From: an uncultured Methylomarinum sp.
GTDB taxonomy: Bacteria > Pseudomonadota > Gammaproteobacteria > Methylococcales > Methylomonadaceae
Direction of reading: 5' to 3'
DNA: 42,958 nt
Assembly (NCBI GenBank): GCA_964392135.1
Contig: CAYMPX010000001.1
Coordinates: forward strand, 1 to 42,958
Shown here: one piece after another, positions 1 through 42,958 of the stretch
How the letters are laid out: the number at the start of each line of letters is the position of its first letter
Position numbering within the stretch: position 1 is the first letter of the stretch
The notes under the pieces: generated by a model
What the model was told of the DNA's origin: nothing
Databases searched by the model: none
Seen by the model: the letters and a program-made list of their open reading frames with translations, nothing else
Position numbers and translations under genes: made by a program

Positions 1-8772: not shown

Positions 8773-10366
8773 TATGCGCCTCCATTTGATGGGTCATATG
8801 ATCCATTGAAGAATGCGCCGGCATATCCGCAGACTGTTTCATGGAGTGATTTTTGTAATGATTCGATACTTCAGGTTGATCATGCATTTTCATCATCATC
8901 TCAGTATGGTTACCGGAAGAACCGGTTATTTTTCCTTTGTTATTAACTGGTTTGGTAACAGCGGGTTTGGTGTTTTGTTGTTTCATGCCTCCTGCTGCAT
9001 CCAGCATTTTAGCGGTGGCTTCACGCAGTTTTGATTCTGAATCAATCAGGAACTGTGCCGAAGTGACGACTTCTTCACCTTCTTTAATGCCTTCCAGTAT
9101 GGCGATTTTGCCATTTGAAGACAGACCTAGTTTGACTATACGCGGCTCAAACTTGCCATGCCCGCGCACGATAAAAACCTGGGCGCGGGTGCCGGAGCGG
9201 ATAATGGCTTCGGGCGGAATAACAATCGCATTCAATTGTTTGCGGGCATAAATAGACACTTCGGCAAACATATCGGGTTTTAACAGTAATTCCGGATTTT
9301 GAAAAACCAGCCGCACTTTGATGGTGCGCGTTTTAGCTTCAGCATAAGGATAGATATAAGCCACATGACCTTTAAAAGTTTTCCCGGGAACACCGATCAA
9401 TTGCATATCCACGGTGTCACCCTCTCTGACCCAGGGTAATTCATATTCATAAATATCGGCATAGACCCAGACTGTGCTCAAATCAGCAATCATGTAAATT
9501 TCCGTCTCAGGCGTTACATATTGTCCTTCGCGTGCGCCGATATTCATGACAATGCCGGCTGCCGGTGTATGAATGTGCAGATTTTTTTTGATTTTATGGG
9601 TGCGTTCCAGTTCACGGATTTGATGAGCCGGGACATCCAGCAGTTCCAGACGTTGACGGGAACTGGCCACTAATTCTTTAGCGCCGCGCCGGATATCTTC
9701 AATCGGACTTTTTTCCAGCGCTTTCAAATTGTTTAATGCCAGCAGATATTCCTGTTGAGTGGTCACTAATTGTGGCGAATAAATACTTAACAAATCGGTA
9801 TCTTTCTTTACCCATTGTCCGGTTTTATCGACATGCAAACGATCAATCCAGCCTTCTATTTTTGGATGTAAACGAACCAGTACCTCTTCGTTATAGTCAA
9901 CCCGACCCACTGCCCGGATGGTATGGGACATAGTGCTTCTGACTGCTTTAGCCGTTCGTACGGAAATTTGTTGCACCACTGTGCCATCGATTTTAACGGT
10001 ACCGCTGGGTTCATCATCGTCACTGTTGTCTGCATAAACCGGCACATAATCCATACCCATTGAATCTTTAGCCGGTACGGGTGAGGTAACCGATGGATTC
10101 ATGGAGCTGCGATAAAACAGAATTTTACGTTCTTTGGGTTTGTCCGGTTCTGCATAAACCGCTACATAATCCATACCCATTGCATCCTTTGCCGGAGTCG
10201 GTGAAGTCACAGACGGGTTCATTGGATTACGATAAAATAATATTTTTCTTTCGGAAGAACGTGTAGTGTGTTGTTCATCGGTTTGTTTAGAGTTTGCTAA
10301 CCAATAACCGCCAGCCAATCCTATAGCAAGTGCCAACGGAGTAAGCATCAATAGGCTCTTATTCAT
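8765..10366 (-). CDS. cusB: CusB-type periplasmic adaptor with a duplicated N-terminal Met3 metal site and a His/Met-rich C-terminal tail
   Basis: 533 aa. The module ERKILFYR(N/S)xMNPSVTSPxPAKDxMGMDYVxVYA occurs twice and resembles the N-terminus of E. coli CusB (ERKILFWYDPMYP..FMDMDLVPKYA). The body is a membrane fusion protein, and the tail is HTEMMMKMHD..HSSMDHMTHQMEAH. It overlaps both neighbouring genes by 8 nt. Confidence 0.85.
   Translation of the reverse strand: MNKSLLMLTPLALAIGLAGGYWLANSKQTDEQHTTRSSERKILFYRNPMNPSVTSPTPAKDAMGMDYVAVYAEPDKPKERKILFYRSSMNPSVTSPVPAKDSMGMDYVPVYADNSDDDEPSGTVKIDGTVVQQISVRTAKAVRSTMSHTIRAVGRVDYNEEVLVRLHPKIEGWIDRLHVDKTGQWVKKDTDLLSIYSPQLVTTQQEYLLALNNLKALEKSPIEDIRRGAKELVASSRQRLELLDVPAHQIRELERTHKIKKNLHIHTPAAGIVMNIGAREGQYVTPETEIYMIADLSTVWVYADIYEYELPWVREGDTVDMQLIGVPGKTFKGHVAYIYPYAEAKTRTIKVRLVFQNPELLLKPDMFAEVSIYARKQLNAIVIPPEAIIRSGTRAQVFIVRGHGKFEPRIVKLGLSSNGKIAILEGIKEGEEVVTSAQFLIDSESKLREATAKMLDAAGGMKQQNTKPAVTKPVNNKGKITGSSGNHTEMMMKMHDQPEVSNHYKNHSMKQSADMPAHSSMDHMTHQMEAHND
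10031..10252 (-). repeat. Tandem in-frame duplication (120-bp period) inside cusB
   Basis: The stretches at about 10031-10132 and 10151-10252 are near-identical, for example TGCATAAACCG(G/C)(C/T)ACATAATCCATACCCATTG at 10030-10060 and 10150-10180. Confidence 0.85.
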
Positions 10367-11654
10367 AAATGTCTTCCTTGCCGATCATGGCAGTCAGTTG
10401 TGCCAATGCCTGGTTAGCTTCGGTTAAAACTTTCCAGTATTGGATTTCATAATTGTATAAAGTGATTTGGCTGCGCACCAGGTTCAAGAAATCGACCTTG
10501 TCCACCTGATAGCCAGACAGCATAGATGCCACGGTCTGTCTTGCCTGTGGGATAATGCCGCTTTTATATAACACAGACTGGTTTTTAGATTGCCGGAAAT
10601 CACTGGTTGCGTTTGAAATATCTGCGCGCACCTTATCCCACTCATCTTGTAAGTCATATTTTCGTTGTATCAATTCACGGCTACGCTGATCGACAGCTTT
10701 GCTTTGCTTGGTGGAAAAATAGAGGGGTACGGTCATGCTCAGTTTCATCGTGAGAAAATCTGCTCTTTGCTGGTCAGATACGGTGTTATCTCGTCCCCCA
10801 TAGTAAGCACCAATTTCAAAGTCTGGATAATAGTCCTTTTTCGCCAGATCGAGTCGTGATTTTGCAGCGTTGATTTTTTCACGTTTTGCTGACAGTAAAG
10901 CTCGGTATTGTTCGGCTTGTTGAAATAATGTGGAATCTGCTAATAAATCGGGCAGTTGTTCCGTTACTTTAGCTGGAATACGAATTTTGTTATCTGCCGG
11001 TATATCAAGCAATGCATTTAATTGCGCCTCGGCATTTTCCCGGGCACCAATAAGCACCAATTCACTATCAAACAGTTTGGATAATTCCAGTTGAGCTAAT
11101 AACACATCCTGCTGCAAACCTTCGCCGACTTCATATTTGGTTTGGGCAATTTCAACAAATTGACGTAATAAATCCTGGTTGACATGGATGATTTCAATGG
11201 CACGATCCAGATAATAAAGCACCCACCAGATTTTTTTGACATCGCGTAATAACAGCCAGCGAATTTCCGTCACATCATGTGAGGCGGCTTGCGCTTCATA
11301 ATCGGCTGCCTGTTCGCGTAGAGCCAGTTTGCCGGGGAAAGGAATAGCCTGGGAAATACCACCCTGTAACTGGGTCATATTTTCCTGACGGGTATCAAAG
11401 GTATCGACCGGCAGATTCAACGAATTAAAACTGACCGTAGGGTCAGGCAGGGTGCCGACCTGGGAGGGTATTGCAGCCAGCGCTTCAGATCGAGCCTGAA
11501 TTGCAGCCAGACCGGGGTTGTCTTGCACAGCAATATCAATCGCTGACTGCAACGTTAATGCCGTATTCTGCTCGGCATTAATACTACTGGATAAAATCAG
11601 CAATATAAAAAAAGTGCTGGTTTTGTTGAGTGAAATCATAAGATCCTCGTACAC
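10359..11654 (-). CDS. cusC: TolC/CusC-family outer-membrane efflux protein
   Basis: 431 aa with a signal peptide and two repeated OEP halves (LTLQSAIDIAVQDNPGL.., QARQTVASMLSGYQVDKVDFLNLV). It overlaps cusB. Confidence 0.85.
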   Translation of the reverse strand: MYEDLMISLNKTSTFFILLILSSSINAEQNTALTLQSAIDIAVQDNPGLAAIQARSEALAAIPSQVGTLPDPTVSFNSLNLPVDTFDTRQENMTQLQGGISQAIPFPGKLALREQAADYEAQAASHDVTEIRWLLLRDVKKIWWVLYYLDRAIEIIHVNQDLLRQFVEIAQTKYEVGEGLQQDVLLAQLELSKLFDSELVLIGARENAEAQLNALLDIPADNKIRIPAKVTEQLPDLLADSTLFQQAEQYRALLSAKREKINAAKSRLDLAKKDYYPDFEIGAYYGGRDNTVSDQQRADFLTMKLSMTVPLYFSTKQSKAVDQRSRELIQRKYDLQDEWDKVRADISNATSDFRQSKNQSVLYKSGIIPQARQTVASMLSGYQVDKVDFLNLVRSQITLYNYEIQYWKVLTEANQALAQLTAMIGKEDIYE

Positions 11655-11911
11655 AAGGGAAATAAAACTGGCGTAACCAGTATGTATATTTAGGAATGTG
11701 CATGAAATAATGTCGACAACTCACTTGTTTTTGTCCGTCTTCTGCGTTGTGGTAACAGGTGCGTAGCTTGCTATGCGCCTGTTGATACGCCTTGAGGATA
11801 AACAAAAAAACCTACGCCAGTTGGGTGAACTTATTTCACGTACGTTCCTTAGAGTAATGTATTAACATATAGGATGATACGAAGCACGTCCCAAGTGAAA
11901 TACAAAGCCCC

Positions 11912-12295
11912 TTAGAAGATTTGTTTGGGCGGTTTTAAATCAGAGGATAAAGGGGTGTCGTAAGGTGAGACGTATTCATAAATTGAATACGAGGGGGCGG
12001 TGACTGTATTAATTGTGGGTATTGAAGACATGATGCCATCACCACCACAAATATGCACAGTACAGCTACTGTGGCAATCCCTATCTGTCTGATGGTTTTG
12101 TAATACTTTAAGCGTATTGTGACCTAAAGATTGTGCACCATCAACTGATTGGGTAACAGAAATATTTTGACTTTCAGATAACTGACCAGACATATCTATA
12201 CCAGCACAATGATCAAACGCCGATGCAATGGGCGTTATCAGCATCATCAGTATAAGTAAAATTGGAAGGCCTTGTTTTTTCATTACTAAAGTCAT
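11912..12295 (-). CDS. Small secreted Cys/His-rich protein (possible CzcI/DUF2946-like metal-efflux accessory protein)
   Basis: 127 aa with a signal peptide (..PIASAFDHC) and the motifs DHC and DRDCHSSCTVHICGG. It sits upstream of and co-directional with cusCBA. I cannot verify the family assignment. Confidence 0.5.
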   Translation of the reverse strand: MTLVMKKQGLPILLILMMLITPIASAFDHCAGIDMSGQLSESQNISVTQSVDGAQSLGHNTLKVLQNHQTDRDCHSSCTVHICGGDGIMSSIPTINTVTAPSYSIYEYVSPYDTPLSSDLKPPKQIF

Positions 12296-12313
12296 TAAAA
12301 AATGTATTTCTTT

Positions 12314-12342
12314 ATAGTAGGTTGATTGAGAATTATTGTCAA
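12314..12342 (-). promoter_or_regulatory. Putative sigma70 promoter for the small-protein/cusCBA transcription unit
   Basis: On the minus strand: TTGACA (12342-12337), a 17-nt spacer, then TACTAT (12319-12314). The -35 element sits inside the 13-nt palindrome TTATTGTCAATAA (12332-12344). Confidence 0.3.
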
Positions 12343-12441
12343 TAAAAATTTTGTATGCTGTTTGTAAAAATCAGTTTTGGTTTTTTTGTCTCATTTGACA
12401 ATTTAGTTGAACTTTTATTGATTCTTGTTATCATTGGCATC

Positions 12442-12789
12442 ATGAAACGAGCGAGTATTTATTTTTTAGCATTTTTGACTTTTTGGATGTCCACCTGGAT
12501 GGTGACGGATATTCATGACTGGTCACTTACGGATGCTAATCAACCGCATCCTGTTTTTTCTATGCAACAGTCACACTCTGTTTCTGATATTCAAACAGCT
12601 ACTCAAGACCATACTCCGCATTGCGGGGTTTGTAGTTATGACCATGGCGGACATATGGGGCAAACACTGGCTGCGCCCCCCTTAGTAGCAAAAAGCTTTC
12701 CTGCACAAAATACAGCCAAGTCTTCCCTTCAATCTGAATTCTGGTATTCCAGAAGAATAGCACCCAAAATACGTCCTCCTATTGCCTGA
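12442..12789 (+). CDS. Small secreted or membrane-anchored His/Cys-rich protein (possible CzcI/DUF2946-like)
   Basis: The ORF is open from 12355, but the ATG at 12442 (MKRASIYFLAFLTFW..) gives a signal-like N-terminus. It contains the motif HTPHCGVCSYDHGGHMG and leads the czcCBA-like operon. Confidence 0.5.
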   Translation: MKRASIYFLAFLTFWMSTWMVTDIHDWSLTDANQPHPVFSMQQSHSVSDIQTATQDHTPHCGVCSYDHGGHMGQTLAAPPLVAKSFPAQNTAKSSLQSEFWYSRRIAPKIRPPIA

Positions 12790-12826
12790 ACGTTTTGGCG
12801 TTTGGTAAAGGAATAGTTCCGTATAA

Positions 12827-12866
12827 TTATTATGCAGGATGTGCCTTAGCATATCCTGCATAATAA
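12827..12866. repeat. 14-bp perfect-stem palindrome between the small ORF and the OMF gene
   Basis: TTATTATGCAGGAT (12827-12840) pairs with ATCCTGCATAATAA (12853-12866). The loop region carries an AGGATGTGC motif like the REP head. Confidence 0.6.
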
Positions 12867-12939
12867 TATTTATCAAACGCCTCCCCTATTTCATTTCTCA
12901 AGTATGACTTGAGATATTGTTTTCAGTTCAGGAGGTTTA

Positions 12940-14322
12940 ATGAACCCACAAGTAAAAAATAGTTCTTACGCGCGCGGGGTAGTCTCGCTCACGGCGCTAG
13001 GATTTTGTTTATCCTTTTCTCAAGCGTATGCAGAAACAGGCATTAATGCCCCTAAGCATCAGCTTAGCTTACAATCGCCCGATATAACTGCACAGCGCCC
13101 CGTTGCTTTAACACCTATTAAAGAGCCAACAACTCAACTGGTGTTAGCACAAGCACTGGCGCTGGCATTAACGGGTAACCCTGAACTTGCTGCCTTTTCC
13201 GGGGAAATCCGGGCGCGTGAAGCCGCAACATTACAGGCGAGCCTGATGCCTAACCCAGTATTCAACGCCAAAGCATTAAACTTTGGTAATAATGCCTTTA
13301 AAGATTTTGATGGCGACACCGTCAGGCTGCAATTGAGTCAATTAATTGAGCTGGGCGGTAAACGGGCCGCCCGAACCAAGGCCGCAACGCTGAATCAGGA
13401 GCTGGCTGACTGGGATTATGAAAGCAAGCGGATTGATATTTTGACTCAGACAACCCAGACATTTATCGGGGTGTTGACGGCACAAAAACGTCTGACCTTG
13501 CAACAACAATTATTGAAGTTGTCTACTCAAGTTCTGGACACCGCAATTGCTCAGGTAAAAGCAGGTAACGTCTCACCACTGGAAGAAACCAAAGCCCGGG
13601 TGGCAGAGGCTTCGTCGCGGGTTGAATTGATGCGTGCACAAAGAAAATTAATCACTGCCAGACAACAATTAGCCGCAACTTGGGGAAGCGAGAAATCTCA
13701 GTTCACTAGCGTAGTTGGAGATCTGGACAGTATTGATGAGCCACCCACACTGGAATCTTTATTTCAACGAGTCCAGCGTAACCCGGATTTGGCACGCTGG
13801 GTCACGGAAATTACCCGACGACAGGCCGTCATTGCCAGAGAAAAATCCAAAGCCATTCCTAATGTCAACCTGTCATTGGGTCTCGTTCAAAAAATGATAC
13901 CCGGTGATACCGCAATAATCGTTGGATTTTCTGTTCCCCTACAGCTATTTGACCGCAACCAAGGGAAAATTCAGGAGGCGGAACAGCGATTGAGCAAAGC
14001 GATGGATGTGCGGCGTAATGTTAAAGTCCGAATAGCGACTGCACTCAATACTGTTTATCAACAATTAGATACTGCCTATGTCACAGTAACAACCTTACGT
14101 CAAGAAGTGATACCGGGTGCTGAAAGTGCATTTAAAGCTGCCAGCCGAGGTTATCGCCTGGGTAAATTTGGCTTTCTTGATGTACTGGATGCGCAACGTA
14201 CATTGTTCCGTGTGAAAGCACAATATTTACAGGCGTTGTCAGATTACCATCAGAGTGTAAACCGTACTGAACGCTTGATTGGAAGTCCATTACAAGTCCC
14301 ACAAGAATCCGCGAGTAAATAA
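12940..14322 (+). CDS. TolC/CzcC-family outer-membrane efflux protein
   Basis: 460 aa. An AGGAGG Shine-Dalgarno (SD) site lies 5 nt upstream. It has a signal peptide ending QAYAE and a duplicated OEP architecture. Confidence 0.85.
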   Translation: MNPQVKNSSYARGVVSLTALGFCLSFSQAYAETGINAPKHQLSLQSPDITAQRPVALTPIKEPTTQLVLAQALALALTGNPELAAFSGEIRAREAATLQASLMPNPVFNAKALNFGNNAFKDFDGDTVRLQLSQLIELGGKRAARTKAATLNQELADWDYESKRIDILTQTTQTFIGVLTAQKRLTLQQQLLKLSTQVLDTAIAQVKAGNVSPLEETKARVAEASSRVELMRAQRKLITARQQLAATWGSEKSQFTSVVGDLDSIDEPPTLESLFQRVQRNPDLARWVTEITRRQAVIAREKSKAIPNVNLSLGLVQKMIPGDTAIIVGFSVPLQLFDRNQGKIQEAEQRLSKAMDVRRNVKVRIATALNTVYQQLDTAYVTVTTLRQEVIPGAESAFKAASRGYRLGKFGFLDVLDAQRTLFRVKAQYLQALSDYHQSVNRTERLIGSPLQVPQESASK

Positions 14323-14327
14323 AACCT

Positions 14328-15569
14328 ATGAAACTATCAATACCCACTGTCTTTGGTCAAAACAACATGAGGCATACGACTGCACTATTAGCACTGCTAC
14401 TGTGTTTGAGTTTGTCAAAATTGACTCTGGCAGCCGATCATGAACATGAGCATGAAAATCATGCGGATCATGCGGATCAGGCAGACCATGAAGATTCCGA
14501 ATTAAAATTATCTGCGAATGAATTAAAAGAATTCTCTATTGAAATCACTCGAGCAAAGTCGGGGACTATTAAAAAAACACAGGATTTGGCCGGGGAAGTG
14601 ATTGTTGAACCTAGCCGTTTGTATCACGTCGTTCCCCGGGTTTCTGGCGTAGTTCTCAGGGTTTATAAATTTCTCGGGGAACGTGTTAAAACCGGTGATT
14701 TATTAGCCACATTATCCAGTCGGGAACTGGCTAATGCCAAAGCACAATTTGTTGCGGCTGACAGTTTACTCAGACTGGCCAATACCACGCTGCAACGCGA
14801 ACAAAAACTGTATCGTGAAAAAATTACAGCAAAAAGTGATTACCTGGCAGCCAGACAAGCGCAAGTTGAGATGTCTGTCAAACGTAAAGTCGCCCAGCAA
14901 CAATTACTGGCTTTAGGGTTGACAAAACAGGCCGTCCAAAAAGTTTTAAAAAATGCGGACAAGGATTTGACTCTATACCAGTTACGCGCCCCAGTCGATG
15001 GCATTATTATTGGTAAACATGCTGTCAGTGGCGAAGTTCTAAATGTCAATAGCCGTAGCTTTACCGTGGCTGATTTATCGCAGGTTTGGGTGAATTTGAC
15101 TGTTTATCAACAGAGTTTACCTTTTATTCATTTAGATCAAGCTGTTAGTATTTTCAGCCGTTTTGGATTGGATGGTCAAACATTGGCGACTGAAGGCATT
15201 ATTAACTGGGTCAGCCCAACACTGGATGAGAAAATTCGCAGCGCGACTGCACGCGTTGTGATAGATAATCCTGATAGACATTGGCGTCCTGGACTATTTG
15301 TCAATGCCAAGGTCACGATTGCCGAAATCCAGGCAGGTGTGGTTATTCCTCTCACAGCACTACAAACGCTTAAGGGTGAAACCGTAGTCTTTATTCAACA
15401 CGAGGATGGCGATTTTGAACCACAGCCCGTTACCTTGGGTGACCGGGATTATCAGCAAGTGGAAATCCTTTCTGGATTAAAAGCAGGACAAATGTATGTC
15501 AGTCAGAATGCCTTTACTTTGAAAGCACAGTTACAAAAAGGTGAATTTGGCGAAGGTCATCACCATTAA
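14328..15569 (+). CDS. Efflux RND periplasmic adaptor (CzcB-like) with a His-rich N-terminus
   Basis: 413 aa. It carries ADHEHEHENHADHADQADHED after the signal peptide, has a membrane fusion protein body, and ends GEGHHH. Confidence 0.85.
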   Translation: MKLSIPTVFGQNNMRHTTALLALLLCLSLSKLTLAADHEHEHENHADHADQADHEDSELKLSANELKEFSIEITRAKSGTIKKTQDLAGEVIVEPSRLYHVVPRVSGVVLRVYKFLGERVKTGDLLATLSSRELANAKAQFVAADSLLRLANTTLQREQKLYREKITAKSDYLAARQAQVEMSVKRKVAQQQLLALGLTKQAVQKVLKNADKDLTLYQLRAPVDGIIIGKHAVSGEVLNVNSRSFTVADLSQVWVNLTVYQQSLPFIHLDQAVSIFSRFGLDGQTLATEGIINWVSPTLDEKIRSATARVVIDNPDRHWRPGLFVNAKVTIAEIQAGVVIPLTALQTLKGETVVFIQHEDGDFEPQPVTLGDRDYQQVEILSGLKAGQMYVSQNAFTLKAQLQKGEFGEGHHH

Positions 15570-15578
15570 AGGACAATT

Positions 15579-18500
15579 ATGAATCAAATAATTAATCTCT
15601 CTTTACGCAGCCGGTTATTAATGCTGGTACTGGCGGTTTTGGTGATTGCAGCCGGTTATCGCAGTTATCAGAAATTACCCGTGGATGCTTTTCCTGACGT
15701 ATCTCCCAATCTGGTGCAGATTTTTACCCTGACAGCAGGATTGGCACCCGAAGAAATTGAAAAATATGTGACTTATCCAGTCGAAGTTTCTATGAATGGC
15801 TTGCCAGGCATTGAAAAAATTCGCTCAATATCCAATTTTGGTCTGTCAGTTGTCAGTGTCTATTTTAAAGATGATATGGATATTTACTTTGTCCGGCAAC
15901 TGGTGAATGAGCGTTTACAGGAAGCCCGAGGACAAATACCGCCCGGTTATGGCGATCCACAAATGGGACCAATCTCAACGGGGATGGGACTGGTGTTATT
16001 TTATTACCTTAAAGATGACACGCATAAATATACACTGGAAGATCTGCGTACCATGCAAGACTGGATTGTTAAATTCAATCTGCAAACAGTCAAAGGGGTA
16101 ACAGAAGTTTTAGGTATTGGTGGTTTTGTTAAACAATTTCAGGTGGTGGTACATCCTGATGCATTGCTTCGCTATGGGGTGTCGCTGGCTGAGATTACCC
16201 GCCGTATTAACAGCAATAATCTCAATATTGGTGCTCAATATCTGGAATCTAACAACGAACAATTTATTATTCGTTCAGTTGGATTGTTACAAGGTATACC
16301 TGACATTAATCAGATTGTTATCAAAACGGTGGATGGTCGTCCCGTTTATTTACAAGATGTGGCAACGGTCAGAATCGGCGGTGCTATCCGCAGAGGATTG
16401 CAAACCCACAATGGCGAAGGAGAAGTCGTTGCTGGTATGGCGATCAAACTTTATGGAACCAATGCCTCAACGGTGATTGAACGGGTCGAAGAAAAAATTA
16501 ACAAAATCAATAAAGCCTTGCCTGAAGGGGTCACTATTGTGCCTTATTATCAGCAAAAAGATATTGTTGAAGGTGCTGTGAAGACTGTCAGCAATGCCTT
16601 GATACAAGGTATTGTTCTAGTGTCGCTGGTATTGTTTTTGTTTATGGGTGGGTTTCGTCCCAGCATTGTGGTGGCATTGGCCATTCCTTTTTCTGTTATG
16701 TTCGCCTTTATTGCCATGGGACAATTTGATTTGTCTGCCAATTTAATGTCATTAGGTGGCTTGGCAATTGCTATTGGTATGATGGTAGACGGCACCATTG
16801 TGATGGTTGAAAATGTAGACAGAATGTTACGTGAGTCCGATCCAGATGAACCCAGAATTCATGTGGTTGGCCGAGCATGTAGAGAAGTTGCAAAACCCAT
16901 TCTGTTTGCAATTTCAATTATTATCATTGTATTTCTGCCGCTTTTTACCCTGGAAGGGGTTGCTGGAAAAACCTTTAAACCACTGGCATTTACTGTTGCT
17001 CTAGCGATGCTTGGCTCGCTGGTTTACGCACTGTTTTTAGCACCGGTTATGTCAGATATATTGATGCGCCGTCAACAACCACGGGCAGACGGCAAACCTA
17101 ATATGGATGAACGCATTTTAAATGCGTTGCTTACACCTTATCGCCCTTTGGTGAGTTATTTTGTCAATCATCGAAAAATAGCTATTAGTGTTGCAGCGGG
17201 TCTATTATTACTGGGGAGTATTGTTTTTCCATTTTTAGGCTCTGAATTTACGCCAACCTTACAGGAAGGTACGATTGTTGTGCAATTAACGATGGCTCCT
17301 TCAGTGGCAATTACAGAAACCAGGAAAAATACGGAGATTGTCGAAAGACGTTTGTTGACCATTCCTGAAGTTATTGAAGTAACCAGCCGAATTGGTCGGG
17401 GTGAAGTGGGGGCGCATGCTGACCCTGTGAATTCAGCAGAAATGTATGTCATTCTCAAACCTAAGGACGAATGGCGCGAACCCGGCAATCAGGAATTTAT
17501 TGAACAGGAAATTCGCAAGAAAATAGCCAATCTGCCGGGTATGGCCGCTAACCTGACCCAACCGATTGAAATGACCGTAGAAGAATTGCTGGAAGGCGTG
17601 AAAGCGGAACTGGCAGTCAAATTATTTGGCGATGATTTGGATTTGTTGAAAAAAAATGCCGATAAAATTGCAGCGGTGATGAAACAAGTCCCTGGAGCGG
17701 CAGATGTCAAGGTCGATCAGGTGAGTGGTACGCCTCAATTAGTGATTACTCCAGATCGTCAGGCGATTGCGCGTTATGGTTTGAATATTGACGATGTACA
17801 GAATGTTATTCGTAGTGCTGTAGGAGGAACAACGGCTGGGCAAATTTTTGAAGGTATCCGCCGATTTGATATTTATATACGCTATGACAAAAAGTATCGA
17901 AATACCCCGGCAGCTATCGCCAATATTCTTATCAGCGGTCCCAATGGCTTACAGGTACCTTTGGCACAGATTGCCAATATCCGTGAAATTGTCGGGCCAA
18001 GACAAATCACCCGAGAGAATAACCAGCGTTTTATTACCATTCAAGCCAATGTAGTAGGACGTGATATTGGTTCATTTGTTGCAGAAGCTCAGCAGGCAAT
18101 TGACAACAAGGTATCACTGCCACCGGGGTATTTAACGACTTGGGGTGGGCAGTTCCGCCTACAGCAAGAGGCTAACGCCCGCCTTGCCGTGGTTGTACCT
18201 GTAACCTTGATTATTGTTGCCTTATTGCTTTACAGTAGTTTTAATTCACTGAAAAATGCGGCATTGATTTTACTGAATATTCCATTGGCTTTAGTGGGAG
18301 GCGTTATTGCTTTATGGTTGAGTGGTCAGAATTTATCTGTCCCCGCTTCAGTCGGCTTTATCGCGTTATTTGGTATTGCTTTAGAAAATGGCATGGTATT
18401 GGTGACCTATTTAAACCAGTTAGTCCGTGAAGGGGTTGCTCTTGATAAGGCTTCTATTCAAGGCGCCTGCCTTCGGGTGCGCCCCGTATTGATGACCGCA

Positions 18501-18668
18501 GTGACCACAGCATTGGGTTTAATCCCCTTATTACTGGCCAGTGGTACGGGGTCTGAAGTGCAACGACCGTTGGCAACGGTTGTTATTGGTGGCTTGGTTA
18601 CCTCAACTTTTTTAACGCTACTTATTATTCCTGCACTCTACAAATGGTTTGCAATAGAACCTAAATAA
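15579..18668 (+). CDS. CusA/CzcA-family heavy-metal efflux RND permease (CzcA-like periplasmic domain, substrate uncertain)
   Basis: 1029 aa. LTQPIEMTVEELLEGVKAELAVKLFGDD resembles CzcA. The TM4 motif, however, is GGLAIAIGMMVDGTIVMVEN (16755-16814), and the CusA methionine triad is not conserved. Confidence 0.85.
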   Translation: MNQIINLSLRSRLLMLVLAVLVIAAGYRSYQKLPVDAFPDVSPNLVQIFTLTAGLAPEEIEKYVTYPVEVSMNGLPGIEKIRSISNFGLSVVSVYFKDDMDIYFVRQLVNERLQEARGQIPPGYGDPQMGPISTGMGLVLFYYLKDDTHKYTLEDLRTMQDWIVKFNLQTVKGVTEVLGIGGFVKQFQVVVHPDALLRYGVSLAEITRRINSNNLNIGAQYLESNNEQFIIRSVGLLQGIPDINQIVIKTVDGRPVYLQDVATVRIGGAIRRGLQTHNGEGEVVAGMAIKLYGTNASTVIERVEEKINKINKALPEGVTIVPYYQQKDIVEGAVKTVSNALIQGIVLVSLVLFLFMGGFRPSIVVALAIPFSVMFAFIAMGQFDLSANLMSLGGLAIAIGMMVDGTIVMVENVDRMLRESDPDEPRIHVVGRACREVAKPILFAISIIIIVFLPLFTLEGVAGKTFKPLAFTVALAMLGSLVYALFLAPVMSDILMRRQQPRADGKPNMDERILNALLTPYRPLVSYFVNHRKIAISVAAGLLLLGSIVFPFLGSEFTPTLQEGTIVVQLTMAPSVAITETRKNTEIVERRLLTIPEVIEVTSRIGRGEVGAHADPVNSAEMYVILKPKDEWREPGNQEFIEQEIRKKIANLPGMAANLTQPIEMTVEELLEGVKAELAVKLFGDDLDLLKKNADKIAAVMKQVPGAADVKVDQVSGTPQLVITPDRQAIARYGLNIDDVQNVIRSAVGGTTAGQIFEGIRRFDIYIRYDKKYRNTPAAIANILISGPNGLQVPLAQIANIREIVGPRQITRENNQRFITIQANVVGRDIGSFVAEAQQAIDNKVSLPPGYLTTWGGQFRLQQEANARLAVVVPVTLIIVALLLYSSFNSLKNAALILLNIPLALVGGVIALWLSGQNLSVPASVGFIALFGIALENGMVLVTYLNQLVREGVALDKASIQGACLRVRPVLMTAVTTALGLIPLLLASGTGSEVQRPLATVVIGGLVTSTFLTLLIIPALYKWFAIEPK

Positions 18669-18676
18669 CATTTTTG

Positions 18677-18704
18677 GGTGTACAAAATTCATTTTTTGTA
18701 CACC
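18677..18704 (+). terminator. Hairpin after the RND permease gene (attenuator or terminator candidate)
   Basis: GGTGTACAAAA (18677-18687) pairs with TTTTGTACACC (18694-18704) around a 6-nt loop. There is no clean U-tract beyond the T-rich right arm. Confidence 0.4.
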
Positions 18705-18740
18705 TAATTCGTGAAAAACTTAATTGAACAGGAAATTATT

Positions 18741-19205
18741 ATGTCTAAAAAAATAATCTTATCATCATTTCTAGCAACCTTGGCATTCGCCTCTTTTTCA
18801 GCTCAAGCGGGGAAAATTAAATTATCTGACGTTCCAGAAGCCGTTATTAAAACCATGAAAGCAGAACATCCTGATGCAAAAAATATCAAAGTTGATAAAG
18901 CATTACATTTTGGAATAGTACTCTATGAAGTGAAATATAAAACCAATGGCAAACAGCATGAAACCTTATTTGAGTCGCATGGTAAACACTTTGGACATGA
19001 AGAAGAAGTTGAGGTCTCGGAGTTACCTAAAGCCATCCTTAAAACACTGAATCAGACCTTTAAAAACCTAAGTATTCAGGATGCTGAAAAAATTGAACAC
19101 CCTGATGGTCGGATTGAATATGAGATTGATATTAATGATAATGGTGTAGATTGGGAATTAGCTATGAATCCAGAAGGCGATATTTTAGTGAAGGAAAGAG
19201 ATTAA
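18741..19205 (+). CDS. Periplasmic PepSY-like (DUF2874-type) protein
   Basis: The ORF is open from a GTG at 18711. The ATG at 18741 is preceded by AGGAA. It has a signal peptide ending SAQAG and two repeats of the beta-rich module (YEVKYKTNGKQHETLF and IEYEIDINDNGVDWELAMNPEGDIL). Confidence 0.55.
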   Translation: MSKKIILSSFLATLAFASFSAQAGKIKLSDVPEAVIKTMKAEHPDAKNIKVDKALHFGIVLYEVKYKTNGKQHETLFESHGKHFGHEEEVEVSELPKAILKTLNQTFKNLSIQDAEKIEHPDGRIEYEIDINDNGVDWELAMNPEGDILVKERD

Positions 19206-19206
19206 T

Positions 19207-19548
19207 ATGAAACAAGTTATTGCCTATATAAAACCCCATAAATTAGATAATATTATGCTGGCGTTGCATGGGATTGAAAAATTAACGGGAATCAGCGTAT
19301 TAGAAATGCGTGGCTGTGGTCGTAGTCGTAAAGCGAGTCAGACATCAATCTTTGATAAAGACAATTATGGCTTGGTTTCTCGCTTAAAACTGGAAATAGC
19401 CTGTTGTGATGAGCTGGTTGAACAGGTTATTACAGCGCTACAGGACAGTGCGCATACAGGGCTTAGAGGAGATGGAAAAATCTATGTGCTACCTGTGCTG
19501 GAAGCGGTTCGTATTAGTACAGGTGACACTGGCGAAATAGCAATTTAA
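19207..19548 (+). CDS. P-II (GlnB-like) family signal-transduction protein with a divergent T-loop
   Basis: 113 aa, alignable to GlnB along its whole length (MKQVIAYIKPHKLD.., GDGKIYVLPVLEAVRISTGDTGEIAI). The T-loop region GCGRSRKASQTSIFDKDNYG differs from canonical GlnB/GlnK. The start lies 1 nt after the upstream stop codon. Confidence 0.8.
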   Translation: MKQVIAYIKPHKLDNIMLALHGIEKLTGISVLEMRGCGRSRKASQTSIFDKDNYGLVSRLKLEIACCDELVEQVITALQDSAHTGLRGDGKIYVLPVLEAVRISTGDTGEIAI

Positions 19549-19553
19549 CCCAG

Positions 19554-19582
19554 TAGGATGCGCTGAGGTACGGAAGCGCATC
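19554..19582. repeat. REP-like element
   Basis: TAGGATGCGCTGAGGTACGGAAGCGCATC with a perfect 8-bp stem, GATGCGCT/AGCGCATC. A near-identical inverted copy sits at 42730-42757. Confidence 0.7.
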
Positions 19583-19600
19583 ATCAAATGACGAAAAACT

Positions 19601-21904
19601 ATGAAAACACCTGAAACAAATTGTTGCTGCCATAACGAGCCAACAGAGACTCAAGCTCTTTCATCAATGTCCACAGCTGGCATAACCTTTAAAATAGAAG
19701 GTCTCGACTGTGTTGAAGAAGTCAGCATTTTAAAATCAGAAATCGGTCCTTTAGTTGGTGGTGGTGATAAACTGGCTTTTGATGTTATCAATGGTCGTAT
19801 GACGATTATTGCAGAAGCCATACAGGTGACTGAAAAAACCATAATCAAAGCCGTTGCTGCAACCGGAATGAAAGCCACACGCTGGAAACCGGGAGAAACA
19901 CAAACAGATGTTAACCAACGGCAACGATCACAGACCCTTTATGCAACAGTCAGTGGTTTGTGTATTGTTACGGGGGTATTGATACATGTAGCCATCGCCG
20001 GTGGTTTTACTGATATTCAACAATTTTTTCTAGCGCCCGAAACATGGACTTATTCATGGCAAGACTTGGGGCATTATCTTAAAAATCTATTAAACGCTCA
20101 TAGCTCACAAACTATGCCGCTGGCTGAAAAAGCAGCTTATAGTCTGGCTATAATTTTTGGCGTTCGCCATGTTATTGTAAAAGCTTTTTATGCTTTAAAA
20201 CGGCTACGTGCTGATATGAACTTATTGATGCTGGTTGCCATTATTGGTGCCATGTTTATTAATGAGTGGTTTGAAGCCGCAGCCGTTAGTTTTTTATTTT
20301 CTTTATCTTTAGCCATTGAAAGCTGGAGTATAGGTCGTGCAAGACATGCAGTAGAAGCCTTATTAGATCTAGCACCTTCCAAAGTAACCGTCAAACAAGA
20401 GAACGGACAAGCGTTTGATATTCCCGCTGCTGAAGTCACAATAGGTACCGTGTTTATTGTCAAACCAGGCGATAAAATTCCACTGGATGGTGAGGTAGTA
20501 ACAGGTATCAGTTCAGTCAACCAGGCACCGATTACCGGTGAAAGTATCCCTGTGACTAAACAAACAGGGGATGATGTTTACGCGGGGAGTATTAATGGCG
20601 AAGCAGTACTGGAAATTAAAGCGAGTAAATTCGCTTCTGATACCACGTTGGCACATATAGTTCGCATGGTTGAAGATGCACATAGCAAACGTGCCGAAAC
20701 TGAACAGTGGGTGGAAAATTTTGCCCGTATTTATACGCCTATCGTGATGCTGTTGGCTTTAGCCGTATTTATTATTCCACCGTTATTTTTTGCAGGTATT
20801 TGGCAGTTATGGTTGTATAAAGCATTAGTCTTATTAGTGATTGCTTGTCCTTGTGCACTGGTCATTTCTACGCCTGTCAGTATTGTTGCTGCATTAGCCT
20901 GTGCAGCCAGACAAGGTATCCTGATAAAAGGCGGAATTTATATAGAAGCACCTGCACACCTTAATGCCATTGCTTTTGACAAAACGGGGACGTTGACCTG
21001 TGGCAACCCTGTAGTTACGGGGCTTTATCCCTTTAACAATCATAGTGAAGAAGAGCTGCTCAGTCGAGCTGCCGCATTAGAATCACGCAGTAACCATCCG
21101 CTTGCCAAAGCTATTTTAAACTATACCGAAAGCCAAGGTGTTCAGATTGCCAGTGCTGAAAATGTTGCTGTTTTGCCTGGAAAAGGGGTAACAGGCTTAT
21201 TTAACGGTGCTGATTTTTGGCTGGGTTCCAGACGTTATTTATTGGAACGTGGACAGGAAACCCCAAAAATCAGTCAACAAGCTCTGGTTTTGGAACAGAC
21301 CGGAAAAACAGTGATTGCCATTGGTAATGAGCAGCATGTCTGTGGTCTTATCGCTGTTGCAGATCAGCCAAGACCGCAAATCAACTCGGTTTTGCAAGCT
21401 CTGAAACAGAGCGGTATTCAACATTTAGCCATGCTAACAGGTGACAACCAGGTAACCGCTGAAAATATTGCCAAAGCTTGTGGCATAAATGAAGTTCATG
21501 CCGAATTACTTCCAGCCGATAAGGTTGAGATTGTGGGACAAATGGTCGAACACTATGGCAATGTGGCAATGATAGGTGATGGCATCAATGATGCACCTGC
21601 ACTGGGTAGAGCTAATTTAGGGATTGCTATGGGCGTGATGGGATCGGATGCTGCCATAGAGACAGCAGATATTGCCTTAATGGGTGACGATCTTTCCAAA
21701 TTACCCTGGCTAATCAATCATTCAAAAAGGACATTAAGTATTATCCGGCAAAATATTGTTTTTGCACTGTCACTGAAAGCTGCTTTTGCAATTTTAGCGT
21801 TTGCCGGAATGGCAACTTTATGGCAAGCCATTGCTGCGGATATGGGAGCTTCTTTGTTGGTAGTGGCTAATGGACTGAGACTGTTAAAGCCCAAAGGAAT
21901 TTGA
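19601..21904 (+). CDS. zntA: Heavy-metal P1B-type ATPase, Zn/Cd/Pb (P1B-2) class
   Basis: 767 aa with TGES, CPC in TM4 (ACPCALVIS), DKTGTLT and GDGINDAPAL. A Lys in TM5 (SLKAAF) and ADMG in TM6 match the P1B-2 signature. The N-terminus carries CCCH plus a degenerate HMA domain (GLDCVEE). Confidence 0.85.
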   Translation: MKTPETNCCCHNEPTETQALSSMSTAGITFKIEGLDCVEEVSILKSEIGPLVGGGDKLAFDVINGRMTIIAEAIQVTEKTIIKAVAATGMKATRWKPGETQTDVNQRQRSQTLYATVSGLCIVTGVLIHVAIAGGFTDIQQFFLAPETWTYSWQDLGHYLKNLLNAHSSQTMPLAEKAAYSLAIIFGVRHVIVKAFYALKRLRADMNLLMLVAIIGAMFINEWFEAAAVSFLFSLSLAIESWSIGRARHAVEALLDLAPSKVTVKQENGQAFDIPAAEVTIGTVFIVKPGDKIPLDGEVVTGISSVNQAPITGESIPVTKQTGDDVYAGSINGEAVLEIKASKFASDTTLAHIVRMVEDAHSKRAETEQWVENFARIYTPIVMLLALAVFIIPPLFFAGIWQLWLYKALVLLVIACPCALVISTPVSIVAALACAARQGILIKGGIYIEAPAHLNAIAFDKTGTLTCGNPVVTGLYPFNNHSEEELLSRAAALESRSNHPLAKAILNYTESQGVQIASAENVAVLPGKGVTGLFNGADFWLGSRRYLLERGQETPKISQQALVLEQTGKTVIAIGNEQHVCGLIAVADQPRPQINSVLQALKQSGIQHLAMLTGDNQVTAENIAKACGINEVHAELLPADKVEIVGQMVEHYGNVAMIGDGINDAPALGRANLGIAMGVMGSDAAIETADIALMGDDLSKLPWLINHSKRTLSIIRQNIVFALSLKAAFAILAFAGMATLWQAIAADMGASLLVVANGLRLLKPKGI

Positions 21905-21907
21905 CGG

Positions 21908-22336
21908 TTAGAGTACAAAAATATGTTTTTGTACTCCTTTATCTGTACTTTCGATTTTCTCAATAATGGGACAACCCAGCTGGCTACAAGCACATGAACC
22001 AATCAGCCCTTGTAATTCTTGACGTAATATATCTAACTCTGATATTTGTTTTTCAATGACATCTAGTTTTTGTTGTGTCAATTCGCGGACATCTTCACGC
22101 ATTTGCTTTGGGTTATCACGCATTTTGAGTAATGCTTTTATTTCATCCAGCGTAAAGTTCATCAATTTTGCGCGTTGAATAAATTGTATTCTGGCAATAT
22201 CTGATTCACTATATAAACGAATGCCTCCGCTATTGCGGTTGATGGATGCTAATAAATTGATTTTTTCATAATAACGCAACGTATCAATACTGATCTTTAA
22301 TTGTTTGGCGACGGTGCCTATTCGATAACTTTTCAT
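21908..22336 (-). CDS. MerR-family metal-responsive transcriptional regulator (ZntR/CadR/PbrR-like)
   Basis: It has a helix-turn-helix (YRIGTVAKQLKISIDTLRYYEKINLL), a coiled-coil dimerisation helix and a C-terminal Cys loop (GSCACSQLGCP). The ATG at 22336 forms an ATGA overlap with the NHL gene stop codon. The ORF is open back to 22354. Confidence 0.85.
   Translation of the reverse strand: MKSYRIGTVAKQLKISIDTLRYYEKINLLASINRNSGGIRLYSESDIARIQFIQRAKLMNFTLDEIKALLKMRDNPKQMREDVRELTQQKLDVIEKQISELDILRQELQGLIGSCACSQLGCPIIEKIESTDKGVQKHIFVL
21911..21936. terminator. Bidirectional hairpin between the convergent ATPase and MerR genes
   Basis: GAGTACAAAAA (21911-21921) pairs with TTTTTGTACTC (21926-21936) around a 4-nt loop. 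It starts 7 nt after the ATPase stop codon and overlaps the last codons of the MerR ORF. Confidence 0.5.
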
Positions 22337-23322
22337 GATGTGCCTGGTTGCCATTTCTGGATTCTATTATTGCCAAAATCAGCAACAAACACCGTGCCAT
22401 CATCAGCAACCGCAACGGCAATCGCATGTTGAAATTGGCCAGGCTCACTCCCTTTGGTTCCAAATCGAGTTAAAAATTCTCCGGCTTTGTTGAATTTCTG
22501 AATACGGTGATTATAAAAATCTGCAACAAACAGCTGGTCTGACTTATCGATGGCAATAGATGTGGTGGTGGCGAACCAACTATTAAATGGTCCGAAAATA
22601 TTCAACCCAAAAGGACCACCCCATTTATGTAAAAACTTGCCAGCCTTGGAAAAAACCTGAATACGGTCGTTATAGCCATCGGCAATATAAAGATTGCCAT
22701 CTGAGTCAAGTGCAACATCGGTGGGATAATTAAATTCTCCTGCCCAGATTCCAGTTTCTTCAGTATTTCCCCACTGTTCGATAAAACCACCCTCTGCACT
22801 GAGGTGCTGAATACGTTGATTATAAAAATCAGCGACAAACAAATCACCATCTGCTGCGATAGCCACACCGCCCGGCGCATTAAATTCACCGGGGGCGTTT
22901 CCATGTTTACCGATACTGCGATGGAGAACACCATCCAAACTAAAGACCTGAATTCTATCGTTCCAATAATCGGCAACGTAGAGTTCACCATTATGGATAG
23001 ACAGATTCATAGGACGACCCAGTTGCCCTGGTTCTGTTCCTTTTGTGCCAAACTGACGTTTGAAGTGACCTTCATAATTAAAAACCTGAATGCGTGCATT
23101 ACGTGCATCGCTGACAAATACCTCAGTTTTACTGACAGCGATTCCAGTGGGATCATTGAACTGTCCCGGCGCTGATCCCTTTTCTCCCCAGGCTTTAACA
23201 AAGTGATAATCCGCTTCTATTGCCGAAGGTATCCAGACAACCCAAACTATCACAAGTAAAGCAAGGATTATGGCTATTAAAGCCAAACTATATTTGATTA
23301 GCATTTTGTTTATCATGCACAA
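22333..23322 (-). CDS. Membrane-anchored six-bladed NHL-repeat beta-propeller protein
   Basis: 329 aa with an N-terminal TM helix (LALIAIILALLVIVWVVWI). Six repeats follow the pattern F(N/Q)xPxGxAxxxxGxL(F/Y)VADxxNxRIQxF. Confidence 0.8.
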   Translation of the reverse strand: MCMINKMLIKYSLALIAIILALLVIVWVVWIPSAIEADYHFVKAWGEKGSAPGQFNDPTGIAVSKTEVFVSDARNARIQVFNYEGHFKRQFGTKGTEPGQLGRPMNLSIHNGELYVADYWNDRIQVFSLDGVLHRSIGKHGNAPGEFNAPGGVAIAADGDLFVADFYNQRIQHLSAEGGFIEQWGNTEETGIWAGEFNYPTDVALDSDGNLYIADGYNDRIQVFSKAGKFLHKWGGPFGLNIFGPFNSWFATTTSIAIDKSDQLFVADFYNHRIQKFNKAGEFLTRFGTKGSEPGQFQHAIAVAVADDGTVFVADFGNNRIQKWQPGTS

Positions 23323-23384
23323 GCCTCTGATTTAATGTTAAATCCTCGCTCCTAAGGAAATTAATGTAGGATGTGCGTTCTACT

Positions 23385-24299
23385 TTAAAAGTTAAAACGA
23401 AACCCTGCCCGAACAATAGAGGCATTTTCCAAAGCCATGCCATTCAGTTGTTGAACTACCGGTATTTGCACGGCGGCTTCAACCACCCAACGCTGGGTGA
23501 CGTATTGTAAACCCGGGGTTAAAAACCATAGAGTTCCTCCTGAGTTATGATCAGACTGGCTATTGATCCGGTTTTTCTGTCGAAATAATAAATTACTTTC
23601 CAATACACCATAAAGAAACCCTGGAATTTCGCTAGTTAAGGTTTTTGGCCACAAACGATATTGCAGGGAGGTATCAAAACGAGTTTGGTTACCTGCAGAA
23701 AACCCCTTTGCTTCACCATTTCCCCGGTAGCTAATCTGGCTATCAACCTGGTAATCCAGTGTTTGGTAGGTAGTCACGATGCCACCAAAGGCATCCCAGG
23801 AACCGGAGCCAGACTGTACGCTGGGCGGTAATCTGCCTGCATCGTCACGGGAACCATTTTTTCCTGCAGGAGCTTTGAACCCGGCAAACGGTGCGATGCG
23901 CAAAGTACGTCCCAACCAATCTTTCTGGTAGGCAGTATAACGACCAAACAGGCTAACGTCTCCAAGCCCATCGTTTTGCCTATTAAAACTTTGCCCGGAA
24001 ACAGTGATATCAAGACTTTTGTTAACGTAGGGCAGTACACCAAACAGGGCAAGTTTTCTTGATACGCCATAACCCAGGACAGATACAGCTGACCATGCAG
24101 TTCGATCCCGGTCAGATTCACCTGGATCATGTCCGGATTGATTTATTACAAACTGCTGGCGGAAGATAAATTCTTTTTTTGCCACAGGTAATGCAGTATT
24201 AAAAGTGATTGGAGCAGCCCAAATCAATTTGTTAATGCCAATACATAATATCAGTAACAATAAGCCGTTCAAATGGTTATGGTTACTGGACAGTTTCAT
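23385..24299 (-). CDS. Outer-membrane beta-barrel channel (MetA-pathway/transporter-like family)
   Basis: 304 aa with a signal peptide (..LIWAAP), alternating beta-strand pattern and a C-terminal RAGFRFNF (terminal Phe). It overlaps the upstream HMA gene by 17 nt. Confidence 0.6.
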   Translation of the reverse strand: MKLSSNHNHLNGLLLLILCIGINKLIWAAPITFNTALPVAKKEFIFRQQFVINQSGHDPGESDRDRTAWSAVSVLGYGVSRKLALFGVLPYVNKSLDITVSGQSFNRQNDGLGDVSLFGRYTAYQKDWLGRTLRIAPFAGFKAPAGKNGSRDDAGRLPPSVQSGSGSWDAFGGIVTTYQTLDYQVDSQISYRGNGEAKGFSAGNQTRFDTSLQYRLWPKTLTSEIPGFLYGVLESNLLFRQKNRINSQSDHNSGGTLWFLTPGLQYVTQRWVVEAAVQIPVVQQLNGMALENASIVRAGFRFNF

Positions 24300-24606
24300 C
24301 TGAGTTATCTATTTTGCTCTGCTTAAACGCCCGCAAGGTAAATCCTGCATCGGTGACGGCTTGTCGAGCCTGTTCTTTATCAAGGCGAGTGTCTTTCTGC
24401 ATGGTGACGTTAACCAACCCCTTACTAATATCAACAACAACGCTGTCAACACCCTCTATAGCACTCAACTGCTTTTCTATGCCATAGGCACAAAACGGAC
24501 AGCCAAGCCCGTCAACCTGTATTGTATAAATAGTTTCTTTTGCTTGTACTATTGGTGCTACTAATAATAGGATCAGGTTTATCACAATGATTCTAACTGT
24601 TTTCAT
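24283..24606 (-). CDS. Periplasmic heavy-metal-associated (HMA, MerP-like) protein
   Basis: 107 aa with a signal peptide (..PIVQAKE) and the HMA fold motif VDGLGCPFCAYGIEKQL. A GAAGGAG SD site lies upstream. Confidence 0.8.
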   Translation of the reverse strand: MKTVRIIVINLILLLVAPIVQAKETIYTIQVDGLGCPFCAYGIEKQLSAIEGVDSVVVDISKGLVNVTMQKDTRLDKEQARQAVTDAGFTLRAFKQSKIDNSDETVQ

Positions 24607-24654
24607 TTCAACTCCTTCGTGTGACTATGGACTTATTGACTATTTTGCAAACAA

Positions 24655-24685
24655 ATCATATTCTCTGGAGTTAGCTCTAGGTCAA
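24655..24685 (-). promoter_or_regulatory. MerR-type promoter/operator with a 19-bp spacer
   Basis: On the minus strand: TTGACC (24685-24680), the 19-nt spacer TAGAGCTAACTCCAGAGAA, then TATGAT (24660-24655). The spacer contains the imperfect dyad CTAGAG-CTAA-CTCCAG. The promoter lies 49 nt upstream of the HMA gene start. Confidence 0.7.
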
Positions 24686-24740
24686 GAAGTTTAAACGTAA
24701 GAGGACTTTTAGTTGCGGTTTTTCATGTGTTCAAGATCAT

Positions 24741-24965
24741 TCAGAACTCCGGGATGATGGCTGCGATGATTTCCTTGGTTAAACCAATGGTTTCAGGTAC
24801 GCGTGTAATCCATAGGCAATCGTTCATTTCTTGCAGGATTTTCGCAGTGTAAAGCACACTGCCCGCGATTTTTTAACTGTCCGATATAATCGCGGATGTG
24901 TGCTGAAAACTGTTAAAACAGGAACCCGTCTGATGTTCACAGATGAGCTGCAACCCGATTTGATT
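24741..24965 (-). pseudogene. Transposase relic (IS4/IS1634-like C-terminal fragment)
   Basis: A short open frame on the minus strand reads ..AGSVLYTAKILQEMNDCLWITRVPETIGLTKEIIAAIIPEF*. From memory this resembles the (D)SALY..WITRVP region of IS1634/IS4-type DDE transposases. The upstream part is out of frame and interrupted by stop codons. Confidence 0.35.
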
Positions 24966-24985
24966 ATAATGAACAATCTCTAAAC

Positions 24986-25564
24986 TTAACGGCAGTGTCT
25001 CGTAAGCTGCCAAAGTGAACGTACGTTTGAGCGTGATTCGGGCAAATAATACGTAATAGCGATTTCTTCAACTGCAGCTAACAGACAAACAAATGCAGCA
25101 CCCCTGAATGGCCAGGCAATATCAAAAAGAAATAACAGAAAAAATGACAAGCCCATTATTGCCACTGCAAATTTAACCATCCAGGTATGATAGCTGGTAA
25201 AGACATGAAACTTGATGATGCCGACTATAACCGGTGACAAAAAACTGATAATAGTTATCAGGAAATAAACCCGCTCTCGATAGACAATATCAGGCCACAG
25301 CCACCAGGCTGCTGCTGCAATGGTAAAATAAATCAGCAAATCTGCCCAACTATCTAATAATGCGCCAAACTCACTTTCCTGAGCTAACATTCTGGCGGCA
25401 AACCCATCAAGCACATCACTCAAAAATGTAATGGCTAGCAACAATAGAAAGGTATTTCCGTGTCCATACCAGGCTAAATACAACAAAACTGGCGCGCTGA
25501 AAAAACGAAAACAGGTCAGTAAATTCGGTATTGTTAGCAAAGCCTGTAAATGCTGTTTTTGCAT
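24986..25564 (-). CDS. CDP-alcohol phosphatidyltransferase family protein
   Basis: 192 aa and polytopic. It has an exact D(x)2DG(x)2AR(x)8G(x)3D(x)3D motif: DVLDGFAARMLAQESEFGALLDSWAD. Confidence 0.85.
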   Translation of the reverse strand: MQKQHLQALLTIPNLLTCFRFFSAPVLLYLAWYGHGNTFLLLLAITFLSDVLDGFAARMLAQESEFGALLDSWADLLIYFTIAAAAWWLWPDIVYRERVYFLITIISFLSPVIVGIIKFHVFTSYHTWMVKFAVAIMGLSFFLLFLFDIAWPFRGAAFVCLLAAVEEIAITYYLPESRSNVRSLWQLTRHCR

Positions 25565-25567
25565 TAT

Positions 25568-26383
25568 TCAAAATTCAAAAGTGGCTAACAAGGGTGCATG
25601 ATCCGATAAGCGGTTCCACGGAGCATGGGTTAAAGGTTCACAATAGTGTGCTTGCAGACCTCGATAATAAATCCGATCCATTTGCAACACAGGAAGCCAG
25701 ACCGGAAAGGTTTTTGCATAACGATTATGTAGCGTTCGATAGGCTTCTTTCAGTTCCAGATGCCGGGAAAATTGCTTTTCAGCCTGTCCCGTCCAGTCAT
25801 TAAAATCACCCGCAATAATCAACGGTGCATCATGGGGTATATGTGCTTCAATTCGTTGACATAAGATGCCTAATTGACGCCGACGTTCCATACCGACCAG
25901 CCCAAAATGGATGCAAATGATATGCAAATCAGTCGGTAAATCAGGTAATGCAATAACACCATGCAACAAACTGCGACTGGCCCATACAAATGGAGAAACA
26001 TTAATATTTTCCCAGCTTTTCAAGGCGTATTTACTAAGAATGGCATTACCATGATCACCCACATTATAAACGGCATTTTTGCCGTAAGCGAAATGTGGCC
26101 AGCTATCCTGAGCTAGAAATTCTGAATGTGAGCATTCAGGCCAGTTTTTATGCTTTTGTTCGTGTTCCTTATGTTCGCCTTGCATTTCCTGCAGAAACAA
26201 AATATCAGCGCCGGTTTCAATCAACGCGTTACGCAATTGATGTAAAATAAAATGACGGTTACCGAAACTAAAACCTTTATGGATATTATAAGTTAAAATA
26301 CGCAATTGATTTTTAGACATATCATCTTGTTCTCTATTTTTAACTTTAGTGCTTAATTTATCAGCTAAATTAAATAAGGGCAT
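25568..26383 (-). CDS. Endonuclease/exonuclease/phosphatase (EEP) family phosphoesterase
   Basis: 271 aa with EEP-type blocks (LRILTYNIHKG, DILFLQEM, IIAGDFND, SDHAPL). It ends 3 nt before the next gene. Confidence 0.75.
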   Translation of the reverse strand: MPLFNLADKLSTKVKNREQDDMSKNQLRILTYNIHKGFSFGNRHFILHQLRNALIETGADILFLQEMQGEHKEHEQKHKNWPECSHSEFLAQDSWPHFAYGKNAVYNVGDHGNAILSKYALKSWENINVSPFVWASRSLLHGVIALPDLPTDLHIICIHFGLVGMERRRQLGILCQRIEAHIPHDAPLIIAGDFNDWTGQAEKQFSRHLELKEAYRTLHNRYAKTFPVWLPVLQMDRIYYRGLQAHYCEPLTHAPWNRLSDHAPLLATFEF

Positions 26384-26494
26384 ATTTAAGGAACCTCTGA
26401 TTAATGTCCGGGTAAAGTGTGTTATCTTCAGAGTATCAGATTTAAGGTATAAAGCGCACAGATAAAAATGTGTTTATAAGCCGACAGTACATCA

Positions 26495-26998
26495 TTAATA
26501 AGGTCTTTTGCGTATATGCAGGCGATACAATAATGGTGAGAGCAGAATTTCCAGTATAACAAACAGCATAATACTGAGTATTCCAGTAAACAGTGTCAAA
26601 CCCAGTTGCTCATGCAAAACCAGTATCGGCAGCACCGATTCCGGGAGGGTATCAAGCATTCTTGAGCGACTGCTTTCTATATAACCTAAACGACGTTTCA
26701 TAAAGCTGGCACTTAAATCTCCCAACATAACCCATATTCCAAAAAACACGCCCGTCTGAATTGCCATACCTAATAGCACCGCCAAAATACCTGTCATAAA
26801 AACGGCAGAAAACAAACCACGCCAGGTTTTACTATGACCAAATAAGGGGTACTGGTCGAAAAAGACCACACCAAAATCTATTGACCAGGCATAACGCGTC
26901 TTGAATAAATTACGGCTCAATATCGGCGTGCCATTAGCAATGTTCAATAATAGTAGCACCTTAACAATACATAGCCAGCAGAATGAAATATCTTGCAT
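26495..26998 (-). CDS. CDP-archaeol synthase-like (CarS/DUF46) cytidylyltransferase family membrane protein
   Basis: The ORF is open to 27097, but the probable start is the ATG at 26998 (MQDISFCW..). It contains LLLNIANGTPIL, GHSKTWRG and GDLSASFMKRRLG, which are typical of the DUF46/CarS family. Confidence 0.6.
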   Translation of the reverse strand: MQDISFCWLCIVKVLLLLNIANGTPILSRNLFKTRYAWSIDFGVVFFDQYPLFGHSKTWRGLFSAVFMTGILAVLLGMAIQTGVFFGIWVMLGDLSASFMKRRLGYIESSRSRMLDTLPESVLPILVLHEQLGLTLFTGILSIMLFVILEILLSPLLYRLHIRKRPY

Positions 26999-27199
26999 AA
27001 GAGAATAAGGGGACGCGAAATCCTGGCATTTCTGGAAACGATGACCCGCGAAAAAATGCTGAATTAAAATTTCGCTTGTGGGTGAAAACTTCCGCAAGTA
27101 TTCCCTGATGGCTTAAACTACCTCATAAACCAGCCAGTGCTGTCGCTGACAGCATAGCCAGGGAAATAATCGGCAGACGAGCCATCGGAGATCTTTGTA

Positions 27200-27940
27200 T
27201 TAATGATCGCCCGTCACAGGAACAAAGCTCACCGGTAAAATCTGGCGGGTGACCAGTTTATTATTATCCTGTTTGGTGATCAGCAATAACTGTTGCGTCA
27301 TAAACAGGGTGCCGACTGGAATAATCATACGTCCACCGACTTTCAGCTGTTTGCTTAACGGTGGAGGTATGTGGCTGCCCGCTGCAGTGACGATGATGGC
27401 ATCAAACGGCGCTTCCTCTTCCCAACCATAATAACCATCGCCAACCTTTACTGTCACATTGTTATAGCCTAAACGCGCCAGCCTTTCTTTCGCAGCCAGC
27501 CCCAGAGCCTCGACTATCTCGATGCTGAAAACCTGTTTCACCAAACCCGACAGAATAGCCGCCTGATAGCCGGAACCGGTACCCAGTTCCAGCACTCGAC
27601 TATCCGGTGTTAATTGCAGAAGATCCGTCATGATCGCGACAATATACGGTTGTGAAATGGTTTGTCCATAACCAATAGATAAAGGTCTGTTTTCATAGGC
27701 AGAGTGTTTGTTATTTTCCGGTACAAAATCATGTCGGGGTACTTTCGCCATTATTTGTAGCACTTTTTCATCCAGTTTGTCTTTATCCAGATGAGTACGA
27801 GTCGCACTGACCAGGTCTTCAATCACCCTGACCATTTTCTGTCTTGTCATGGCATCCTCCTCAGCCTGTGCAGTAAAGTTCAGACAGCACATCAAAATCA
27901 TTAACAATAAACCGTCTTTCAGGTTAATTCGCTTAGTCAT
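27200..27940 (-). CDS. pcm: Protein-L-isoaspartate O-methyltransferase with an N-terminal signal peptide
   Basis: 246 aa with GYGQTISQPYIVAIMTDLL and the SAM motif VLELGTGSGYQAAIL. The N-terminus MTKRINLKDGLLLMILMCCLNFTAQAEE looks like a Sec signal peptide. An AGGAGG SD site lies upstream. Confidence 0.85.
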   Translation of the reverse strand: MTKRINLKDGLLLMILMCCLNFTAQAEEDAMTRQKMVRVIEDLVSATRTHLDKDKLDEKVLQIMAKVPRHDFVPENNKHSAYENRPLSIGYGQTISQPYIVAIMTDLLQLTPDSRVLELGTGSGYQAAILSGLVKQVFSIEIVEALGLAAKERLARLGYNNVTVKVGDGYYGWEEEAPFDAIIVTAAGSHIPPPLSKQLKVGGRMIIPVGTLFMTQQLLLITKQDNNKLVTRQILPVSFVPVTGDH

Positions 27941-28091
27941 GAAATACCTCCTGTTCAGAAAAACTGAATCAAGTTTGACGCATTTTCATATTACTCCGTT
28001 TTTCCCAGCTTCGCAGAAAACTAAAGTTGAAATATGGCTTTAACATGTATATTGTCCAAAGCTCCTGACAAATTAATAAAAAGTTCAAGAA

Positions 28092-29675
28092 ATGATGCCC
28101 AATAAAACATCTGTATTAATTAAGTCATTACAAAATCCAGTGCTGTTTCCTCACAAGGTCGACTATTTCAAAATCATCGAAACTCATATTTCCTGGGTAC
28201 TGCTGACTGGTCAATACGCCTATAAAATCAAAAAAACTCTAAATCTTGGTTTTCTCGATTTTTCCAGCCTGGAAAAACGTCGGCATTTTTGTTTTGAAGA
28301 ATTACGTTTAAATTCACGACTGGCTAAAGATCTTTACCTTGATGTAATCGCTATCAGTGGAACAACTGAACAGCCAAAAATTGAGGGTTCCGGTACTGTG
28401 ATTGAATATGCCGTTAAAATGCAGCAGTTTGACTACGATAAAACATTCGATCAATTATTGATTAAGAATCAGCTGACTAGCGAACACATAAAGCAAACGG
28501 CGAACATCATTGCGGCTTTTCACAACAGGATTGACAGCGCAGCAGCCGATACCGAATTTGGCAGTGCGAATGCTGTCTTACAGCCGGTAAGGGAGAATTT
28601 TAAGCAGATTCAGCAACTGGATAGCATAGAAAAACCGGACTGTTTAAAACAACTGGCATGGTGGAGCAAACAGCAGTATACGGTACTTCTTTCTTTGTTC
28701 ACACATCGTAAACAGGCGGGGTTTATCCGCGAATGTCATGGCGATTTGCATCTCGGAAATATCGCTTTAATCAATGATCAAACCGTACCGTTTGACGGCA
28801 TTGAATTTAACCCTGCTCTGTACTGGATAGACATTATCAGTGAAATTGCTTTTCTGGTTATGGACTTGCAGAGCAAACAGCGACATGACCTGGCTTTTCA
28901 GTTTCTGAATGAATATCTGCAACACAGCGGCGATTATGCGGGATTAAAATGTCTACGCTTTTATCTGGTTTATCGCGCGCTCGTGATGTCTAAAGTCAAT
29001 GCGATTCGTGCCAGTCAACCTACTTCTGCAACAGAACATCAACTGAATATCAGCAGATTTCACAGTTATTTACAATTGGCGAACAGTTACACACAAACAT
29101 TCACACCTATAATGATCATCATGCACGGCGTATCCTGCGCTGGCAAAAGCTGGCTATCTGAACAAATCATCAACCGTTATCAGATGATAAGGATACGTTC
29201 TGATGTAGAAAGAAAACGTTTGCATAAACTTTCCCAGCAACAAAAAAGTCATTCGGGTATTAATAGCGACCTGTATAGACAGGCATGCAGCGACATGACC
29301 TATCAACATTTGTTGCAACTTGCTGTCGAAATTATTAAAGCGGGTTACTCTGTGATTGTGGATGCAACTTTCCTACAGCAACAGCATCGCAAGCTGTTTT
29401 CCCAGCAGGCTGAACGGCTCCAGATTCCGTTTTTTATTGTAAACCCCAGGACGGATAAGGAGACTCTGCTAAAGCGTATTAAAGAACGCGCCAAACAACA
29501 AGATAATGTATCTGAAGCAGATCAAACGGTACTGGAAAATCAACTTGATAATATACAAGCACTAAGCAATGCAGAGCTAAAATACAGTATTACAATTGAT
29601 ACAGAGCAAACTAAACTGTTATCCAAACTATGGGGATTTCTGGGTGATCATTGCCACTCATGCTACCCGCGTTAA
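28092..29675 (+). CDS. Bifunctional aminoglycoside-phosphotransferase-like kinase / P-loop ATP-binding protein
   Basis: 527 aa. The N-terminal half has the APH/choline-kinase catalytic loop CHGDLHLGNI. The C-terminal half has the Walker A motif HGVSCAGKS. Confidence 0.7.
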   Translation: MMPNKTSVLIKSLQNPVLFPHKVDYFKIIETHISWVLLTGQYAYKIKKTLNLGFLDFSSLEKRRHFCFEELRLNSRLAKDLYLDVIAISGTTEQPKIEGSGTVIEYAVKMQQFDYDKTFDQLLIKNQLTSEHIKQTANIIAAFHNRIDSAAADTEFGSANAVLQPVRENFKQIQQLDSIEKPDCLKQLAWWSKQQYTVLLSLFTHRKQAGFIRECHGDLHLGNIALINDQTVPFDGIEFNPALYWIDIISEIAFLVMDLQSKQRHDLAFQFLNEYLQHSGDYAGLKCLRFYLVYRALVMSKVNAIRASQPTSATEHQLNISRFHSYLQLANSYTQTFTPIMIIMHGVSCAGKSWLSEQIINRYQMIRIRSDVERKRLHKLSQQQKSHSGINSDLYRQACSDMTYQHLLQLAVEIIKAGYSVIVDATFLQQQHRKLFSQQAERLQIPFFIVNPRTDKETLLKRIKERAKQQDNVSEADQTVLENQLDNIQALSNAELKYSITIDTEQTKLLSKLWGFLGDHCHSCYPR

Positions 29676-29861
29676 TACTTACATTGAGCAAGGGACTCGG
29701 TTGGTTATGTGATGGGCAAAGCTTCCGCTCCTGCTCACGCCCCTTACCTACATTCATGTAGGCAAAGCGATAGCGTAACTATCACACTTAGGAACAATAA
29801 TATCCGAAGTCTGACTTGTCTTTTGGTAACCCAACTTTACTGCATCAACAAAGCTAAGGTC

Positions 29862-30800
29862 TTAATGGTGTCTTTTTTCGCTAAGGCTTTTAAGAATTTC
29901 TTCCAGTGGTACCAGGTTCATTTTTACTCTGAATAGCACCTCATGATTATGTAGCAAGCCAAAGCAATCATAGCTTCGTAACATAATATTGGTTTGATTT
30001 AAGGTATTGTTGCTGGATTCCGGGTGTTGTTTGACTAATATATAGAGCTTGTCATCGTTTTTTAATCGCTTTAAATGCTCTCGATCTACAGATATTTCAT
30101 GGGATGTATAGACCATGGGATTGCGTTTGAAATCATGATTTTCCAGTTGTGCTTTTTCTAATAAAGCGCCGGATGCCAAACTACAGGGGAAAATCTCAGG
30201 ATAATGCGCAATATGCGCTAATTCATCAAAATAGTCGGCCTGTTCAGCTAAAGAACCTGATAGAAAGTTTTTAACATTGCCATTATTTAAAAATTTTCGT
30301 TTTAGGAAATAATCTGTACCAGGAATGGTGCTTTTGTCGGGAATCACATTGAGGTTGGGTAGTTTATTGAACTTTACATCCTCTAGGAATAGCGGGCTTT
30401 GGGTTTCTTTTTTGAAGCCTAGCAATATGGTTTTTCCATCCGCTTTTATAGAAATACGGTTGCCTAATGTTAAGTTAGGGATGGTTTTGATTAGGGTTTT
30501 TTTTATTTCCAGCTGAAAGGGTGTTGCGGGTTTTAGCGCGTTGACAAAGGTAATTTGATAGTTGCTATAGCGTAAATTATTCTCAGAAATAATATGATTT
30601 TCATGCTGCGCGTTTCTATATAAGCGCATTTGATATTCGATTAAAGTGTTGAGCTGATAACCCAGAACAATAGGACCTTTAAACGGGTTGTGATTAATCT
30701 GTAACCATTTGTGTTTGTCATGAAATAAGTTAAAGTCATCAGAGGCATTGCGAGCAACTTCTATATGAATCTGGTCAAAAATAAAGGCGAGTTTAGTCAT
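29862..30800 (-). CDS. Hypothetical protein, possible double hot-dog (MaoC-dehydratase-like) fold
   Basis: 312 aa. The N-terminal DDFNLFHD..PIVLGYQL resembles the MaoC motif (D-x-N-P-x-H .. I-x-H-G). It has an ATGA start/stop overlap with the upstream radical SAM gene. The fold assignment is tentative. Confidence 0.4.
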   Translation of the reverse strand: MTKLAFIFDQIHIEVARNASDDFNLFHDKHKWLQINHNPFKGPIVLGYQLNTLIEYQMRLYRNAQHENHIISENNLRYSNYQITFVNALKPATPFQLEIKKTLIKTIPNLTLGNRISIKADGKTILLGFKKETQSPLFLEDVKFNKLPNLNVIPDKSTIPGTDYFLKRKFLNNGNVKNFLSGSLAEQADYFDELAHIAHYPEIFPCSLASGALLEKAQLENHDFKRNPMVYTSHEISVDREHLKRLKNDDKLYILVKQHPESSNNTLNQTNIMLRSYDCFGLLHNHEVLFRVKMNLVPLEEILKSLSEKRHH

Positions 30801-32698
30801 TGAGAGTATAGTGCGTGTTCAATAAAAGTAGCTGAGATAACGGGTTCGGTCACTGCGTTTTCAAACCAAAAATTCATCGGGTAATCAAATCCCATGCCGT
30901 GCATGTAATTATAGAGGGCTTTTTTTAATCCTTCACCTAACATGTCATGATTTGTATTGACCGGGTCGTGGTAATCAATATCGTTTTCAGCGAATAGAAT
31001 GTCGCCATTGGGGATGAGTTTTATCTGGTATTGTTCGGGATGCAACCCTATAGGGCTATGAATGGTTGCGGCAAAACGATGCCAATACGCTGAATTGATA
31101 CAGCCGTTGAGCATAAGCTGGCGAACACGTTCTAATGAATCAACGGTTTCTTGTTCAGTTTGGCTGGGGAAGCCATACATTAAATAAGCATGTACCAGTA
31201 TTCCCGCATCGCTGAAACTTTTGGTAACACGGGCGACTTGTTCAACGGTAACGCCTTTTTTCATCAGTTTAAGTAAGCGATCTGAAGCAACTTCGAGTCC
31301 GCCGCTAATGGCGATACAGCCTGAATCAGCCAATAACTGGCATTTTTCTGCGCTGAAGGTTTTTTCAAAACGGATATTTCCCCACCAGCTGATAATTATG
31401 TTACGTTCAATCAGTTTTTCTGCCATAGCAAATAATACTTTGGGTGGCGCGGCTTCATCAACAAAATGAAAGCCTGTTTCTCCCGTTTCTGCGATTAATG
31501 TTTCAATCCGGTTAACAATAATTTCAGCGCCTGCATCGTCATATTGTCCGATATAGTTAAGACTAATATCGCAAAAACTGCATTGTGACCAATAACAACC
31601 ATGGGCAATGGTGAGTTTGTTCCAGCGACCATCACTCCATATACGGTGCATGGGGTTGAGCATTTCACAGAGTGATAAGTAGCGATCTAACGGTAAGCCG
31701 TCATAACTGGGGGTGCCGGTGTTTTTATGTGGAATGTCGTGCAATGTGGGATTATTCGTATAGATAACCTTGTTTTCTTTGAGGTGATAGCTGCGAAATA
31801 AATCCTCAATAGGGCGCTGATGATTAAGGTGTTCAAGTAAAGTGATTAGTGGTTTTTCACCATCATCAACCGTGATAAAGTCAACAAATTCAAAAATGCG
31901 AGGATCTTTCAATGACCGTAATTCAGTATTGATAAAGCCTCCGCCTAAAATAATTTTAATTTGTGGATTAATTTGTTTGCAGCATTGAGCTATTTTTAAT
32001 GCGCCTAGCATGTTGCCAGGGAAGGGGACAGTCAGCCCAACAATACCAGGTTGTTCTTGAATTAAATAATCATTAACCAGTGAAAAGATAATGTCATCCG
32101 TATAGATTGCGGGTTGTTGTAATTGTTGATAAAGATCGTCAAATGAAGGGTTAGATGCCGCGAGTCTTTCCCCATAACAAGAGACTTCAAAATTAGGGTC
32201 TACCCCTTGTTTGATAACGGCAGACAGATCATCAATAAATAAGGTGGCTAGATATTTTGCTTTATCCTGAACCCCTAAGTCTCCAAACGCTTGCTGTAAT
32301 ACATCCCTGGACATTTCTTCCATTTGATACAGACTCTCAAATTGTGGGCCTTCAGGAAGAAAACTTCGGGAGGCAATGCGTAAAGCCAGTGCTGGATTTT
32401 TGCCTTGTAGAAATTTAACCGTGGGTTCTATGCATTTTTGGTAAGTCGAATAGTGGGCTAAAAAATGATAAATCGCATCAGGCAATTGCTCATCATCAAA
32501 ATCCGCATAGTTGTCTTCAACTGTTTGATAAATATTGTCTAAGCCGGATTTGCTTAATAGAGATAAAAACAACTCTATCGCTAGATCTTTTTGAGAAACC
32601 TGGTAGCCTTCTTGTCTGAGAAATCCTGTTAAATAAGCGGTCGCTGGATAAGGGGTATTCAGCTGGGTCATGGGTGGAGTGATTAGCAGTATTTTCAT
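30797..32698 (-). CDS. B12-binding-domain radical SAM protein (class B-like)
   Basis: 633 aa. The N-terminus (MKILLITPPM..PYPATAYLTGFLRQEGYQV) is typical of the B12-binding domain in these enzymes. The cluster motif is AHGCYWSQCSFCD (31568-31606), followed by a radical SAM core. Confidence 0.75.
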   Translation of the reverse strand: MKILLITPPMTQLNTPYPATAYLTGFLRQEGYQVSQKDLAIELFLSLLSKSGLDNIYQTVEDNYADFDDEQLPDAIYHFLAHYSTYQKCIEPTVKFLQGKNPALALRIASRSFLPEGPQFESLYQMEEMSRDVLQQAFGDLGVQDKAKYLATLFIDDLSAVIKQGVDPNFEVSCYGERLAASNPSFDDLYQQLQQPAIYTDDIIFSLVNDYLIQEQPGIVGLTVPFPGNMLGALKIAQCCKQINPQIKIILGGGFINTELRSLKDPRIFEFVDFITVDDGEKPLITLLEHLNHQRPIEDLFRSYHLKENKVIYTNNPTLHDIPHKNTGTPSYDGLPLDRYLSLCEMLNPMHRIWSDGRWNKLTIAHGCYWSQCSFCDISLNYIGQYDDAGAEIIVNRIETLIAETGETGFHFVDEAAPPKVLFAMAEKLIERNIIISWWGNIRFEKTFSAEKCQLLADSGCIAISGGLEVASDRLLKLMKKGVTVEQVARVTKSFSDAGILVHAYLMYGFPSQTEQETVDSLERVRQLMLNGCINSAYWHRFAATIHSPIGLHPEQYQIKLIPNGDILFAENDIDYHDPVNTNHDMLGEGLKKALYNYMHGMGFDYPMNFWFENAVTEPVISATFIEHALYSQ

Positions 32699-32987
32699 AA
32701 AAAAGAGGGGAGGGGAACTAAAACAATTGTTTTAAATGATTTTTTGAGTCTATAGGGTAATATGTAAACGGCATCTTGTGGTTTAAATGGTATCCACGTT
32801 AGATATGGCGTAGTATATTCAGGATGATTTTTTTAATGTATAGGAAAAATCTTGTACATCATAAGTGGTAATGAAATTCAAAAAGTCTTGGTTTGTGATG
32901 ATTCTATCACTCGCATAATATTTTAATTAACTTGTTATCTGGTTTTACCACGTTATACCTGACACCTTACACGCTAAATGGCTTAAA

Positions 32988-33683
32988 ATGATTCCAATTA
33001 GAGATAATATTGTTTGTAAAACAACCCCTTATGTTAGCTGGGGGATTATGGCGGTTTGTATCGTCATTTTTATTGCCATGAAAATGATGCCTGATGAATT
33101 ACAACGTCAGTTAATCTATTTATATGGCATGGTGCCTATTCGATATTCAAACCCTGATTGGGCAACCTCTTTTGGGTTGCCGCCCGATGGTTACTTTTCT
33201 TTTTTGAGTAGTTTGTTTTTACATGGGGGTTGGCTACATATTATTATCAATATGTGGTTTATATGGATCTTTGCTAATAATATTGAAGACCGGATGGGGC
33301 ATGGTCGATTCCTGGTTTTTTATTTGTTATGCGGTTTGTTTGCAACCTTTGTGCAATGGTATTTTGATCCGAGTATGACTATTCCTGTTGTGGGTGCGTC
33401 GGGGGCGATTGCTGGCATTTTAGGGGCTTATTTTTTTATTTCTCCTTATGCCCGGGTGGTTATTTGGTTTCCTTTTTTATTTTTACCCCTCTTTTTTGAA
33501 TTGCCAGCGATCGCATTTTTAGGTTTTTGGGTCATTATCCAAATACAAAATGCAACCACGGCAATGATGTTTGATTCGGTCACGGCTGATGTTGCGTGGT
33601 GGGCACATTTAGGTGGATTTATTGCGGGCGCATTTTTACATCCATTGTTTATTAATAATAAAATGGATGAACCCTCTGAGTAA
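32988..33683 (+). CDS. Rhomboid-family intramembrane serine protease
   Basis: 231 aa and polytopic. It has HGGWLHIIINM, the catalytic GASGAIAG and a downstream AHLGGFIAG His. Confidence 0.85.
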   Translation: MIPIRDNIVCKTTPYVSWGIMAVCIVIFIAMKMMPDELQRQLIYLYGMVPIRYSNPDWATSFGLPPDGYFSFLSSLFLHGGWLHIIINMWFIWIFANNIEDRMGHGRFLVFYLLCGLFATFVQWYFDPSMTIPVVGASGAIAGILGAYFFISPYARVVIWFPFLFLPLFFELPAIAFLGFWVIIQIQNATTAMMFDSVTADVAWWAHLGGFIAGAFLHPLFINNKMDEPSE

Positions 33684-33711
33684 CGTGTAATGCTTTAATT
33701 CCACATAAGTA

Positions 33712-33733
33712 AAGTGAGGCTAAAGCCTCACTT
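33712..33733. terminator. Bidirectional hairpin between convergent genes
   Basis: AAGTGAGGC (33712-33720) pairs with GCCTCACTT (33725-33733) around a TAAA loop. It overlaps the stop codon region of the HisA/F-like gene. Confidence 0.5.
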
Positions 33734-34441
33734 ATCGCCGGCTCGAAGCACATTAGCATCAATGATACCCGAATGAAGTGCGCTGGCAATCAGCGCATAA
33801 TAAACGCCCATTTTTTTTAGATTAATCAAATCCATCTTATTACGTATACCACCCGCTGCAATAATATTCTTTTCAGGATATTTTTGACAAAAGTCACTCA
33901 GTCTTTCAATATCTGGCCCCGCATTTTTCCCTACTCTGTCCAAGGTCATAATGATGATATCTTGTGGCCATAATTCCGGTTTTTCTAATAATTCAATGGG
34001 GCCTGTATAACCTTGATTGGGAAAGAAATCCAGTGAAAAAATGTGGTTTTTTAGATGCGTGACGCTATCACTCAAGTTGCGGATATTTTGAGATTCTGAT
34101 CCTATGATTAGTCTATAATTCGCCTTGGGAATTTTGGGTAGTTGCTGTATTTTTGTACCGTTATCAACCCAGAACTCAAGCTGCTGGTATTGCGTAGTGA
34201 TCTGGTTTATTAATGCTTGATTATTGCCTGTATGGGTTATAGCGTTTAAGTCAGCAATGTACACTATTTTAAACGGATAGATGGAGAGAAATCCATGGAT
34301 AACATCTTCAATTAAGCTGGAATGACATAGTTTCGAACGGATAGGCTGGTAAGTTTCTCTTTGACCTTGTTGGGCAGAAACCACAATGCCATCTTTGAGA
34401 TCAATAACCGGGATTATATGCATGGATAAAGGGTGTAACAC
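33728..34441 (-). CDS. HisA/HisF-family TIM-barrel protein (H4MPT-biosynthesis-associated)
   Basis: 237 aa with IIPVIDLKDGIVVSAQQG and AAGGIRNKMD. The start is a GTG at 34441 or an ATG at 34423. Confidence 0.75.
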   Translation of the reverse strand: MLHPLSMHIIPVIDLKDGIVVSAQQGQRETYQPIRSKLCHSSLIEDVIHGFLSIYPFKIVYIADLNAITHTGNNQALINQITTQYQQLEFWVDNGTKIQQLPKIPKANYRLIIGSESQNIRNLSDSVTHLKNHIFSLDFFPNQGYTGPIELLEKPELWPQDIIIMTLDRVGKNAGPDIERLSDFCQKYPEKNIIAAGGIRNKMDLINLKKMGVYYALIASALHSGIIDANVLRAGDK

Positions 34442-34498
34442 TTGTATGGTGAGTTATAGGATTATAAAGACTTGTTTGATAATGATAAGGAAGAATTA

Positions 34499-35491
34499 GT
34501 GACTAAGCTGCTGATTTTCGAGTTTATAACAGGGGGTGGCTTATCTCAACAAGGCTTGCCTGATTCATTGGCAAGAGAAGGTTTGCTAATGCTCGAGGCA
34601 CTAATTGATGATCTAACATTTGCTGCAGCATTTCAGATAACGATTTTACTTGACTGGCGGTTTAAGCAGTTAACATTGCCATTAAATATGAAGGCTGTGG
34701 TGGTAGAAAAACATCAATCCGTACATGAGATATTGCCACAGTTAATTGAGCAGACTGATTTTATCTGGCCTATTGCGCCTGAAATGGAGGCTGTTTTACA
34801 AAGAATCACCGATTTGGTTGAGAGCAAGGGGAAACGATTACTCAATTCATCATCTGCAGCGGTGGCAATTTGCAGCGATAAATTGATCACTGCACAGATA
34901 TTAGATCAGTGTGGCATTAATGTCATAGACACGGTGCAACTGAATCAATTTTCAGGCGACCTGAGGAGACAATGGGTTATCAAGCCTAAAGATGGGGTGG
35001 GCTGTTTAAATAATTATCTTGTTTCCGATAATTATGAGTTTGGGCGGGTAACTCGCCAGATTCAGCAAAGGGCGGGTTATATTATTCAACCCTATATTAA
35101 AGGCGAGTCTCTGAGTTTGTCCTGTTTATTCAAACAGGGAAAGGCATGGTTGTTGTGTTGTAATCGGCAGCAGGTTTCATTACAACAGACGTGTTTTAAG
35201 TTAACGGCTTGTGAAGTTAATATTTCTAATAATAATATGCGCTTGTATCAGTGCTTAATTAATCAGATAGCACAAGCAATCCCTGGTTTATGGGGCTATG
35301 TAGGTATTGATATAATACAGGCTGAATTTGATCTTCCTGTGGTGCTGGAAATAAACCCAAGATTAACGACATCTTATGCCGGTATAGCTCAAGCATTACA
35401 GTTTAATGTGGCGCATACGGTGTTGGATATGGTGGATAAAGATCCGGTGATCAAAAAAACAAGAGATCAGACAGTGATAGTCAAATGTTAA
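34499..35491 (+). CDS. ATP-grasp domain protein (H4MPT-pathway-associated)
   Basis: The ORF is open from a TTG at 34472. A GTG at 34499 follows an AAGGAAG SD site and gives (M)TKLLIFEFITGGG, which is typical of this family. It ends with a C-terminal ATP-grasp core (VLEINPRLT). Confidence 0.7.
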   Translation: MTKLLIFEFITGGGLSQQGLPDSLAREGLLMLEALIDDLTFAAAFQITILLDWRFKQLTLPLNMKAVVVEKHQSVHEILPQLIEQTDFIWPIAPEMEAVLQRITDLVESKGKRLLNSSSAAVAICSDKLITAQILDQCGINVIDTVQLNQFSGDLRRQWVIKPKDGVGCLNNYLVSDNYEFGRVTRQIQQRAGYIIQPYIKGESLSLSCLFKQGKAWLLCCNRQQVSLQQTCFKLTACEVNISNNNMRLYQCLINQIAQAIPGLWGYVGIDIIQAEFDLPVVLEINPRLTTSYAGIAQALQFNVAHTVLDMVDKDPVIKKTRDQTVIVKC

Positions 35492-35525
35492 ATGTGTCTC
35501 CAGTTGGCATAAAAAGGAATGATTT

Positions 35526-36569
35526 ATGAGTCAGCGTATTATAGGTTGGGATATCGGTGGAGCACATGTTAAAGCAGCCGTGCTTGAGTCTAACGGTATT
35601 ATTTCTAATGTATTACAACAGCCCTGTCCTTTATGGAAAGGCATTGAATATCTGGAACAAGCAGTGAAGCAGATCGTTTTTGAAGTGGCTGACAGTCATT
35701 GTCTGCATGCGATTACCATGACAGGTGAGTTGGTTGATTTATTTGAAAATCGAGATCAAGGGGTTGAGCAGATTATTGGTGCGATGCAAGCCGTACTTAC
35801 AGACAGTAAAGTATTGATTTATGCCGGAAGTAATGGCTTTTTAACGCCCGATAAAATTGAGCCTGAAGATTATGAATCCATTGCCTCGGCTAATTGGCTG
35901 GCAAGTGCATCGTTTTCTGCCAGTAAGCTTAAAAATGGTTTGTTTATTGATATAGGCAGTACCACAACCGATCTATTGGTTTTGGCTGATAATAAGGTCA
36001 GGGCGATTGGCTTAACAGATTATGATCGAATGCTGTCTGATGAGCTGGTTTATACCGGGATTATCAGGACAGCCGTGATGGCAGTCGCTCAGACGGCAAA
36101 TTTTAAAGGACAGTCTATGGGCTTGATGGCTGAATACTTTGCGACCATGGCCGATGTTTATCGTTTAACTGGCGAGTTAAATGAAATGCATGACCAGACG
36201 GATACCGCAGATGGTGCAGATAAAACCGTATTAGCCAGTGCCAAACGTTTGGCACGGATGACAGGATATGAATATTCAGATAATGATCTGTCATTATGGC
36301 AACTGTTTGCACAGAATATAAAGTCTCAGCAGAAAAGAAAAATTCAGTTGGCCTGTGAAAGACAGCTTTCACGTAACTTAATGGCGAACAGTGATTTTTT
36401 TATTGGGGCAGGGGTCGGACGTTTTCTGGTTATGCAAATAGCGAAAGATTTGAACTATCCTTATGTCGACTTTACGGATTTGATTGAAGCTGATTTAGGG
36501 CAGTCTTCCATGGATATTGCAGATTGTGCCCCTGCTGTTGCAGTTGCAATGCTGGTAAATCCAAAATAA
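35526..36569 (+). CDS. Hydantoinase/oxoprolinase-family protein (H4MPT-linked C1-transfer pathway protein type)
   Basis: 347 aa with an ASKHA-like N-terminus (IIGWDIGGAHVKAAV) and a second phosphate motif (FIDIGSTTTDL). Confidence 0.7.
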   Translation: MSQRIIGWDIGGAHVKAAVLESNGIISNVLQQPCPLWKGIEYLEQAVKQIVFEVADSHCLHAITMTGELVDLFENRDQGVEQIIGAMQAVLTDSKVLIYAGSNGFLTPDKIEPEDYESIASANWLASASFSASKLKNGLFIDIGSTTTDLLVLADNKVRAIGLTDYDRMLSDELVYTGIIRTAVMAVAQTANFKGQSMGLMAEYFATMADVYRLTGELNEMHDQTDTADGADKTVLASAKRLARMTGYEYSDNDLSLWQLFAQNIKSQQKRKIQLACERQLSRNLMANSDFFIGAGVGRFLVMQIAKDLNYPYVDFTDLIEADLGQSSMDIADCAPAVAVAMLVNPK

Positions 36570-36607
36570 TTGTTATAATACATTCTCTTAATGTCTCTCT
36601 TTGTTAA

Positions 36608-37981
36608 ATGACGATAGTAAATCAACAGTTTTCCCCCTTACCCTATTTTGAGGATAGCTCTCTACTGTTTGCAGCTATCGCAGATAAACCGTGGTCAGTT
36701 TTTCTTGATAGTGGCTTTCCTTATAGCAGACAAGGACGTTATGACATTCTGTCAACTGATCCTGCTATTACCCTGGTGACTAAAGGGACTACAACGGAGA
36801 TTATAGAGCAGCAGAGTACGCGTTATTCAGATGAAGACCCCTTTGTGTTGATTAAGCAATATTTAGGCACAGGTTTTCAATCAAATAAAGAGTTTCCGTT
36901 TAATGGCGGTGCGATGGGATATTTTTCTTATGATTTGGCGCGACGATTAGAAAATCTACCTGAAATTGCCAAAAATGAAGAAAATATCGCTGAAATGGCA
37001 GTCGGTATTTATTCCTGGGCTGTTATTGTTGATCATGTTAAAAAACAAAGCGTCTTAGTCGGTCATGCAATAGAGCCAACAAAATGGCAGTCTTTAATTG
37101 AGCAGTTTAGTGTGTTGAGGGTAGAGCCAGAAACACCGCCTTTTATTATATTAGAAACGCCGGTTTCTAATATGGATAAACAGTATTATTCCCAGGCTTT
37201 CGCTAAAATAAAAGCCTATTTAAAAGAAGGTGATAGTTACCAGGTTAATTTGGCACAACGATTTTGTAGTCCTTGCTCAGGCAACCCCTGGTTAGCTTAT
37301 AAGGCTTTAAGAAAAATTAATGCAGCGCCTTTTAGCGCCTATCTCAATACTCCGGAGGTGCAGGTGTTAAGCTCATCCCCCGAACGTTTTCTTAAAGTAT
37401 CCAAGGGTGAAGTTGAAACTAAACCTATTAAGGGTACACGCCCTCGATTAGCAGAGGGTGCCGCAGATAAAAAACAAATGACAGCACTTTCCGAGAGTAA
37501 AAAAGATCGCGCAGAAAATGTAATGATTGTAGATTTGTTAAGAAATGATATTAGCAAAAACTGCAAAGAAGGTTCCGTTAAAGTGCCTAAATTATTTGAT
37601 ATTGAAAGCTTTGCTACCGTTCATCATTTAGTAAGCACTGTAAAAGGGGTGTTGGCTGAGGGTCAGCATGCCTTGGATTTATTAAGAAATTGTTTTCCGG
37701 GTGGATCCATTACCGGCGCACCTAAAATACGCTCGATGGAAATTATTGAAGAATTAGAACCTAATCGCCGGGGTATTTATTGCGGTTCAGTGGGTTATAT
37801 TGGTTTTAATGGCAACATGGATACTAATATTACTATTCGTACCTTAGTGCATTCAAATAACAGCATTCGATTTTGGGCGGGTGGTGGTATTGTGAATGAT
37901 TCGGTGATGGAAGATGAATACCAGGAAAGTTTTGATAAAGCCGCGGCTTTGCTGAGCTTATTGCAGCAGTTTAAAAACTAA
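36608..37981 (+). CDS. pabB: Aminodeoxychorismate synthase component I
   Basis: 457 aa with SSSPERFL, KPIKGTRPR, ENVMIVDLLRND, FPGGSITGAPKIRSMEIIEELE and RGIYCGSVGY. Confidence 0.85.
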   Translation: MTIVNQQFSPLPYFEDSSLLFAAIADKPWSVFLDSGFPYSRQGRYDILSTDPAITLVTKGTTTEIIEQQSTRYSDEDPFVLIKQYLGTGFQSNKEFPFNGGAMGYFSYDLARRLENLPEIAKNEENIAEMAVGIYSWAVIVDHVKKQSVLVGHAIEPTKWQSLIEQFSVLRVEPETPPFIILETPVSNMDKQYYSQAFAKIKAYLKEGDSYQVNLAQRFCSPCSGNPWLAYKALRKINAAPFSAYLNTPEVQVLSSSPERFLKVSKGEVETKPIKGTRPRLAEGAADKKQMTALSESKKDRAENVMIVDLLRNDISKNCKEGSVKVPKLFDIESFATVHHLVSTVKGVLAEGQHALDLLRNCFPGGSITGAPKIRSMEIIEELEPNRRGIYCGSVGYIGFNGNMDTNITIRTLVHSNNSIRFWAGGGIVNDSVMEDEYQESFDKAAALLSLLQQFKN

Positions 37982-38541
37982 TGCAGGTTATAAAATTAGG
38001 CGGCAGTTTAATGGCTGATATAGCCTGTTTAAACCGTTGTTTACATGTTATCGAACAACAGAGTGCGGTGGTTATTGTGCCAGGAGGGGGGCTGTTTGCT
38101 GATCAGGTACGTGCTGCGCAACAAAAATACAAGTTTGATGATGAAATTGCGCATCAAATGGCAATTTTAGCGATGCAGCAAATGGCATTGTTATTTAAAG
38201 GTTTAAAGCCTTCTTTTGTTTTGGCGAACAGTGTTTCAGCAATACAGCAAGCCTTGTTAAATCATGCTGCTGTTATTTGGTCACCTGATATTGATGAACT
38301 TAATGCCTCGGCTGTTAAAGCCAGTTGGGATATTACTTCAGATAGCCTTGCCGCATGGCTGGCTGAGAAATTATTAGCCACTGAGTTAATTTTGGTTAAA
38401 TCAGCCGATATGCCTTTAGCGTTAAATTGCCAACAACAGCAAGACCTGGTTGATCCCGCATTTGAGCAATACACTCAAAATTCATCGTTTAACATTACGC
38501 TTATTAATAAAAACCACTTTAATGAATACACCTTTAGTTAG
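37981..38541 (+). CDS. Amino-acid-kinase-family protein (H4MPT-cluster-associated)
   Basis: 186 aa with the N-terminal VIKLGGSL motif and PGGG. It has a TAATG stop/start overlap with pabB. Confidence 0.65.
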   Translation: MQVIKLGGSLMADIACLNRCLHVIEQQSAVVIVPGGGLFADQVRAAQQKYKFDDEIAHQMAILAMQQMALLFKGLKPSFVLANSVSAIQQALLNHAAVIWSPDIDELNASAVKASWDITSDSLAAWLAEKLLATELILVKSADMPLALNCQQQQDLVDPAFEQYTQNSSFNITLINKNHFNEYTFS

Positions 38542-39190
38542 TCAGCTTGTTACCTTTATTAAAAAAAGGATAGATGGTTTTTATTATCAAAGTCGAGAGT
38601 CACTGTTGGGGCATCATAAGCGTGACATCGTCGTTATTCAAGTCGAACAAGCATGCAATGGCTTAAAAGGAACCCGAGATCAGTTTGAAGATGCGCTGCA
38701 ACAATTTAAGACTATTGTTAACGTAGAAGAAACAACCTTAAAGCATCGCTATAAACTATTGCAACGTCAATTTGAATTTTGTAAAAATAAAACAGACGAT
38801 GTAAATCACAGAATAGCAGCCATAGAAGAGGTGAGTAACTCTTTATTTAAAGAGTGGGAGCAGGAGCTTGGGCAGTACAATAATCGGGCTTTACGTTCAC
38901 GCAGTCGGCAGCAATTAAAAGCATCTAAACAACAATATAATCGTTTGATTAAAACCATGCGTAAAGCTGAAAGCCGAATACAGCCGGTATTATCTGCATT
39001 TAAGGATCAAGTGCTATTTTTAAAACATAACTTAAATGCACAGGCGATTGCCGCTTTACAGCATGAGTTTGTAGAAATTAGTATTGATATATCACAATTA
39101 ATCGAAGTGATGGAAATAACGATCAATGAAGCCAGTCAGTTTGTTGCCACGCTAGTTGATCAAAAAGCATTGCCCTCATCAAAAAATTAA
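38522..39190 (+). CDS. DUF2959-family protein
   Basis: The ORF is open from 38450, but the ATG at 38522 is the probable start. It contains YYQSRESLLGHHKRDIVV..QFEDALQQFK..LFKEWEQEL..FLKHNLNAQAI, which matches the DUF2959 pattern as I recall it. Confidence 0.7.
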   Translation: MNTPLVSQLVTFIKKRIDGFYYQSRESLLGHHKRDIVVIQVEQACNGLKGTRDQFEDALQQFKTIVNVEETTLKHRYKLLQRQFEFCKNKTDDVNHRIAAIEEVSNSLFKEWEQELGQYNNRALRSRSRQQLKASKQQYNRLIKTMRKAESRIQPVLSAFKDQVLFLKHNLNAQAIAALQHEFVEISIDISQLIEVMEITINEASQFVATLVDQKALPSSKN

Positions 39191-39297
39191 TGTAAGGAAT
39201 ATAAGGAGTGTGTCCGCCCTCGGTGTGATTCTTTTGAAGGCATTAATTCTGCAACAAAGAGTTTGCATCGAACACAGATATTCCTGTTTATAAAAAA

Positions 39298-40329
39298 TTA
39301 AAGCATTTTCCAGTGTAACTCTTCATTGGCTTTTAACGGAATAATGGTTTCATCATCCACTTGATAGCTGTCAGGTACTGTCCATGTTTGTTTTTGCAGT
39401 GTTATTGTTTCGGTATTTCTAGGTAGTTGATAAAAATCAGCGCCAAAGAAACTACTGAAACCTTCCAGTTTATCCAGTGCATTGGCTTGTTCAAACGCTT
39501 GGGCATAAAGTTCTAATGCAGCGTATGCACTGTAACATCCTGCACAGCCACAACTGCTTTCTTTCGCGTGTTTTAAATGGGGTGCGCTATCGGTTCCTAG
39601 AAAAAACTTTGGGTTACCACTGGTTGCTGCTTTTACCAGTGCTTGTCGGTGGTGTTCGCGTTTAATAATCGGTAAGCAGTAATTATGAGGGCGGATGCCA
39701 CCTGCTAAAATTGCATTACGATTAAATAATAAATGCTGAGGTGTTATGGTTGCAGCAACTTTATCCGATGCAGATAACACAAAATCAACCGCTTCTTTGG
39801 TGGTGACATGTTCGACAACTACCCGTAGCTTGGGAAAGTTTTTGATAATGTCGGTTAGGCTAGAGGCTACAAATTCTTTTTCTCTATCAAAAATATCGCA
39901 GTCCGGGTGGGTTACTTCACCGTGAATCAGTAGGGGAAGGTCTACTTGCTCCATGGTTTCCAGTAATGGATAAATGCCTTTAAGATCACTGACCCCCGCG
40001 TCTGAATTAGTTGTTGCACCGGCAGGATATAGTTTAATGGCGTGGATATGTTTAGATTCAGCCGCCTTTTTTATTTCATCTGTGGTTAAGGCATTGCTCA
40101 GGTAGAGTGTCATTAAAGGAGTAAAGGAGGTTCCTGCGGGTAAAGCCAGCAATATTTCGTTACGATAGGTCAATGCTTGCTCAACCGTTAAAACAGGCGG
40201 GTTGAGGTTGGGCATAATAATCGCGCGGGCAAATTGCTTGGCTGTATGAGCGATAACAGTGTTTAAAATTGCGCCGTGTCTAACGTGTAAATGCCAGTCA
40301 TCGGGTCGAACCAGTGTTAATTTATTCAT
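39298..40329 (-). CDS. pyrC: Dihydroorotase, homodimeric type
   Basis: 343 aa, colinear with E. coli PyrC ([51 protein letters not shown]). Confidence 0.93.
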
Positions 40330-40438
40330 TGTCTCGGTGTTTTTCTATTAGAATATGTTGGTTATTCTATAGAAAGCTCTTGAAAAAATGAATTCAAGAC
40401 CTCATTTATAGAGATATTTTATTTTTTTGGAGTACCTT

Positions 40439-40717
40439 GTGCCTATATATGAATATCAGTGTCAGGCTTGTGGAGACGAGCATGAAGCTTTACAAAAAAT
40501 GAGTGCAGAGCCATTGATTACCTGTCCTGCATGTAGTGAGCCTGAACTAAAGAAAAAAATTTCAGCTGCGGGATTTAGACTAAAGGGCAGTGGCTGGTAC
40601 GAGACAGATTTTAAAGGCGGCTCAAAGAAAAATGTAGCCGAGTCATCTAAATCTGCACCGGCAAAGTCTAGCGCTGGCAGCTGTTGTGGTGGCGGTGGTT
40701 GCAGCAGCAGTCACTAG
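40439..40717 (+). CDS. FmdB-family zinc-ribbon protein
   Basis: A GTG at 40439 lies 6 nt after GGAG. The sequence (M)PIYEYQCQACGDEHE..ITCPACSE is followed by a Gly/Cys-rich tail. Confidence 0.8.
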   Translation: MPIYEYQCQACGDEHEALQKMSAEPLITCPACSEPELKKKISAAGFRLKGSGWYETDFKGGSKKNVAESSKSAPAKSSAGSCCGGGGCSSSH

Positions 40718-40737
40718 TGCTATAAATCAAGAATTAT

Positions 40738-40787
40738 AGGATGGGCAAAGGTCTTTGTGCCCTCGGGCTATTGCTTTTCCCATTCTG
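40738..40787. repeat. REP-like element (TAGGATGGGC head)
   Basis: TAGGATGGGCAAAGG..GCTTTTCCCATTCT form inverted arms around an inner GGGCAAAG/CTTTGTGCCC hairpin. Confidence 0.5.
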
Positions 40788-40824
40788 CATTTTAATCATA
40801 TTCAATTTTAAGTAGAGAACAACT

Positions 40825-42621
40825 ATGCGTACGCACAAGTGCGGAGAAGTAACAAAACAACAATTAGCTGAAACCGTTGCATTATGTGGCTGGGTTCATC
40901 GTCGTAGGGATCACGGTGGGGTTATTTTTATTGACCTTAGGGATCGTGAAGGTTTAGTACAGGTGGTTTTTAATCCTGATGCAGCTGAAACCTTTGCTAT
41001 TGCTGAAAGCGTGCGTAGTGAGTATGTTTTAAGAGTGGAAGGAACGGTTAGAGACCGTTTGGAAGGTACGGTTAATCCTAATATGAAAACCGGTGAGATT
41101 GAAGTGCTGGTCAGCCATATTGAGGTATTGAATGAATCTGAAACACCGCCTTTTCCGATTGAAAGCGATATAGAAGTTAACGAAGAAATGCGTTTGCGTT
41201 ATCGTTATATTGATTTACGTCGCACGGAAATGCAACAAAAAATGCGTGTACGTAGAGATGTAACACGTAATTTACGTAATTTTTTAGATAATGAAGATTA
41301 TTTTGAAATTGAAACGCCAATTCTGACCAAAGCAACACCGGAAGGTGCGCGAGATTATATTGTGCCTAGTCGTACCCATGATAATGCTTTTTTTGCGTTG
41401 CCTCAGTCGCCTCAATTGTATAAACAGTTGTTAATGATTGCCGGGATGGATAAGTATTATCAAATCGTGCGTTGTTTCCGTGATGAAGATTTACGTGCCG
41501 ATAGACAGCCAGAGTTTACCCAGTTAGATATTGAAACATCATTCATGAATGAAGATAAAATCATGGATACCATGGAGAGAATGATTAAACAATTATTTTC
41601 TGATGTGATCAATGTTGATTTAGATGATAAGTTCCCTGTGATGACTTATGCGGAAGCCATGAGATTATATGGTTCGGATAAACCTGATTTACGCATTCCA
41701 TTACAGTTTGTCGATATTGCAGACGACATGAAAGATGTTGATTTTAAAGTGTTCTCAGGTCCTGCCAATGATCCAAATGGTCGAGTGGTTGCATTAAAAA
41801 TTCCTGGTGGATCTGATTTAAGTCGTAAAGAGATTGATGGACTCACTAAATTTGTCAGTATTTATGGGGCAAGAGGTCTTGCTTATATTAAAGTGAATGA
41901 CAGAGATGGCGGTTTAGAAGGCTTGCAATCACCTATCGTTAAATTTGCACCGGCTGAAGTGTGGGAAAGTGTATTAACTAAAACAGGCGCGCAAACCGGT
42001 GATTTAATTTTCTTTGGTGCAGATAAAGCTAATATCGTTAATGAAGCGATAGGCGCGTTACGGGTTAAAGTCGGGCATGATCGTGGTTTAGCAGAAGGCG
42101 ACTGGAAACCTTTATGGTTGATTGATTTCCCAATGTTTGACTGGGATGATAAAAACCAGCGATGGAATGCGATTCATCATCCCTTTACTGCGCCTAGCTG
42201 TTCGGTTGAAGAGTTACAAGAAAATCCTGGTGTAGCCTTATCACGTGCTTACGATTTAATCTTAAATGGTACCGAAGTGGGCGGTGGTTCAATTCGTATC
42301 AATAAAACAGATATGCAATCCAAAGTATTTGAAATACTAGGCATTGGCGAAGAAGAAGCCAGAGATAAATTTGGCTTCTTATTGGATGCATTAAAATACG
42401 GTTGCCCTCCGCATGGTGGTATTGCCTTTGGTTTAGACCGCTTGGTGATGTTGATGACGGGGTCTGCTTCAATTAGAGACGTGATTGCCTTCCCCAAAAC
42501 ACAAACAGCTGCCTGTCCATTAATGGATTCACCCGCAGTAGTGAATGATGCTCAGTTACGTGAGTTAGGTATTAAATTACGCCAGCCAGCGGGAAAGAAA
42601 GAAGAAAAACCAGCCAGTTAA
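40825..42621 (+). CDS. aspS: Aspartate--tRNA ligase
   Basis: 598 aa with the class IIb aaRS motifs ([34 protein letters not shown]) and the bacterial insertion domain. Confidence 0.95.
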
Positions 42622-42636
42622 TTGTTAAATAATGAA

Positions 42637-42757
42637 TAGGATGTGCCGACGAAAGGAGGCGCATCATTATTGCTGGATTTAGGTGGAATTACAGGATGTG
42701 CTGACAATAGGACGCACATTACAACGAAAGATGCGCTTCGTTCCTCAGCGCATCCTA
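42637..42757. repeat. Cluster of three REP-like elements (two direct, one inverted)
   Basis: The three copies are 42637-42665 TAGGATGTGCCGACGAAAGGAGGCGCATC, 42692-42719 CAGGATGTGCTGACAATAGGACGCACAT, and 42730-42757 GATGCGCTTCGTTCCTCAGCGCATCCTA. The last is the reverse complement of the 19554 type. Confidence 0.7.
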
Positions 42758-42778
42758 TGTCACAAGCTTGATTTATAA

Positions 42779-42958
42779 ATGACAACTAGCCAATTACCCA
42801 TTCAAGATTACGCGTTACTTGATGATGAAGAATGCGATGCCCGTATTATTGCCGCTAAACAGAAACTCGGTAAACGCTGTATTGTTTTAGGCCACCATTA
42901 CCAACGTAATGAAGTGTTTAAACATGCGGATATTACCGGTGATTCATTAAAGCTCTCC
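42779..42958 (+). CDS. nadA: Quinolinate synthase NadA, 5' partial (runs off the window)
   Basis: An ATG at 42779 opens a frame that stays open to the window end. The sequence is MTTSQLPIQDYALLDDEECDARIIAAKQKLGKRCIVLGHHYQRNEVFKHADITGDSLKLS, and LGHHYQ..ADxTGDSLxL fits the NadA N-terminal pattern. It is absent from the ORF track because it has no stop codon. Confidence 0.6.
   Translation, partial: MTTSQLPIQDYALLDDEECDARIIAAKQKLGKRCIVLGHHYQRNEVFKHADITGDSLKLS

Follow-up and report, generated by a model that had tools for sequence, protein, structure and literature searches.

The window, meaning the whole stretch of 42,958 nucleotides that was analysed, contains four minus-strand genes behind a MerR-type promoter, as the sequence-only reading had described. 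The leading HMA gene (24283-24606; 107-aa ORF) encodes a secreted heavy-metal-associated protein and is preceded by a GGAG ribosome-binding site. It overlaps by 17 nt with the barrel gene (23385-24299; 304-aa ORF), which encodes an outer-membrane beta-barrel and is separated by 62 nt from the NHL gene (22333-23322; 329-aa ORF), encoding an inner-membrane-anchored six-bladed propeller. The last gene encodes a MerR-family regulator (21908-22354) of 148 aa, or of 142 aa when read from the ATG at 22336, an internal start that forms an ATGA with the NHL stop codon. Both the overlap and the ATGA coupling, already noted in the earlier reading, were seen in the sequence.

Promoter, operator and convergent ATPase

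A pattern match placed the promoter, TTGACC-19 nt-TATGAT, at 24655-24685 of the minus strand, and its spacer holds an imperfect dyad operator, CCTAGAGCTAACTCCAGA (24664-24681, minus strand), matched once in the window against 0.02 matches expected by chance. Target promoters of the MerR family have a spacer of 19-20 bp with a dyad operator (PMC1526738), and the 19-nt spacer of the window promoter, with its dyad, has this design. The architecture TTGACCTGGAGT-NN-ACTCCAGG...TAnnnT was also found upstream of the HMA gene in loci L002, L004, L006, L007, L009, L012, L061, and L068, and the operator was conserved in 12 of 66 loci as compared to 9 of 840 control windows. That the operon has both a MerR-type promoter and a regulator gene of its own supports the earlier claim that it regulates itself.

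Convergent to the operon, and outside it, a plus-strand gene (19601-21904) encodes a P1B-2 (Zn/Cd/Pb-type, ZntA-type) ATPase. This protein contains the motifs CPC and ADMGAS, has a CCCH at the N-terminus, and scored 608 bits with TIGR01525 and 516 bits with TIGR01512. Its gene ends 3 bp from the stop codon of the regulator gene. A hairpin with an 11-bp stem (21911-21936, no strand assigned) lies within the final codons of the regulator gene, immediately past the ATPase stop, and is a possible terminator of the ATPase transcript. The window operon is part of an island of Zn/Cd/Cu efflux genes, and two RND systems lie within 17 kb; the statement that no ATPase or RND component is present therefore holds for the operon itself but not for its surroundings. 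A pattern search of the window detected no second operator that would join the ATPase or RND genes to the same regulon, and their membership of that regulon was rejected because the operator is present only at this operon.

Features of the four encoded proteins

The HMA protein matches PF00403 (E = 5e-11) and combines a signal peptide with the motif VDGLGCPFCAYGIEK, which includes a CPFC pair. Its hydrophobic N-terminus and the motif VDGL[AGS]CPFCAYGIEK are conserved in 68 orthologues. To count as MerP, a periplasmic HMA protein with a CxxC would have to exceed the TIGR02052 cutoff and be encoded together with merT and merA. Although the HMA fold and the CxxC are present, the score of the window protein was 34.7 against a cutoff of 92.55, and it was also below the CopZ cutoff.

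The barrel protein starts with a signal peptide and ends in ...RFNF, and its N-terminal segment at residues 29-44 is nearly invariant. No match was obtained by searching it directly against Pfam, even at E<=10, by NCBIfam assignment, or by a profile search of PDB sequences, so its family was resolved only through fold search and family members. Channels of COG4313/PF13557 were defined by a PF13557 match and a 12-stranded barrel of 270-320 aa with an N-terminal segment in the lumen. PF13557 was matched by 34 of 44 close relatives (best E = 2.7e-16) and by most of 2343 homologues, and 135 clusters at 50% identity reached E<=1e-30. The AF2 model (pLDDT 82, with the N-terminal segment modelled at low confidence) gave Foldseek TM scores of 0.6-0.74 to FapF (5o65/5o67), which was the best structural match, and to the COG4313 channel Pput2725 (4rl8). 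On this model, the barrel is predicted to be 12-stranded, with the N-terminal segment as a candidate plug of the lumen, and it is assigned to a putative divergent PF13557/COG4313 subfamily. As predicted, it would resemble the channels Pput2725, TcpY, and SphA, as well as FapF, in its 12 strands, its length of about 300 aa, and the segment preceding strand 1, whereas the known COG4313 members and FapF have been linked to hydrophobic organic substrates or amyloid secretion (PMC4493636), and not to metals. In further contrast to them, the window barrel lacks a Pfam match of its own, and members of its subfamily invariably occur together with an HMA protein and an NHL propeller. Conservation analysis detected no conserved Cys or His ligands in the barrel.

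The description of the third protein as a membrane-anchored six-bladed NHL propeller was upheld by the PF01436 match (E = 8e-46), which covers six stretches, and by the structure prediction that had been proposed earlier. The AF2 model (pLDDT 95) consists of a TM helix (residues 2-30) followed by 24 strands arranged in a six-bladed propeller, with TM scores of 0.8/0.93 to the NHL domains of Thin, TRIM71, and TRIM2 (0.93 for TRIM71 and Thin). The six-bladed fold is common to TRIM-type and PknD-type NHL proteins; the window protein differs from these in being bacterial, inner-membrane-anchored, and periplasmic, and in having a conserved aromatic insertion at residues 233-254. Its mature domain is free of Cys, its invariant residues are structural residues of the repeat, and a search for sites by conservation analysis found no conserved Cys or His ligands. 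The scytonemin NHL protein ScyF was discarded as an identity, with an NF035926 score of 234.8 against a cutoff of 350, an N-terminal anchor, and no PEP-CTERM tail.

The regulator contains the domains PF13411, PF09278, and PF00376, and shows the winged HTH, dimerisation helix, and C-terminal Cys metal loop of MerR-family heavy-metal regulators in general. Alignment with ZntR, CueR, MerR, and 70 regulators from the loci confirmed the Cys loop without a helix Cys that had been noticed earlier (loop SCACSQLGCPIIE, with SCACSQLGCP). The loop cysteines are spaced C-x6-C, one residue shorter than the C-x7-C of CueR; an extra Cys (CAC) occurs only in the clade of the window, and Arg or Lys occupies the position of CueR Ser77 and ZntR Cys79 in the window-type regulators. 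The protein scored below every NCBIfam equivalog cutoff (ZntR, MerR, CueR, and CadR/PbrR), the best score being that of ZntR PRK09514. Each of these identities was defined by its curated cutoff together with specific residues or sites, and all were rejected. For ZntR (ligands Cys79, Cys114/115, His119, and Cys124), the scores were 112.6 against 143 and 95.6 against 167.95, and the helix Cys, the CC, and the His are missing. For CueR (Ser77, C112-x7-C120, and an ACCTTCC-type operator), the score was 98.8 against 147.4, with Arg at the Ser77 position, the shorter loop, and a different operator. For the mercury regulator MerR (one helix Cys plus two loop Cys, and a TCCGTAC-4-GTACGGA operator), the score was 100.8 against 150.85, without the helix Cys and with a different operator, while CadR/PbrR, likewise defined by a helix Cys that the window protein lacks, gave 90.2 against 151.45. 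Like members of the CueR and ZntR subfamilies, the window regulator has a winged HTH and a coiled coil, its C-terminal Cys loop ends in CPII, and its dyad operator lies in an overlong spacer; its operator core is ZntR-like, and its ligand set and 19-bp spacer are CueR-like.

Distribution of the triad and its neighbouring genes

The order HMA>barrel>NHL was intact in 66 of 73 testable loci from Alpha-, Beta-, and Gammaproteobacteria, Nitrospirota, Nitrospinota, and SAR324, and NHL orthologues were 58-78% identical across distant taxa. This triad is thus conserved as a unit in five or more bacterial phyla or classes, and it is a widespread envelope module that has probably spread horizontally. 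The regulator did not follow the same pattern: the triad is found under three different MerR types in different lineages, the position of the regulator gene varies too, and window-type regulators also control operons without barrel and NHL genes. The proposed conservation of all four genes as neighbours was thus retained for the triad and rejected for the regulator, which, as its type and position vary between lineages, is a swappable part. The closest loci come from Methylococcaceae MAGs, and the triad is also present in the cultured strains Aromatoleum toluclasticum, Undibacterium griseum, Roseovarius nitratireducens, and Pseudomonas sp. sp1636. A plasmid-borne origin was dropped, given that no NHL orthologue was found among the PLSDB plasmids (best match 41% identical and unrelated). 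A literature search found no description of this gene combination, in agreement with the earlier remark that it was not recognised as a described resistance determinant.

The commonest metal-specific neighbours of the triad were mer genes: 30 of 82 loci have merA, merT, merF, or merC no more than 6 kb away, and the other 52 have none of them within this distance. The HMA gene follows merA after 52-152 bp in L019, L034, L043, L044, L057, L078, and L082. The neighbouring MerA scored above the TIGR02053 cutoff, and MerT, MerF, and MerC were identified as well; in further metagenome contigs, MerT, MerF, MerA, or MerB adjoins the triad in three of three cases. Three-Cys regulators encoded directly upstream of triads scored best to MerR (TIGR02051, 126-141 bits), and in L028 and L050 the triad is preceded by mer-like 7-4-7 operators, according to the published consensus (PMC1526738). 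Of the 82 loci, about 33 have a small thioredoxin-like gene next to the triad and nine a CcdA/DsbD-like gene. P1B ATPases are a further recurrent neighbour. In the window, tblastn found no MerA, MerT, MerF, or MerC, so that a mer operon (merA with merT, merC, or merF) was not identified, and thioredoxin and CcdA genes were also not found there. Where a window-type regulator and mer genes occur together (L065, L070, and L087), a separate canonical MerR is also present, which suggests a different signal. Window-type regulators also adjoin multicopper oxidases, cupredoxin, and CopD. Because genes for metal resistance cluster in islands, proximity by itself says little.

Compared to known systems, the triad is like the mer transport arm (MerR-MerP-MerT/C/F-MerA) in that its periplasmic HMA protein has a CxxC, its MerR-type promoter has a 19-bp spacer, and it relies on thiol chemistry, while the window operon differs in being without merA/T/C/F, in an HMA protein far below the MerP cutoff, and in a regulator without the MerR helix Cys. 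To our knowledge, neither an outer-membrane barrel nor an NHL propeller is part of any mer operon described so far, and a literature search found none. CusCFBA also unites a small periplasmic soft-metal chaperone (CusF) and an outer-membrane component in one metal-induced operon. The window unit has neither an RND pump nor a membrane-fusion protein, its chaperone has the HMA fold instead of the OB fold of CusF, and its outer-membrane protein is a monomer-type barrel of 12 predicted strands rather than a TolC-like trimer.

Candidate metals and proposed role in the envelope

Elsewhere the triad shows a strong link to mer genes, to thioredoxins, and to MerR regulators and operators of the Hg type, which points to thiophilic metals. 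We therefore favour, with a probability of roughly 0.55, the reading that the locus is a self-regulated operon carrying one copy of an envelope module for thiophilic (soft) metals, with Hg(II) as the likeliest substrate at the level of the family. The window itself contains no mer genes and Zn/Cd/Cu pumps are adjacent; its inducer may be either Hg/Cd-like or Cu/Ag-like. The earlier statement that the inducing metal cannot be inferred is thereby narrowed to thiophilic metals for the family and stands for the window, where both options apply. Metal handling at the level of the envelope, as proposed earlier, agrees with a co-conserved unit tied to metal handling; beyond this, we infer that the barrel takes part in transport and what the propeller may do. 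In the proposed mechanism, metal bound by the C-x6-C loop of the regulator, with the extra Cys of the clade, would untwist the 19-bp-spacer promoter and activate the operon, including the regulator gene itself. The secreted HMA protein would capture periplasmic metal through its CPFC pair, the COG4313/FapF-like 12-stranded barrel would provide passage across the outer membrane, and the Cys-free propeller may be a scaffold in the periplasm on which the HMA protein and/or the invariant N-terminal segment of the barrel dock. With Hg(II) as substrate, the barrel would be the outer-membrane step upstream of MerP/MerT/MerA. Against this reading, an uptake channel would be damaging where no MerA acts as a sink. 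Further points against it are the 52 of 82 loci that lack nearby mer genes, the absence of mer, thioredoxin, and CcdA genes from the window, the separate canonical MerR that accompanies window-type regulators beside mer genes, the two-Cys CueR-like ligand set of the window-type regulators and their multicopper oxidase, cupredoxin, and CopD neighbours, the resemblance of the operator core to a ZntR site, and the lack of conserved Cys or His ligands in the barrel and the propeller.

Two alternatives assign the operon to other metals. It could be a Zn/Cd/Pb-responsive accessory of the ZntA-type ATPase and the czc-like RND pumps, with a ZntR/CadR-like sensor and a triad that buffers or releases cations pumped to the periplasm. 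The convergent P1B-2 ATPase and the island with two RND systems are consistent with this, as are the same neighbourhood in the closest relatives (L004, L006, and L007), the operator core CTnGAG..CTCCAG, which resembles the ZntR consensus ACTCTGGAGTCGACTCCAGAGT, the best NCBIfam score, and the third loop Cys specific to the clade. We nevertheless regard it as unlikely, given that the regulator falls below both ZntR cutoffs and lacks the helix Cys and the CC/His ligands of ZntR, the promoter spacer is 19 bp and not 20, and the operator is absent upstream of the ATPase; moreover, ZntA-type ATPases adjoin the triad only in the clade of the window (6 of 82 loci), at a distance that varies in L006, L007, and L009. 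About as unlikely is a Cu(I)/Ag(I)-responsive periplasmic copper module with a CueR-like two-coordinate sensor and the HMA protein as copper chaperone, a function relevant to a methanotroph-like host. The absence of a helix Cys throughout the regulator family and the two loop Cys with GCPII after them, comparable to CPIIE in CueR, would suit such a sensor; relatives are named 'copper efflux regulator' by JGI and adjoin multicopper oxidases (L091) or a CopZ-ATPase-cupredoxin set with CopD (L088), and the closest loci belong to Methylococcaceae. The ATPases next to triads score above the Cu-type TIGR01511 cutoff, but the label 'CopA-like' was dropped for them because they carry YPC where CopA has CPC. 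The CueR score, the shorter loop, and the Arg or Lys in place of Ser77 also argue against copper, together with an operator unlike the ACCTTCC...GGAAGGT type and the predominance of mer genes among the metal-specific neighbours.

Other functions of the barrel are still less probable. Its best structural match is a polypeptide exporter, the HMA gene leads the operon with translational coupling to the barrel gene, and an outer-membrane barrel has no energy source for ion pumping, all of which would fit a secreted metal sponge, in which the FapF-like barrel exports the HMA protein, metal-loaded or not, to the surface or medium and the NHL protein is an assembly factor. This appears very unlikely, as the barrel lacks the N-terminal coiled-coil extension of FapF, has the size of COG4313 channels and belongs to a family matching PF13557, and the HMA protein is a compactly folded domain. 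Characterised members of COG4313 have been linked to the uptake of hydrophobic molecules (PMC4493636), and the barrel and propeller might likewise import a hydrophobic organic compound, the link to metal genes being incidental. The invariant coupling to a CxxC HMA protein, the control by heavy-metal-type MerR regulators with Cys loops, the recurrence of mer, ATPase, and thioredoxin genes as neighbours, and the absence of catabolic genes nearby make this highly improbable.

Within the preferred reading of a module for soft metals, a more specific role can be proposed tentatively: the triad might be a dedicated outer-membrane and periplasmic pathway for Hg(II) and related soft metals, in which the barrel admits or releases metal, the anchored propeller couples the barrel to periplasmic HMA carriers, and lineages recruited different MerR-type sensors. 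Crossing of the outer membrane limits mercury resistance and bioavailability, including for methylation, and we know of no settled route by which Hg(II) and other soft metals cross it in Gram-negative bacteria. If the proposal is true, the triad would be a previously unrecognised outer-membrane component of bacterial mercury handling, and would give COG4313 barrels and a bacterial NHL propeller their first metal-related role. The question is testable because the triad is compact and highly conserved (about 60% identity between phyla), includes an outer-membrane channel, is repeatedly attached to mer operons, and is present in cultured strains. The window-type regulators define a MerR subfamily with an unusual ligand set, which could serve as a biosensor part.

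Structure of the operon and of its products

The ORF scan of the window revealed that 21908-24606 is filled by four minus-strand open reading frames, which encode an HMA protein of 107 amino acids (24283-24606), a barrel protein of 304 amino acids (23385-24299), an NHL protein of 329 amino acids (22333-23322) and a MerR-family regulator (21908-22354). There is a 17-nt overlap between the HMA and barrel genes, the stop codon of the NHL gene forms an ATGA with an in-frame ATG of the regulator, and a GGAG ribosome-binding site lies on the upstream side of the operon ORFs. The operon promoter (TTGACC-19 nt-TATGAT, 24655-24685) contains an imperfect dyad within its spacer, which, when scored against the consensus of its relatives, occurred once in the window while 0.02 occurrences were expected by chance. 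The operon is preceded by a MerR-type promoter and operator and encodes its regulator within the same transcription unit. Pfam searches matched an HMA domain (5e-11), six NHL repeats (8e-46) and three MerR domains in the regulator. The four-gene MerR-controlled structure proposed by the sequence-only reading was thus borne out in every structural detail by the ORFs, the promoter, the Pfam matches, the AF2 models and the fold matches.

The 304-aa protein had no family match of its own in Pfam or NCBIfam. It was assigned as a barrel because PF13557 is present in most of its 2343 homologues and is matched directly by 34 of 44 close relatives, and because its AF2 model (pLDDT 82) is an all-beta barrel that matches FapF and the COG4313 channel Pput2725 on superposition (TM 0.6-0.74). 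The model shows a predicted 12-stranded outer-membrane barrel of the COG4313/FapF fold, a structural group whose characterised members handle hydrophobic organics or amyloid subunits (PMC4493636). Its conservation peaks just past the signal peptide, in a 16-residue stretch (29-44) of which 13 positions reach at least 90% conservation. In the NHL model (pLDDT 95), a six-bladed propeller of generic NHL fold comes after a transmembrane helix (residues 2-30), and the nearest structural matches of the propeller are the NHL scaffolds of TRIM71, Thin and TRIM2. Its invariant positions are the structural residues of the repeat and an aromatic insertion (233-254), and the alignment of NHL orthologues revealed no conserved Cys or His; the propeller is inner-membrane-anchored, periplasmic and thiol-free. 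A signal-peptide-like N-terminus and the motif VDGL[AGS]CPFCAYGIEK are common to the HMA proteins, which are secreted and CxxC-bearing.

Public annotations of these genes are generic only ("transporter", "NHL repeat-containing protein", "6-bladed beta-propeller", "heavy metal-responsive transcriptional regulator"), and a full-text literature search retrieved no description of the gene combination. The HMA-barrel-NHL set (hereafter the triad) is regarded as an undescribed group of effectors within a MerR-controlled metal determinant.

Conservation of the triad

The NHL alignment was searched against one genome per species and returned 161 relatives, the best 80 of these 161 loci being 58-78% identical. 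These 80 derived from Methylococcaceae (the taxon closest to the window), Acidiferrobacterales, Pseudomonas, Burkholderiales and Rhodocyclales (Nitrotoga, Gallionella, Polaromonas, Undibacterium, Aromatoleum, Azoarcus), Roseovarius and other Alphaproteobacteria, Nitrospirota, Nitrospinota and SAR324. Among the 73 loci with enough upstream sequence, the barrel gene was directly upstream of the NHL gene on the same strand in 68, and the complete HMA>barrel>NHL order was found in 66; the three genes are tightly co-inherited. The regulator varied in position and type: it is downstream as in the window in some loci (46-84% identity), while in others the window-type regulator is replaced by an upstream 3-Cys regulator and a thioredoxin, or no regulator is nearby. 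In addition, three regulators approximately 55% identical to that of the window stand at the end of HMA-thioredoxin-DsbD_TM operons containing neither barrel nor NHL (L089:4071-6402, L090:3329-6408 and L091:4370-6423; L-numbers denote compared loci, with locus-internal coordinates). Since the regulator varies, may be absent and also occurs without barrel and NHL, the triad is the conserved functional unit and the regulator a swappable sensor, whose family, as these operons suggest, serves a broader regulon of periplasmic thiol and soft-metal functions. The L091 operon has genes for three multicopper oxidases and for a CDF transporter next to it.

In a few loci (L059:6001-7372, L077:3325-4934), an NHL orthologue is accompanied by a thioredoxin and a window-type regulator with no adjacent barrel or HMA gene, indicating that the propeller-regulator link can stand alone. 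About a dozen loci carry, upstream of the triad, a second, paralogous module in reversed order, barrel (24-30% identical) then HMA (e.g., L065:3152-4690, L042:1647-3100, L035:7933-9800, L016:4498-5896). This pair is often trailed by a membrane protein of about 130 amino acids with a MerT-like CC motif and no NCBIfam match.

Regulator types and operators

The window regulator was aligned with about 70 locus regulators and with ZntR, CueR and Tn501 MerR as references, and three types were distinguished. Type (a), that of the window, is missing the helix Cys and has Arg/Lys at the position of CueR Ser77, which is Cys in divalent-metal sensors. It retains C-x6-C followed by GCPI[IL]E, with a middle Cys (CAC, CCC, CSC or CVC) in the Methylococcaceae clade only, and scores 93-113 bits to ZntR, CueR and MerR alike, below every cutoff. 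For each of ZntR, CueR, MerR and CadR/PbrR, a defining feature was looked for in the window regulator and not found, and these identities were rejected. Type (b), the 3-Cys form (DC...ACPGxG....CSI) located directly upstream of many triads, has MerR TIGR02051 as best NCBIfam match (126-141 bits versus a cutoff of 150.85), and type (c) is canonical MerR adjoining merT.

The operators vary in parallel with the regulator types. Window-type loci have TTGACCTGGAGT-NN-ACTCCAGG...TAnnnT with a 19-bp spacer; the core agrees with the published ZntR palindrome, and the spacer has the length found in MerR and CueR (PMC1526738). Sites of 7-4-7 form near the proteobacterial mer consensus operator, TCCGTAC-4-GTACGGA (PMC1526738), were found in L028 (Gallionella) and L050 (Roseovarius MAG). 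A strict promoter-plus-dyad match precedes the HMA gene in 12 of 66 loci, compared with 9 of 840 control windows.

Gene neighbourhood and the proposed metal substrate

All ORFs adjacent to the triad were clustered and representatives scanned, which identified MerA (528 bits versus a cutoff of 454), MerT, MerF and MerC. A tblastn search placed mer genes no more than 6 kb from the triad in 30 of 82 loci (MerA in 24, MerT in 23, MerF in 15, MerC in 3), in several independent arrangements. In Nitrotoga, Gallionella, Aromatoleum, Novimethylophilus and Rugosibacter, merR<>merT-merF-merA is followed, after a gap of 52-152 bp, by HMA-barrel-NHL; Roseovarius has merTFA-regulator-HMA-barrel-NHL, alphaproteobacterial MAGs have a divergent merR/merTFA adjoining the triad, and in Porticoccaceae regulator-HMA-barrel-NHL stands opposite a divergent merTPCA. 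In each of three further metagenome contigs, chosen by length alone, the triad had mer genes next to it; one contig included MerB and another a MerR-Trx-MerT-MerP-zfCopZ-HMA-barrel-NHL string. Since clustering in islands is usual for metal genes, closeness to mer genes is in itself weak evidence, but direct adjacency to merA that recurs in different architectures and in more than one class is far less easily dismissed. Small thioredoxin-like proteins neighbour the triad in about 33 of the 82 loci and CcdA/DsbD-like proteins in 9. Another recurrent neighbour is an atypical P1B ATPase with GYPCALG replacing the usual CPC in the transmembrane metal site. ZntA-type ATPases occur beside the triad solely in the clade to which the window belongs. 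The triad is enriched beside mer, thioredoxin and P1B ATPase genes.

The GYPCALG ATPases (L013:1699-4203, L017:6493-8997, L027:381-2921, L036:1873-4185, L040:1017-3533, L060:1179-3542, L065:6982-9399) have an N-terminal GGMxCSFC HMA domain and score above the Cu-type TIGR01511 cutoff, although their signature is atypical. In two unrelated metagenome contigs, genes for zf_CopZ (PF18423) proteins of about 150 amino acids (L086:4937-5398, L087:9127-9582) have MerT/MerP-like genes on one side and the triad or its regulator on the other.

In the proposed mechanism, the regulator would take a soft metal on its loop cysteines and switch the operon on by the standard MerR DNA distortion, the HMA protein would act as metal carrier and the barrel as outer-membrane conduit, and the propeller would be a scaffold, since its nearest structural relatives are binding modules and not enzymes. 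Across the family, the substrate with the best support is Hg(II), and uptake through a passive outer-membrane channel would be thermodynamically reasonable where it feeds a MerP/MerT/MerA sink. For the outer-membrane step in handling mercury and soft metals, the triad is a concrete candidate, and it can be tested in cultured hosts, among them Aromatoleum toluclasticum ATCC 700605, Undibacterium griseum FT31W and Roseovarius nitratireducens TFZ.

Within the window, the operon forms the end of a metal-efflux island comprising an RND/MFP/OMF set (5602-11654, minus strand), a czcCBA-like set (12940-18668, plus strand) and a P1B-2 ATPase of Zn/Cd/Pb type with CPC and ADMGAS motifs (19601-21904); the other genes of the window are chromosomal housekeeping ones, aspS and an anthranilate-synthase-like gene among them. 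No merA, merT, merF or merC was found in the window, and its operon was therefore rejected as a mer operon; a thioredoxin or CcdA homologue was likewise absent from the window. The window offers no MerA sink and has efflux pumps next to the operon, and its sensor combines a CueR-like ligand set with one extra Cys; the metal and the direction are therefore less clear here than for the family: the inducer may be Hg/Cd-like or Cu/Ag-like, and transport could run either way. Rival readings of the window operon are that it serves Zn/Cd/Pb, that it serves Cu/Ag, or that its product is a secreted sponge.

The ATPase and regulator genes converge with stops 3 bp apart, and a hairpin with an 11-bp stem, resembling an ATPase terminator, lies within the last codons of the regulator (21902-21936 region), so that the two transcripts probably overlap or interfere. 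The czc-like RND pump and the ATPase are separated by a PepSY-like and a P-II-like gene (18711-19548), and the P-II-ATPase pairing was seen again in related Methylococcaceae loci (L004:10748-11089, L006:11921-12259). Between the RND operons, two small divergent ORFs (11912-12295, minus strand; 12355-12789, plus strand) encode Cys/His-rich proteins with hydrophobic N-termini and no Pfam match, which could function in the efflux island as metal-binding or regulatory proteins of the periplasm.

Follow-up and report, generated by a model that had tools for sequence, protein, structure and literature searches.

Three B12-dependent radical SAM enzymes, OxsB (PMC9204698) and GenD1 and GenK (PMC4340712), carry a Cx4Cx2C cluster-binding loop, and in OxsB the acidic motif equivalent to ‘GGE’ reads A-D-E (PMC9204698). 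The cobalamin domain of OxsB, TsrM and TokK is a five-strand Rossmann fold with a C-terminal hairpin, and class B (B12-binding-domain) enzymes bind cobalamin base-off, without a diagnostic ligand motif (PMC13331322). A hot-dog dehydratase and a B12 radical SAM enzyme occur together in the anammox ladderane cluster (amxFabZ, amxACP, TIGR04072) (PMC10139942; PMC13459092). Methanotrophs possess several dehydratase and ACP paralogs in their fatty-acid metabolism (PMC5222806). In the literature, we found no paper on the radical SAM family described below or on any pair of a radical SAM enzyme and a MaoC protein.

We analyzed a 42,958-nucleotide stretch of DNA (the window) from an uncultured Methylomarinum sp., for which an earlier note had described a 633-aa B12-type radical SAM protein and a 312-aa hot-dog-like partner encoded by genes overlapping at ATGA. 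Both open reading frames and the overlap were present as described, and homolog numbers (at least 8,000 scored for the radical SAM protein, about 1,140 for the partner) confirmed both genes as real. The locus comprises the following features:

30797..32698, minus strand: radical SAM gene, 633 aa (ORF call)
29862..30800, minus strand: partner gene for a predicted double hot-dog protein, 312 aa (ORF call)
30797..30800, minus strand: 4-nt stop/start overlap (ATGA) between the two genes (sequence)
29713..29767, no strand assigned: short element containing a hairpin, 3' intergenic spacer (contig depth)

The junction reads ...TCT CAA TGA / ATG ACT AAA. As noted before, the pair lies between a convergent (28092-29675, plus strand) and a divergent neighbor (32988-33683, plus strand). 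Its supposed AT richness held for the partner gene (36.3% GC) and not for the radical SAM gene, which at 40.9% resembles the window (41.5%). Open reading frames and Pfam searches revealed no ACP, ketosynthase, acyltransferase or hopanoid (shc/hpn) genes adjoining the pair within the window, and no phosphinate or RiPP precursor genes were found near the radical SAM gene. Promoter and terminator scans gave results at chance level, and metatranscriptome runs of the same study contained no contigs matching the locus. An anti-phage defense role was ruled out, as PADLOC returned zero matches. The hairpin-containing element showed a contig depth of 340-390, compared to 6-13 in its flanks, with many loose ends; it is present once in the window, multi-copy in the source metagenome and matched no Rfam family. 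It probably lies outside the function of the gene pair. Genes for H4MPT and methanofuran occur near the radical SAM locus both in the window and in Methyloprofundus. The pterin methylase hinted at by these genes was rejected because the radical SAM family is common in hosts that are presumably non-methylotrophs and not expected to use H4MPT.

By its sequence, the 633-aa protein is a member of the radical SAM superfamily, with a Pfam Radical_SAM match (PF04055) at residues 364-524 (49.7 bits, cut-off 29.5). The Pfam B12-binding model matched residues 210-262 with 27 bits, below its cut-off of 32.1. Together with an AlphaFold model (pLDDT 80.9, pTM 0.85), the data suggest the following architecture:

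32585..32698, minus strand: Rossmann (cobalamin-type) domain part 1, residues 1-38 (AlphaFold strand-helix-strand)
32054..32584, minus strand: all-helical insert of ~175 residues within the Rossmann domain, residues 39-215 (AlphaFold, Pfam, conservation)
31757..32053, minus strand: Rossmann domain part 2 with strands 3-5 and a beta-hairpin, residues 216-314 (AlphaFold)
31571..31597, minus strand: cluster-binding loop C368-x4-C373-x2-C376, GCYWxxCxFCD (ortholog alignment)
31076..31636, minus strand: radical SAM partial barrel, residues 355-541 (Pfam; six strand/helix repeats in the model)
30800..31075, minus strand: C-terminal domain, residues 542-633 (no Pfam match)

Part 1 of the modeled Rossmann domain (E2-7, H19-29, E33-38) contains the invariant residues P8, P9, M10, Q12, L13, N14, Y17 and P18. 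The helical insert, mostly modeled at pLDDT > 90, is kept across the family, with invariant residues that include F96, L97, Q98, R107, P115, F138, G139, Y175 and E177, and the Pfam B12-binding match picks up at residue 210, corresponding to profile position 45. Part 2 adds E219-223, E248-252, E274-276 and the hairpin E303-307/E310-314. This predicted five-strand Rossmann fold with a hairpin ahead of the barrel is the published class B domain layout. The C-terminal helices were modeled at lower confidence, and conserved residues in this domain are H547, S548, P549, N597, M599, G603, W611 and F612. Foldseek matches of the model were TsrM, OxsB, TokK and CysS, in this order, as well as MgmA, AprD4 and MiaB. 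AprD4 and MiaB have similar N-terminal domains but are not known to use cobalamin. HMM matches and the structural matches to TsrM, OxsB, TokK and CysS support the proposed B12-binding-type radical SAM enzyme, and at the level of predicted structure the protein fits class B.

The loop lies within AHGCYWSQCSFCD (residues 365-377, 31568-31606), where the earlier note had counted C-x4-C-x2-C. The count was correct, and the triad C368/C373/C376 and its spacing were invariant in all 201 aligned orthologs. Only two further cysteines, C461 and C533, were invariant; the alignment contained no alternative triad, including the one with normal spacing that had been envisaged as a counterexample. As OxsB, GenD1 and GenK have the same loop (PMC9204698, PMC4340712), the spacing, though non-canonical as the earlier note had stated, is a documented superfamily variant and not novel. 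In the barrel, the ‘GGE-type’ motif V413-D414-E415 is an invariant VDE. A degeneration of the protein, suspected from R174C, was rejected, since it deviates at 2 of 191 highly conserved columns, with a family median of 1.

No NCBIfam cut-off was reached by the radical SAM protein. The top-scoring curated families, the PhpK family TIGR04479 (98.7 bits, cut-off 600) and the RiPP C-methyltransferase TIGR03975 (96.2 bits, cut-off 281.85), remained far under their thresholds, although TIGR03975 proteins are, at about 600 aa, of similar length. Lower scores were obtained for the ladderane-type TIGR04072 (59.2 bits, cut-off 360) and HpnJ (44 bits, cut-off 578). Orthology to HpnR or HpnP, which the earlier note had considered as a case against its reading, does not apply: HpnR (TIGR04367) scored 17.8 bits (E 9.8e-4) against a cut-off of 650, and no HpnP-named model was present among the best 25 of 27 NCBIfam matches, in a library that may hold no such model. 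Searches against PDB chains gave no match at E <= 0.01 for the single sequence and a best E of only 0.04 for the family profile.

A genome scan yielded at least 595 confirmed radical SAM loci. The family extends over Gammaproteobacteria, Betaproteobacteria, Myxococcota and Bdellovibrionota, that is, at least three phyla, usually as a lone gene. Orthologs at 54-70% identity occur in Marinomonas, Shewanella, Polynucleobacter, Oligoflexus and Kofleriaceae. Neighbor clustering over 80 loci identified no family-wide conserved neighbor, and Pfam scans of 27 adjoining genes revealed mostly unrelated functions; unrelated neighbors include a glycosyltransferase, transporter, rhomboid protease, glutamate dehydrogenase and SDR. 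The proposed analogy to methanotroph hopanoid methylases is a misfit for a family common to Marinomonas, Shewanella, Polynucleobacter and myxobacteria. We conclude that these proteins are an unnamed, widely conserved and uncharacterized family of radical SAM enzymes with a B12-binding domain.

As an alternative, the radical SAM enzyme would be a housekeeping modifier of a macromolecule, either an RNA (tRNA or rRNA) or a conserved protein, ribosomal or other, with a functionally unrelated hot-dog neighbor in our locus. Mean column identity is 64% and pairwise identity across phyla 54-70%, which is very high for a gene that stands alone. Eight Steroidobacteraceae-like loci have an RluA-type pseudouridine synthase after the radical SAM gene, partly overlapping it, and in single loci the gene directly downstream encodes a tRNA methyltransferase of the TrmB type or a small radical SAM protein resembling QueE. 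MiaB among the structural matches and the peptide C-methyltransferases TIGR03975 among the best HMM relatives point in the same direction. However, these RNA-enzyme neighbors are few and clade-restricted among mostly unrelated ones, Pfam detected no RNA-binding domain in the protein, and high conservation alone does not identify a substrate. We consider this role possible, if unlikely.

Regarding the chemistry, C368, C373 and C376 would hold a [4Fe-4S] cluster that cleaves SAM to the 5'-deoxyadenosyl radical, and the Rossmann domain with its hairpin, split by the family-specific helical insert, most likely holds cobalamin. Most likely, the enzyme would methylate an unactivated carbon, with a non-methylating rearrangement of the OxsB or BchE type as the less likely option. 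Its substrate would have to occur in many Proteobacteria, Myxococcota and Bdellovibrionota and so would not be a lipid peculiar to methanotrophs, such as a 3-methylhopanoid.

The partner belongs to a small, un-annotated gammaproteobacterial family of predicted double hot-dog proteins, found mainly in methanotrophs (142 representative clusters). Its AlphaFold model (pLDDT 83.2, pTM 0.83) contains two helix-plus-sheet units, and Foldseek gave 128 matches at E <= 0.001, with hot-dog proteins accounting for all 50 of the 50 listed and double hot-dog thioesterases or hydratases at the top. The predicted fold, with two domains each consisting of a central helix and an antiparallel sheet, is thus that of a double hot-dog protein, in which two regions were delineated:

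30651..30755, minus strand: MaoC/PhaJ-type hydratase motif region, residues 16-50 (family alignment, PhaJ profile match)
29865..30323, minus strand: second (C-terminal) hot-dog domain, residues about 160-312 (AlphaFold)

Residues 16-50 read ARNASDDFNLFHD...GPIVLGYQL and include the putative catalytic residues D22 and H27. R17, D22, H27, D28 and Q49 were invariant in 32 diverse family members (22-81% identity). The family profile aligned this stretch to DFNPLH of PhaJ (1iq6) at E 0.034, its sole and marginal sequence match in the PDB; in PhaJ, we take Asp31 and His36 to be catalytic. An Asp followed at a distance of five residues by a His, ahead of the central helix, is the hydratase-2 arrangement, and the model places residues 12-25 of this segment at pLDDT < 50. 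The window protein itself matched no Pfam hot-dog model; one family member, P0254, matched MaoC (PF01575) at residues 16-114 with 28.4 bits (gathering cut-off 27). Together, these data bear out the suggested MaoC or hot-dog resemblance. Several apparent fusion proteins with partner fragments were rejected, as they look like chimeric gene calls with inconsistent extra domains.

The N-terminal domain of the partner retains the PhaJ/MaoC Asp/His dyad. As its most likely activity, we favor that of an enoyl-thioester hydratase with (R) specificity or of a 3-hydroxyacyl dehydratase, with acyl-CoA or acyl-ACP as the substrate. The alternative of a TesB-like acyl-CoA or acyl-ACP thioesterase draws on TesB-type proteins among the top Foldseek matches (3rqb, 4r9z, 1c8u and 4qfw, E about 1e-8 to 1e-9), on weak matches of two of the 32 members to Pfam 4HBT_3 and on conserved polar residues of the C-terminal domain (D192, S210, E215, Y231, H234). 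This domain, modeled as E164-170, H204-219 and four long strands, also conserves A212 and P228. Against a thioesterase, the invariant residues comprise the hydratase-2 Asp/His motif of the N-terminal domain, the only PDB sequence match of the profile is the hydratase PhaJ, over this very motif, and MaoC was matched by 11 of the 32 members (E <= 5), one of them above the cut-off, compared to two for the thioesterase model. Double hot-dog hydratases also equal thioesterases in Foldseek score. We therefore regard a thioesterase as unlikely.

Pairing was scored as linkage at the locus, with the partner within 6 kb of the radical SAM gene. None of 79 informative radical SAM loci from other species contained it. 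Conversely, 23 of 83 informative partner loci had an intact radical SAM gene directly upstream, three only a remnant and 57 no radical SAM gene. The three decayed remnants were verified, each with an intact partner, and in two independent deletions the radical SAM gene was lost and the partner kept. A 150-aa protein frequently found upstream was rejected as a further remnant, being an unrelated membrane-anchored protein. Loci with the pair were confined to Methylomarinum, including Methylomarinum vadi, and to a marine subclade of Methylococcales; lineages in which the partner occurs without the radical SAM gene include Methylomonas and a sponge symbiont. Neighbor clustering over 94 partner loci showed clade-level synteny only. 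By these counts, the genes are not a conserved module in which both co-occur side by side, an outcome that the earlier note had named as speaking against its proposal. Its step from the pairing to a lipid or polyketide substrate is correspondingly weak because each gene occurs widely without the other.

We therefore interpret the locus, with a probability of roughly 70%, as a lineage-specific two-gene operon of a class-B-type radical SAM gene and a double hot-dog hydratase-like gene that are otherwise distributed independently. The core function of each protein would be independent of the other. Within the pair-bearing clade, translation of the partner may proceed by termination-reinitiation at the overlapping stop and start codons. 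Genes overlapped in 18 of the 23 pairs (eleven with a 1-nt overlap at TAATG, six with a 4-nt overlap at ATGA and one with a 7-nt overlap) and lay 2-12 nt apart in four further pairs. Besides Methylomarinum and the window clade, the pairs cover a third clade, with a radical SAM identity of only 67%. Retention of the overlap over 67-100% identity provides some evidence that co-expression was selected, so that the two proteins could share a pathway in this clade, possibly a lipid pathway.

A stronger claim would be that both proteins work as one functional module on the acyl chain of a lipid or polyketide-like compound, by analogy with the hopanoid methylases or the ladderane cluster. The partner would then make or bind an enoyl- or 3-hydroxyacyl-thioester, which the B12 radical SAM enzyme would methylate or otherwise alter. 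Consistent with this idea are the overlap kept in most pairs, the thioester-type hot-dog fold with its hydratase dyad, the weak match to TIGR04072, the ladderane precedent for the enzyme combination (PMC10139942; PMC13459092) and the position of the partner directly upstream of acpP-fabF in Methylomonas. This last context was seen in that genus only, however, and at least 79 further species carry the radical SAM gene with no partner in the 6 kb around it. The gene also extends to phyla in which no member of the partner family turned up. The 57 partner loci lacking it, the two deletions that spared the partner and the missing ACP, ketosynthase, acyltransferase and hopanoid genes next to the pair argue further against a module, which we find distinctly unlikely. 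Very unlikely, in our assessment, is the narrower version in which, in marine Methylococcales, both enzymes act on the same acyl-thioester as a minimal two-enzyme module for fatty-acyl tailoring, with the radical SAM enzyme recruited from another, broad role; hydration or dehydration would then create or resolve the site that it methylates or rearranges.

With these results, two appealing but unsupported ideas fall away: that the locus has a new motif for cluster binding, and that it encodes a hopanoid or lipid methylase of methanotrophs. What remains is an uncharacterized, very conserved class-B-type radical SAM family with an OxsB-like loop and a family-specific insert, present as a lone gene in hundreds of aquatic bacterial species. 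As its hosts include cultured, tractable ones (Marinomonas, Shewanella, M. vadi), it lends itself reasonably well to function discovery. Also left is an un-annotated double hot-dog family, found mainly in methanotrophs, with an intact hydratase dyad. If the pair did work jointly, it would represent a very compact lipid-tailoring system; given the distribution data, such a joint function is unlikely.

Among known systems, the ladderane cluster is the only described one we found to tailor lipids with both a hot-dog dehydratase and a B12-binding radical SAM enzyme; the operon studied here differs in having no ACP or ketosynthase and in its aerobic methanotroph hosts. HpnR and HpnP are likewise class B enzymes, with HpnR occurring in methanotrophs, whereas our family is common to many non-methanotrophs across three phyla and has no hopanoid genes nearby. 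TsrM, TokK and CysS, all solved class B methylases, are the best overall structural matches and share the domain order at 12-16% identity, with TsrM aligning at E 9.5e-11 over about 500 columns. TsrM is a non-radical methylase. OxsB, from Bacillus megaterium oxetanocin A biosynthesis (PDB 5UL2-5UL4), aligned at E 9e-10 over about 470 columns (17-18% identity) and gave no sequence-level match in the PDB-chain searches. Both have Cx4Cx2C, an X-D-E motif (VDE here, ADE in OxsB) and a Rossmann domain with hairpin followed by the radical SAM barrel and a C-terminal domain. OxsB possesses an extra N-terminal domain I, and our family instead the ~175-residue insert inside the Rossmann domain. The partner of OxsB is the HD-domain protein OxsA. 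No OxsA-like neighbor accompanies our family, which has a hot-dog neighbor in this locus and, unlike OxsB, is a broadly distributed lone gene; of the features set for an OxsB-type enzyme it shares only the loop and is not assigned to this type.

For the partner, PhaJ/MaoC (1iq6) offers the same hot-dog fold, the DFNxxH Asp/His spacing and a following G-P-I-V-x-G that starts the central helix. PhaJ is a single 134-aa hot-dog that dimerizes, whereas the 312-aa partner is predicted to fuse two hot-dogs and carries the motif in the N-terminal half. Two fused hot-dogs in one chain are also present in Rv0216, hydratase 2 of MFE-2, itaconyl-CoA hydratase and TesB, and double hot-dog proteins matched the partner model at E 1e-7 to 1e-9 (7-12% identity, TM 0.35-0.52). 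Eukaryotic hydratase 2 carries its catalytic motif in the C-terminal domain, unlike the partner, in which the hydratase motif is N-terminal.

The radical SAM protein (hereafter rSAM), which carries a B12-binding-type domain, and its double hot-dog, MaoC-like partner are encoded on the same strand of the window:

30797..32698, minus strand, rSAM gene, ORF of 633 aa
29862..30800, minus strand, partner gene, ORF of 312 aa

Inspection of the sequence confirmed both ORFs and the ATGA overlap described in the earlier note, with 4 nt shared at 30797-30800 (TCT CAA TGA overlapping ATG ACT). The neighbors are likewise convergent and divergent, comprising a 527-aa AAA_33 kinase-domain protein downstream (convergent) and a rhomboid protease upstream (divergent). 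The proposed AT richness of the pair applied to the partner gene (36.3% GC) but not to the rSAM gene, which, at 40.9%, is near the 41.5% of the window. Microbial-mat, marine-sediment and hydrothermal-vent metagenomes contain the source DNA, and database searches traced the closest proteins of both rSAM and partner to Methylococcales MAGs. In the window, no Shine-Dalgarno-like sequence precedes the partner ATG; together with the overlapping junctions, this would fit partner translation by termination-reinitiation.

The spacer between the stops of the kinase-like gene (29675) and the partner gene (29862) contains an element at 29713-29767 with the hairpin CCTACAT-GA-ATGTAGG, present in one copy in the window and without a match to an Rfam family. 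Contigs of the source metagenome run reach a depth of 340-390 across the element, compared with 6-13 over the genes on either side, and numerous reads diverge at its borders. A REP- or MITE-like repeat is one possible identity. Elsewhere in the window, a 200-aa protein (26495-27097, minus strand) has a Pfam match to CDP-archaeol synthase (CarS-like). Beyond the rhomboid gene, a run at 33728-36569 (His_biosynth-like, ATP-grasp_3, then a 347-aa ORF) looks like the H4MPT-linked set of methylotrophs, with the Pfam scan covering the first two genes. The Methyloprofundus rSAM gene also adjoins methanofuran/H4MPT genes, in convergent orientation.

Pfam placed a Radical_SAM core at rSAM residues 364-524, above the cut-off, and a B12-binding match at residues 210-262, below it. 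No NCBIfam model reached its cut-off.

NCBIfam scores of rSAM, with cut-offs
PhpK family, 98.7 bits, cut-off 600
RiPP C-methyltransferase TIGR03975, 96.2 bits, cut-off 282
Ladderane-type TIGR04072, 59 bits, cut-off 360
HpnJ, 44 bits, cut-off 578
HpnR, 17.8 bits, cut-off 650

With scores this far under the cut-offs, rSAM was ruled out as a hopanoid methylase orthologue.

The cluster motif AHGCYWSQCSFCD occupies residues 365-377 (31568-31606) and has the Cx4Cx2C spacing that had been read from it (C368-x4-C373-x2-C376). In an alignment of 201 sequences (the window protein with 120 from databases and 80 from genome loci; 54-100% identity), GCYWxxCxFCD was invariant and no orthologue offered an alternative Cys triad with normal spacing. 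Because C461 and C533 are the sole further invariant cysteines, C368/C373/C376 is the predicted cluster site. As a novelty, the spacing did not hold up, being already documented in the B12-dependent radical SAM enzymes OxsB, for which a crystal structure exists (PMC9204698), GenD1 and GenK (PMC4340712); RadicalSAM.org catalogues spacing variants (PMC9477430). Codon 174 of the window gene (32177-32179) encodes Cys (FEVSCYGE versus FEVSRYGE) at a position occupied by Arg in 199 of 201 orthologues, and metagenome contigs back this base. Since only one further deviation occurs across 191 highly conserved columns, the gene looks intact.

An AlphaFold model of rSAM (pLDDT 80.9, pTM 0.85) comprised the following segments:

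Residues 1-38, Rossmann strands 1-2
Residues 39-215, all-helical insert
Residues 216-314, Rossmann strands 3-5 and beta-hairpin
Residues 355-541, radical SAM barrel, six strands
After the barrel, C-terminal domain

The cobalamin domain of OxsB, TsrM and TokK is a five-strand Rossmann fold with a hairpin, in which strand 2 makes no cobalamin contact (PMC13331322); a helical insert after strand 2 would, therefore, be compatible with cobalamin binding by rSAM. The best Foldseek matches were TsrM, OxsB, MgmA, TokK, AprD4 and CysS, then MiaB. The Pfam core, the Rossmann-plus-hairpin model and the matches to TsrM, OxsB, TokK and CysS bear out the suggested combination of a B12-binding-type N-terminal domain with a radical SAM core. 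Identity to OxsB was 17-18% (Foldseek), sequence-only PDB searches with rSAM returned nothing significant and the invariant V413-D414-E415 lies at the position of the OxsB A-D-E 'GGE' motif. By predicted structure, rSAM is a distinct family within class B. Our best guess for its chemistry is the canonical class B methylation mechanism, in which the cluster would cleave SAM, a 5'-deoxyadenosyl radical would remove a hydrogen atom from the substrate, methylcobalamin would act as methyl donor and the cobalamin would be re-methylated by a second SAM. Non-methylating chemistry exists in class B, as for OxsB and BchE.

The window partner protein matched no Pfam or NCBIfam model. HMMER, run exhaustively against 1.84 billion cluster representatives, retrieved just 142 partner clusters, ~35 of them full-length with 34-45% identity, and a profile search put the family at ~1140 proteins. 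Named homologues are almost all from Methylococcales, including Methylomarinum and Methylomonas; one homologue, at 44% identity, comes from a soil-type metagenome and has a bamC-purC context. Across 32 diverse members, R17, D22, H27, D28, Q49, G128, A212 and P228 are invariant, and the N-terminal consensus reads HIDVARNATDDFNPFHD...NPFxGPIVLGFQL. The sole match of the family profile to PDB sequences was the (R)-specific enoyl-CoA hydratase PhaJ (1iq6, E 0.034), with D22 and H27 aligning onto the Asp and His of its DFNPLH motif, which we take to be the catalytic dyad Asp31/His36. Pfam MaoC_dehydratas was matched by 11 of the 32 members at E <=5, one of which, P0254, scored above the gathering cut-off (residues 16-114). 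The AlphaFold model (pLDDT 83.2, pTM 0.83; low confidence at residues 12-25) consists of two hot-dog units, and all 50 Foldseek matches listed were hot-dog proteins, mostly double hot-dog. The 'hot-dog-like, MaoC-type' call of the earlier note is upheld. Foldseek matches included hydratase 2, itaconyl-CoA hydratase, MaoC-like dehydratases and Rv0216 as well as TesB thioesterases; a thioesterase is possible, and hydratase or dehydratase activity is the most likely function.

rSAM homologues are widespread, with at least 8000 matches in a word-indexed search and at least 595 loci confirmed by scanning one genome per species. The best 80 of these loci (54-79% identity) include Methylococcales, Cocleimonas, Marinomonas, Oceanospirillum, Marinobacterium, Shewanella, Steroidobacteraceae, Limnobacter, Hydrogenophaga, Polynucleobacter, Dechloromonas, Vogesella, Oligoflexus, Bacteriovoracaceae, Kofleriaceae and other Myxococcota. 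Mean column identity was 64% among 29 diverse members. Apart from L001, which is too short, none of these 80 loci has the partner within 6 kb, and neighbor clustering of rSAM loci revealed no family-wide conserved neighbor. The Methyloprofundus gene, without partner, comes after NAD-glutamate dehydrogenase. The sole recurrent neighbor, an RluA-type pseudouridine synthase, lies directly downstream in eight Steroidobacteraceae-like loci, overlapping rSAM by 9-12 nt in two:

L041:3938-4609, L078:7950-8507, L042, L049, L059, L069, L074 and L079, rSAM-RluA loci

A TrmB-type methyltransferase or a small radical SAM gene 3' of rSAM occurred in single cases, and other neighbors have mostly unrelated functions. 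The RNA-enzyme neighbors hint, if only faintly, at a role connected with RNA. As a lone, very conserved gene, rSAM points to a substrate common to all carrier bacteria.

Individual loci showed further peculiarities. The Shewanella phaeophyticola gene (L034:6001-7906) is interrupted by an internal stop or frameshift, deviates 23 times at conserved columns and is probably a pseudogene. In a Cocleimonas MAG, the rSAM orthologue starts exactly at the end of a second gene of B12-binding radical SAM type, distinct from it (L004:4424-6001, DUF4080, 525 aa). A MAG labeled Aquificaceae (L008) contains an orthologue 69% identical to that of the window, as close as gammaproteobacterial ones, which suggests a binning error or recent transfer.

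The survey of pair conservation covered 94 partner loci, of which metagenomes supplied 80 and individual look-ups 14; 83 of the 94 were informative, with at least 600 nt present upstream.

rSAM sequence directly upstream of the partner, by partner identity to the window
>=84%, 20 of 20 loci (19 intact genes and the L116 remnant)
79-81.5%, 1 of 25 loci
70-79%, 2 of 31 loci, including Methylomarinum vadi
<70%, 0 of 4 loci

At three loci, a C-terminal rSAM remnant (60-64% identity) precedes an intact partner:

L089:3777-3932 and L090:3777-3932, sponge symbiont (Methylococcales), residues 559-610, 52 codons
L116:1902-2021, other metagenome lineage, residues 587-630, 44 codons

As the breakpoints differ, these are two independent deletion events. 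The context of lone partners varies, with a transaldolase adjoining, a cyanate lyase preceding, a 150-aa membrane-anchored protein or acpP-fabF, the last in Methylomonas only among the loci examined. In one Methylomonas (CP043929, L085:5001-7675), a lone homologue with 75% identity lies directly 5' of acpP-fabF-pabC-mltG-tmk-holB. The top rSAM matches in the database search included none from Methylomonas, which may thus carry the partner alone. In ten loci of freshwater Methylococcales, the gene for the membrane-anchored protein (~150-200 aa) immediately precedes the partner gene. The protein occurs at:

L091:3465-3998, L143:2520-2987 and nine more loci, membrane-anchored protein

Its N-terminal membrane helix is followed by a Lys/Pro/Ala-rich linker and the conserved C-terminus KKGLxNPxTGEvATTYsNYRFTKRWIKDALVTEGLL; Pfam gives no match for it, and the window does not encode it. 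In the sponge symbiont (L089), it sits 1.4 kb further downstream, on the opposite strand.

The pair is, thus, not generally conserved, as the informative loci among the best 80 rSAM loci lack the partner and most partner loci below 84% identity lack rSAM. The two have separate evolutionary distributions, and either persists without the other. Of the 23 junctions in the paired clade, 18 overlap, by 1 nt (TAATG, 11 junctions), 4 nt (ATGA, six) or 7 nt (one), and four further junctions are 2-12 nt apart. Judged from gene order, the pairing is a putative operon of a marine Methylococcales lineage, and the retained overlap argues for selected co-expression. That the two proteins share a pathway in this lineage is unlikely, at a little under one in five, and such a pathway is required by neither.

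rSAM and partner are uncharacterized members of well-known superfamilies, with structural precedent for Cx4Cx2C and a clade-limited pairing. Our literature search found no paper on either family. The main use of these data lies in a well-defined, broadly conserved orphan class B family with tractable hosts, candidates with rSAM only being Marinomonas, Shewanella and Limnobacter. Among described systems, the anammox ladderane cluster comes closest in bringing together a B12 radical SAM enzyme and a hot-dog dehydratase; the window pair is distinct from it (TIGR04072, 59 versus 360 bits).
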